The notes below the pieces were generated by a model. That model saw only the letters and a list, made by a program, of their open reading frames with translations. It searched no databases and was not told the DNA's origin. This document shows positions 1 through 64,000 of a DNA stretch of 64,000 bases, piece by piece. The stretch covers positions 1-64,000 of the forward strand of contig RDEW01000075.1 in NCBI GenBank assembly GCA_011109175.1. Direction: 5' to 3'. Origin of the DNA: Dicyema japonicum. Its lineage: Eukaryota > Animalia > Dicyemida. Position numbers and translations under genes: made by a program. Position 1 is the stretch's first letter; the number at the start of each line of letters is the position of its first letter.

Positions 1-420
1 GAAGAGTGGCTGAGTGGAGGAACTCCGGAAAGACCGAAAATTTGGAAGAGTGGAGGCTTACTTACCATTGCCCATAATCAGATTAATGTTATGGACCTTT
101 CAAATTACATATCAAGCTTTATGGACACTGAAGATCCATTAGAACAACTCACAGTGAAAATAAAGTTACACTCACTCCGAATGACTATAGCAAATGTGTA
201 TATCCCTCCAATTTCTTCATGTTATGAAGGCTATTGTCCTAATCTTGAACAGTTCACAAGATTGGAAAAAGTTATAATTGTGGAGATATGAACGCGAAGA
301 GCCCAATTTGGTATACAAATCAACTATTGGACCAAAAAGTATGCTCGCAAATTTGAGATCAAACCTTCCTCCTTTTGGACGATCATAAGAAATTCTAGAC
401 AATGTTGAAACAGAGGAGGA
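1..420 (+). mobile_element. Non-LTR retrotransposon apurinic endonuclease (APE) fragment
   Basis: Translates (with frameshifts) to GGLLTI..., IANVYIPP and IIVGD(M)NAK, typical APE motifs; joined directly to a LINE 3' tail at 421-495. Confidence 0.75.
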
Positions 421-495
421 CGCACTGACACCTGGATCACTTAATTAGACGATAACTTTTTTTCTCTTTCCTGTGTTCCCGGAGTTATAATAATA
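421..495 (+). repeat. LINE 3'-tail module (family D)
   Basis: GGATCACTTAATTAG...TTCCTGTGTTCCCGGAGTTATAATAAT; related copies recur about 12 times in the window. Confidence 0.7.
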
Positions 496-496
496 T

Positions 497-2387
497 TTAA
501 TAATTAACAACCTTCCTCGCCTGCCTGTTCGCCAGCCTCTTCAGGCAGGTTCGATTCTGGTTGCTGAAACAACTCCGTGAGCGCTTGTCCAATTGAACCC
601 TCTGCCCATATGGCATCTCCGGGCTCTGCCTTTGATACTCCAGTGTCAGGCTCTCTAGGGTCCTCTTTAATACAGTGAACTGTAGATAGGCCTGGAGCTT
701 CATATCCACCCCCAACTGCTTTAGATAACCCTTGTGGTATTTTGTTTCACTTCCTTCCCACGTCATTACTATTGGAATAACGAAGACCTTGAAACCAAGA
801 ATCTGTCCCATCTCGTTTGTAAGCAAGTCATACTTCCTTTTTTTCTCCACCTCCACAATCTACAAACGGTCTTGAGACGTGATGCCAACCTCTATGATAA
901 GAACTTGGCCAGACTCCTTATCGTGTACCATAATGTCCGGTTTATTGTGCTTGACTAGCATCGAGGTACGGATAACACGGTCTATCTTAATTTGGACCCT
1001 GGTGTTCTCTACTACAGATTGCAACTTATGAGTCCGCAATTTTCTGATATGGCGAATACAATACTTATTGCATATTAGAAGATGAAGACTCCTTACTACC
1101 TCGTTATGTCTCCACACATAGTCGTGACAGAGCATGGATCCGCACCGAGTGGCTATATGATCAACCGACATGCTCCTTGACTTACAGTGGGGACATGTAT
1201 TTGTTGATCGACCCCAAAAAATATTGCGGTCTTGCATATACGTGTACAACGCCTCCGATCGAGGTGAGTTGTCACCGTATTTTAGCCATATTGTCGACGA
1301 CTTAAGGTCGACATGTGGGTTGTCCAATGCTCTGAAGAGGACCTTATGAAGGCTTTTTAAGTTGATCTTTTCCATCAAATTATTATATTGTAATTCGATC
1401 AACGCCTTCACATTTACTAGCCCACCATCATCAACACCATACTTAGCAGACAAAAAAGGTCTGATAGTGCCTAGGTGGGTTGCCCGTGTTTTCTCGGTCG
1501 TTATTATGGCGTGCTTCCTAGCAGACACACTTGACCCAGCTATCAGGGTGTCGTGCATTCGCATTAGGATACGCTCACTTAGTTGGACTACTCCACACAG
1601 TCCACGGCCGAATTTATCACGGGGTAAATATAGTCTCTCCTTATTGGCTGCCAACACATGGACATGGTTCTCTCTGAGTACTCCACGGATCATAACATCC
1701 ATCTCATCATACTCTTTGGGCTCAAACTCCACAACACCTATGTAGTAGTTTAGCAGCGAGACAGCATACTCATTTAATGCTAGGAACAAATTCCTTGCAT
1801 TTAGAGACGTCTTACACAATAACGCTGCTCTTTTTCGGATGCCTTCAGTAATTTGTCGCTTTGTCTCAGGCATTATAAGGGACTTTAGAGTTTCGGTAAC
1901 ACCCAGATACTTATATCCTTCGTGTTCCTCTAGGACTCTAACTAACTCTCTACATACTTGCGTGTTAGTCGCAGACTTTGAATAATTCAAATCTAGTTTT
2001 ATACTCTCAAAGAATTCCTTGGCACAGACTCCCATGGAGTAGAGCTCCTCGGCTGTTTGAGCATACATCTTCAGTCATCGATAAAAAGAAGGTGATTTGT
2101 ACTGAAACAACCCCCTCACAGTGAACTGGTATTTGCTCAAACCGGTCATTGAGGCGGCGACTCAATGGCTCCAAACAGAGAACAAAGAGCAGCGGAGACA
2201 TGCTATCCTCCTAAAGGATCCACCTCTTGAGTTTTACCTCGCCTATCCGGTGCCTATTATAGTTCAGATAAATACTCCACCTATTCATCATAGCCACTAC
2301 AAAGCTGATGAACCACACAGGCATACACAGACTGTGTAGGCACTCGACAAGTAAAATGATCAACTGAATCGTAAGCCTTCTTCACAT
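497..2387 (-). mobile_element. R4/Dong-like non-LTR retrotransposon (RT, CCHC and restriction-like endonuclease), 5'-truncated
   Basis: VKKAYDSV, QGDSMSP, FIDD (frameshifted), YKYLG, CPHC-x7-HIATRC, RHNEV, KPDI...EVGIT...KKRKY (PD-D/ExK RLE). Confidence 0.92.
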
Positions 2388-2393
2388 TACTAA

Positions 2394-2693
2394 ATAATAA
2401 TAATAAAGCCTTTTCACGAGAGCCATATTATTTATAGCTCCGCATAGGCAGGACACACACTTTATTTAAGTAAAGAACAGTTAATTTTAATTAATCGTAG
2501 AACCAAGGAATGATCTTCACTTCTTTTTTCTTTTTCTTGTGTGTGGGTCCTATCTAGACAATCCAGTTCCACAGTGAGTATCCACTGATGACGGCGTCAC
2601 TCGTCAAGCCCTTTCTGCATCGTAAATGCGTGGAATTTTCCACCAGGTGAACGGCAGCGAGAATCGAACCCGTAACCTAAGCCACTTTTAGCC
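2394..2693 (-). mobile_element. tRNA-derived SINE family A, copy 1 (5' end clipped)
   Basis: Box B GGTTCGATTC on the minus strand, (TTA)n tail, near-identical to 10325-10647. Confidence 0.85.
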
Positions 2694-2749
2694 TGATTAT
2701 TGAGGACCAATATTTGATTAAGTTAGAGAGACAATTCTCATAGGTCTTT

Positions 2750-3110
2750 CAGATGCTGAGAGTCTAGATAGAAAGATCACCCTTTCAGACGAATAAATGT
2801 TTTGTCGTTTCAGACGAATTAATAACGGTATTTTGTGTTTTTCGCAATGATTTATGCAACATTGTCATCCCCCAAAAGACTTTTCTCTTCCAAAGAGATG
2901 TTCAGGCATTTAAGGTCCTTTCAATATATAGTTATGAGCCCACCTCCCTTTTTTTCGTTCAGTCGGTCCGCATAGATTTGTATCCGAGTAATTAAGCTAT
3001 TTGTGGAAATTTTGTCTCTTCAATCAGAACAATATTGATCTTTATCTTCCTTCTTATTCCATTGATGTTCAGTCAATGCACAATAGTCGGCTTATTCTTG
3101 TGATGGACTG
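2750..3110 (-). mobile_element. Decayed LINE APE fragment
   Basis: NINGIRRK, IVLIEETK and GGGLIT motifs across frameshifts. Confidence 0.55.
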
Positions 3111-3837
3111 TTATTTTTTCTGTGAAGCTGGTAGTTTGTCCAAGCGTTTTTCAGGGAAACGAAAATCCTCCCAGAAGGAAGGAGACTATTAGTTATTTTT
3201 TGAGAACATTAAGTGAGTGCTATCCAATTTCAAAAAATGAACCACATAACGACATGATAACTATTCCTTACTTATTACAAATAAAATGTCAGAAAACTCT
3301 TTCAAAACTATGGTAGATTGGAAATCATCCCATCATGGAAAAACTATACTGAAATACAGCGGCAAAATAACAATAATTCAATACAGCGGCAATACTGACA
3401 ATATAACAATAATTTAAACAAATTTACTTTCATTGCAAATAAATAGAGCATCGAACAACAGTAGACATAATGGACACATTAAAGAAGTTATAGTGTTAGA
3501 AAAAGGCTACAATTAAGTTTGATTGATTGTGCAGGAAGATTCAGATTATCAAAGTTCTTTCAATTTTGGGTTGGATAGGATCTGAACTTGGATATTTCGT
3601 GCATCTTCCATTTTTTTCTTTGTTCAGAATTTATGATTCCTGCTGTCTCCCGACTTTCATCCAGTTTTTAGTCACGAGAAAAAGGAAGATAAAGGCTTTC
3701 ATTGAGATTGAAACTAATTAGACATTTAATTATTATTACCCCAGGATTACCGAGTTAAAATTTTCAAAAAAAACGTGGTCTTGTGGTAATACCTGTTGTG
3801 AGAAAAACACCAAGAATATATTGTAAAGAAAAAGGTC

Positions 3838-6600
3838 GTGTCTGATCAAAGTGTTGAAAAGTCCTTGGAAAAGAACACTGAGGAGAATGCTAAAGTTGTT
3901 CCTAAGCGAAGTGAGCACAGAATGAGCAACTGTCTTTCCAAAGCAAGATCAGAGAGGAAGTGCACCAACTGCGAGACTGTTGGTCACCTCGCGTGTTATG
4001 GATTTTTCCCGCTGGCAAAGTCCGCTACCCAGGAATTGCGCGCCGCAAAGCGTCATGAAGAAAAATTGACTGTGAATAAGAATACTACCAGACCTATCAG
4101 ATGGGTTAAAGCAGAGACGGCCCAATCAGTATTAAAAAAAATCTGCGGCTTCTACTTGCGAGACTTTTACGCAAACTGACGACTCTAAGGAGGCTATACA
4201 GACGGAGAGAATGCTTCAAATTAAAATGAAGAATAGAGAATGGAAAAAAATCCCGAACTAAGTGATAATGGCTCAAAGAGATGACTTTCATCATCTCTAG
4301 GCTCCACCAAGAATGTTCTAAGGCAAATGTGGATTTACTGGATGTGGTTGGCACTAGTTCTGAAGAGGCTAGGCCACCTGAAGAGTTTTTGAAAGCAAAT
4401 GTAAAATAATGCTGGTGAATGCCAGATCTATTCGGGAAAGGCTTGATGAATTGGCATTACTGATGAAAGCCGAGGAGGCTGATATTATCGTCGTTAACGA
4501 GACTAAAATCAGAGAAGGGGAAGATTTCATCCTAGAGGATTTTTCGTCTGTAGATATAATATGGAAGGAAGGAGCTGCTGTCGGCATGGGAACATCTCTT
4601 TTTTATCGTCGACATCTATACATTTGAATACCTCAAGTCATACGGAACACTGATTGTGAATTTACCTCTGCTGACGTTTGTTGTGACAATGTGTGGATTA
4701 CCAATGGGGGATGCATTCGAAGACTCATGTTAATTGTGTAGAAAGTATCAGCCAGTTTTTTATTGACAATCCGAAATCTATTTTGGTTGGAGATTTTTAA
4801 TTCTAAACATGTTGCTTTTGGGTGTGGTATGTCTAATTAGGATAGACGAAGATTTAGACATTTCCAACTATCTTGGCTTCGAGGTTTTGATATAGAAGGA
4901 GCCATCATTATTCGTATACAGGTGGTGATAAACTTGGTGTGTTTTCTGGTGTCTTCACCTCTTATTGCGCATGTGGATACTCCTACTATTCTTCGAGATA
5001 TCGGAAGCGACCATATTCCCCAAGTCTTATGTGTTATCTTAAAGTCAGTCATGTATTGCGGGGTTTTTTTCGAAATTTGATACTAATAATGTCAATTGGA
5101 GTCATTACAAGACTTTTATGACGAATAAACTTTCTTCTTTATCGACTAACGAGAGTATTCAAGGGATTGATCCAAAGGATCTAGTGCCCGAAGAATCTCT
5201 TTCAAGTATGAAAATTCTGGAAGAACATTTTGGGACATGACGCATGGAGATAATTACTAAAGAAAAGGTGAAACAAACTATTATGGAGTGCCGAGATAAA
5301 GCTCCTGGAATGGACGGGATACGCCTGTTATTAAAAGAGGGTCCGGATTGTTTTTTTTGAGGTCCTCTGTTACCTATTTGAACCAAGTCTCAATATAGGA
5401 TATATACTTCAAGCTTAGAAGGATTCAATTATTCGAATGATCCAAAAACCAGGAAAATCGAGGACGGATCCCTTGGGCTATTGACCTATTAGTCTAATAA
5501 ACTCAATTTCAAAAATCATGAAGAAGCTGATTTATAAAAGATTTACGCGCCAAATCGAATCACGGAATTTTCTCCACAAGGAACAATGAGGCTTCGTCCA
5601 AGGAGATCATGTGGAGATTGCTTTTTCATCTTGAACTCTGAGATTGAAAAACCCATGGAACTTCAAATTCAGCTGAGTGTCGTCTGCCCAGACAAATCAA
5701 AGGCATTGGATAGTGTCTTGCATGACGCACTGTTTTATCTGCTTATCGCAGCTGGAATCCCTAAATTTTTACTTGATTGGTTTAGAAATCTTCTGACAGG
5801 GAGAAAATTATTGTGAGATGTGAAGGATTTACTTCTGAAGAGATTGTTATGAAGAGGGAGTGCACAAAGATCAGTCTTGAGTCCTCAGCTATTCAATATT
5901 TTTATGAGAGATTTTTCCGGCTCCCAGGAATCCTAGTACTAATGTGATAAATTACGCGGCAACGTACTGATATCAGACATCTCGATAAGTCCGTTAGTGT
6001 CGGAGAAAAAATTACGTGGATTTTTGGAGAAAATTCTCTGGTGGTGTAAATCCCTGGCTTAAGTCTTCAATGGAAAAGTCAAAAGCCATGAGAATTTCAC
6101 ATTATAGAAAGTTTTTTCAACAGTACACATTGAGTGGTATCAGCAAAGTTGATCATTTGCGTTATTTGGGTGTTTGTTTTGGATGTAGAAGAGATTATGT
6201 TGATGGTGTCAAAATGAAAAAAAGGCTTACCAAGCACTTCTGTGTCTACTATAACTCAATTTGAAGGAGACGTTTATCTTTATTTTTAAAAAATTATTCT
6301 GCCTCTCTCGTCTACGGATGTGAAGGGGTAATTTTCGTTCAAAAGAGAAAGAATAATCAATTTTTTGGACAAGACGAGGAAGATGACAATCAAGCTGGCC
6401 TTTCATAAAAGGGGTGAGGAACCACTAGATGAGGTGGTGGAAACCCTGATCAAGTCAGTAAGGAACGTGGTAATAGAACTGATTGAGGGTTTTCTCCTGA
6501 GACCAAAGTGGATGACACGTTCATTCAGAAGATGCTGTGAAGCTAAATGGGTAAAACTGCGAAAGAATCCAGGCCTCACGACAGGATTTTTAATAACGTT
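3838..6600 (+). mobile_element. Decayed Jockey/I-group LINE (ORF1 zinc knuckle, APE, RT)
   Basis: CTNCETVGHLAC knuckle; LVNARSI...IIVVNETK APE; KAPGMDGI, PISLINS, DKSKALDSV, QRSVLSPQLFNIF, RYLGV RT motifs; many stops and frameshifts. Confidence 0.8.
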
Positions 6601-7199
6601 ATCCCCTATAACTATCGCTATGTCTTGGTCTTTAATAAAAAAATGTTGTTATGTTACGGAGTTAAAAGGAAAAAGTGAAAGTTTCCAACTAAGTGACACC
6701 AGACCGATGTGGGGGAAGTCCTTCAGACATGGACGAGAATCTTGGATGGCTCTCCAGAAATGAAATGTGGTTATCTCGTATCTAAGGCGATTTTAAGGTA
6801 TTTGATAAAGGAGACTGTTAGGCACAGTAGCTTCCCTCATCATCTTCTGTTGTCATCTCATCAAAACTGCTTCCAGATGTACGGAAATAGAGCTGAGGCC
6901 AATTACTCTTTTGGTAGCTTCCTGGATTGCAGGCAGTTTCAGGAGAGAGGAGTGAGAAATGGCCATCGACACTATTCATTTGCGGGGGTCAATTCCGGTT
7001 GTGACAGGGATCGGAAAGGGCCCCAGCGTTTCTTTCGAGTGATTTTGAGATTATCTTCAGGATCTTCATTTTCGTAAGTCCGATTCTCGACATTTTTTTG
7101 CGAATATAAGTAGACATTTAATGCAATAGATGTCGCCATGTCATTTTCTAATCAATTAACCACTGGTTAACTGTGCATAACTGATGATTTGATCTATAA

Positions 7200-7770
7200 A
7201 AAATTTCTTAAGGACCATTAATGGATGATGACATCATGAGAATTTGTGTTTGCGTCCGCCTTGGAGTGGATGTTTGCGTGATAGTAGATGTGGAAGAATG
7301 GTCGACGCTAAAGCTCCTCATACTCTCTCATGCCAGAGGAGCACTGGAAGGAGTCCAAGACACAGTGCAACCAACGTAGTTATTGCACGGGGACTAGAAA
7401 CGGTCGGATTTCTGGTTCAATTGGAGCCTCTCGAACTGATCTAAGCAAACAAAAAGCTGACAGGAAACTTTCTTTCCATGGGAAAGTGGTAGACACCTCG
7501 GGACACAACATATGTGATAGCCTCTTTCCCTCCAACCTTGCTATGACTAAAACTAACCTAGGCTCAATCTCAAAAAAGGCTGAGCCCCTAAAGATGAAGA
7601 AATATGAATGTCTCAATGGACAGTTCATTTTTTACCTCTGACCCTGCTAAACGGACTCGGATCGCTTATTGCGAGGAGGAAAAATGATAAAAGAGAAAGG
7701 AACTGGCTCATTGAAGCATTTCCTTGTAAATCGTCAGGGGAAATGCGTTCTAAATTCTGAAAACAGTCAG
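7200..7770 (+). mobile_element. CRE-clade non-LTR retrotransposon C-terminal (CCHC/RLE) fragment
   Basis: CGRMVD...HTLSC...PRHSATN...LEP...PW...ICDSLFPS...KAE..KMKKY. Confidence 0.75.
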
Positions 7771-7959
7771 TGATTATTAACATATATTATTATTATTAAG
7801 GACGACTGACAATGTTACTCTAGGCGTTGCATGGAAATGGCCTTCTTGACAAAAATAGTAATCCTCAATGGCTCTGTTATGGGGGATGGCAATTCCATCC
7901 TTACGATGTACCTGAGTAGTCTCCAGCGAGACTCCATTACCTAGAATTATTGGGTTACA

Positions 7960-8300
7960 GCAGTAATTATTGTATATTACTTTACATGATATTCTGTTCT
8001 TATAGCTCATTCCTGTTATTTTTCTCAGGTGGTTCCAATTTCCGAATATATCCGGTGTTTTTTTCTAATAGATGATCCAAAAGCGCTCTGTCTTCGGAAA
8101 TTAAGTCGACGTCATCTGCATATATAATTTATTCTATTCTTTCTCTGTATAGCGGTCTGCTGTTCCAAATATATCGTGAATAGTAGGGGGAGATAATCTC
8201 CTTGAGAGGTGCATGTATTTGTACTAAATTTTCTCGAGTAGGTCTTTTCGACTCTCAAAAAGAGCTCAGTATTGGATAGTAGATTTCTGATGATTATTAA
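7960..8300 (-). mobile_element. RTE-clade RT fragment
   Basis: LLSNT...SQGD.LPLLFTIYLE...YADDVDLI; homologous to 37800-39030 and 41170-42486. Confidence 0.7.
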
Positions 8301-8785
8301 CTGTTTGTGTTTGTTAGTAAACCTTATTCTTTAAAAATATTAATTTGACAATTTTAACGAATTTCTATTCAAAAAAGCCTATTTTTACTCTCGGAAATAC
8401 CAGAGTAATAAAACAAGAAATTAAACACCATTGACTTATCTAAATTTGATTTAGAGAATTTATCAAGAAATGATAGAGTGATATAAATTTGATAAGATTT
8501 TAATTTATTTTAACGTTAAGACCACATCGTGAAAAATAATTGTAACAAACTTATTAAGAAATCTCAGAGATAGATTTGTACGCAAATTATATGGGAGATG
8601 ACCTTTTCATAGTCAAACAACATTCTTCTAAATAGATTTATACGTTTTTGAAAGAAATGTAACTGATTTGCCACGCCAATAATTCTGGAAGCTGTAAATC
8701 GTGTTCAATTGATAATTAAAACTTAAGTTTATTAAAAATTCAAAAACAATATAAAAGTTATTTAAAATTTCCTAATTAGTTGCGC

Positions 8786-10257
8786 ATGTCTAAGTTGCGG
8801 GTTGCACTTTCATTAAGGAATTCATTCACTAAATGCAATCTTCGCTGTCTTAACCTCCAAGAACACAGTAGTAAAGAACTTATGAAGAAGCATGGAGTCC
8901 AAGTTCAAAGATTCAAGGTGGCCTCCTCAACTAAAGAAGCTGTTGATGCTGCCAAGTATCTTCTAAATACCGGTTTTTAGTTCTTATATTTTCAGATGCT
9001 AAGGAACTTGTAATAAAGGCCCAAATTCTGGCCGGTGGAAGAGGAAAGGGTTACTTTGACAATGGTTACAAAGGAGGGGTTCAACTAACTAAAAGGTATG
9101 AACAAAGACTTATATGAGCCTTGGAGATGTCGAAAATATTGCCAGAAATATGTTGGGCAATCGACTAATTACTAAACAGACTCCACCAGATGGAGTTTTT
9201 GTCCAAAAAGTCTCTTAATTTACAATTGCCAGATTACTGTAGCTGAAGCTCTGGACATTGCAAGAGAGACGTATATTGCTATTGTCTTAGATCGGGCCAC
9301 ATGCTCTCCTGTGATTATTGGTAGTCCTTATGGTGGAATGGATATTGAAGAAGTCAAAGAAGAGTATATTTTCAAAGTTCACTTAAAATTAAGTTTTAGG
9401 AATTTATTGACATTAATGTGGGGTTAACAGTTCAACAGGCTGTAAAAATGGCTGAAAACTTGGAGTTTAAAGGCCCTCAGCTTACTCAGGTTTGTCTTAA
9501 AGTTATTTTCAAAGGCAGTTGATCAAATAAAAAGACTTTATGAGATGTTTACGAAAATTGACGCAACTCAGTTGGAAATCAATCCATTTGGAGAAACTCC
9601 ACAAGGAAATGGTATGTGAGATCGTTTTGCTTATTAATCAGTCGTTTCTTTTGATGCTAAGATAAATTTCGATGACAATGCTTTTTATCGTCAAAAGGAG
9701 ATATTTCTTCTGGACGACAAGAATGAATCTAACCCGTCTGAGTTGGAAGCAGAGAAGTTTGGATTTAACTACATAGCGACGGATGGCAACATTGGTTGCA
9801 TGGGTATTACTACATGGATTTAATTAGATTAGTCAACGGAGCTGGTCTTGCCATGGCTACAATGGACACAATAAAACTATATGGGGGAGAACCCGCGAAT
9901 TTTCTAGATTTGGGGGGAGCTGTCAAGCAGGACGTAATTGCAGAAGGCTTCAGAATAATTTTGTCTGATAAAAAAGTTTTCAAAAATGTAATTTTTAGGT
10001 TAAAGTTATTTTCGTGAACGTATTTGGTGGAATCGTTAATTGTGTTGGAGTTGCTAAAGGAGTTATCGAGGCTCTGAATAAACTTAAAACTGATGTTCCG
10101 TTTGTTGTCCGATTGTTAGGTTATTTGAAAGTTTAGTGTTATAGGAACTGGGGCTGATGAGGCTAATAAATTACTGAATCAATCTGGCTTGAACTTGCAT
10201 GCTGTTTCTGATTTTGACGAAGCCGCCCGAAAATCTGTCGAATCTCTCAAAGGATGA
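8786..10257 (+). CDS. SUCLG2: Succinate--CoA ligase [GDP-forming] beta subunit, mitochondrial; 9 introns
   Basis: Spliced reading gives [66 protein letters not shown]; basic presequence; GT-AG introns of 23,23,23,23,25,30,29,23,25 nt. Confidence 0.93.
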
Positions 10258-10324
10258 CTTTATGACTAACTTTTGGTTTGTTCTTTAATAACCTTTAATT
10301 TTTAATCTCCTTTCGATTTTTATC

Positions 10325-10647
10325 TAATAATAATAACAGCCTTTTCACGGGAGCCATAATATTTATAGCTCCGCATAGGCAGGACACACACTTTATATAA
10401 GCAAAGAACAGTTAATTTTAACTAATCGTAAAACCAAGGAATGATCTTCACTTCTCTTTTTCTTGTTTGTGGGTCCTTTCTAGACAATCCAGTTCCGCAG
10501 TGAGTATCCCTGATGACGGCGTCACTCGTCAAGCAAGCCCTTTCTGCATCGTAGATCCGTGGAACCTTCCACCAGGTGAACGGCACGAGAATCGAACCCG
10601 TAACCTAAGTCATTTTAGCCCGACACCTAACCACTATGCCACCCGGC
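10325..10647 (-). mobile_element. tRNA-derived SINE family A, full-length copy
   Basis: Minus strand has box A TGGCATAGTGG and box B GGTTCGATTC, a unique body, a stem-loop 3' end and a (TTA)n tail; second copy at 2394-2693. Confidence 0.88.
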
Positions 10648-10679
10648 AATCAGAGTCTATTAATCGACTTTTTATATGT

Positions 10680-10860
10680 TAAATTAAAATACAAATCCCT
10701 CGGAGACCAATACCATTTCACCCCATTGCTGTAGAGACAACTGGAACCGTGAGAGCGAAGACGGACGCCTTTCTCTCCAGCATTGAAAGCAAACTTGCCT
10801 CAAAAAGATGCTCGAAATGGCGATTATCAGCGGTAACCCCTTCGCCATTCTGTCGTCCTA
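10680..10860 (+). mobile_element. CRE-clade 3' fragment
   Basis: KYKSLGDQYHFTPIAVETTG motif. Confidence 0.65.
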
Positions 10861-10899
10861 GTTAGTTATAATTAGGTTGTTTTGACATTAATTAAACTT

Positions 10900-11345
10900 A
10901 ACTGTTTAGTATATTTAAAACTACTTCAAAGCCATTTTAACTTAAATTGACTTCACTTATCAAACCACTTTTTTTTCATTTCTATCCAGCATTTTGGACA
11001 ACTTTCTCTTGATTGAATTTTTCAACAATCCCTTGTGCCCGAGGATTGTTAGTCCTTCCGTGAATTTGTTTGATGTTGAAATTAGTGCAAAGTTTTGTTA
11101 TTTCTCAATTTCTGAATTCAGACCCATTGTCTGACTGAAGAACTTTTGATGGCCCATTTAGGTAAAACGACGATCTTAGGTTTTCACTTCTTTTTTAGAC
11201 TTATTAGAGAGTGGTCTGACAAATGCGAATCTATACAAATTGTTTCAAAAAGCCAACCTACTATATATGTCAATGACCGTTAAAATCCTTTTGAAATTTT
11301 GATTTGCTGTTGAAAATCTTTTCAGATCTGTAAGGTCTATCTGAA
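10900..11345 (-). mobile_element. Ginger2/KRBA2-type integrase core remnant
   Basis: QIDLTD...ILTVIDIYSR, VLQSDNGSEF, IHGRTNNPRAQGIVEKFN (rve D,D,E); no RT or LTR nearby. Confidence 0.75.
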
Positions 11346-11764
11346 AAGCAAACACATGGTGATTTATATCACCAGTCTACCATTAAAAGAAATTTTTATC
11401 GACATTCATTATTTTATATACTCCTCCGTTTGAAAACTCGTGTAATGATTTAGGCACGAGCTCACTTTGGTTTCATTATCCAGGAATATGACTAACTTTG
11501 AATCAATGCATTTAAAATACAGTCTGTACATCTATTGCACATTTACAATACCTTCATTGATAATATAAAAATTCTATATTTTCTTAACAATCCTATATTT
11601 TCAATTCCTCGGATGATTTTCGGGAAATTTATTATCCAAAGTATCTTTTAAAATTTCATATTCCACACGGTCTTTAACAAAACCCTTGTATGAATCCATT
11701 ACAACAAATAATCTTCCAAGCTAGAAATTTAAGGTTTGCCGCTATAATTTAATTAATTTAATTT

Positions 11765-12046
11765 ATTAATCCCAGAAACACCGAGAAAGAAGTTAAAAGT
11801 AAACAACTAATTAAGTGCATCCAGTTTCCACTGCTACATACAGAGTCCATCCGAAATTAGCTTTCAGTTGTGGAAACCCCTCCAGTGGAGTGGGGAATAG
11901 CAAATGATCCTTTTTCGTGCTAGCCTGGCACTGAGCGCCACCTGATACATCACATGACGTTACTCTAGTAAAAAAGAAAGAGGAGGAACAACCAAAACAA
12001 ACTGAAAACTCAACCAATTAGCCATGTAGCACCACATGGCACCACA
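11765..12046 (-). mobile_element. SINE family B copy
   Basis: Homologous over about 280 bp to 20388-20665 and 45902-46208; ends in the family D tail. Confidence 0.85.
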
Positions 12047-12549
12047 AGACTTCTTTTTTCGCTATAAAAAATCTTTATAATCATAAAGTTTATGAATAAA
12101 AAATAATCTAACATGATAGAAATCGGATATAAAAAAATTAAATGTCGAATAATTAAAGGACTTTTTTAAGGAGAGAGTAGTGTTAGATAATGGGTTAGCC
12201 GCCGAATATCTGTTTCGTTGTCTGTCAACTCTTTTTTATGCAGGATTCATGTGATTATACGATTAATATGTCATTAAATTAATATCTTGAAAAGTGTTAC
12301 GACCTATATCGAGAAAAAACAGAGTTGTGTTTAGATAAAGATTTAATCTTACCACATGAAAAGTGTAGTTTAATAGCTAAAAATCAATCAGCACATGACC
12401 GAATTATGTTTATGGAGAAATTAAATACAACCAAGTATATTCAGAGGGTTTCTTTTAAATCATGTGAAAAATCTTATTAGCTGCAAGTAATGTGAAACTA
12501 AACTAATCAATTAAAAAGGTATTAAATAATTTATTCAGTCATAATTAGT

Positions 12550-15250
12550 TTACACAACAACAGGGACCCTCAGTAAGTTAATTTTTCCATCATGACGACA
12601 GTTTCTAAATTGAACAATATCTTTCCGAGTGATTATTCCTACAATCTGTCATCTAATTACGAATAGCTCACTCTATGATCCTCATCAGTCACTAGAACGT
12701 GTCTTAGACCAAGATTACGAACTAAACGAAATATCTTTGAAAATGAAGCATTCTAGAATGAGCGCCAAAAAATTAACCACATCAACGGTATAAGGGGTAG
12801 GATTCACATAAGGACGTAAATCAATAGTGCAGTCCATGTCTTCTTCTTTTAATATCACACGACTGGAAGTTAAAAATCAGTAAATACAGCCACATTTTTG
12901 AGTTTAAAGTAGTTATCACTGATATCCTTGAATGCAAGTGTGTTTGCGCAGTCATATCCCCTTTCTACAAATGCCTTGCATTTAATAAATTGAGTAGTTG
13001 ATAACGCAAAATTATTCCTTGGAAGCAATGTCTCTCAATAGAATCGACCTTAAATAAAAATACAGAATACAAGTACAGAGGACTCCATATTGTCAATTAC
13101 TGGAAATCCTTGGTGCCTGCTATGTTTCCAATAACTCACATAGGGATCGAACTTTCACCACAGAAAGAATCACAGACACCGGATGAGCCATAACCTTTGA
13201 GGCATATATATGCGCGGTAAGAGCTGGAGGTTCCCAATCTAACAGAGGGATTTCAAGCACGTGTATGTGCATATCGAAAATTCCCTACGTTTATACTACA
13301 TCTCAACCTCATTGAAGTAATCTCCCACGCATTTAGACATAATCAATGCTATGAATCACTGGGAGAGCTAAAGAAGCAGTACCGGTCGCCTCAATGATTA
13401 TTACCGCGATTGTTATCACGATTCTTAGATTCCCTCCAAGTTGAGCAGCAGCTCCAACCAGAGCGAATAATTGCACATCAAATTTCTAAAATGTTTATGA
13501 TTCAAACAGCTGAGGGATCAATGGAGTTGAAAATTTGTCCAAAGAGTCTACCCCATGTGGCACCGATCACCATTGATGGTAGAAACAACCCGCTAGGGAC
13601 GTTAATCCCATAAGTCCAACAGGATGCCAGAAAATATGGAATAGCCACCTTTACAAGAAAACTAATGGAATAATAATCTCAAATAAAGCAAAAAAGGAAA
13701 CTTTCAGGATTGTGGAACAACTTTTTAATCAGATTTGACGGCGTTGTGAAAATAAAATCTGCGGCCACACTACTTTCCCCGCCAGAACAGGAAGCCTAAA
13801 AAATAAAGTCTAATCTTTACAAGCGAATCAAAACTGGAGACGGGGCCACCAACGTAACACTCATTAAAATTGGCAACACAGAGAAAAGATAAAACCGCCA
13901 AAACGGTAACAATGAGAAAACATTCAACAATCTTCAGAGCAGGATATCGGACATGCCTGAATCTAACAAAACCAAAACCTGAATCTGAAAACAGTCAAGG
14001 AATAATTTATTTGCACGAACAAAGCTCCTAGCAGTCCACCTAGAGATAATTACAAACAGGGAACCAATAATACCAAGCAGGGCAAACATGAAGATTTCCA
14101 GCAGTCCATATTCAACCACCTCAGAAATGACCACAAAATAATAACGTCAAATTTTCCAAAGTCAATTAATCCAACCGAAGAGAAACTGTAGCGGGGATCT
14201 ATTATGGTCCTCATCAAATTTAGAGTGAAGGTAGACATTACTGAGGCAAAAAACTAGATTATTTAGGTAAAAATACCGTTCTCCATATTAAAGACAAATT
14301 CCAGAAGCTGCATCCTTCTTCCAGACTAAACATGAGACCACCAATCGGGGCTCCAAAAGCTGCAGAGGCTCCTGCAGCAGCTCCGATTGACACAAAATCT
14401 CTGTTCTGTTGTAAGACGGAAATCGTTAAAAATCTATTTTGAGGTTAAAAAATACCTTGAAATCAAAGTTAAACGATAAACTCCTGCCTTGAGAAATACC
14501 AGCAATCACTGATCCTGAGTGAATCATGGGCCCTTCCTATGAATAAAACAATATACAGAACCTTGCCAATAGGAAGTCCAGCAGATACCGCAAAAACGAC
14601 ACCAATAACCTTGGCAAACAAGGTCTTAATTCTCACGACCTGGGGAATCTTGACTCCATTAAGGAAACATTTAATCTGAGGTATTCCACTTCCACTGGCA
14701 GCCGGCTAAATTTTAATAAGCTAAAAAACAGCATAAAGCGTCAAAAGTGAGGGTAGAATGACTAATGTCAAGGACAGAAATATCCAAGTAAAATATGGGA
14801 TAGCAAAGCTCTGGTCGACGAAGGAATTGTTCATTTCTAGATAATCCACAAAACTAACGATATAGCAAAAAGACTGAATTTAAAGTTTGAAATAAGTTTG
14901 TGAAATAGTCAATCAAAAGCCACAATGCCCAGTGCAGACTCCGATCAGGAGTGTGATCATCCATCTCATAATATTAATTTTCCAATGTCTCTAAACTTGA
15001 ACTGTAAATCCCAACTTGTGCACTCATGTTCTGCATTTGTCTTCTGTAAACCAGATTTTCACAATCTTCGTAATCTAAGCACTGTTATGGTTTGTATCTA
15101 ATAAATACCTCGTAGTGGGCAGAAATTGGTAATTTATGGTGTTCAGAAACTTGTTCGTATTGAACGGATGTGTCAGGTGCTTCATTATCTCCCAAGACTT
15201 CGCATTGTTCAATCACGTGCTATTTTAAAAGAATGATGATAAACTGCCAT
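12550..15250 (-). CDS. CLCN7: H+/Cl- exchanger CLC-7-like; about 19 tiny introns; several homopolymer frameshifts
   Basis: [62 protein letters not shown], two CBS domains (HQGFPV; LGLRH...IVGIITRKD). Confidence 0.9.
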
Positions 15251-15699
15251 TAATCGCAATTTGCACAAATAAATTTAAGAAGTTCAACAATTTAAATAAT
15301 TAATAATATTTATTCAAAATTTTTTAAGTTTATAAATCTTAAGAAAAATACTAATTTTTTATTTTGTTTAAGATTAGTGGTTTTGTTTTGATAAGATAAA
15401 TTTTTTTCACGCTTATACGCCATTTTTTTGTTTAATTACGCTAATTATTATTGAATTGAATAATGAGTTAATACACCCTACTTATTCGATAATCTCTTTA
15501 ATCTTTATGTTACAACAAAATTTTCAATGAAAAGTCAATAAATTAAATAAAGATTGTAACAATAATTTACCACTATCGGTTGCAAGATATTACATTTGAG
15601 CAGAAATTTCCTTTTCTGGCAGATGAACTAAACTTCGTATGTTCATCGTCTGTGGCACTGTTCACTGTCACTTGGCAGCTGCTATTATTTATTTTATTT

Positions 15700-15820
15700 A
15701 ATAACCCCCGAAAAGGGAACACCAAGAAAGAAGGAGTAAACCAACTAATTAAGTGATCCCGGTACGCCTCAACAGGATCGAGAGGTTTTCCTGTGTTCCT
15801 CCAGAGTACCACGGCAGCTG
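15700..15820 (-). repeat. Solo LINE 3' end (family D) between divergent CLCN7 and GTF2H2
   Basis: GGGATCACTTAATTAG...CTTGGTGTTCCC...GGGGTTATTAAAT on the minus strand. Confidence 0.7.
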
Positions 15821-15910
15821 CTATAAATTTGAAAACTTTATTAATTTATCTAAATATTTTATGAAGATTGTCTATTAATTTAAAATATTTTAAATTCAAA
15901 AATTTCAAAC

Positions 15911-16859
15911 ATGGATTTTCTGTGTGATGTTGAAAGTGACAATAAACGTTGTGAAAAACAAAGTATTAGTGAAGCTTGTGGAAGACAATTCAGAGCTGTT
16001 TTCTGCTGATTGACTGTTCTGCCTCAATGAATCAGACTGATATGAAGCCCTCTCTTCTCTATGTAACGAAAAAGTTCTAGAAAAGACAGTTGACGAATTT
16101 TTGCCAAAAACCCAATTGGAAAAATCGGTATTATCACATTAAAGGATGGAATTGCTACTCTCAACCAACCTTTGACTCAAAATCCTTCTCATCTGATATC
16201 GACACTCACGGACTCTCAGAATGTGGTGGGAGTTTTCATTGAAGAATGGTCTTAATGTTATAAACTATCACTTTACAAACCTTCCTAAATATTTCACTCG
16301 AGAGGTGCTAATAGTGCATGCTGCGTTAACAATTCCACAGGAGATTTCTCTCAACCAACACTTTCGTTGCACAATTATTGGACTCACAGCTTACACTCAG
16401 TTGTTCAGTTCCCTTGCACGTGCAACCTCCTCGGAGTACAATATTGCTTTAAATCCTCAACATTTTCAGGATCTTGCATCAAAATTTACTAACCCTCCCC
16501 CTGTTAATCTCACTCCGGCTTTATTGCACGTGGGTTTTCCTTATAACTCACGAGAATGTCCTCAATGTTACGCTCATGGCTCTGAACTCCCTAGAGATTG
16601 TAACGTGTGTGGACTTAGTCTTGCTTCATCTACTCACTTGGCTGTTTCCCATCATCAAATATTCACCCTTCCAGAATTTTTGGCTATTCCAGCAAATCTT
16701 TCTCTTGTAGTGGATGCTTCCATTTGATTACCAATAATGAGGTTGATGTTTGGCTTACATATTAGATGTATCAATGCCAGAAATGTTTTAGTGTTTTTGC
16801 GTAGATTGTAATCTTTTCTTCACAAATCATTGAATATCTGTGCTATCTGCTCTCAGTAG
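15911..16859 (+). CDS. GTF2H2: TFIIH subunit p44/Ssl1 (vWA, C4 and RING-like); frame broken by about 8 homopolymer deletions
   Basis: LIDCSASMNQTDMKP, KNPIGKIGII, EFSLKNGL, TREVLI, CPQC...ELP.DCNVCGLSL, C-terminal CxxC...CQKC...C.DC..F.H..L..C..C; one 24-nt intron. Confidence 0.88.
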
Positions 16860-17489
16860 TTTATTTTATTTGTAAAGATGATTTTTTAATAATAACTTGT
16901 AATATATTTTTGCATTTTATCCATTGGAAATGCTTATGTGTAAATATTGATCGCATGAACCCTTAGAATTAAATTAGTTAGGCGACTTTCCTTTCCAATT
17001 TTTCCTACAACACCGCGTATCTTACTGATCTTTATAACTTTTGTTTTTTGGCTGTTACTTTCTTATTATGTCGCGAGCGCTGAGAGTGATCCATCAATGT
17101 CAAAAATAATCTATTTACAAAATTGCTAATTAACTATCATTTTCAGTTGTTATGAATTTTTTAGTCGTTGTGAATGAGCCACTCCATCCTCCTATCACAT
17201 TTTTTATAATAAAAAGAATGCAAATTTACCCTCTCAAAGTTAAACCGGAACTCATCATCCTTACTAATAAATAACAATAAACAACCTTTAGTATAAGTGT
17301 CGAGATTTTCTACAACTTCCAATTCTTATATATTAAAACTTTCTGGATTATCGTAAACATGATTCCACAAGAGTGTTAAATCCAGGAATACCACGATAGT
17401 ATTTGGAATCGGTTAGAGGACAACTCGCCTAGAAATAACATGTAATAAATATTTTTTTACACTTCATACTAGGTATACGGGGAGTATGG

Positions 17490-17568
17490 AAGCAAATTCC
17501 GGAACGTGCGTACATACGACCCCATACCCGTTTGGGAGCGAATTCCTGAGCATGCGTACATACGACGA
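17490..17568. repeat. Imperfect 29-bp direct repeat
   Basis: GCAAATTCCGGAACGTGCGTACATACGAC and GCGAATTCCTGAGCATGCGTACATACGAC. Confidence 0.6.
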
Positions 17569-18617
17569 TAATATTAAATTCCTGCTATTCCTCCTAAAAT
17601 TTTAATTAAAATTAAATAAAAGTTTTCCGTCTATCAAAAGGAAGTTTTCAGACTTATTTTTAAATCTATACTTCGAGCTGCTGATACATTCAGGTTTTTT
17701 CCCTCCATGATGCATTTTATAATATTGTACTTTTCAGTATTTTTTATGGTAACTCTGTTAAGCATCAGGACAACGTGATTAGCATATTAACCACCAGTTT
17801 CCTTACTTAAAGGGACCACCTGTAAGTAGATGAAAGTTAGTCGATACTACTTTTTTAAGAGGGAGTGTATATGGAAAATCTCATAGTGAAAAAAAGGGTC
17901 TATAAGCACTTTTTGTATACGTAAGCTATGCGTCATCAAAGAGACGTTTTCTATTTATCTCATGGAATAATTTTCCCAAATTTACTTTACGAATGTGAGG
18001 GGTAGTTTTTCTTCACGAAAAAGGGTAAGATCATATCCCTATTGGAAAGAACGAAAAGAACGGCCATTAAATTTGTTTTGGGAAGGATTGAGAGATGAAA
18101 TATCCGAGAAAAAAAAAATAAACTCCTGAATCAATCAAGTTTGTGGTCGTGGAGAAAATTGAGGGTCTTACGTTAAGAATCTAGGTCCAGAACATGTATA
18201 ATTTTTTACAAAAAAGTGAGGAACCCCGATTTTATAAATTGTCGATAAAAGTTATGGATGCGGAAAATTACACTACCAAATTTTACCGATGACTTCATTC
18301 TAGAAGATATCAAGTAGATTCCGATTAGAAGACATGTTTGTGTGATGTAGTATATAATTTTTTTAATAAAAAATGAGTCCTTGCATGCTAGTTCTGAGGA
18401 CATCCATTGGATGCGGACAGAGAAAAAACGATTGATTTGGACGTGTAGAGAGGGGATAAGGATAAGTTGATAGTAAATTCGCCTAAGAGGAGGAGGTCAA
18501 TTTCCATCGATATGAATGAATAGCTTCAATAGCAATTAGATTAAAATTTATTTAATTTGGTCATATTTTTATTAACTTAAATTTGTAAATTAAATAACAA
18601 TTTAAATTGCATCGAAC

Positions 18618-20004
18618 ATGGATTGTTATCAAAATAATGTTTACTGTCAAGTTATCCAATTTAAGTTAATTTCAGCAACCTCCTAATAGTCAACACAAAT
18701 GTTTGTATTGCCTTAAAGCGTTTAAGAAAAAACACGATCTTACCCGTCATATAAGAACTCATACCAGCGAAAGACCATTCAAATGTGAAATATGTTTTCG
18801 GTATCTAATATAATTAATGAATCAGTCGTTTCAAACTGAAAAATTCATTAAAAATACACACAAATTCCCATTGTGAATTCCCACAATTTGGTTGTTACAT
18901 ATGCAGTAATCGCTATACCTACGAGAACTGCATGAAAAGACATTTGAAACAACATTTTGGTATATTTATAAGTTATTGTAGTTAATTCTGGTCAATTTTG
19001 TAGCATTTGTGGACTATATTTCACAATCTCTTCCGATTTTTACAAACATTTTAAATTTCACGATAGTAACTGTTCGAATCAAAATTTGAACAATTCAGAG
19101 GAATTTATGGTTATTTCTCACGAGAAAAGTCAAGATTTACAAAATTTGTCAGATCAACCAATAGAAGAGATCCAAATAGATCATATAAATGACAATTATT
19201 CAGAAAATGTGGAAAAAGCAGTCAGAACAGAGAATTTCAGATCTATAAACTGGCCTAGAAAAGAATCGGTGACATTAACCGTACGAGCTCCTCAGCATAT
19301 TTGCGATATATGTGGAAGATGTTTTTACCGCCCTTCTAGTTTGGCAGAACATGTTAGAATACATACAGGAGAACGACCATTTGAGTGTGAAATCTGTAAA
19401 ATGAGATTTGTGACAAAATCAGCTCTCAATGACCACTCAAATGATCATAAAAGTATGAATTTGACATGCCAATTTTGTTTGGAAACTTTTACGAGACGAT
19501 CTAATCTCAGCCGTCATAGAATTTCTGTCCATGGAGTGTCTCTAAATAAAAACAAACATCGTCCTTCTTTAATTTGTGAAATTTGTGGCCGGAAATTTAA
19601 TTTGAAGCAAACGTTGCAAAAACACATGAAGACACACATGAAAGAACCTTCAATTTCTCAGTTTCATTTCCAATTTAGAGAAATTCAAGTAATATTTGTG
19701 TTCTTACTATCAGTTGAACGATGGGAATGTTACATGGGAGGAGGAAGAGCCTACATTTGTGTATCCTTCTTGTTGTTATAGGAAACAAAATTTTATTAAT
19801 GAATTTCATCAGTATGTTTCATTTGTATTTAGATACTGCCGATTTTTCTGTAAATACTGTGGAAAGAGTTTCGACCGTGCTTCCAATCTTACGAGGCATT
19901 TGAATAATTTTCCGAAACGATGTTATGAATGTATGGTTTGTTTCCGACGATTTGCTCGCTATAATACTCTAACGTCACATGAATGTAAACCAATATGCTT
20001 TTGA
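18618..20004 (+). CDS. Multi-C2H2 zinc-finger protein (about 10 fingers), about 6 tiny introns
   Basis: Repeated CxxC-x12-HxxxH with HTSERPF/HTGERPF linkers; exons joined by 21-25 nt GT-AG introns. Confidence 0.85.
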
Positions 20005-20139
20005 AATATATTTTCGACTTTTATTGCTGACTTTATGACTTCCTTTTTAAACATTTTTGACGATAATGAAAATCTTTTAGTTTGAGAGTTTTACGATAGT
20101 TTTAAGAAAAATATCTATACTAGTAGTTTAACTAATCTT

Positions 20140-20270
20140 GGCACTCGTCCTGTAACCACTACCAATCAAACTATTTGGTAGTTGCTTGGTAAGGGAAATA
20201 ATTTGGGTCTGTTAGCTAAAAATGTAGGCAATGTTCTCAACTAGGTGACCCACATGAAAAACAAATATAC
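20140..20270 (+). repeat. Unclassified dispersed repeat family E
   Basis: Homologous to the reverse complement of 31555-31690 (AAACTATTTGGTAGTTG.TTGGTAAGGGA; AGGTGAC.CACAT.AAAAAC). Confidence 0.6.
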
Positions 20271-20387
20271 CTATTGGATATCTAGGAGCGTTCGATCTAC
20301 TCTGTGATGCTCTTATTAGCCACCCGTTTCTTTCACTCAAAGGAACCAGGGGTAAATAAATACTACTAATTAATAACATCGAATAGA

Positions 20388-20665
20388 TTTCTGCTTGCTT
20401 GTCTGTTCTTCCTCTTTCTTCCTATTAGAGTGGCGTCATGTGATCCACCTGTCTAGGTGACGCCCAGTGCCAGGCCGGCACGAAAAAAAATCATTTGCTC
20501 TTCCCCACTCCACTGGAGGGGTTTCCACAACTGCATGTAATGGACGTCTTAGCTTTTGTGCTAATTCAGGACTCTCTTCATAGAAGTGGAAACTGGATAC
20601 ACTTAATTAGTTGTTTGCTTTAATTTCTTTCTCGGTGTATCCGGGGTTAATAAATTAATTAATTA
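20388..20665 (+). mobile_element. SINE family B copy (5' clipped)
   Basis: Same body as 11765-12046 and 45902-46208. Confidence 0.85.
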
Positions 20666-21143
20666 ATCGAATAGATACAGGTATTTAAGAATAACAGATA
20701 ACTCTTCATTCAACTAAGAATGGGATACGGTTTTTTTCATTTAGCCTTCACATCTTCGAAGTCTTATATACAACATGAATACCATATATGTATACTTGGA
20801 ATGAAATCGTCTTATGTATAATATGTATGCTAACACATGGTATTCTCTACAAATCTAATTGCGGGTGTTTTTAGAATATATTATAGGTTTTTCCTCGTGA
20901 AAAGGTAAATGAACAATTAATTTTATTCTTTAGCCGTCGTAAAGGCAGATCCTCTATCATAGGCATTCATATTCCAAATTTATAAAATTTGTATGAATTA
21001 AGTACTATTTCCAAACTTACTGAAGTCCATTTGTTAAGATTTGAGACACTTATCACGTGAAATTCAAAAATTTTTGAATTTACAAAAAATAAGACAAAAA
21101 CATAAACAACGAATGTAAAAATCTGAAAAATAAAGGCAAACAA

Positions 21144-24100
21144 TTATAATAAATTACGTAATTTATCAATTGTCTCGGTAGATAAGGATTCCAAAAAGCT
21201 CTTTAGAGTTTCAGGACATTCAGAAATATTTTCAAATTTTCTAAGTATAAATTGAAATCCTAAACTCTTTTAAACCATCAAAATTATTATCTCTGATGAA
21301 CCCATTTTCAAAACATGAATCATCCTTCATTTGATCCTCAAACCAAGTTGCAACTAGTAAATCGTTTTTTAGATCGTCATCAGTGTGCCCATGCACAATA
21401 AATAACTCTTCCAATTTCTTTAGAGTTAGAAGTTTATGCTTTTTGAGCAAAAAGTCACTAGCAAGAAGTCGCCTGAGTCTCCAATGAAAAAAACGTCTAC
21501 TATCCTCCCAATTTACAATTCCCTACAAATGGAAAAAATTCAACTTTAATAACGCCTAAATGTTTCATTCTAGTTGGCGTGTCATGAAGATTTGCAAAAT
21601 AATTAGCTGCACGGGTATAATGAGTGAAGTGACTATCATTTAATGGAACGCCGGAAGATTTAACCCAATTGTATATGTCATCCTTTTTGAACTTTATTTT
21701 AACGATAGCCTCTGGTTCGAGAATTCCACCTTTCGCTGTGGGATCAGCATACATTTCCATCCGTAAAGGATTAATTGCAGAATCAACCACAACCCAGCTC
21801 CCCACGCAATTCGCAGTGCTTCGGAATGTACACAAACACAGGTTGATTGTATGCAGACAATTCATCGACAATATAAGAACCAAATTTTAAGACCTCGTCA
21901 TACATATCTACAAAAAAGAAATAGTATTTGTACCCATCATCCCACCAGAAAACCCTCTCCAATTTGCAAATATAAAAAGAGGAAGTTGTTCTCGATTGAA
22001 ATCAGAAATAGCTTCAGCCATTTTGAATGAAGAATCTGGAAGAAGAATATGCGGAGCTTGTTGCACAACTCTAGCCTCAGACTTTGGATTAGCTGGATCA
22101 GCTGGAATTCTCTTATGGACAGTTTCTGTGTTCACTCCTATCATGCCTACTGGTATCCCTCCAATCCTTGCCCTTCCACAAATCAAGGTCATAGCGTAAT
22201 CTTTCATAGACTCCATAAATGACATGGGATCAAAAAAAGACTCTATCATATTCCGAATATTATTGGAATGACTTATTGGCATATCCACAGAAATAGGCAT
22301 AATCGGCAAAGCATTTCCAAAAACCTTAAATAAGAAAAAAATTACATTTGGTACAAAAGAAATCAGACTTAACACTCTGTAGATTCCATCTCTAACAGTA
22401 CTTACCACGTCCCGAGATATTCCATTCTTGTACATTATGTCGACACCTCCAAGTTGGTTATTACTGCTATAGACATCCCTGCCCAACACTTTGTTAAGTG
22501 CAGCAGCACCAGTCAAAATAATACTAGAGTCATCCATCTGAATTACTCGTCGGCTTAACCGTACCAAATAGGCACCAATTCCAACGGATCTGCACATAAC
22601 CTAAAATGTCAAAGAAATTTATACAAAACTGACTGTCATAATTTTGTTATAAGCCTTTGACATTGCCGAAGCAATCATGGCAGATCCATTCAAATTATCT
22701 ACACCAAAACCTTTTTCTCTCCCTGAAATATTAACCGAAGTTACCAATTATATCACTCACAACATAGTGAGTTTCCCCACTCTCAATCTGTCGAGGACTT
22801 GCGACGACAAAATCCTTTAGGTGGTCATAATCTGACTTAGTCAGATACATATAATGGAATCCCCACAATACATCCACACAAAAATACTTTGTCAGGTTTT
22901 TGAGGACAAATCCATTTGATTTTAAGACAATTTTTGATCTCATCATCAAGACCGATACGAGCACCAGAATTCATGGATAAGTAGACCAAAGGAACTCCCA
23001 TTTCGCAGGCAAGTTCGATCACTTTCTATAAATGAAAGAAAACTATTACGTTAAAAAATAAATCTTCATCAATTCCGAATGAACCTTGTTTGACAGTCAT
23101 ATCATTGCTGAGAACAATTATTTCTCTCCCTGTGGGATATTCAGGAGTAAATATAGTCATTTTCCATGCCACAACGCCCACATTCTTCATCCTGATGTCC
23201 TTATATTGGAGTAATTCAGTAGGAAGTTTACTATTTGGAAATATTTTCAAATGTGCTTTCCATATTCGTGATAGAGTAGTTTGAAACAATAATGGCACAT
23301 CATCGACATACAAAGCACCAATTCTATGGGCCAAAAAACGTCTTTTATTGCTTTTTAATGTGTGGGGAAGAGTGACAGGATCCCCGTCATTCTCACCAGA
23401 ATCCAATGCTCTCAAAACAAGCTGAAATAAAAAATTAATAGAACTTTTTCGTCTTCCAAAACTTCGCTATACATTGATATGTTCAGCATGAGCCCAGTTG
23501 TGTTGGAGACGAACACTCTAATGGGCCGTGGTGGAGAATTTCCCAGTCTAAAATAAAAATTATCAATAAACCTGACTTTAACTCTGACTTCACCTGTGAG
23601 TATTCGCAAGGAATTTAAACAAGCTAACTGTTTGTGCACCATCATCAAAATGACTCTTCCTAACTAACAATTATTATTTCATTACCGCTTGTCTATTGTC
23701 TAGTGTAAATGTCGGAACAAAATTGAAGAAAAAGTGATTCATTTCTGTTTTCGGGGCCATTGGATGAGAAAAACCATCCTCAACCATTGAGACTGCTTCG
23801 TGTAAAGCATTTTCTCCCTCTTTCAGTAAATATTCCGCAGACGCCTCCTAAAAATCAGTTAAAAGAAATCAACCGATGTCACCAATCCATGACTTCCGAT
23901 CAATACTCTAAGAAAAAATCTATAATTCAATGGATTTTCTTTTTCCTGAAATAATAAAAAAATTAACCCTTCCTAAAAACAGATACATTCGATAAGGTTG
24001 CTGTTTAATGGCCTCGACAGAATAGTTTGACAGCCGATCAATTTCCAACTGCCTGTCAAAGGAAGGGTCTAAATTTCTCAGTAATGTCTCCTCTTTGAAA

Positions 24101-27100
24101 TCCAACGATGCATTGAATGTGATGTAAAATGGTTCCCGGTTATTAGCAATCAAAATGAATGTAATTCTAACAATATTTGCATCCTTCATGGAATGTTTCT
24201 GAAATAATAATTTAAGATCACCAAATCCTGGCAAATCTGATTCAATTCCGGCACTTCAGTACAGTTTATAGCTACGACGAGAGTACTACTACTGGATGTC
24301 GATAATTCTTTACATTCAAATTTAGGAAATGAAGAGTTATGTTTGGCAAATTGTATAATCATCTCAAATTCACTTTAAAATGACGACAAAACCAAAAACC
24401 TGGCAAATTCATTCATCGAATTGTATGCTACCATATGGCCACAAATTTTGGAACCTTCTTGCCTTAAACCTTCCCGTTGGTCTCTTAAAATCATATAATG
24501 GCAAACCGTTCAAGTAAGCAAAAAAATGACATTAAATTATGGTCTGAAGGCAAGACTACATGTTTTAACTTGACAATATTAAATGAGATGTATGAACGCC
24601 GAATATAAACCTGAAATTACAGATATGTACTTACCTCCATAGCAGCCCTACAAATCTTGATATCGTGGTGAGTAAAAAATCCGACGAGGACATCAACTAT
24701 CGATGCCTCTGATGTAATCAAACACTCAAGTTGAGTTTTACAACCTTCATTCCCGTACTGATTTATTGCAGACAGGAGAAATGACTCTACTTGGTTTGCT
24801 CTCAGCTGTACTGGAGGCAATGATGCGGCCAGCAAAACCTTAAAGTCAATATGAGTTCAACTTGTCGGGCTCTTAAGGCTACACTTGAGTTGGCTGGACT
24901 AGTAAGTGTCGTCAATTTGCAGAGAGTTTTCTTTATATCCCTAATAATGGCAGCATCATGATCAAAGACACAATTCTATGAATAATATGGAGATATACAA
25001 TCAGCATCAACATCATTTCGTTTTTTTTCTCCACGTAGTGGTGAGAAAATATATTTTCGGATACCAAATCGACCTGATTCTTATGAAAATCCATAAGTTT
25101 CGCGATACAAGTATCATATTGGTCTATCGTGAAATATTTTTTAGATACTATGTTGAAAATGAATTTCATTATCGTAATAACGGTTAATGAATTTAACAAC
25201 TGTTGACTTGAAATGATTTCCAATTCCGTTTTTGTATCTAAGAAAACTCACATTAAGAAAACTCACCTGTCAAGAACCAAGCGTATTCCACTAACAGATT
25301 CCAAAGAGTCAGTGGCATAATTATCTATGATCTCTCTTATCTACAATTTTTGATAAAAGGAAACTTTTTGACCGGGAAAATGAACAACTAGAGAAGTTAC
25401 GTTTTCATTGTAAAGATTCAATTGGTACATTATTGAAGAGAGCAAATCATGGGGGAGACCACAGTCAACTGACATAATCTCAGTCTAAAAATGATCTACA
25501 TTTCTTGCTTTTAATTCTTCCAAAGGCAAATGTGGGTTCAGAGCACAATCCATAAATGTCTTAAGTAAATTTTGCGCCCATGAATGAAAAAAAGGAGAAG
25601 GAACAACGTAGCCATCTAAGAGGGATTCAATAGTAGAGCAAATTTCCACATATTTTTCACACAAATTTTTATCAGCAGTGCGACCAGTTATTCCCATGAA
25701 ACCATTTTCCCAGTCAGTCACAGTACAATTAAATTTATCATCTTTCGGAGTGAAATTTGCAAGTAAAGTTCCAGCCAAAACAGGAATATTAGGAACGCAT
25801 GCATGAGTAATCCTTAAAATTAAAAATCAATGTAACCATCCTTCATGTGTTGTAAAAAGTTGAATTACCATCTTAAGAGATTCTATTTGAGCATACGGTT
25901 GATTTGCACCTACAAAAGATCCATCAGGGACTAAAAAGGACAATAATCTTCCAGAAGAAGGAGATCTATAGATTGAAAGTTAAAAATACCTGAGGGAACT
26001 CGTATCACTGTGTGGCAAAAACTGAAATGTTCTTCCATCAACAGTGACTCTGTAGCAATCATTGATGTGCTCTAAATAGGCAATATGAGTAGATTCAGAA
26101 AGAATAATCATAAGAGCTGAATCAGGCAATCTGTGAACATTTAATGTAACAATATCTCCATTCAAAACGACAGCAAAACGGCAATCTCCTATTCGGGACA
26201 CCTAAATAAAGTAACAAATCAAACTTGAAAAGTAAATTTATTAGTCTTCGATATCAAAGTTATCGTGAATGTATTTTTTAGATGATGTGAAGGTAAAAAT
26301 TGGCCTCTAAAATTAAATTTCAAGAACATACCGTTGTAGAGATTCTATGTATTTGTCCAAATTTAGGGATCTATCTGCTAGTAATACAGAAGCACAAAGA
26401 GCTGGCAAAAGAAAAGATATAGTCTGGGAATTTTTATATGACTCAAAAAATGTCGTATTGTATGTATTTAAACAGAATTTAGAGCAAGAGAGAACGTTGA
26501 TTAGCGATTCGTTGAAAGTATTGAATTCAGAAAGAACTAACATATGTTTAAGCGTTGATATCAATCGTCTTTAAAATCATTTAGAAAATTTACTTTCTAG
26601 CGGTTTCCCGATGGTTTCCACAAGCAAAAATATGGGCAATTTGGGAATCTGCAGATGGAATGAGAGTAGATGGAGACGCAAGTCCAGAGTAGCCCCAAAC
26701 GTCGTGCCAGCTGTAAAACATAAATTTATGAAGTTTTCCAGTGGATGAAGGCAAATTAAAATCTCCAGCGCGAATTCGGGCACTAATAACGTGTTTTTTT
26801 GGGGGCACTCGTGTGGAAAAGTCGGTAATATCTGAACAGAATTGATTTATATGTGAAATTGAAGCTAACGAAAGGCCCATAGCAATCTAAATTTTGTTAA
26901 AAATTGAACCTGCAACTGGAGGGCTGGGATATTAACTCCAGTAATTGCTTCAGTGCAAGGATGTTCAACTTGAAGGCGGGGGTTTACTTCTAGAAAGTAG
27001 TAATTCTTGTTTATTTGGTTGTAAAGAAATTCAACGGTTCCCAATCCGACATATGATGAAGCTTTCCAAAGTTTAACACTAGATTCTTCCATTTTCCGTA

Positions 27101-27981
27101 GAATTTCAGCAGGTATCTCAGCTGGTGCTTCTTCGATAACTTTTTGGTGACGAAACTGAAGCGAACAGTCACGTGAATACAACGAAAGGGCATTCCCATG
27201 ACAATCTCCGACCATTTGTATTTCAATATGCTTCGCGTTCTCAGCAAACCGCATCAACATAATGGGGGAGCCCGGACATTCTATAGAAACCTGATATAAA
27301 GCGTCAGAAATTCCACTTTCTGCTCTCACAACACGGATTCCTTTTCCTCCTCCCCCAGCGGTAGCTTTTACAACCAACGGGAAGCCCACTTTTAAATATT
27401 CAGTTTCGTTGTCACTCCAGGGCAATATTGGGATATCGTTAAGAAATGCTAAGTTCGTAGCGTTTTTTTTATCCCCCAAAAGCTCAATTGAATTTGACGA
27501 AGGTCCTATTTTTATACAGCTTAGCAAAACCTATAAAATAAATTCCTTTCATTGAAAGTTTACGAGGAAGATCGGGATTTTCTGATACCTTTCCCCATCC
27601 TACAAAGACAGCCTAGATAATAAATTTTACATACGTCGATATTTTTGGTAACAGCATATTTCACAACTACATCGACACTGATAATTCTTACAATAACACA
27701 ATCATCAGCAAAACGAATGCTTTCTTAAATAAGAAATATTAGAAACCGTTATTGCATAAAATATCTTCTTTGGTGGTTAAGAGAATTAATTTTATAGCCC
27801 TTTCGTCGTTGAATTCTTCAAAACACCATTCTCGAATAGAACGGATTCCTTTCATGGCTGAGAGGCCATTAGTTGCAATTAAAACTCTTCTTATTGGATT
27901 TGCATTGTGCTTTTTAATGAAATTTTCAAAAGAAGAAATCTGATTAATTTCTATTTCAACGTGGTTCTGATGATTAATCAT
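21144..27981 (-). CDS. ACACA: Multidomain acetyl-CoA carboxylase (BC-BCCP-central-CT), about 32 tiny introns
   Basis: [39 protein letters not shown], biotinyl [61 protein letters not shown]; one G-run frameshift in ELRGGSW. Confidence 0.95.
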
Positions 27982-28064
27982 CAAAAATCATTTTTAAATT
28001 ATTAATTTTAATAGTCATAACAAAAAAATATTTTTATAAATTATAAAGATAATTCAGTCAAAGC

Positions 28065-28722
28065 ATAGAAGCTTGGCATCTAAATCCCAGTTCACCATTT
28101 TCACTACTGATAGAAGATTTAGGATGGACTCGAACTGTTTTTTGGAGATACTTCTATCCCTTCTACGCGGACCCAGAAGATCCTTGGGGTAGTTTTCGAC
28201 TCTCTGATGACGTTCTCGAGTCACGTGGAGGAGGTGCTTGCCAAGGGTCTTCGAAAATGGAACATTTTAAAAGATACATAAAGAAGATCTCCTTCCCCCT
28301 GCTGTTTACTTCAACAAGGTCTACCAACAAGGCATTGTTCCTACTATTGAATATGCCTGCTCCGCCTGGAGATTTGCCATTCCCTGTTCGAGAATTGATC
28401 GTTTGAACTCTCTCAGGCGGAAAATTATGCACTACACTGACATCTCCATTGGCGGCCTCGTTTCTGATGAGGCGACGTTGAAGAATGGCCAAGGTTTCCT
28501 ATGTTTCTGCAAGGAACAGGGAAACCCACTCAAGGAAAAGGTGGCCCATGCAGAGGAATTTCAGTCGGTAATAAAAAAGTGCACGTCGAAACCGATTCCG
28601 GAATGTGGTTAAGTCATCAGAATACCAGATGAAGAGAGTTCGGATGTTGTCGGAGGCTGGGATCACCTAATTAGTTAGTTTTGGCCTATCTTTCTTGGTG
28701 GTCTTGGGGTTAAATAAATAAA
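28065..28722 (+). mobile_element. Internally deleted LINE derivative, copy 1
   Basis: KSQFTIF...KILGVVFDS.MTFSSHV...IEYACSAW, then a jump to C-terminal FLCFCK and the family D tail; inverted twin at 45052-45890. Confidence 0.8.
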
Positions 28723-28785
28723 TGAAAATAAAATAGAAGCTGGAATGTGTTTACCGTGGTATCATGTGGCTAACCTGAAATGGTA

Positions 28786-29952
28786 CAGTGCAACCTCCAT
28801 TTCGGGCGGACCTCATCATTGGGGCACATCTATTTTTGGGGCACCCCCAGGTTTTGGGGCAGTTTGAAAATTAGATCATTTGTATACAGTAATTTCCAAA
28901 TTTGGAAATTACATGAACCTCTTAGTGGGGCACTTAATTTTTTTTAATTTATATAAAGTCTTGCAATTAATATTAAATTTAATTATATAAAAGGTTATCT
29001 GATAATTCTATTGTTTAGGAGCAGTATCTAGAATTAAACAAAATTATATGAACTTTATAAATAATGGGTCCGTACAATCAAATTGTCTTAGTCAAATTTC
29101 ACAGAGAAGAGACAGTCTGTCACAGAAATTCGATAAAATTGTTTATGAATGCTTTTTTAAAGCAAGGGAAGAATTTATTCCCGTTTCAGGACCTATTCTT
29201 AAAAACATTGCTATAAAAGTAGCTAGGAATTTGAACTATACTTCATTCAGAGGTTCGAATGGTTGGCTTGAAAAATTTAAGAAAAGACACAATTTGTCAT
29301 TAAAGACAATAAGTGGTGAAAAAAATTCGTGTGATATTTCTTGCCTTGGAATTTTTTTTGATAAGTACGATGACTATGTTAATAACTATGGCATTGAAAA
29401 TATTTTCAACTGCGATGAAACGGGATTGTACATTAAAAGAATAACATCAAAATCGGAGAGTTTAGATAATATAATTAAAGATATAATTAATAATGAATTG
29501 GAGAGTTTAGATAACATAATTAAAGATATAATTACTGAAAATGAAGTAGAAAATGATGACGAGAATATATACGACGGAGTAAAATGTACCTATTCTTATT
29601 TGGAAACAATAACAGCGATGAATACACTTGAAGAGAACATTTTCAATTTGTTTCCTGAAGCTTCGAAAGATTATTATAATTTCAGAAAAATATTAGGAAT
29701 ACAAATGAAAAAATCCGCAACCGGAGGGAAATTAACAGACTATTTTCCTATCGTTAAATAAATTTGTTTTTAATATAATTCTGAAAAATCTATAATAAAA
29801 AAAAACATTATTTATCTATAAATTTAATAAAAAGCAAATTTAAATTGTTAAATGTGGATAAATCTAAAGAAAATGCCGAACCTCCATTTTTGGGGAAACC
29901 TCTGTTTTTTGGGCATTTTTTTAAATAGGTGCCCCAAATAGAGGTCATACTG
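28786..29952 (+). mobile_element. pogo/Tigger DNA transposon, internally deleted, with TIRs and TA target duplication
   Basis: TA|CAGTGCAACCTCCATTT... and ...AAATAGAGGTCATACTG|TA; subterminal TTGGGGCAC repeats. Confidence 0.85.
29048..29761 (+). CDS. Truncated pogo transposase: CENP-B-type HTH, start of DDE and acidic C-terminus
   Basis: PVSGPILKNIA...FRGSNGWLEKFKKRH...ISGE...IFNCDETGL, then an in-frame jump to the C-terminus ending KLTDYF. Confidence 0.75.
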   Translation: MNFINNGSVQSNCLSQISQRRDSLSQKFDKIVYECFFKAREEFIPVSGPILKNIAIKVARNLNYTSFRGSNGWLEKFKKRHNLSLKTISGEKNSCDISCLGIFFDKYDDYVNNYGIENIFNCDETGLYIKRITSKSESLDNIIKDIINNELESLDNIIKDIITENEVENDDENIYDGVKCTYSYLETITAMNTLEENIFNLFPEASKDYYNFRKILGIQMKKSATGGKLTDYFPIVK

Positions 29953-29954
29953 TA

Positions 29955-30290
29955 TCACCAATTCCAGGAAGGAACAAAAAGAGCCATCAACTTCTCCCCA
30001 CCGTTTGCTGGTTCCCTTAACCTATGTGTCTCCGACTCCGTCTGGGACGAAGATTCCTTGTCATCATCCTACGCGGATGATTTAATCATCGCAGCACTCA
30101 ACCATTCGACATAAGTTACAACCTCTAATGCCTACGTGGAAGTGAATATTGTCTACGATTGGTTGATGGTCGCCAACCGTCTTACGATTTCGGCCACAAA
30201 ATCAATTTTTACTTTATTCACTTCAGACCGTCGTTCTAAAGAAGTCTTTAAGGCAGATATATAACCCGCTCATTGATCGGAACCTCATCC
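29955..30290 (+). mobile_element. LINE RT fragment
   Basis: SYADDLIIAA...DWL..NRLTISATKS.FTLFTSDRR; related to 45564-45827. Confidence 0.65.
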
Positions 30291-30479
30291 CAACCATTTG
30301 GAATTTATCCGATATGTGGCCGACCCTAAAGCCTGAGCGGTCTTGATTTCCCCTCTTCTTACAGACAAATATCCTTCTCTATTCATCTGCGAAATTGTTA
30401 AATAAATTAATTCTCGACATACTTCGCCCATATCTCCCCATGCCCCCCCCCTTTCAACACGGATTCGAGAATGGTCTCT

Positions 30480-31470
30480 CAACGACAACACACTTCACTA
30501 CACTAATAGAATACATTTCGGAGATTCTACAATGCAAACTAAATTATAAATTTTGAATTTTAAACAAATAATGAATCTGATTGACTAAACTTCTCTACAA
30601 TTGCCACTTGAATGCAATTATTCTCGTGAAGAAGACAATCGTCATTAATTCTATTTTATCACTGCAAATTGGACTGGCTTACAAATTTTGTTGATTCAAA
30701 ACTGCAAAACTTCCACCCTGAAAATTTCTCCTCCATAGACAGAGCTGTATACTATTTCAACAAAGCAATCATTGACGGGAGAAAAATTTTTTGTCAGAAA
30801 TGCATATATAAAATACGACTTATAAACAAAAAAAATAATTATGGAAAAATCACCTTTAAGAGAATGAAACATCGACCACGAGAGGTCATTAATCGAATCA
30901 GAGCACTAAACGTTCTGATCACGAAAAACACGAACAACATCCGAAAGAAGAAACTCATGCGAATCTCTGTTGCCATGAATAATTAGACCTCAATTTCCAA
31001 CATGTGAAAGATGTTGAGGCATCTGAAGAACCCAGAAAACGAAGATAACAAAGAACAATAACAGCTCAATCTGAATAAATTTATGAAACATTGTATCCGA
31101 ATCAGTCACATTCCTAATAAAAAGATTAACAAACAATCGAAAATAAAGATAAAGCCATCCAAAATAGCCCCGCTAAATTATTTTCTTTCTAACCTAATAA
31201 AAATTCAAGAGATCCAGTCAAAAGCAATCAATTAACTGGAAAAATATACAGATATAGAAATTGTCCCCAGAACACTTGAGTCTATCATAGAGGCAACTGA
31301 AGGCAATTTCAGAAGAGGAGGGATAAAAGACCCTCGTCCGTATAGAAAATTTGTGTGGTCACGGTCGGAGCATCGAGAAAAGATGGCCCGATTTTTTAAA
31401 TATGCCGGGATCACCTGAATATTAATTAGTGGTTAAGACGGTGATTTTTTGGGTTAAATAATAATAATAA
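30480..31470 (+). mobile_element. Decayed LINE remnant ending in a family D tail
   Basis: APE-RT linker-like DW.NF...SIDRAV.YFNKAI; terminal FKYAGIT* followed by (TAA)n. Confidence 0.5.
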
Positions 31471-31489
31471 TCACTGCATTATTTATTTA

Positions 31490-31690
31490 CCCCATTTCCA
31501 TTCAATTAAAAAAACGGTGGCTAACAAGAAAGTAACTACTACAGGGGAAGTTCTAAAAAAGTTTTTTATGTGAGTCACCTGCTTGTGTAGAAAACTGCAT
31601 ACATTTATGTCGAACATACCTAACCTTTGTCCCTTACCAAACAACTACCAAATAGTTTACTTGTAGTTGCTAAGGGTTATGACTGCATTC
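31490..31690 (-). repeat. Dispersed repeat family E
   Basis: Matches 20140-20270 and, in its left part, 47670-47745 (GGCTAACAA.AAAGTAACTAC). Confidence 0.55.
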
Positions 31691-32050
31691 TCAAAACTTG
31701 AGGAGTCTACTGAGCCAGATTCCAGACACTCAGAAAGCAATAACAGTTAAACTGATAAACATTTGCAATGCTTTCAACAATATTCACAGAGATGGAATCA
31801 CAAAGGTGAGTGTTTCCAGGATTCCGGTAATCAGCAGGATCGTAAACTTCTCATATGGTTTGCCGTGAGAGCTGATTTTCAGGCAACATACCTCGAATCT
31901 ACGACCTGAGTCCAACAGGGTAACCACATACTCTTCCCCTTAGGCATCGATTCTAATGTCTCAACAATCAGAGCTCCAATGAATATATAGTGATGTGACT
32001 ATTGGAGAGAACTGGGAAACTGTGATGACAGAGGTCACCATTATCTCGAC
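31690..32050 (+). mobile_element. CRE-like RT fragment, highly decayed
   Basis: KLINICNAFNNIHRD, VQQG...LFPLGI remnants. Confidence 0.5.
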
Positions 32051-32229
32051 TCTCGCTTGCACTGAGGATGATTTCGACTTATTTCCAAAATGTTTCAGTT
32101 ATCGAAATTGAAAACACGATTTTCCTCGAATTAATGGGACAATTCTCTTCCCATATGTTAGTGGTATACACTCGCCTGCGACGCCACCTGTGTGATGCCC
32201 TCTGTTCTTAATCTGAATGCTGTTCTTAG

Positions 32230-33140
32230 TCTAGTAACTGCTTATCTTAGTCTGAATGTTTAGAATTTGTTCGTCGACGTCCTTCATGGACATATTCTCT
32301 CGGTGGACTACAGCCACGGTAAGATACCGCCCAATGGCGTGGAACACATGTAGTCATCATGTTCTTGAAGTCAAACATCTTATAAGTTATCTCTGCCACT
32401 GTCACCGAACGGTAATGCTGAGAACAATTGAAGATCAAAGGGGCGAATCCAGATACAAAAAAATGAAATCGAGGCAACGGAACCTTGTTCGCGGCCAATT
32501 TACGTAAATCGGCTTCAGTTGACCTGGAAATCTCAAGCATTCAGTAACTCCGGTCATTGTGGATGACACAAGATGATTCAGGTCGCCATATGTGGGAGTA
32601 ATAAGTCTTAGAGTTCTGAAGCAGGTGTCGTAGAACGCCTCATTGTCAATACAATACTTTTGGTTGGTATATTCAACCAGTTGGTGAACGGAAAGGGTGG
32701 TTTTATACGGTTCGACCACTGTGTCGCTCAATTTAGATGACGGTATCACAGAAACGTGCTCATTATATGGTCGGGGAGCTCTTCTCGATTATCAGTGAAC
32801 CCATTCCAGACCCTGTTCCACCTGCAAGCGAATGTGTGAGCTGAAAGCCTTGCGTGGAGTCACAAGATTTAGCCTCCTTGTGTACTACGTCAAGAACTTA
32901 GTCCACAAGTTCCGTTCCTTCCGTGTAGTGTCCCTTAACCCAGTTGTTTCCGGCTCCTGATTTTACAAAGACAAAATTATCGAGAAGGAAAATTTGCCCG
33001 AAGGATCCACTACGGAGTGCATCCATTGTGCCAGGTTCTAGATCCACTAGGATCGCACGTGAGACATATTTGCCTCCTGAAGCTGTTTTAGAACACATTT
33101 ATCCGCTCTAGCTGTAGATATGAATCACCAAAGTAAGATC
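32230..33140 (-). pseudogene. TUBB: Processed beta-tubulin pseudogene (about residues 35-340)
   Basis: [68 protein letters not shown]; in-frame stops, frameshifts, many missense changes, no introns. Confidence 0.9.
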
Positions 33141-33184
33141 TGAAGGGTACTCAGCGTTTCATCTATCGATAGCAATCGAGATAA

Positions 33185-33545
33185 ACGGAGATGGCCTTCT
33201 CAATGAACGCAGTGTCTGATGACATCAGATGTGATAGTCGTGGGTTCGAATCCGAAAGATGGAGTTTTCGGAGAAGGTCAATTCTCGTCAAACAGATCCC
33301 ACTCATGAAGCAACGAGTCTTTCTGACACGATAAAGTAGTTGAAAGGGATCTTCCTACCTTCCCTCTGACCAAATCCACTGGTGAAGATTACAATTAAGA
33401 AAACACTTCCGCCGAAGAATGAAATGATGTCCGCGACGGTAGGACTTGTGATTAAAATGGAAAAGAGAGGGCCACTTCTCCACCTTTCTTAGAAAACAGA
33501 AGCCGATAATTGACTATTGGAAGATGGATTTGGTCATCACAAGTA
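33185..33545 (+). mobile_element. tRNA-derived SINE family C
   Basis: TGGCC...GTCTGA.....TCAGA...GTGGGTTCGAATCC head (tRNA-Arg-like); body repeated three times at 47960-48835. Confidence 0.8.
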
Positions 33546-34199
33546 TACGTTCACCCATGGGTACCTTCCTTGGATTAATTCGATGTGACTGTTTGTGTTG
33601 GACTTAAAATTGTAAGTCCCTATATCTTCTTCGTCTTGGTGGACTTTTGAGATGTGGGAGAAATTTTCTTTAGCATCTGCATGCTGTCCATGATCGTAGA
33701 AACAATTTGTGTGAAACCCTGACAGTAGTACGATTCTACAGAAGGCGCGTAGGATCTCGTGAGGAAACTGGTAGATGAAGTAATGCGTTGGAAAGGAAAG
33801 ACTTGAACGTTACTTCACAACTTTTATGTAAGAATTTCACTAGGTTGTATCTAATAGGGATTCTGGCATCATAATCAAGATTTGCATTTGGACTAAAGCC
33901 GCCAATGAATGATTTAAAAAATTCATGAATTCGGCCCTTAAGATTATCTATAGTACTACAATGAGACTGAGTTTAAGAATAATCATAAAACTGTTCACTA
34001 CTAGTTGCTTTAGAAAACACGATGAGGTTTCATGTACCGCACGTGATACAAATAGATTGCACTCATTTGAATTTTTATGATAGCAACAATTTATGACTCA
34101 ATTTTTATCAGTAAACGTTCTACATCAATCAAAAATAATTAAATTAATCTAGGTTGCTTGAAACGTCAGATTGTTTCCTCTGACAATAGATACCGAGAT

Positions 34200-35045
34200 A
34201 CGCCCCTGAAGTCATCCAGTCTCACTTAGATCTTTGGTGACCCTTTTTGAGTTAAGAGGTCTGACATTTGGTGCAAGTGATGAGAAGAATTAGCATACAT
34301 AAACAATAGCAAAACCGATTTGATGCGTATTTCCTAATCTCGGTTATTGCACGTGTTATATCATGTATCCAATCTTTTCTGTGCCAATACCATCTATGTG
34401 ATCCAACCGTAATCAGATCAACATAGACAAACATGCTTATCCTCAACATCTAAAAGTACGTGGCTCAGGACTCTTCCCTGTGAATCTCTCGGAACACTTG
34501 AATATCGACTCAGTGAAAATAGGAATCTGTTCCTTCAATGTTTTCATGAGCCACCTTTCCAAATGCGGGAAGATGGTTGACGTTAAAAAAATTTTGCCCA
34601 CTCTTCTGCTGATTAAGCACTTGGAGGAACACGAGGCACAGGGAGATGAATTAAGTAATTGCAGAAGGGATTGAAGTTGCTAAATATCCTGTACAGTAAG
34701 AGCCCCCGAAGTAGACATTACAAACAAAAGAACTGACAGGCAGGAAATACCTGGCTTGGAACGCCACCTGAGTCGATGGTTTTTCAGTTTTTAACCTCAA
34801 ACTAACAAATATCCACTCAGCAAGAGCCAAAATTCTAAAAGAAAAAATACGTGACCTTAAATAACAATTCTTCTTCAACCCCATAGTATCCGAAACCTTT
34901 AAGGTTATAAAGCCCAAATTACTTACCTTCCTACTTACCACCGTCTCTTCGATAGCAAAAAGAAGGGAAAAGAGATGATTGATTGAGCGCATTTCTATAC
35001 AAATCGTTAAAAGGAATGCACTTTCAATCATGAAAGTTTGACTAT
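34200..35045 (+). mobile_element. CRE-clade C-terminal fragment, decayed
   Basis: KCGKMVD...H, EP..D.TNKRTD, KK.RDL...FNPIVSETF, IERISIQIVKRNALSI. Confidence 0.6.
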
Positions 35046-35534
35046 AAAGAAATATGTTGGAAAAAATATATCAAATTCTCAACCTAATCATTGCTCCTCA
35101 CTAAAGTGTAAAAACTGTTCTTAGTGAATTCCTCAATGATGATAGAAAATACAATCCTATTTTTCTGAAAACCCTTTTTATTACCCCTTCTGACAAGGAG
35201 TAGTAACATTCCAATTACGTAAACCTTCACTTAGGCAAACACACATTTTATTAAGAAGGAAAGAACAGCCAGGTTAATTACTGGAAGAATGAAGTCAAGA
35301 CATGATATTGTTCTTAACTTTTTTTTATAGTCGCTTATGAGTCAGAAGACAATCCGATTCATCAGTGATGAATCACTAATGTCGGAGTCACTGTCAATCC
35401 AGGAAACTGAGACTAATCACAACAAATATTCACCAAAAACACATTGAATAAACTAACAAAAGTTAATAAATTAATAAACTAATAAGGAATTATCTAAATA
35501 AAATTAATAATAACTAAATTGTATCAGAATCCCC

Positions 35535-36903
35535 TTAATAGTAATAATCACCTTTGGGGTAAATATTTGGCTGCTGATTGATCTCAGAGGACGCAAAATA
35601 ACTTCCTCCACTAACACCCGCATCGCTTGTATTATGGGGAGGCACATATCCCGTATTATAATGTTGTTTATAACCATCAAAATTAGGTCTATACAAATGA
35701 CGATCACGTGGAGGGAGATTTCTAAAAGAGCAGTTTGTGGGTTGTTTGTGGGCAGTTTGTGGGTTGAAAGAAGGATAATAAAGATTCAAATTGGCTCCTG
35801 GAAATACTTGAGGATTCCGAGTTTCGATGGGAAAACCGACACCTGACAGATTCTGCTTAAGGGTGGGCCTTTCAAGTCCCTGTTTATGTAAAAGTCCATC
35901 AACATGACTATACATATGACTCATCTCTGTCATTTTTTGCAAAAAAATTTGGGGGGAGTCTGGAAACATATTTAAATTTAGGGGGATATTATGACACATA
36001 TTTACTGGCTTAGGAACATTTTGATACATATTGACTGATTGAGGGACATTTTGATACATATTGACTGATTGGGGGACATTTTGATGCATATTGACTGATT
36101 GAGGAACATTTTGATGCATATTGACTGATTGAGGAACATTTTGATGCATATTGACTGATTGGGGGAAATTTTGTTTAATATGTGAAGTATGTGGTCTAAA
36201 ACTAGACAAATAAGTGGTACTAAAAGTTATATATAGGGAAACTCGCTAGGATTGTATTTATGTTCGTTTTTCGAAGCCTCGCTGTATTGTAGACTCAAAT
36301 TATAGAAGTTCTGGGCAAGGTCGTTAAAAAGTGAAAGTTGTCTACGATCAAATGTGAGAATAACATGTCAATGGCGGTTATTTCGGTTTCTATCATCTGT
36401 TCCATCACTTGGGTACGTTTCTTGCAGTCTACAAATTCGGGAGTGTTGTGATCTGTAGTAGGATCAGAATTCTCTATCAATTCCACCATTTTATCCATCA
36501 GAGACTTAAACTCAACAAACTGAGAGTACAGGATCAATTTCTACGGTCACTGATTGAGAAACATGCTCAGGAAAATTAAAAGTGACAAAGTTCGAAGGAA
36601 AAAATCCGCTTTCTCCATTTTGGTTGAAGCCTTCGTACCAATATTCGTTGCTATTTGGTTATATAGTGAGTACGAGTCATTTGTGATGGTCATTATGTCA
36701 CCAGTCCTGATTGTAAGTTCGTTCTCTTCGACGGCTTCAAAGTCAAAGAGTGCCATGACTTGCCGCGTTTGTGACTTTGGTTCGGTGGCTACTGGTTTTG
36801 ACTTTTCCTCGAATTCTTGCAGTGAAAGCTTTAAGGCTTTATGAAATTATGCTTATCATGTACCTAATTCTAGATTTTTCTCTTCTTCGTCTAAATTCGA
36901 CAT
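35535..36903 (-). CDS. STAM: STAM/Hse1-like ESCRT-0 subunit (UIM-SH3-GAT-Q/P tail), 5 tiny introns
   Basis: EEEKNLELALKLSL (UIM); ALFDFEAVEENEL...WYEG...GFFPSNFV (SH3); VEID..LMDKMVELIENSDPT (GAT). Confidence 0.85.
35985..36175 (-). repeat. Coding 30-bp tandem repeat (QNVPQSVNMH/Y, about 6 units)
   Basis: Unit CAAAATGTTCCTCAATCAGTCAATATGCAT within the last STAM exon. Confidence 0.92.
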
Positions 36904-37799
36904 ACCAAAGACTAATTAGTATTTTGAATAAAATATTTTACAATTAACATTTTATTCTATATAAATAAATATTTTTTATCATAATCGTTATGGACTCCCT
37001 CTTGTTTTGGTCCGCCTACAGATATATTTGATTGATCTCTTGAATTGAAGATTTTTTGTGTGTTTCTTCTGTTCCTCCTATCCCCTTTTGGCTTCAGAAA
37101 GCTTGAATTTTTTGCCCGCGTCATGTAGTTCACCATCCCTGATGGGGCCAGATATATTTATAAATTATTTCGTAAAAGGACCATTAGTCACTAACCATCT
37201 AGAGGAGTTCTCCCTGGAGGGCACTTATTCAAGACCTAGCATGCGAAGACTGCTGAGAGCGGCCACAATTAACCGAATTTTTTGATTCTGGCAATGACGG
37301 TGTTTTTCTTGTTAATAGTTTTTTATCTCATCCTAGAGGGACGCTGGCACCTTTGTAAGAACCATTGATATAGATTATCGCCTTGAGGATAGTTAAATTA
37401 CATTTCTTTTTTCTTTCTTGGTGGTCTTAGGGTTTTAAAATAAATAAATAAATTTCAATCTTCTGTCTTTAAGAATCAGGCATTTCTACAGAACTCATTT
37501 GAGTTCTCCGTAATAATCTAATGTCAGTCAGACAACTTTTTAACATCGATTTGACACATTTAGTTCGTTAGTTAACGCATATCCGCGTTGCCAGTAAACA
37601 GTGTTTATGCTTTCGCTTGTTCCATGTTTTCGACTATTCTTGCCGTTAGCTTCTCCATATCTTTTGTCGTCTTGCTCGTCTCCTGATATCGTCCCGATCG
37701 TCTGCATCCATCAATCGGCTCCCGATCAAAGCATAATCCTCCTCAAGTGTCCTGGGAAGACAACCTCTTGGACGTCCTCTGAGTGTAGAAATTTCAGTA

Positions 37800-39030
37800 T
37801 GGCCGAAAAATTCTTCCATGGCGGGATTGCAGGGTGTTTTTTCACTCGTCCGTAGAATATGTTTAAAAAGGCGCCAACGGCCTTCAATTAAGTCCAGACT
37901 TATTGGTCCACGATCAATCAGTCTTTATAATTTATTGTTCGAGATTTTCTTCGGCCAAAAATATCCAAGGAGTTTTCTTAATTGGCCTCTGTGAAATGAA
38001 TCGAATTGTTCCATATCTTTCTTTGATGTTTCCCAAGTATCTGAGTTGTATGTGAAGACAGGTAGAACAAATCCATTATATAAGCGTAATTGCATTTTAG
38101 TAGGAATTTGATTCTTTCTCGTCAAAATAGATTATAATTTTTTAAGTTCTATTGAGGATAATATCTTTAGTCGTGTGATATCTTCTGACTTGCCAGGTAA
38201 AAATCCTAGTTTGTGGGTGTTCCTCCACTTCTCAACGCGGGTTGGCGTTCTTTCAATAGTGGTTATATCAGTTTTGTATTCATTGACTTTTAGGGACCGT
38301 TTTCTCTTTCTCCATAATAACGTGTATAAATCTCCGATCTTTCGCGACAAAATCGAAATCATCTGCGTAAATGAGTTCCATAAGACATCCAATTTGTTCT
38401 CTTAGATCTCTCAAAGTTGTCTCCAGGTCGATGATAAATAATACAGATGATAGCATGTCCCCTTGTGTGGTTCCAACATTTGTAGAAAATTGACTAGACT
38501 TTTTAGAGCCAACTTTGACAACTATTTTAGTTTCAGATAATAGCATATGTATCATGAGCAGACTATCTTCATCGATAACGACTTTCAACACGATAAGTAA
38601 TTGATGCTGTCAAAAGCCTTGCTCATGTCGATTCCCAGGATATGAAAAAATCTTTTGTACTTCTGACATATTGCAGTGATCCAGCGATGGCTCTAGACAA
38701 TATCAGCCGTGGATCTTCCAGGCTTGAAGCCACTCTGACCGCAAGAGAGATATCAATCGACCGATATTGATATACGGCCTCGAACAATAGTCGATAGAAT
38801 TTTCCTTATAGTGGTGACTAGCACAATAGGTCTTAAGCTTCAGAAGAGTCCTCTTCGTTTGCCCGGTTTATGAACGGGTATTAATATTCCGTACCCGATT
38901 GGAAGCGGGCAGTGTAACGCAATAGCCTTGTTCAGTATTTGTGCGAAAAAGATCGCTAGACTATTGGGAGCGTATTTGAGTAATTCCCCTGGGACTCCGT
39001 CACATCCTGCAGCTCTGTTGTTGTTCATGA
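37800..39030 (-). mobile_element. RTE-clade LINE, RT to C-terminus, decayed
   Basis: RAAGCDGVPGELLKY, QSGFKPGRSTAD, GIDMSKAFDSI, TQGDMLS, YADD, LRLYNGFVLPVFTY..DTW, FHR.QLR.LLGYFWPKKISN. Confidence 0.85.
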
Positions 39031-39782
39031 GTTGGAATGTTTCTATTACCCTCGAATATTTATTTTGTGCTAGGGAAAAAATTAATAAAAAAGCTTTGAA
39101 ATTATTCGTGGATTCTTGAAGAATTTATAAATTTTGCATACTAAAGTATAGACAGGCTTTGTCTATTCATGTTCAGGGAACCTAAGTAACTTGCATGATT
39201 AGCCTTGTGTAGAAAATGGCGTTGGGGGTGACCATCTCCTTCAAACTATATAATTCGGGACAGGCCTGTTATCACTGATGAATATGTTGGATATGACATT
39301 AGAAAAATTGATTGGAATCATTTCAATAAGTACATCGAAAACTTTAGGGCAATGAAGATTTCATAACCAGGAGATATTGATAATTTGGATGAAACTATTG
39401 GAATTGCATTATTAATGTATTAGAACATGACTTTGTGTCTACACGTGCCGTACGAACATTCGAAAAGAACAAGATACTGGAGTGCAGACTTCCTGTGATT
39501 AGCGCTTCATAATTGTTTCTTCAGAGGGCCGTCAGAATAGAACTTTCTCGTTTACGATGTGGCATCATTCTTCTCTGGTTAAGAGAGTAGTTCAGAATCT
39601 CTTTATGGGTCACCAGGGCTTAATGTGAATGTGATGGATCTCCGGGAGCTTCTTTTCTTAGTGACACGATCGCCAGTTTCTCATATGTTAGCGGAAATTG
39701 GTTTAATAATTTAATTTAAATATCGATAATGTCGGCGAGGTCCACTTTGAATGATTGGTTGTGTTAATTTAATTACATTATT

Positions 39783-39842
39783 GATTGTATTTTACTTTAT
39801 CTGAATATTTAAATATGGAAAAAAGGAAAGTTCTTTCATAAT
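39783..39842 (+). repeat. Left copy of an approximately 59-bp direct repeat flanking an R4-like insertion
   Basis: TATTTTACTTTATCTGAATATTTAAATATGGAAAAAAGGAAAGTTCTTTCATAAT; partner at 41015-41073. Confidence 0.85.
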
Positions 39843-41014
39843 CTCTCCGGATTTTTTCATGATTTGAAACTCAGAAGTACTGTTTGCAGTAGAAGTGCCG
39901 CAATTCCTCAAACCGAAATTTCAGAGAAAACACATTTGGCATTAATTGAAGAATTTCTAAGGCACAAGTATTTTGTTTGCGACACTTTTGAGTTGGATAT
40001 AAAATTGATATCGAACATGCAAAAAGAAGGTTTAATGAATCAAATAAAATTGAAGAGTCTTCATTCCGTTATTTATAAAAAATTGTTGGAGGATTATGTG
40101 AATATAGAGCATTCCTCTCATTGGCTTCTAAAAGGGAATAACTCCCCAAGGTCGGAAGCCTTATTCTGCCTTATTCAAGATAGGAATCTGTTCTTTGGAG
40201 AACAAAATGCAATGTGCACTTATTGTAAAAAGTAGAAGAAGACCGTGGACAAGGTGTGAAAAGATGTTGCATGGGGATTATGTAAGAAGACATAACGAAG
40301 TCGTGAGGTGTCTACATTTCCACTTTTGCAGAGAGTTTGGTCTCAAAAACGAAAAGAAACTGAAGACTCATTCAGTGCAATCCATTGTAATGAATGACTC
40401 AGTTGAAATCAGAGTTGACACCTTTATCAAAACGGACATAATTATTGAGCATAACAAGCCAGACTTGTTCGTTCTTGATAAAAGGGGAAACAAAATTATC
40501 TTGGTCGAAGTGGGAATAACATCTTCCCAAATCTACAGCAGGTGGAATGCGAATAGCTCAGGTAACATGACCTTTTTTCCAAAGAGTTGAAGTTGATACA
40601 CCACGCAGAGGTCAAGATTGTCCCGAATGTACTCACTTGGAATGCCCTAGTGACTTCACATTCGTGGAAGTATGCCAGATCTTTGAATATAAATGAAAGA
40701 ACGTATGCATATGTTCAATCGCTGGTACTCAAGAAGATTTTGAAGAGTATGATTGTATCATATAAGAACAAAGTCGACGTTTCGTGGCGTTATGATAAAC
40801 TTAGCGAAGAGATAAAAGATAACTACTCTCGGTCTGATTATGAAGAAATTCAAGAGAAGAGTGTTAGCGAAGTGGTGTCAATATATATTGAGGAATAGGA
40901 AAAGGACTGTGACAATTGGGTTTACTCCCATAGTTGCTCGAAGAGGAAAAGAATTGGATAGAGAACATTTTAAATAGAATTAACCTTTTAAGATAGTAAA
41001 ATAATGAGTTGTTA
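39843..41014 (+). mobile_element. Second R4/Dong-like family, 3' part (CCHC and RLE)
   Basis: NSPRSEALFCLIQDRNLF, CTYC, CEKMLHGDYVRRHNEVVRCLH, HNKPDLFV...EVGIT. Confidence 0.85.
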
Positions 41015-41073
41015 GATTTATTTTACTTTAATCTGAATATTTAAATATGAAAAAAGGAAAGTTCTTTCATAAT
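41015..41073 (+). repeat. Right copy of the approximately 59-bp direct repeat
   Basis: TATTTTACTTTAATCTGAATATTTAAATATGAAAAAAGGAAAGTTCTTTCATAAT. Confidence 0.85.
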
Positions 41074-41169
41074 ATGAAATACTCAGCCCAAAAAACGACT
41101 AAATCTCAATGAACACTTGGAACCGTTCGAATGAATTCCCAGAGATCTTAATCAAAGCATCACGCATTA

Positions 41170-42486
41170 GGAAGTCGTTTTAGCCTTGAGTAAGCTCCAG
41201 AATGGCACCTTGATCCCAATTCATAAACCTGAAAAGGAAAGAGGAAATCTAAACAGTTTACGCCCGATTACACTAATGAATACGATAAAGAAAATACTCT
41301 TCCTTGTTGTACTGGATCGTATTTCAGACCTTGTAAATGAGTTCCTGAACCGAAGTCAAAGTGGATTCAGATCTGGAAGGTCGACGGCAGATGTTGTATG
41401 GAGCCACAGGTGGATGTGTGCAATGTGGCAGAAACAAAAAGAAGAAATCTCAATTCTTGGAATTGACTTATCCCGTGCCTTCAACACTATCAACCGCAAA
41501 AAGCTAATGCACGTACTGGAAAGTATTCTAGACGAGGATGCATCACGTATGATCAGATTTTTACTCTCCAACACATCGATTAGTGCGCGTGGGAAATTAC
41601 AACTCAATAAAATTTAAAACCGACACCGGCGCACCATAGGGAGACTCCTATACATAATATACCTGGAGGCAACTCTAAGACCTCTCCGGGAAAAGAACTG
41701 TTTCACTAACGTGATGGAAGTATCTACGCCAATGATATTGATTTCGTCTGCCTGGATAGGGATACGCTGGAAACTATACTAAAAGTGATACCTCAAGGTT
41801 TGGAGGACTGGGCTCTGGTAGTAAACCCAGACAAAACGGAAAAAACTAGCATATCTCGTTGTACGACGAGAAACGAGGAAAAGTGGAGAACATGCAAGAA
41901 AGTTGGATCTCTCCTCGGGGACTCGGAGGACGTTATTCACAGGAAAGTTCTGGCGGTTGCTTCTATCAAAAAATTGTTGGCGATCTGGATTCGGCGAAAG
42001 TACATAGGCACTCGCCTTCGATATCGGTTGTTCAACTCTTTTATCAAACCAGTTCTACTTTATAACGCGGGGACCTGGGGTCTAACTGCCAAAGAACTGG
42101 AAAACCTCAACTCTTTCCACAAAAAACAACTGCGACTTCTTATGGGATTCTACTGGCCAAAACGGATAACCAACGACGAGCTATATACTCATACTTAAAC
42201 AACATAGATTGGGAATAAAGTTACTTCTGCGTAATGGTAGCTCTTTGGACATATCCTAAGAGCTTAGGAAATGGCACCGGCCAATCAGTCCACGGAATCA
42301 CATTTCTTTGTATTAAACAAAACAACGTATCGAGGTCGACAAAAAACTCACTTGCATAAAAAGACAACTGAAACAGGAAAGGATCTGGATGATCTGAGGG
42401 CGGATGCGAGAAACAGAGGAGGATGGAAACGACAAACAGGGCGTATCAAGAGATGCATGGCAAAATTGGAATCTCAAATTAGTTAA
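41170..42486 (+). mobile_element. RTE-clade LINE, RT to C-terminus
   Basis: LRPITLMN, QSGFRSGRSTAD, GIDLSRAFNTI, RLFNSFIKPVLLYNAGTW, FHKKQLRLLMGFYWPKRITN, LFGHILR. Confidence 0.85.
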
Positions 42487-42514
42487 CTTTTTTGGTTCCG
42501 CGAACATTGCTAAT

Positions 42515-42880
42515 AATAATACTCAGCCCAGAGCTGTCGAGACCATCAATCGACCCTCTGTGGTTATGACAAGGACAACCAATTTTAAGGACTTCGTGAG
42601 GAAGTCGGATAGCATATTCGCTCGATGTTAAAACTCACCCATAAAACCTGCTTACAGAGATTGCGTAAGTAAGGTCGATAGTAAGAAAGACTGGAATCAC
42701 TTGATAACCTTCTCGCAGAATCCCTTCCAGTCGAGTGGCAAATGATCCCCTTTCGTAGCATCTTGGAACTGGGCGCCACCTGAGACAGGTAGATCACATG
42801 ACATCACTCTAGTAGAAAAAGGGAGAATAGGAACAGACGAAACAAATAAATCTTCATCAAGTAGCCACATGGCACCACGA
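42515..42880 (-). mobile_element. SINE family B variant: same head and core, different tail
   Basis: GTGGTGCCATGTGGCTA head and CATGTGATC...AGGTGGCGCCCAGT core, then an unrelated body ending (TAT)n. Confidence 0.75.
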
Positions 42881-43049
42881 TAACGTTGGCAGCACGCGGT
42901 TTACTTGCCGTCAATAAAATTGGTTGCATGATAGCGAAATAATGTAACTAAAATGTCGAAAATTATAGACCAATTAGCCTTCCTTATCTGTTCTATCTCG
43001 AAATTTTTTGTTATTATTGAATTTTTATTTATACAAAATAAACAAAAAG

Positions 43050-43340
43050 GTCATACAGCGGCCGCTCTTCCTGCGTGCCTATTCCCTCTTAGGATGGCAA
43101 GCAAGATTCGCCCAAATAACCAGTATCGCTCACGGGGATCTCCTATTCGTGTAGAAATCCGATTTCATAGACAACTCAAGATTTCCAGCGTCGCAAGCGC
43201 AAGGAAACCAGACGTTTCAATTGCGATCGGAACAAACAAAAAATTCTCGGTTAGGATTTCGTACTTAGCTCTTTTTACCCTCTCGGCCTTCTCAGCTGAA
43301 GAACAGGCTCCAGGGGAACTCTGATGTAGGCTTGCAGCCT
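43050..43340 (-). mobile_element. CRE-clade 3' fragment
   Basis: AEKAERVKRAKY...FVPIAIETSG...GDPRERYWLFGRILLAILRGN. Confidence 0.75.
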
Positions 43341-43792
43341 TTTCAACATCGATAATTATGGAAAGACTGCTTTTAATCGATTATCAAGTGTTATTGAAGA
43401 GATCAACTTTTTTCTGAATATCGTTGGGAATTTTCTCAGAATTGAAGCACTTGAGATTGTTTTAAATAATGAAAAAGGCGATTAAAATTCATACACCAAA
43501 ATGATACATTACGGTAGCATGTCAGGATAAATACAAAGCTTTTGATTTCGTAAGCCACCGTAGACTTGATGATACGTTATCAAACAAACAGTGAGCATCA
43601 GTATAACTAAAAGTTTTATAACCGGAAGGGATTCGTTCATACGGTTGGAAGCCGTATATATGATTACTGTTAATAACTCTTGTAACCTTACCCCTTATAA
43701 TATACGTGATAAGGTTATTAATCAATTTTTACTTAAAATTGTGCAACAATTACGCTAAATAGTATTTATTGGGAAACGACGTCATTATTAAC

Positions 43793-44050
43793 ATGGAGAT
43801 TAATTTTTGTGATATGTCCGAAAATGTTAAGAATTTTACAATAGTAAAAATCTGCTCAGGGATATGGCAATTAAAATATGACAACGATGCTTGCAAATTT
43901 ATTGTGGATCAGCTCACAGCACAGTTTAAAGGTAAGTGGATTTGCGTTCTTGGGCGTCCGTTTCTTTCAACACACAGCTATATTTCTGGTTACAGAATGC
44001 ACTGCAATATTCTTACTTTCACCATGATTGTCTATAGAACTGAATTTTAG
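43793..44050 (+). CDS. Divergent dynein light chain (LC8)-like protein, 85 aa, intronless
   Basis: CDMSE...DACKFIVDQLTAQFKGKWICVLGRPF matches the LC8 pattern DM...A..IK..FD..Y...WHC.VG..F; length fits. Confidence 0.6.
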   Translation: MEINFCDMSENVKNFTIVKICSGIWQLKYDNDACKFIVDQLTAQFKGKWICVLGRPFLSTHSYISGYRMHCNILTFTMIVYRTEF

Positions 44051-44114
44051 CATTTTATTAACATTTGTTAATTTTCTGTTTTTAATTATTCTTTTACTCA
44101 AATAATGATATCTT

Positions 44115-44500
44115 TTTAACCCAAGAATTACCGACAAATTATGAGAGAATACATGGCCTCAGGTAATTTGGGCCTTCTTAAGCAGCCATCTCACATTTGC
44201 TCGATGTTTGTTCCGAGATCCAACAAACTTCCTGTATGCGCGTGTTACTTTTGAAAACTTTGGAGGTGTCAATTGGGCTCCCGTTTTCCTAAAAAGTGCC
44301 TCGAGAATAGTTGGCCTTAACAGAGAGGTGGGGAAAATAATGATGGTAATTGACGAATCTAATTGATGCATCTGACAACAGGTATTCTTAACTATTAATT
44401 GGGATGGATGACCAGCCTTGCATCAGGGAACTTTCTACAATCGAGAAGTGATCAATGGTCAGCACGTTGATCTTAACATAGTTAAGCTGGTCATCATCTT
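44115..44500 (-). mobile_element. LINE 3' end remnant with family D tail
   Basis: TIDH..DC knuckle remnant, WLLKKAQIT* then the tail. Confidence 0.5.
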
Positions 44501-45051
44501 CGACCGAGAATTTTATGGTATTAAGATAACGTCATAAAGTTTCATTATGACTTTTATTTAGTTTCGGAAGGTCTTTTGAAGTTGCAAGAGTGAAGAAAAT
44601 TAATAAAGATTTTAAATTTTTTAATGAGGTGGGGGCAGTTAATTGCTCTTTTTGATCCTTTTCGGATTGGATGACACTTTTCAAATACAAATTTTATTAG
44701 GATGATTTTTTTATTTAAGAAACTCCTAGATCACAAAAAAGGAATCAAAGCCAACTAATTAAGGAAACCCAGATTCAGTACGTTTTCAGAATCTCCTCGA
44801 ATAGTCACCAGTGATACCACCGTATTTCGTGAATGTCAGCTTAAACTTCTGCAGAAGAACTCAACCAGGGGGCCTTTCTTCATAAATGATCTGGATTCCT
44901 CAGCATGGATAACTTTTCCGCCGAGTGGGTTTCTTAATTCTTTGCAGAAACGCAGGAAACCTCGGGCATTGTTTTTGGTCAACTCATCTGATTAGGATGA
45001 TCCCTGGCTTCATTTAATCAACTAAAACCAGGCATAATTATTTCTTTATTT

Positions 45052-45890
45052 TTTATTTATTTAACTCCAAGACCACCAAGAAAAAGTAGGTCAAAACTAT
45101 CTAATTAGGTGATACCAGCCTCCAACCAAATCCGAACTCTCTTCGCCTTGTTTTCTGATGGCCCAACCGCATTCCGGAAGCGCCTTCTCTTTCTTCTACA
45201 TAGGAAGTCAATCGGCGTGCATTTTTTTTATAACCGACCGAAATTCCTCTGCATGGGCCATCTTTTTCTAGAATAGGTTTCCAAGTTTTTTGCAAAAACG
45301 TAGGAAACCCTGGCCATTCTTCAACGTCGCCTCATCAGAAACGAGGCCGCAAATGGAGATGTCAGTGTGGTGCATAATTTTCCGCCTGAGAGAGTTCAAA
45401 CGATCAATTCTCGAAAAAGGAATGGCAAATCTCCAGGCGGAGCAGGCATATTCAATAGTAGGAACAATGCCTTGTTGGTAGACCTTCTTTATGATCGCTT
45501 TTAAAATGTTCCATTTCCGAAGACCCTAGGCAAGCACCTCCTCCACGTGACTCGAGAACGTCATCAGAGAGTTGAAAATAACCCAAGGATCTTCTGGGTC
45601 CGCGTAGAAGGGATAGAAGTATCTCTAAAAAACAGTTCGAGTCCAGCTTTAAATCTTCTATCGGTAATGAAAATGGTGAACTGGGATTTAGATGCTGACA
45701 CACATAACATATTTGCTGATAGCCAGTCACACACCCGGTTTGAATGTGACTGAACAATTGCTACAGCCACGGAAGGAGATTTATCTCTTGCAGCGATAAT
45801 TTGGTCGTCCGCATAGGATAAAAACATAGTGTCCTGCTCATTGGTAGTAAGTAGGTCATGTAAAAATAAGTTGAAAAGGAGAAGAGATAA
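45052..45890 (-). mobile_element. Internally deleted LINE derivative, copy 2
   Basis: LSYADD...SKSQFTIF...IEYACSAW...FLRFCK and tail; same deletion junction as 28065-28722. Confidence 0.8.
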
Positions 45891-45901
45891 AGGGAAGCCT
45901 T

Positions 45902-46208
45902 ATTTATTAACCCCGGATATACCGAGAAAGAAGTTAAAGTAAACAACTAATTAAGTGTATCCAGTTTTCACTTCTACAGAAACAGAGTCAACCTGTAATC
46001 AACATAAAGGGTAAAAGACGTCCATACTTGCAGTTGTGGAAACCCCTCCAATGGAGTGGGAGAGAGCAAATGATCTTTTTTCGTGCCGGCCTGGCACTGG
46101 GCGCCACCTAGATAGATGGATCACATGATGCCACTCTAATAGGAAGAGAGAGGAGGAACAGATAAACAAACAGAAACTTCAACCAATTAGCCACGAAGCA
46201 CCACATAA
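45902..46208 (-). mobile_element. SINE family B, full-length copy
   Basis: Head GTGGTGCTTCGTGGCTAATTGG (box A-like), pyrimidine tract, structured core, family D tail. Confidence 0.85.
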
Positions 46209-46317
46209 CAATAGCGGGCCCCATTGGGGAGTAGTCTTATTTCTTTATCAATAAATTTATGAAACAATTTAAAAGTTATCACAAAATAAAAATATAAAAA
46301 ATATTCGAAAATCCACG

Positions 46318-47428
46318 ATGAACATACTCTATAGTAGATATGCGGTGATATTATCGTCTAGTATGCTATGCACATCTGGTTTGGTGCTTTTAAAGTAACA
46401 CAAGTCATTATTTTATTAGAGATTACATGTCTGGGCCAAAATATGAGGGACTGAACAGATTAGATGGAAAGAGGGTGATTATTACGGGGGCAAACAGTGG
46501 TCTTGGTCGAGAACTTACGAGTGAATTATATAAGCGGGGTATTCATAGACAAATATTGATGGCGCTAGGGTTATTATGGCCTGTAGGGACGTCAAAGGAG
46601 CTAAGGAAGTTAGAGATGAAATTATAACGGCAAAGAATGAACACGTGGGAGACGTAGTCGTACGAAGACTTGATTTAGGGTCTCTTGAGTCGGTCTACTC
46701 GTTTGTGGATAATATCAATAAAAGTTGGCGTCTAAGTAATATTAGGGAATGAGGATGTTGACTACCTCATCAATAATGCGGGGATCATGAATCAAAAGAG
46801 AAACGTTAGTGAGGACGGAATTGAGAAGCATTTGGCCGTGAATTATATCGGTTAGGATTAATTACCAACATAAGGTCACTTTCTACTTACGAATTTGATA
46901 ATTAAGAATTTCACGTGCATGAAGGTTGTGAATGTTCTCTGCAGAACAAAAAACAAAGTCATTGATTTTAAAGATCTTAACAGTGAAGCCACTCCCTTCG
47001 ACGATGAACGTGCTCACTCTCAGAGCAAATACGCCTTGTTTCTGTTCACTAAGGAGCTGGCGAAGAGAAGAAAGGAATCTGCTACGGTCGTCTGTGGAGT
47101 TCTTCCCGGAGTGGTCAACACTAATTTATTGAAAAATTGGATTGACTCCGGCTTTGCCTTGATCAGATATATGCGCAAGGTGTTTCTATGGGTCACGGCG
47201 AAATCTCCCAACCAAGGAGTTCAGCCTATCCTCCGTGTTATTTTGGAGGAGATCCCTTCAGGGAGCATTTATTAGTTATCTTTTTGCACATTTTGTAGTT
47301 TGGACAAGCCTTACGAAATCTCTGGACCCAATGATGACTCAGTTGCTAATAGATTGTGGAGGACCAGTGAACTATGGTCGAGACTTGATGAATACACATC
47401 CAAGTTAAGATTGGATAACATTTCATAG
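46318..47428 (+). CDS. Retinol dehydrogenase 11-14 family SDR (RDH13-like), 5 tiny introns, catalytic Tyr replaced by His
   Basis: ITGANSGLG, RGARVIMACRD, LDLGSLESV, LINNAG, VNYIGHFLLTNL, PGVVNT, AKSPNQG, ANRLWRTSE. Confidence 0.88.
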
Positions 47429-47959
47429 TTCATTTAAAAAGCGCGTTAATTTCATTATTTTTGGTGGGTAAAATTGAAATCATAACCTTGTGGATAGTTA
47501 GTTATTGAAAGAAAACTCCCTTATATTAGTTTTATTAATCAACACCAAAAATCACGAATTTCTTTGTCTGCTTGACTCGTAGAAGAATGCTGTTATCTTT
47601 TTCTATCTCTTATCCTGTTCCGCCTTTGAGTTCTTACACCGACACACCAGATGGATCTCTAAAGTCTTCGCTTTTGGTAGTTACTTTATTGTTAGCCGAC
47701 GGTTTTCTCACTTGAAAAAATCGGGGATAAATAAATAACAAGGATCCGTTCAAAATTGTGGGGGAAAAACTTAGTTCCCAAGAGCTTTTGAAATGTACAA
47801 GCACGTAGTTCAGGATATTATTGAAAATCAACTGGAAATAGTGTTAAAGGCGCTTTCCACCGCAGAGAAAGCAGATAACTAAATAAAAAAAGTATAGAGG
47901 AACGTCTGCTTGTGGAAAAGTAAGTTGACCTTTTTGCTTTCAACAGCTGTATCGTGCCA

Positions 47960-48835
47960 AAAGGACTCGTCGTCTAACAGGTGAGATATGTTTTACAAGA
48001 AATGATCTTCGCTGAAAACTCCATCTTTAGGATTCGAACCCACGACTGTCAGATTCGATTTCGTCAGTCGTTACGTTCAACCTGAAAACCCAACGTTCTC
48101 CCTTAGGTTCTTTCCTTGGATTAATTAGTTGTATTTTTATTATTATTAACCCCAGGCTTACATTCTTTGGTAAGCCCAAGAACCAAAGAGAGAATATCTG
48201 CATGTGCCGACCAAATCCATCTTCCAATAGTACATTAAATGTTTCCACTTCAGAAGAGAGGTGAAGTAAGTTCTCCCTCTTTCATTTTCATCACAAGTCC
48301 TACCGTCACGGACATCACTTCATTCTTCGGCGGAAGTGTTTTCTTAATTGTAATCTTCACCAGTGGAATTGGTCAGGGGGAAGGTAGAAAGATCCCTTTC
48401 AACTACTTTATCGTATCAGAAGGACTCGTCACCGCATGAGTGGGATCTGTTTGACGAGAATTGACCTTCTCCGAAAACTCCATCTTTCGGATTCGAACCC
48501 ACGACGTTACGCCCAGTAAATGTAAATATAAAGTATAGAGGACGACTCATCGACCGATATCCAGTTTCATCACACGTCCTACCATCGCGGCCATCACTTC
48601 ATTCTTCAGCGGAATAGTTTTCATAATGTACCTTCACCAGAGGTTTGGTCAGGTAGAAGGTAGGAAGATCCTTTTCAACTAATTTGTCGTACCAGTAGGA
48701 CTCGTCGCCTCACGGGTGGGTTCTGATTGACAAGAATTGATTTTCGCTGAAAACTCCATCTTTCGGATTCGAATCACACGAAGTTACATTCAGTAAAATA
48801 TATATATAAAGTATAGATGACTCATCGATCTATAT
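47960..48835 (-). mobile_element. Three co-oriented SINE family C copies, two of them head-to-tail
   Basis: Box B followed by GAAAGATGGAGTTTTC (one copy TAAAG) at about 48030, 48490 and 48765; repeated spacer AAAGTATAGA...GACTCATCGA. Confidence 0.8.
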
Positions 48836-49333
48836 ACCGTCTGCGGAGCTATAAGCATCAAGTCACTGATCTTCCTTTAAGAAACTCGGACGCATTGCCT
48901 TGCTGGCTTATCTAGTTAGTCTCCATAGCGGTCCTGATGTGAAACGCCGCATCAATAAATAATTAATTTCTAAAAAACCTAATATCAAATAAAAAATAAA
49001 TATTAGTGCTAAAGAACTCACCCTTGAAGATGACACCCTGCTAAATTTTATTCGATGCACCCTTCGGTGGATCTATAATTGGCTTTGTCAAAGTACGTTC
49101 TTGCATTAAGCTTTATTTAATTGAAATATTGAATTATCTGTCAAATTGATTGCTTGGTTATTAAATGCTTAATTTTAGAGAATTTTTCATGTTTTAAATT
49201 ATGGACTAATTGCGGTTAAATTAACTCAATTAAGTGTGGTATAGCGGTAAATATAAATTTATCGCACTATAGTGTTATCTAAGCATGTCAATAAATGATA
49301 AAAACGTTGAAACGTAGCTAATTGCATTTCTTC

Positions 49334-52300
49334 ATGCTGGTTGTCATGTTATCATTTTTCTCTTCACTCACAGTTAGTCAACTGATGAGTCTGACTAATT
49401 ACATCATCAAGGAAGGTCCTCAAAATAGTGATTTTGGCTATAAGGTTGTGGCTGGGGATAAAAAGTTCGTTTTGATGCTCTCAATCCAGAATATATGTCA
49501 CTGCCCCTCAAGATGACTGGTCATTTTACATTTGCAATTTTTCGAAATCCAAGTATTGCGAGAAAGTAAATCTACCAAAACCCGGTACCCACGTGATCTA
49601 ATATAAGCAGAAAAAGCGAATGACTACAAGATAGCTACTTCAGTCAGCCATTTGGGGACGAGTATTGACTATCTTAATGAGACCTTGCTGGTTAGTGGTA
49701 TCACATTAATCAGATATGTGCCTACAATTTGAGAGTGAAAACGTATAGGGAGAACGGGATGACTGGAGGGTGTTTCCTATATGAGGACCTTCTCGACATG
49801 ACAAAAGTCAAATACTCAATCCCTTGTTTCGATGAAAAATACCCAGACGGGTTCATGGCAATCTATGATACTTGCCTGAGTGGATTTACGGCCAAACTAA
49901 TCCCCGTAAGGATAAAATTGATTAACATTTAGGGAGGAATGCCTGTCTTCACAAGTCCAAATTTCGCAATGGGAGTAGGTGGAATCAACACTCACTCCAA
50001 TCTTGCGTATTTTGGAAGAAAGGACAAATATTTTGGTAGTTTATTTTCTCATCTCTGGCTACGATTTGACGTTTTGGAAGTCTGAAGAGGGATTTGATTA
50101 TTTTTTCGCCTCATCCGTGAAAGGGTCCTCCAAATTTGGGGGAACCGTTTATTTGATTTCAATGAATAAGACATCCTTTGACGTAAAATGGAACTACGAG
50201 AATGATGATTTTGGGTCGTTATTTGGGTATTCCATAAAACTTGGGGATTCGAATAACGATGGGTTCATCGAGCTGTTCGTATCAGCCCCGTTTTACTGGA
50301 AGCGGGATGTTTCAGGGGGGTTCACTTCGGGGGCAATATTTCACTATTCTGTAAAGGGCCAGGTTATTGCTGTTCTTCAACCCCAGAATATAGAAGAAAA
50401 GACTCTACCGAAAATTATTTCGTATTCTCACTTGGACCCAACTAAGGGATATTCTTCGAACTTTGGATTTTCCTTTGAGGTTTTAGATATCAATAATGAC
50501 TCATTTGATGGTTTGTGTTGTTCTCAAAACAAGATTTGATTGTTGGTGAACCGAATTTTGGCAATGGACGAGTTTATGTTTTCCTTGGTAATGGAAATGG
50601 ATTAAATGACAGTCCTGATCAAGTTCTGGTTATTTGATAAATTCAGATAATTGAGGCTGACGAATTAAACTTCTTTCTCGACCAATTTGGATATTTTGTA
50701 GGGAATGGGGGAGACATGGACTCGAATGGCTACACAGATGTCGTTGTAGGAGCGAAGGGATCAAATATGGTTTTTAGAGGAATCATTTAGGTTGCGATGT
50801 TATTCTCCATCTCAAATGTACATCTGACGTATGATATAGCATTTTATCTTCTACAGTGGACGAAGCAGTCAACGACCTAGTCCTGATGAAGGGGGTTAGT
50901 GGAATCTGCGTAAAAACAATTATCACTGTGAAATCAGATAAAATTATCAAGTTTAATTCTTACTTATTTCAGTGAAGAGGTCGTTGTTAAGTACAAATTG
51001 AAGATCCCTGCTGATAGACAAGGTCTCTTAGCCTTGTTTTACAGTACCAAAACTCTTGAGGAGGTGAGCCACGTGACTATCAAATCAAATTCAAGCTCGG
51101 CTCTCATCAGCAGTTCAATATTTGTGGCAGTATTACCGTGTATTTACTAAGAAAACAAATCTCCGGTATTTTGAAGGTCAAACGATCAAAATTTATGCAG
51201 AATTTACGGCCAATAGTGAGGATAAACCCATATTCAACAATTCATTGGAACCACTTACCACCCAAATAGTCCATCCGGAGACAGTCTGCAGACAATATTT
51301 TGTATAATGTGGGAGAATGACAATTTAGCTACCACTTAAACGGTCGTCTGATTTCAACTATTCGAAAATTACGGTGATAGGGGATTTGTCCGACCTGTTA
51401 ACTCTTGCTTTATTTTAGTCACTTTGTGCATTATTCTGCTTGCTTTCCGACGAATAGAATATTCAAAGTTGGCTTCAGCGTGAAGAACATATCCACTGCT
51501 GGGGGCAATATCTCTTTTCAGCTCTATAGCACATTTCCGTTGATTTTGTATCACATCGATAATTCTGTGGTTATTTGATATTCTTAGATTTAGGTTACAT
51601 GCAGCAATAATAGTCTCAATGTGAAATCATGCTTATTCGAGACAAAATCGCTGAGATCTAACAGAATTATCTATTTTAATTTCTTTCTTTTGCTCTCTGG
51701 GGGAATTCCAGTTCATTCAACCCCAGTGTTTGAAGCCAGCATCAAATTGTATGATTTAGCCTCATTAAGAAAAACAAGAAAGGGAATAAAAACTGAGAAC
51801 ATCTGGAAACCACGAAATATTCCGTTTTTGAAGACCAATCACTCAATAATCGGGTTTTAGTTTTTTTTATTAATAAAGGCATGGGTTTTTTTCAGCGACT
51901 GAGTTGGCCTCGAATCAATTGCACGTTCACTTTGTCCACAAATACTTTGTATAGCGGGTATAAGCGAATTTAGATCTCTAACAAGAAATCCGCTGATTAC
52001 CCACTAAACGTGACTATTTGGTGGTCATCGGCATTTGGGGACGAATACAAATTGTGGCCGACGGAAGCCCCTGAAGTATTTACCATCCATTATTTTAGGT
52101 ATACGGTGGGACCTGTTTTTTGAACGATACGTACATTGACCCACGTGGCTTTGTATTATTTTGTTTGCTTATCGCAATAGACTAAGAATTCAAGCCAAAT
52201 TTCGCAAGATTTCAATATCAACGTATTTGGTAATTGATAACTTAGAAATGTGGAACATCGAACTTGAAGGGCCTTATTCCGATCACATGCATTGTACATC

Positions 52301-52675
52301 CACGGAAAAACTCCTCATTAATCCAAATCAAGTCAGATTTCTATCTGGACAACGACGTTTACCCGTAAAATTCACTTTAGGAACTGAAAAATAAATTCAA
52401 TGAATATCACTACCTAACCTCCATTGGTTGCATTTCGGAAATCGACTACTTTTTGAATGAGGGACCGACCCATGCAGTGGTAATGTAGTGCATCGCTAGT
52501 ATAGATCATTTCAAAACTACAGCAAAGTTCGTTGAAGGTGGCAAAAGACGTGATTTGGCCACTTTATTTATTTGGAATTGGATTTTTGATATTTTTACTG
52601 ATGATCTTCATTACAAGAGTATTTTCTGACTAATTTTAGAAATCACGGATTAATGTATTTAAATATCTAAATTAA
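49334..52675 (+). CDS. Integrin alpha chain (FG-GAP propeller, leg domains, TM); many tiny introns; middle exons not fully resolved
   Basis: Signal peptide; SDFGY..., LFGYS...DSNNDGFIELFVSAP, NFGFS..LDINNDSFDDLIVGEP, QFGY...DMDSNGYTDVVVGA; C-terminal TM VIWPLYLFGIGFLIFLLMIFI. Confidence 0.85.
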
Positions 52676-52849
52676 CGATTTTATATTATCGAGCTAATAG
52701 CGCTATTTTTGAACAAAATGATAGTTTATTGCTCATTTATTGTCGTATAGCGTGAGAACCCTAAAGAATCTACGTGTCCGGGATGATAAATCAAAAGCTC
52801 ATTCTCTAATTCACCCTAATCAATTCCATAAATTGACCCAACCATTTAT

Positions 52850-53400
52850 TATTATGGCACTTTCACGAAAGCCATAATGTTTATAGCCCTGCATGTGCAA
52901 CACTTAAAGAAACAATATTTATAGTTAGTCTTTTCCATTTTCCTCTGTCGAATGTGTTTCGAAGTGTCGGGGGAAAGTCCTTATTTTCTTTATTCAACAG
53001 TGTTTCGAAGTGTCGTGCAATCAATTCTGCATTTTCTTCCGGGTTACCCACGAATTTTCCATCTTTGTCTTTGATGTGAAGGGTGTTGTCTTTGATGTGA
53101 AGGTGTTTTGTCCTTTCTTTGTCCGTCCGCAGCAGCCGCAAATCCGCATACATCCTTGAATTGTCCTTTAAGCATTCCACATCTTTTAATAGGGATGTTA
53201 TAATTTACCGTGAGTGTTTGCTGTTCATTTTTTTGATTTTCCATTTTAGTACACTTTGTTTGATATTAAGCTCTTTTTTTACTCTCGTCGGACGTGTTTG
53301 CCGCTTTTAGTCCCGTAGTTCTCTGCAATTCTCTGCCACATATGGCACGTTCGGGTGATGATTCAATTTTTGGGCGTAATGATTTCGGACTCCAAGGCAT
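52850..53400 (-). mobile_element. RTE-like APE-RT linker remnant joined to a SINE-A-type tail
   Basis: IKDKDGKFVGNPEENAELIARHFETLLN; tail GCTATAAACATTATGGCTTTCGTGAAAGTGCCATAATAAT. Confidence 0.55.
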
Positions 53401-53699
53401 ATATTGGCCGACTTGGAGATTACCTGCTTTGTTTGATCCCACACAGTTCGTGTGCTTAGCATAGAAAATTGTACACTTAAGTTCTCAATTTTTTTAAGGA
53501 AAATAGTTTCATTTTTTTATTAATTCCGACTTTTATCTTATATGTGAACTTAAATGAGTTTTTTATTATCATTAAATTTCTAATTACGGAACAAACAGGA
53601 AATTTTTTATTTTTATCGATCAATGAAAATCGTACATTTGTAATTTCAATAATTTGTGTGTTCACCATGTGCCGAATATACTTGCCAAAAGCGTTTTTT

Positions 53700-54600
53700 C
53701 ATTGAATTAATGAGTTTCTCTGTTAAACTTCGTGTGATTTCCTTCCAAACTCTAAAAGCAAGTCATTTATGGTCCCGTAATTACTTTTGTACGTTTCTCG
53801 ATTTACGTGACTCCACAAATTCTCGATGGGGTTTAAATCCGGAGACTGAGCGGGCCACTTGATTTGTTTAATTTGTTTTTCATTAAAAAACTCTTTTACG
53901 ACCCTCGCTGTGTGGCTTGGTGCATTATCCTGCTGAATAACGTAGTCTCCTAGACCCATTTTTCAGCAGACTGAGGAAGATGATTTGTAAGAATGCTTAT
54001 GTTTTTTGCAGCATTCATATTACCCTCAATGGCTACCAAATGGCCCACACCGTAATAAGAGAAACACCCCCAGAACATGATTTTTTTTAATTGAAATTTC
54101 AGTACGCTAACTTTTTCCAAACTTATGAGTTTGTGCGATGAATTCCGGCTTCAAAGAGTCTTTCGCATTTTTATAAACCATTGCGTTCTTTTTTGTCTGT
54201 CTCAGTTCAAATGAACATTCGTCAGAAAGATGTAAGTTTTTCATTCATCATCAGAAACTTGTAAAAAAAATTGACGATTTTCGTCTTTCCAGTATGTTTT
54301 TTTCGACTCTAACAGGGTTTTTTGATTTTTATCGACAGAATATTTCCTTTTATTCAGAGTTCGGATTACTGCATGCCTGGAAACTTGTCTTCCAATGGAA
54401 TTTTTGAGTTCCATAGATAACTTTAGCGACGAAAACTAAGGATTTCACTTGAAATATTGCATAAAGTAATTATCTTATTCATTCATTCAACTTTGGTTGA
54501 CGCCCGAGAAATCCTTCCGGTCTTTTTGTATCTACTGATGAAACTTCCGACAGTAAAAGGAAAGCATCAGTCTCTCTGCACTGTCTTCTCTTGGAAATTT
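53700..54600 (-). mobile_element. Tc1-like (DD34E) transposase, decayed
   Basis: SDECSF, MFWGCFS, QQDNAPSH...WPAQSPDLNPIENLW. Confidence 0.85.
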
Positions 54601-55448
54601 GTCTAAGAAACATTTTTCTGGTTGTGCAGTGCAATTATTTTGACCTTTTAAGACATCTTTTGTCGTCAAATTTAACGTTCGTTAGACCACTTTAGTTATT
54701 GATAAATTAATCATGAAAAAAACAGGAACTAAATTTGCTTTTTGAAAAATTACATTTTATGAACGAGACACACCAATGGAAAGTACTATCTAGAGGGCCG
54801 TACTTGTAGTAGGCCGAGGATAACTTTCTCGGTCGTCCTACAAAGTTAATTGAACAATCTGAAAAAATTAACCCGAGATATTGAGAGCCCTGACTATCAA
54901 TAGAAGTAATTGGAAGAAGTTGACATTCCAAATTGTTTTTTTACTGCGCATGCTAGAGTATAATATTGTGGCTCTCATAAAAGTGCTTAATAATAAAAAA
55001 CGAGATTTAGAACACGTGACTTTTATATGTGTTTAAAAATTCGAATTACTATCCAAGTTGCTTAATGACTCGTTGTGTTACTTCCTGACCAACACTGATT
55101 TACTATGACGGAAGGTAGTTACAGAACGATCAAAGGAAGAATAACTAGAGAGCTTGTGGACGGCCAAAATTAGATGAACGAAAGGTGACGAAATTTAGGA
55201 ATTCCTATGATTTAAGACGTTTGAAGGAATTATAATTATATTTTAATTGTAATAATACACATATTAGACTTACTGTTGTGGTAATCATAATTAAAACTTT
55301 AAAAGTTTCTATTTATGGAAATAATCACTCAGATGTTCTCATAAATCATATAAATGGAATACGGCGACGAAGATCAAAATATAAGAAGGAAGGACTTCCA
55401 TGGAGTCGGCCAAAAAGGAGTCTACTGATACCGGTCCGATATTTTTTT

Positions 55449-56226
55449 ATGTCAGAAAGTTCTTCTACTGAATCAACCCCCTCAGATGTTATCATGGAGA
55501 GACATAAAGATTCCGATGGGGAGGAAATTTACGAGCTAGTTAACAGTAAGCATAGTATTTAAATGGTAGCCTTGCCAGTCTCGGTTTTGATTGGGAACTT
55601 AAGCTCTAAAGTAACGGTCGAAGAACTCAAACTATTTTTCTATGCGAATGATATAAATTTATCAAACGTGGTTTTAATGGATAGGTAGACATGTGATTTA
55701 TTTTTCTAGATATTCCAAAGCTGTAGTTCCCCCTGGGAAACTTCCCACTGCAATTAACCTCATAGGAAGACTGCTTCGTGGAAGGAGAATATCTATAATC
55801 GTAACTGGAGAGTCAATAGAGGATATTGATAAATCCAATCCAATGATCTCAATCTTCGTGAATTACCTCAATAAGAGCACCACGAGAGATTCATTACTAA
55901 ATACATATCCCAAGGCCATATCAGCCTCTGTCGTCTATGATCATAATACTGGAGAATCCAAATGGTGAGAAAACATTAGATAGTTTAGTTACGGATTTGT
56001 AAATTTTGGGAACGAAAAAGACGCCTATCATGCAATGAAAACGGTCACCATGGTGGACGATCAGAAAATCGAAAATGCATTTTCTAGTATTAAATATTTG
56101 GGGACGTATTTAGGAACAGCAAGGAAAATTATGGTTGATAAAGATGCCGAAATAGAAACGTGGACTGAAAATGGTCAGACCACTAAGAAGAAAAAAAGGA
56201 AAAAGAAGAAGAAAAGACGAAACTGA
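55449..56226 (+). CDS. Two-RRM RNA-binding protein with Lys-rich tail (nucleolin-like), 3 or more tiny introns
   Basis: VLIGNLSSKVTVEELK; IFVNYL...VVYDHNTGESKCYGFVNF (RNP1); KKKKRKKKKRRN tail. Confidence 0.75.
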
Positions 56227-57149
56227 CTTTAATTTTTTTATATTTTGATAATAAACTCTTATTATTTATGGAAAAATTTTTTTAGATAAAAACTAGGAAA
56301 TTGGATATTAAAATATATCTATAAATTTTAATAATTAATCAATAAAATTAATTTAATTTAACGTGAGCAAATTTGTCTACTGCTATTAATTAAGAAAAAT
56401 TAAAGGAAATCAGTAATAATCTTGCCGTAGGAGGAGGAATTAGTCCACCTGACAGGTTTCATCTTAAGAAACTCTCTAAAAATTATTTTCGACAAGCAAA
56501 AGGCTTGTATTTTACACGGTAATAAAAAATTACAGTTTTCTGCAAGAACATGAATTAGTGCTGAAAACAATAGAGGTATACTTTAAAGTCACAATTTTTA
56601 GTCAGAACATTTTTAGTCAGAGCATAATTATAATCACTTTAGTAGAGACCGACTATTTTCAAAAATGAGGTAGAAGTATTACGGGATTGATGGTGTCAGT
56701 GATTGGTTAGTTATCTCAAACTGTTGATTTTTTTCAAAAATTTTTTGTTTTTTATTTCCACAAACAAAGAAATTACTGTACATCAAACCGCCTATAACAT
56801 CGATCTTAGCTATAAGACCGAAGGATAGCAATATTGCTGACTTATGAAAGATGGATATTCATGGGTATGATTTCTGATATTAAAGTTTAGATTTTGGTTG
56901 TTTGCATCTTTTCTCAAATATGTTATGATTGAGCTTGCTAAAAATAATCGAGAAGAAAAAATTGTTGCGCTCTTCCAAAATATGTTTTTGTATGTCGGAT
57001 CGTAATTGATCTTACATAGAATGGTAAGGAATTCTGCAATTCCTTAATGGAGGATTTATGCAGAAAATACTCTATAAAACATATCCGAGGTAGGCCACGA
57101 GCCTCATGGATTCAAGGAAAAGTCCAAAGGTAAAATTTAAGTTATAGTT

Positions 57150-57880
57150 TTGTAGATCAAGAACGCCTTCAATAGTCTAAGGAAGGACAATATCCTGAAG
57201 GCCTGTGTTGAGAGATGGCCTAATATTTTCGAATTTGTGAATCAGTCATACAGCCACCTTCATCCTTACTTTTCGGGGACTACCTAATCCATTCGTATTC
57301 TGGAGTGCAACAGGAAGATCCCCTTGGACCCCTATTGTTTTGTCTTGCAATAGAGAAAATCACCAAACTTCCGCGCTCGCCCTTCAACCTATGGTATCTG
57401 GATGATGCGGTCCTCGGAGGACCCCCGGATACTATTTTCCGGGATTTGGACGTGATAACTCCGAAACTGTTGGAAGCTGGACTGGAGTTAAATTACACTA
57501 AATGCAAAATCTACAATTGCGGACTTTCAGAAGATAAGTATTCAGAAGCTTTGTCATGTTTCGGAAATTTATTGCCTGGAAGTATTTCCACACCCGATGA
57601 AGAACGTATATTCCTCGGATCCCCAATCACCATAAATGCAATGGAAAGAGCTATACGTGAAAAACGACTGTTACTCGGAGAAACTCTGAACTGCTTGTGT
57701 CTACTTGACATGCACACAACATTATTTCTCCTGAAAAAAAAGTCTCAACGTACAGAGGCTTGCATATGTCCTGATGACTGCCCTATTTCACACTGTGTGA
57801 TCAACTCGCACAGATTAACGAGATCTTCCGTACGATAGCGAAACGTATCTTCAACGTCCGGTTCGTTGCAGCTCTTGTCA
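57150..57880 (+). mobile_element. CRE-clade RT fragment
   Basis: KNAFNSLRKD, SGVQQEDPLGPLLFCLAI, WYLDD, GLELNYTKC, FLGSPI. Confidence 0.85.
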
Positions 57881-58499
57881 AATTCGTTGCTGCAAGGTTA
57901 GATTCCAGAACTTTACATGCGTATCCTATTGTAGACTCGATTGAACTGTTTGTATATGACATCCAGTCCTGGTTCAATAATAATAATATTTCAATTAAAA
58001 TTATTAGCGTGATTCCTAATATTCCGTGATGAGTCTTGTTTAAAAAAAGTTAGAACTTATAAAGAGGAATATATTTCTTTTGGATTTACTAAGAATCTTC
58101 AGGATCTTCATAAACCGCTTTTTTGCAATGTGGGCAGTGTTTTCTAAAATTAAAAGCGTAAACATCCCAACTCAATTGGAAAAGAAACAGAATTTTTTTT
58201 GAATTAAAAAAGAAATTTGAAAATAAAAACACTTGAACTTCTCGTTTTAATAAAAGTATATTTCAAAATTTTTCTGGACTATTTTATTCATATAAAGTTG
58301 CAGAAATAATTGCAAAAACAGGTTTTACGATTTGTAAAATTATACGATTCCATCGTTGATTTTTTTAAAAGATTTCCCATGATCTTTTGTAACCTCTTCA
58401 AATTGACTGTAAACCACCTTTTTGAATGTCTTGAATTAATACAATGTTCGTCTACAATGTCTGGACTGTACGATCTATGAAAGCGAACGGCTTAATAGC

Positions 58500-58838
58500 T
58501 AATCGTCTTCTACAAGTTAGTGATGCTGGGGTTACTTAACTAACTGAAATGAAATTATTCCAAAGACCAAAGGTAAAACCAACCCGCGATCCTGACGTGT
58601 TCCAATAAAGCCCTCATCCAAACACAGTGATTTAGATAACTTTGTCAAGGAAGCTGAGGTTGAAGTCAAAACTCGTCGCGGGGAGCCAAATTGTCTCTTG
58701 GTGAAATGAAGCTATGAATATTTTTGAATATCGTCCAGGAATTGAGCGTTTCCTGAGTAAGGTGAATCCAACGACGTCACTTGAAAGAAGGTAAATCTTC
58801 AATTTTCAATGTTTTTCAATGTAGCCACATGGCACAAT
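58500..58838 (-). mobile_element. Diverged SINE family B relative
   Basis: GTGCCATGTGGCTAC head and AGTGACGTC...CACC...CTCAGG..ACGC.CA core. Confidence 0.5.
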
Positions 58839-59989
58839 TTGTTTTTCCAAAATTGATATAAAAAACAGCAAATTAAAGATCACGGTTCCTATACTAATTG
58901 ATCACAGTCCCTATATTTTCTTCTACTTGTCCTTGCCAAATTGGATAATACAATCGACCTATGTTAGCATTTTCGTTTTTCACTGACTTTCTTTTGGTTT
59001 TTTTTCCGAAAACCGAGTAAAGAAACCTAACGAATACACATGAAATACCGAAAGAGGTTAAGAGTTAATTAATATCAAATTAAGATATAAGCAGTTCCCA
59101 CGGTGAGCGAGACGCATCTTTTGTAACCACACTCATTGTGTGAACCATTCCATTAAAGAAGGAAGTTAGTGATTTTTATTGGATACGACCAGGTACTTGA
59201 TGTCTCCTGGAACAAATAGATCAGATGACGTTTCTTAGGATTTGAAGAAGGCTCAGAGTAGTAAGAAATTCTTTGACCATGTAGCGAACGGTGTGGGTCA
59301 ACAACTGTATTTTAGGAATGTACTTGTTTTATGACCAATTTATTTTTCTTTAAGTGAGTTTAATATTTAAAAGCCAAGTAATTTTTCCATGTACCTAAAA
59401 TTAGTTTTAGGGGACAAAAATTATTATTAGTTATGAAGTTATTATTATTATATAAGCAAACACTGGTAATTAAGTATAGGTAATGTAATAAAAAACGGCA
59501 TGGCTTGACAGTCTCCCAAGAAGTCTCAGATACTTTTGTAGAGGTAGAAAGCCATGCATATTAGTTTTATGCAAGTTCCTGTAGTAACAAGAGAAAAGAA
59601 CGCCACTGCTAACTAAGTGGTACCAGACAGACAAGGAAAAGGTCGAAACTATTGGGGACGGGAATTTCGAACCACTTTCCACAACGGACATAAAATAAGA
59701 TTTTGAAGTATACAATTAGGATGTAGTAGAGGAAACTGGTTGATAGGTTAGCCGTCCTTACAAATTTCCATTATTGCTCTAGTAAGACTGTTTCCAGAAA
59801 TATTTAATCGATGTTGAATATGGGGTTTTCGATTAGTTTAGTTATATTCATAACTATTTAAAAAAAATAAATAAAACAATAACAATTTTCCATTTTGTTT
59901 AATATTTTTCTTGTCGCTGTTTTACGTGTAACCAATAATTTTACATTTACTAACAATATTGAGATTTATTACCTTTTAGCTTGTTTATT

Positions 59990-61028
59990 ATGTCTAACCA
60001 GGATCAATCAAATATTAACGCTAGGCATAATATAGTAAAGAGTAGTGATGGACGAATAATAAAAATTATTCCCAGAAGGTCTCTCTCAAATACTGATAAA
60101 ATGGCAGTGGCCGAACCATCCTCAGTCCGACTTTTAAATGTTAAGCCGCTTCCTCAGATAGGGATAATTCCACCCACAATTAAGCATGAGACAATAATCA
60201 AGCCTGTAAAACGTACTACTGGCCGAAGTTCCACATCGTTCAGTTCAAAACCACCGGAATTGGTTGTCTGTAACGTAATTTTGTACTTTCACCACTCGCT
60301 GTGGGATTGATTTGAGGCGTTTAGCCAGATATGGTCGCCACGTGGAACTTAAATTGGGCTCATCGGTGCTTAGTTTTATGATTACTTTTTAGATTTGTCG
60401 CAAAAAGCTCCGCGACCCAGTTTGCACAGCAAATGTTTCGAATACTGGTAAGATTACGGTTATGGGCGCCACAAGGTTGGTTTGATTTTTATACAATTTT
60501 TTGTTGCCTTACTTTTAGTTTGGATGACTCTTATATTGCTGCTAGACGGATTGGGCGGTCTCTGTTCCGAATGGGCTTTCCTGTGAGGTTCTCTCGTTAC
60601 GGAGTGGTGAATATATTAGCCTCGGCCTGCCTGTCATTTGGAGTTGATCTCTTTTCGTTCCATAGGCGTCATGTCTATGATGACTCTATTTTGTAATATG
60701 TTGTATCATTTTGTAGTGATAGGAGAGAGTTTGAGAGTGAAGTTCATTCTGGAGCCAACTACTCGTTCATTGAGAGTTCGACGTCCTTCGTAATATTCAG
60801 TACTGGAAGCATTAATGTGACTGGGTCTTCTATGAAACTATTGAGGCTGACTTGGATAGAATCTACCCTTATTTGATGGAGTTTGCCACTGATCGACCGA
60901 AAAGACCTAAAAGGGTGTATACTGGAAAGGACAAGAAACTTAGGTTTATCTCGAAGTACGTGCAATCATCGTCAGAGGAAGAGTCGTTTGATTCTGAGTA
61001 CACGACTACTGAGGAAGAACTTGATTGA
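59990..61028 (+). CDS. TBPL1: TBP-related factor 2 (TRF2/TLF); 3 short introns; homopolymer frameshifts
   Basis: NVICTF..RCGIDLRRLA..G.HVE, KLRDP..TANV..TGKITVMGATS....IAARRIGR.L.RMGFPVRF..Y.VVNILA, FESEVHSGA.Y, IFSTGSINVTG, IYPYLMEF; the ELHP-type second repeat and 'IYP' end are TRF2-like rather than TBP-like. Confidence 0.8.
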
Positions 61029-61649
61029 ATTTTTGTATTTTGACCTATATATTTATTTTAATGGTTTGTTTTTAAAAAAATTATGGATCTGATTTCAATG
61101 GTTCAAATTATGGATCTGATTTCAATGGTTAAGTACAGTTCATGAGAGGATAAAGGTTCTTATTATCATTATTAAATAATTTTACGATGTCACGGTAACA
61201 CGAGAAAATGATTGGATTGCTGGGCTCTTCTTTTGATCCCTTTTTGTTAATGCAAGCAGCCCGTAGAGGTCTTCTTGTTTCACTAGGGAACCGGATAAAG
61301 CAATTAAAAAATAGCAAAATTTTTATTAAAATAGAAAAAATAGCATTTTCTTTTTTTCCTTTTTATAACACTACTTTTTTTAAGAAGTAAATAATATTTC
61401 CATTACTTAAACTTCACCTTAGGCCAGCGCAATTCGATTCGTTTAGAGTTTTCACCCCCAAAAATTTTAAAAACCAACATTTCACCCCCGAATTTAAATC
61501 TACCAGAATTCGAATTTTATTTAAAAAAATTAGTTAGGTTCCTTAAGACTTTTCCTGCCTTTTAGTTTTAATTTTTCTAAACGTGGTTTTTTGTTTGCTA
61601 GTGCAATTCTGAGATCGTTTTCAGGGTTAAGAAAAATCAGAGTCACATA

Positions 61650-62300
61650 GCCAAGTGCGGCAAATTGAACCAGAACTTACTATGCTTTTATTGCAATGGT
61701 CGGAAACCCAACTTGCGAACAGCACCAAAAAAGACCTCAAAGAATTTGAGTTGTACAACATTGTTTGATTTCAAGTCTGAGAATAATAAATCTTGTCAAA
61801 ATACGACCTCTTGACATTATGATTCAAAGCTTTTTCTTCGAATGAAATTCACGATTTAACACAAATTTAAGACAGCTTTTAACTTAATCGGCAAAGACTT
61901 CGATATGAGTGCGCGATGAATGATGTAGTGAGTAACTGTTACATCTGGAACATGTTTTCTCAATTTCTTTATGTCCGAAACAACTTTTTTTAAAGAATAT
62001 CATCACTGATACAGTTAATTCGATTCCGGATAGAATATTTGACAACGAATCTGCTGCAGTTTTCGAGAAGCGTTTGACCCAGGAATATTTTCACCATTTC
62101 CAATGGACACGGATTAATAAGAGTCTCTGCAATATTATGTGGTTTCTTTGATTTCATAACTTCATATGCTACTTTGAATGACGCCAAAATTAAAAGTTTG
62201 TCAATGCAGGTAAATCCAAGCTCGGAAGCGTTGCTTGGATATCGTATCGTAACCTTTCAGCCTTCAAACATTCAGGATCATTTCCTGAACGTTTATTTCT
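61650..62300 (-). mobile_element. hAT (Buster/Charlie-type) transposase remnant
   Basis: ASFKVAY...KKPHNIAETLI.PC, IRNRI..ISDDI, TH.IIHR.LISK. Confidence 0.75.
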
Positions 62301-62414
62301 AACATTGAAGCATATGTTCTCCCTTTGGTTCCTTCCTTGGATTAGTTAGTTATGTACAGCGCCGCTCCTTTTCTTGGCGGAATCTTGCGGAATTTTCGAT
62401 TTTCGCAAGAAATT

Positions 62415-64000
62415 TGAGGAGGTAGTGAGACATCTCTTGATTGGAAAACGACCGGGGTCGATAAGTTTATAATTTCTTTATCAAAAGATGCACTTCATTG
62501 CACGAGTCTATGTGTCGTGTATTACAGAAAAGCATCACTAACCCGGAAACGATTCCTGATTGGGCATGCACAGGACAACTTATTTGACCCCAAAGCTGGA
62601 CAACCCCCAGTCTGCTGCAGATTATCGACCGATAACCTGCTGCCAACCCTGTATAAACTGATGACCAAATTGATGGCTAATGAGGTCAGGAGCTTTGTAG
62701 AAGCAAATGGGATTCTCTCGAGAATCAGTTGGGTACTGTGCGAAATTGTCAGGGGGCAAAAGAGCAGGCTTTGATCAACAAATGCCTTTCTGTGTCTCAC
62801 GGAAACTCACTTTTGTCAATGTGCGTTGATGTGAAGAAGACTTATGATTCAGTTGATCATTCTTACCTTGTCGAGTGAGTACCAGCTACACAGTCGTGTA
62901 TGCCTGTGTGGTTCATCAGTTTTGTAGTGGCTGTGATGAGTAGGTGGATTATTCATCTGAACTATAATAGGCACCGGATAGGCGAGGTAAAACTCAAGAG
63001 GAGATCCTTCAGGAGGATAGCATGTCTCCGCTGCTCTTTGTTCTCTGTTTGGAGCCATTGAGTCGCCGCCTCAATGACCGGTTTGAGCAAATACCAGTTC
63101 ATTGTGAGGGGGTTTGTTTCAGTACAAATCACCTTCTTTTTATCGATGACCTGAAGATGTATGCTCGAACAGCCGAGGAGCTCTACTCCATGGGGGTCTG
63201 TGCCAGGGAATTCTTTGAGAGTATAGGACTAGATTTGAATTATTCAAAGTCTGCGACTAACACGCAAGTATGTAGCGAGTTAGTAAGAGTCCTAGAGGAA
63301 CACGAAGGATATAAGTATCTGGGTGTTACCGAATCTCCAAAGTCCCTTATAATGCCTGAGACAAAGCGACAAATTACTGAAGGCATCCGTAAAAGAGCAG
63401 CGTTATTGTGTAAGACGTCTCTAAATGCAAGGAATTTGTTCCTAGCATTAAATGAGTATGCTGTCTCGCTGCTAAACTACTACATAGGTGTTGTGGAGTT
63501 TGAGCCCAAAGAGTATGATGAGATGGATGTTATGATCCGTGGAGTACTCAGAGAGAACCATGTCCATGTGTGGCAGCCAATAAGGAGAGACTATATTTAC
63601 CCCGTGATAAATTCGGCCGTGGACTGTGTGGAGTAGTCCAACTAAGTGAGCGTATCCTAATGCGAATGCACGACACCCTGATAAGCTGGGTCAAGTGTGT
63701 CTGCTAGGAAGCACGCCATAATAACGACCGAGAAAACACGGGCCCACCTAGGCACTATCAGACCTTTTTTGTCTGCTAAGTATGGTGTTGATGATGGTGG
63801 GCTAGTAAATGTGAAGGCGTTGATCGAATTACAATATAATAATTTGATGGAAAAGATCAACTTAAAAAGCCTTCATAAGGTCCTCTTCAGAGCATTGGAC
63901 AACCCACATGTCGACCTTAAGTCGTCGACAATATGGCTAAAATACGGTGACAACTCACCTCGATCGGAGGCGTTGTACACGTATATGCAAGACCGCAATA
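62415..64000 (+). mobile_element. R4/Dong-like retrotransposon, near-identical to 497-2387, runs off the window end
   Basis: WK..GVD, NLLPTLYKL, DVKK.YDSVDH, MSPLLFVLCLEPLS, LLFIDDLK, YKYLG. Confidence 0.92.

What the first reader, a model, noticed from the sequence alone, without database searches (positions are those of the whole stretch)
8786..10257. Ruler-like splicing: dense 21-30 nt introns with almost no splice-site information
Seen: SUCLG2 introns are 23,23,23,23,25,30,29,23,25 nt. About 90 introns read across 10 genes are nearly all 21-30 nt (one of about 43 nt in TRF2). Donors are degenerate (GTTTTT, GTCTCT, GTTCAC, GTTGAA, GTTTCC) and no branch-point consensus is visible. Known: introns this small occur in dicyemids, ciliates, chlorarachniophyte nucleomorphs and microsporidia, and are below the size a standard animal spliceosome accommodates. 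Inference: the spliceosome is reduced and selects sites mainly by distance, without much U1/U6 donor pairing.
Basis: partly seen in the sequence, partly recalled or inferred. Interest (0 to 1): 0.75.

Follow-up and report, generated by a model that had tools for sequence, protein, structure and literature searches.

The report
Dicyemid-type tiny introns, hidden branch point
Genes in this DNA, likely from a dicyemid (a tiny cephalopod kidney parasite already known for very short introns), are split by 21-30-base segments that are likely spliced out as ordinary introns, with a faint branch-point signal and low G+C content likely marking each one and distance likely only choosing the exact ends.

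Summary
The lengths are right. A length-blind spliced alignment returns the nine SUCLG2 introns (23,23,23,23,25,30,29,23,25 nt), giving a 415-aa protein 53-60% identical to homologs. I read 94 introns in 9 genes; 93 are 21-30 nt, one is 43. The organism is likely a dicyemid: length quantiles 22/23/24/25 and 36.9% GC match published Dicyema japonicum values, and the closest CLCN7 is a divergent 'Octopus sinensis' protein. Tiny dicyemid introns with weak donors are in print since 2007-2008; a 2026 paper adds genome-wide logos. 'No branch point' and 'almost no information' fail: 82 of 86 introns have an A between +16 and -6 (shuffles 62.7), and composition plus weak sites separate introns from same-length decoys (AUC 0.96) far better than length (0.70). 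Distance does seem to pick the ends: the first AG at 21 nt or more is used in 84 of 86, and competing exonic GTs are depleted (1 of 177, 9.2 expected). A reduced spliceosome is untested (no genome, no RNA run). Three introns seem to end in TG/GG, unverified. The scan noted the same features before on other dicyemid DNA.

The parts
8786..10257 (+). SUCLG2 (GDP-forming succinyl-CoA ligase beta), 10 exons, 415 aa after removing 9 introns
8973..8995 (+). SUCLG2 intron 1, 23 nt, phase 1
9096..9118 (+). SUCLG2 intron 2, 23 nt, phase 2
9210..9232 (+). SUCLG2 intron 3, 23 nt, phase 0; sea-spider model P0043 has an insertion at the same site
9377..9399 (+). SUCLG2 intron 4, 23 nt, phase 0
9490..9514 (+). 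SUCLG2 intron 5, 25 nt, phase 0
9612..9641 (+). SUCLG2 intron 6, 30 nt, phase 1, in-frame stop if retained
9804..9832 (+). SUCLG2 intron 7, 29 nt, phase 1; skips an AG at +24 (one of two exceptions to the first-AG rule); P0043 has an insertion at the same site
9976..9998 (+). SUCLG2 intron 8, 23 nt, phase 0
10120..10144 (+). SUCLG2 intron 9, 25 nt, phase 1
12550..15250 (-). CLCN7, 18 introns entered (22-27 nt; 2 flagged); several 1-2-base frame breaks
18619..20004 (+). C2H2 zinc-finger gene, 4 introns (22-25 nt)
21144..27990 (-). Acetyl-CoA carboxylase, 32 introns entered (21-29 nt; one GC-AG at 25508-25485; 1 flagged)
22863..22887 (-). ACC intron, 25 nt, apparent GT-GG end, A at -7, next AG at 52 nt; unverified
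35535..36903 (-). STAM-like SH3 gene, 5 introns (23-27 nt; 1 flagged)
46319..47408 (+). Short-chain dehydrogenase (RDH-like), 5 introns (22-25 nt)
46539..46561 (+). RDH intron, 23 nt, apparent GT-TG end, A at -7, next AG at 30 nt; unverified
49337..52394 (+). Integrin-alpha-like gene (FG-GAP), 15 introns entered (21-27 nt; 3 flagged)
50036..50057 (+). Integrin intron, 22 nt, apparent GT-TG end, A at -7, next AG at 45 nt; unverified
55449..56226 (+). RRM-like gene (label from an RNP1-like motif, recalled; no Pfam hit), 3 introns (24-25 nt)
59990..61028 (+). TBP-family gene (TRF2-like), introns of 27, 43 and 24 nt
60476..60518 (+). 43-nt TRF2 intron: no AG between +21 and its end, single A at -8

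Best explanation
These segments are likely ordinary U2-type spliceosomal introns of a likely dicyemid, shrunk to near the smallest size the spliceosome can hold, and likely recognised across the intron by several weak cues added together, with distance likely choosing the exact ends. Shown in the sequence: GT(GC)..AG ends, 26% G+C against 41% in decoy pairs, a residual AG|GTW-G donor, an A-rich TnAY zone 6-9 nt before the AG and rarely before +16, and a G-poor, T-rich last 9 nt ending in YAG. Inferred: (1) U/A-rich composition plus the weak donor and acceptor mark a stretch as intron; (2) U2 pairs loosely at the TnAY and uses its A as branch point; (3) two steric minima, about 15-16 nt from donor to branch A and about 6 nt from branch A to the end, set the 21-22 nt floor; (4) the first AG past that minimum is taken, and a GT at a workable distance upstream is taken, so competing GTs are selected against. 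This is a minimum-distance rule on top of weak signals, not a fixed-length ruler, and it needs no loss of U1.
For: Exact, length-blind recovery of the SUCLG2 introns; 47 of the 56 introns of SUCLG2, ACC and CLCN7 kept exactly as the aligner called them. Branch-zone A and TnAY enrichment, with a control window (-13..-10) not enriched, 62 vs 64.9. The A peak moves with length at a best slope of 0.75, so it tracks the 3' end more than the 5' end. First-AG rule 84 of 86, nearest-GT rule 80 of 86. GT purge 1 of 177 vs 9.2 (P 0.0009), or 3 vs 9.0 under a position-specific null (P 0.02). Cross-validated AUCs: length 0.70, composition 0.91, all sequence features 0.96, all plus length 0.97. Frame-blind decoding F1: 0.43 with length only, 0.80 with sequence only. 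The 43-nt TRF2 intron keeps its A at -8 and has no earlier AG. Intron-like pairs of 21-27 nt that are not multiples of 3 are rarer in exons than in synonymous shuffles (3 vs 11.7+-3.4, P 0.005). PMC13644364 reports the same 'GTa' donor, bare AG and weak A stretch in D. japonicum.
Against: No RNA or lariat evidence for any of these introns; the branch A is a statistical inference. The windows were chosen after seeing the data (one search corrects over positions). 39 of 86 introns were placed or adjusted by hand or ab initio, which can favour AT-rich, near-modal calls and inflates the AUCs. Depletion of internal AGs beyond +21 is not significant (2 of 202 vs 45 of 1460, P 0.11). Two introns skip a legal AG. 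Six of 86 lack an A at -9..-6. The exonic-decoy depletion is also seen at 28-45 nt (13 vs 23.9, P 0.02), is absent for 3n lengths (9 vs 9.2), and is one of 12 classes tested. CTRAY is not enriched (2 vs 3.9). The assembly has frame-breaking indels outside SUCLG2, so some lengths may be off by one.
Confidence: 0.7

Rival explanations
1. One reading: a reduced spliceosome with little or no U1/U6 donor pairing measures a set distance and cuts at GT and AG.
For: Hard floor at 21-22 nt, 69 of 86 within 22-25 nt; first-AG rule and GT purge; only about 0.3 bit at +3..+6 over background and no +6T enrichment; dicyemid pathways are generally gene-poor (PMC6736024 abstract).
Against: Length entropy 2.75 bits, range 21-30 plus 43; 397 exonic decoys of the right length vs 85 introns; residual -2A, -1G, +3W and +5G; D. 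japonicum has 1,216 introns over 100 bp (PMC13644364 supplement S8); core snRNAs or U2AF conserved in myxobolids and Stentor (PMC13644364, PMC9505925).
Confidence: 0.15
2. The branch A is the main anchor: U2 or SF1 binds first, the donor is the GT about 15-18 nt upstream, and the acceptor is whatever lies 6-8 nt downstream, even TG or GG when no AG is in reach. This extends the best explanation and is not exclusive of it.
For: All three non-AG ends have an A at exactly -7, and their next AGs lie at 30, 45 and 52 nt. Two lie in genes with few or no other frame breaks (RDH none, ACC one). An earlier scan note (e1-9936715, unchecked) reports transcript support for GT-TG introns in another likely dicyemid.
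Against: The three ends could be assembly errors, since indels are frequent in parts of this window; I could not check them against reads. The branch-zone feature alone separates introns from decoys poorly (AUC 0.57 as a yes/no feature; 0.78 as a weight matrix).
Confidence: 0.35
3. The organism is not a dicyemid but a myxobolid myxozoan or an unreported third animal lineage with tiny introns.
For: No named dicyemid protein was hit in any search; no cnidarian or myxozoan row was in my tree.
Against: Quantiles 22/23/24/25/27 fit D. japonicum (22/23/24/25/32) and not T. kitauei (20/21/22/54/317), M. rasmusseni (20/20/22/61/2912), H. salminicola (24/25/27/38/978) or M. honghuensis (20/21/64/332/1381). 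GC 36.9% vs 36.7% and many LINE ORF2 copies. The closest CLCN7 is filed under Octopus sinensis, the host of D. japonicum: 72% identical to the window but only 42-45% to six molluscs, which are 56-73% identical to each other. No myxozoan name appears among the listed hits.
Confidence: 0.1
4. The segments are not introns but assembly or annotation artefacts, or unspliced pseudogene insertions.
For: No RNA seen; the window has real frame-breaking indels.
Against: Nine of nine SUCLG2 gaps come out GT-AG and restore a full-length protein; independent contigs show no indel there; the related P0325 has 7-8-residue read-through insertions at five of the same sites; D. japonicum gene models were built with RNA-seq splice evidence (PMC6736024 methods).
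Confidence: 0.02

Closest known systems
Dicyemid ultra-short introns (D. acuticephalum, PMC2222250 and PMC2483917; Dicyema sp., PMC6543705; D. japonicum, PMC6736024 and PMC13644364)
   Same: Length quantiles 22/23/24/25; high density; ancestral positions; donor reduced to GT(a); bare AG; weak A stretch before the AG. PMC2483917 already called dicyemid donors the weakest known (0.5 bit) with no branch signature.
   Different: Nothing in kind. This window adds counts that I did not see in the text of those papers (figures not held): first-AG rule, GT purge, decoy discrimination, TnAY at -6..-9 with a +16 floor. PMC13644364 says the A's move away from the AG as introns lengthen; here they move only slightly (slope 0.75 toward 3' anchoring).
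Myxobolid myxozoan ultra-short introns (PMC13644364)
   Same: Under 30 nt, reduced 5' and 3' motifs, weak A stretch read as branch point.
   Different: Shorter mode (20-22) or a long tail (Q75 38-332 nt); another phylum; U2 and U2AF1/2 were shown conserved there and are untested here.
Paramecium 23-26 nt introns (PMC12862383, PMC5014332)
   Same: Median 24-25 nt; low intron G+C and near-modal length go with efficient splicing, which parallels the composition signal here.
   Different: Ciliate; strong counter-selection of stop-free 3n introns there, while 26 of 86 are 3n here (my set may miss stop-free 3n introns).
Stentor 15-16 nt introns (PMC9505925) and Bigelowiella nucleomorph 18-21 nt introns (as cited in PMC2222250)
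   Same: GT-AG, branch A at a nearly fixed distance from the 3' end (6 nt in Stentor).
   Different: Those are near fixed-length; here lengths spread over 21-30 nt with a 43-nt case and the branch A spreads over -6..-9. All snRNAs are present in Stentor.

Membership tests
U2-type spliceosomal intron | GT(GC)..AG termini | tested here: met
   91 of 94 entered introns (85 GT-AG and 1 GC-AG among the 86 unflagged); 3 end TG/GG
U2-type spliceosomal intron | Removal restores a conserved reading frame | tested here: met
   SUCLG2 415 aa, 53-60% identity to 18 homologs; RDH, STAM, ZNF and RRM open after splicing
U2-type spliceosomal intron | Branch adenosine near the 3' end | tested here: met
   Statistical only: A in -9..-6 in 80 of 86 vs 65.0+-3.7; TnAY 60 vs 34.4
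U2-type spliceosomal intron | Excised from RNA through a lariat | not testable with these tools
   No RNA holder listed
Dicyemid ultra-short introns | Median about 24-27 nt, narrow distribution, short tail | tested here: met
   22/23/24/25/27 vs 22/23/24/25/32
Dicyemid ultra-short introns | Donor reduced to GT(a), weak A stretch before AG | tested here: met
Dicyemid ultra-short introns | Host genome is a dicyemid | tested here: inconclusive
   Indirect but consistent: GC, LINE load, sister CLCN7 filed under O. sinensis; no named dicyemid sequence was available to compare
Myxobolid ultra-short introns | Mode 20-22 nt or long tail (Q75 38 nt or more) | tested here: not met
   Q75 25 nt, 1 of 94 over 30 nt; my aligner allowed long introns and found none that held up
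Fixed-length ruler introns (Stentor or nucleomorph type) | Nearly invariant length (2-4 values) | tested here: not met
   Ten length values, entropy 2.75 bits; length alone AUC 0.70
Reduced spliceosome (loss of U1 snRNP, SF1 or U2AF) | Absence or divergence of snRNAs and core proteins | not testable with these tools
   No genome held; no snRNA in the window at gathering or E<=1 thresholds, which says nothing for the genome

The most novel reading that the evidence does not exclude
The dicyemid spliceosome sets both ends from the branch adenosine by minimum distance (donor about 15-18 nt upstream, acceptor 6-9 nt downstream), so strongly that about 3% of introns end in TG or GG when no AG is in reach and exons are purged of GTs at the competing distance. 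Components that normally span a longer intron (U1 snRNP, SF1/U2AF or the SF3b footprint) would be trimmed to fit 22 nt. This would be an animal spliceosome whose geometric floor can be read from about 29,000 natural introns.
Probability: 0.25. Interest if true: 0.6.

Novelty: already known. Interest (0 to 1): 0.25.

Why it matters
The existence of these introns and their weak signals is published, most recently genome-wide in September 2026 (PMC13644364), which ends by saying that how they are recognised is still open. This window gives testable numbers toward that question: a branch A at -6..-9 and not before about +16, which adds up to the 21-22 nt floor; a first-AG rule; purging of competing donors; and the result that composition and weak sites, not length, tell introns from decoys. 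If the TG/GG ends are real they would show position overriding the AG. None of this yet shows a changed spliceosome.

Tried and rejected
No whole genome is held, so no snRNA or splicing-factor inventory. No RNA holder listed for SUCLG2; this is not evidence on expression. The four laid runs are contigs of one sample that retain the introns. I had no read check for 12300-28100 or the rest of the window, so the indels and the TG/GG ends stay open. Rfam: 0 hits at gathering; one Flavo-1 match at E 0.14, below its cut-off, taken as chance. ARAGORN: 0 genes. My ab initio gene finder was too weak outside its training genes, so six genes were read by hand from three-frame displays. The spliced aligner bridged assembly indels with false introns of 12, 13, 16, 34, 46, 47, 50, 75 and 106 nt; these were dropped or redrawn by hand. 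Eight of 94 entered introns were flagged and left out of all statistics. Four more candidates were never entered (two stop-free in-frame ones in ZNF and RRM, two frame-discordant ones in the integrin gene), so 3n introns may be undercounted. The first CLCN7 tree had two of five blocks out of frame by my error; its identities and its mollusc grouping are discarded and one search replaces it (quick method, no cnidarian or named dicyemid rows, six rows dropped). One search used a wrong start and a wrong intron 6, corrected; one search stopped on a bug and was rerun. The p44 search of 50% representatives found nothing above 47% identity among the 150 listed. By eye I first expected an A patch at +8..+12; it is not enriched. 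Donor strength does not rise significantly with length (rho 0.12, P 0.29). Searches for a dicyemid spliceosome inventory ('Dicyema'+'spliceosom', 5 papers; 'dicyemid'+'spliceosome'+'loss', 6 papers) showed none by title or abstract start; the GT-TG search (12 papers) listed no dicyemid paper. Ogino et al. 2010 was seen only as cited in PMC6543705.

Full report
Observation. The SUCLG2 gene runs from ATG 8786 to the stop at 10257 on the + strand. Removing nine GT-AG segments of 23, 23, 23, 23, 25, 30, 29, 23 and 25 nt gives 415 aa that are 53-60% identical over 389-424 aligned residues to the 18 full-length homologs I used of the 54 found. To avoid imposing the answer I wrote a profile-to-DNA aligner with a flat intron penalty (minimum 12 nt, no upper limit). 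It returns exactly these nine; with no splice-dinucleotide requirement it gives the same length for 8 of 9. Eight are not multiples of three and the 30-nt one holds an in-frame stop. Contigs of four coded runs from one sample show six substitutions and no indel over 8000-10368 and keep the segments. A sea-spider model (P0043) has insertions at introns 3 and 7, which suggests ancestral positions (inference).

Window-wide set. I entered 94 introns in nine genes: SUCLG2 9, ACC 32, CLCN7 18, TRF2-like 3, RDH-like 5, STAM-like 5, zinc finger 4, integrin-alpha-like 15, RRM-like 3. Eight were flagged (three non-AG ends, five with unsure frame or boundary) and left out, leaving 86. Of the 56 in the three genes with homologs, 47 stand as the aligner called them; nine were set by hand or ab initio, and the 30 others by hand. 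Lengths: 85 of 86 are 21-30 nt, 69 are 22-25, one is 43; quantiles 22/23/24/25/27; 26 are multiples of three. Internal exons have a median of 125 nt and a minimum of 50. Outside SUCLG2 the window has 1-2-base frame breaks in CLCN7, p44, TRF2, ACC and the integrin gene, likely assembly errors, so some lengths may be off by one.

Organism. The genes are animal-type and fast-evolving; no close protein exists for the SUCLG2 exon (best 76%), the ACC exon (57%) or p44 (47%). The best CLCN7 hit is P0325, 'LOW QUALITY PROTEIN ... [Octopus sinensis]' on a 294,666-base contig. It is 72% identical to the window protein over 503 columns but 42-45% to six molluscs, which are 56-73% identical among themselves; the two form a long-stemmed clade (SH-aLRT 100, quick tree of 18 rows without cnidarians). 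It carries 7-8-residue insertions at five of the window's intron sites, as a gene caller would leave when reading through 21-24-nt introns. O. sinensis is the host from which D. japonicum was collected (PMC6736024), so P0325 is likely a co-sequenced dicyemid (inference). Window GC is 36.9% against 36.7% for D. japonicum, which is also rich in LINE ORF2 (RVT_1 hits in 3 of 68 ORFs). D. japonicum's intron quantiles are 22/23/24/25/32 over 29,387 introns; the four myxobolids differ in mode or tail. I put a dicyemid at about 0.9.

Signals. Introns are 50% T, 29% A, 10% G and 11% C inside, against 21% G and 17% C in flanking exon. Over that background the donor keeps little but not nothing: exon -2 A 50%, -1 G 51%, +3 W 93%, +5 G 26%; +4 and +6 are at background (+5G P 7e-5). 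True donors match the animal consensus (agGTaagt in PMC13644364) at 5.16 of 9 positions against 4.17 for 326 exonic GTs. The 3' end is YAG in 71 of 86, with G at 5% in -9..-3 against 13% upstream. Adenosine peaks at -7/-8 and +16: maximum-over-position permutation P 0.0024 and 0.0008. An A lies between +16 and -6 in 82 of 86 (62.7+-3.6 in shuffles), TnAY in 60 of 86 (34.4+-4.4), and a control window at -13..-10 is flat. By length class the peak is at +16 for 21-22 nt, +16/17 for 23, +16-18 for 24, +18/19 for 25; the best slope is 0.75. Sixteen plus six gives the 22-nt floor; reading the A as the branch point and the floor as two steric minima is inference.

Is it a ruler? Given the true donor, the first AG at 21 nt or more is the acceptor in 84 of 86 (55 of 56 in the homology set), although 18 of 84 have a second AG within 30 nt. 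Given the acceptor, the nearest GT at 21 nt or more is the donor in 80 of 86. Exonic GTs that would give 22-27 nt occur in 1 of 177 chances against 9.2 expected; under a stricter position-specific null it is 3 against 9.0. Internal AG depletion beyond +21 is not significant (P 0.11). So distance seems to settle the ends. It cannot find the intron: the 21-30 window keeps 602 of 2,844 candidate pairs, of which 85 are introns, 397 wholly exonic and 120 overlapping. Leave-one-gene-out AUC is 0.70 for length, 0.81 for donor, 0.87 for acceptor, 0.91 for composition, 0.96 for all sequence features and 0.97 with length; frame-blind decoding reaches F1 0.43 with length alone and 0.80 with sequence alone, thresholds chosen on the same data. 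Hand curation may inflate these. The 43-nt TRF2 intron has no earlier AG and one A at -8, which a fixed ruler would not allow. Intron-like non-3n pairs of 21-27 nt are rarer in 13,203 nt of coding sequence than in 400 synonymous shuffles (3 vs 11.7), but so are those of 28-45 nt (13 vs 23.9), and 3n ones are not; this is modest support only.

Non-AG ends. Three introns needed for frame end in TG (RDH 46539-46561, integrin 50036-50057) or GG (ACC 22887-22863). Each has an A at -7 and no AG until 30, 45 or 52 nt. I first took them as assembly errors. An earlier scan note on other likely dicyemid DNA (e1-9936715, unchecked) reports transcript support for GT-TG introns, and RDH has no other frame break, so I now give better than even odds that at least one is real. 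They are unverified here.

What is known. PMC13644364 (whole main text read; supplement table rows, legends and part 59; figures not held) reports introns under 30 bp in myxobolids and D. japonicum, donors reduced to GTa, bare AG, a weak A stretch proposed as branch point, and conserved U2 and U2AF1/2 in myxozoans. PMC2483917 (passages) calls dicyemid donors the weakest known and sees no branch signature in 41 introns. PMC2222250 (passages) gives a mean of 26.2 nt for 16 introns; PMC6543705 (passages) a median of 27; PMC6736024 (passages) 6.2 introns per gene. PMC9505925 (passages) finds all snRNAs in Stentor, with a fixed branch A. PMC12862383 (passages) links low G+C and 23-26 nt length to efficient splicing in Paramecium bursaria. 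PMC5014332 (passages) covers 3n selection in ciliates. Two searches showed no dicyemid spliceosome inventory. The scan holds 18 notes with these words in at least 3 genomes, 8 shown, among them a near-identical reading (e1-10356729); none for this genome.

Verdict. The feature is real and already known. Interest 0.25; the novel case (branch-anchored geometry with real TG/GG ends and trimmed components) has probability 0.25 and would merit 0.6.

Noticed in passing
P0325 (XP_036354959.1), contig of 294,666 bases: A CLCN7 filed under Octopus sinensis is sister to the window's gene (72%) and distant from molluscs (42-45%), with read-through insertions at the same tiny-intron sites; likely dicyemid DNA inside the octopus assembly.
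   Followed up: partly
window 46539-46561 (+), 50036-50057 (+), 22887-22863 (-): Three introns with apparent TG, TG and GG ends, each with an A at -7 and no AG nearby.
   Followed up: partly
window 12550-15250, 15911-16727, 21800, 49337-52394, 59990-61028: Several 1-2-base frame breaks in CLCN7, p44 (GTF2H2), ACC, the integrin gene and TRF2, many in homopolymers or short repeats; likely long-read assembly errors, uneven along the window (none in SUCLG2, RDH, STAM, ZNF, RRM).
   Followed up: partly
window 10325-10930; second copy 2395-2696: Very high-copy short repeat just 3' of SUCLG2: summed contig depth up to about 7,600 times the single-copy depth in run X1, 91% identical copy over 307 nt; no tRNA or Rfam hit. 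SINE-like by size and copy number (label inferred).
   Followed up: partly
window 25508-25485 (-): One GC-AG intron of 24 nt in ACC, called by homology.
   Followed up: yes
window 15911-16727 (+) and 43793-44050 (+): p44 and a divergent dynein light chain look intronless in an intron-dense genome.
   Followed up: partly
window 32247-33111 (-): Broken, apparently intronless beta-tubulin-like sequence (Pfam Tubulin E 1.9e-5), possibly a retrocopy.
   Followed up: no
window 860-2200, 41171-42198, 57224-57838, 62418-63900; 29006-29761; 53723-53962: Many decayed non-LTR retrotransposon pieces (RVT_1 in three ORFs), a Tc5/CENP-B-like ORF and a DDE_3 (Tc1/IS630-type) fragment; 11% of the window is repeated within itself.
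   Followed up: no
window 35535-36903 (-): STAM-like gene seems to start at the UIM, without the N-terminal VHS domain (domain order recalled), and has a QNVPQSVNMH-type peptide repeat.
   Followed up: no
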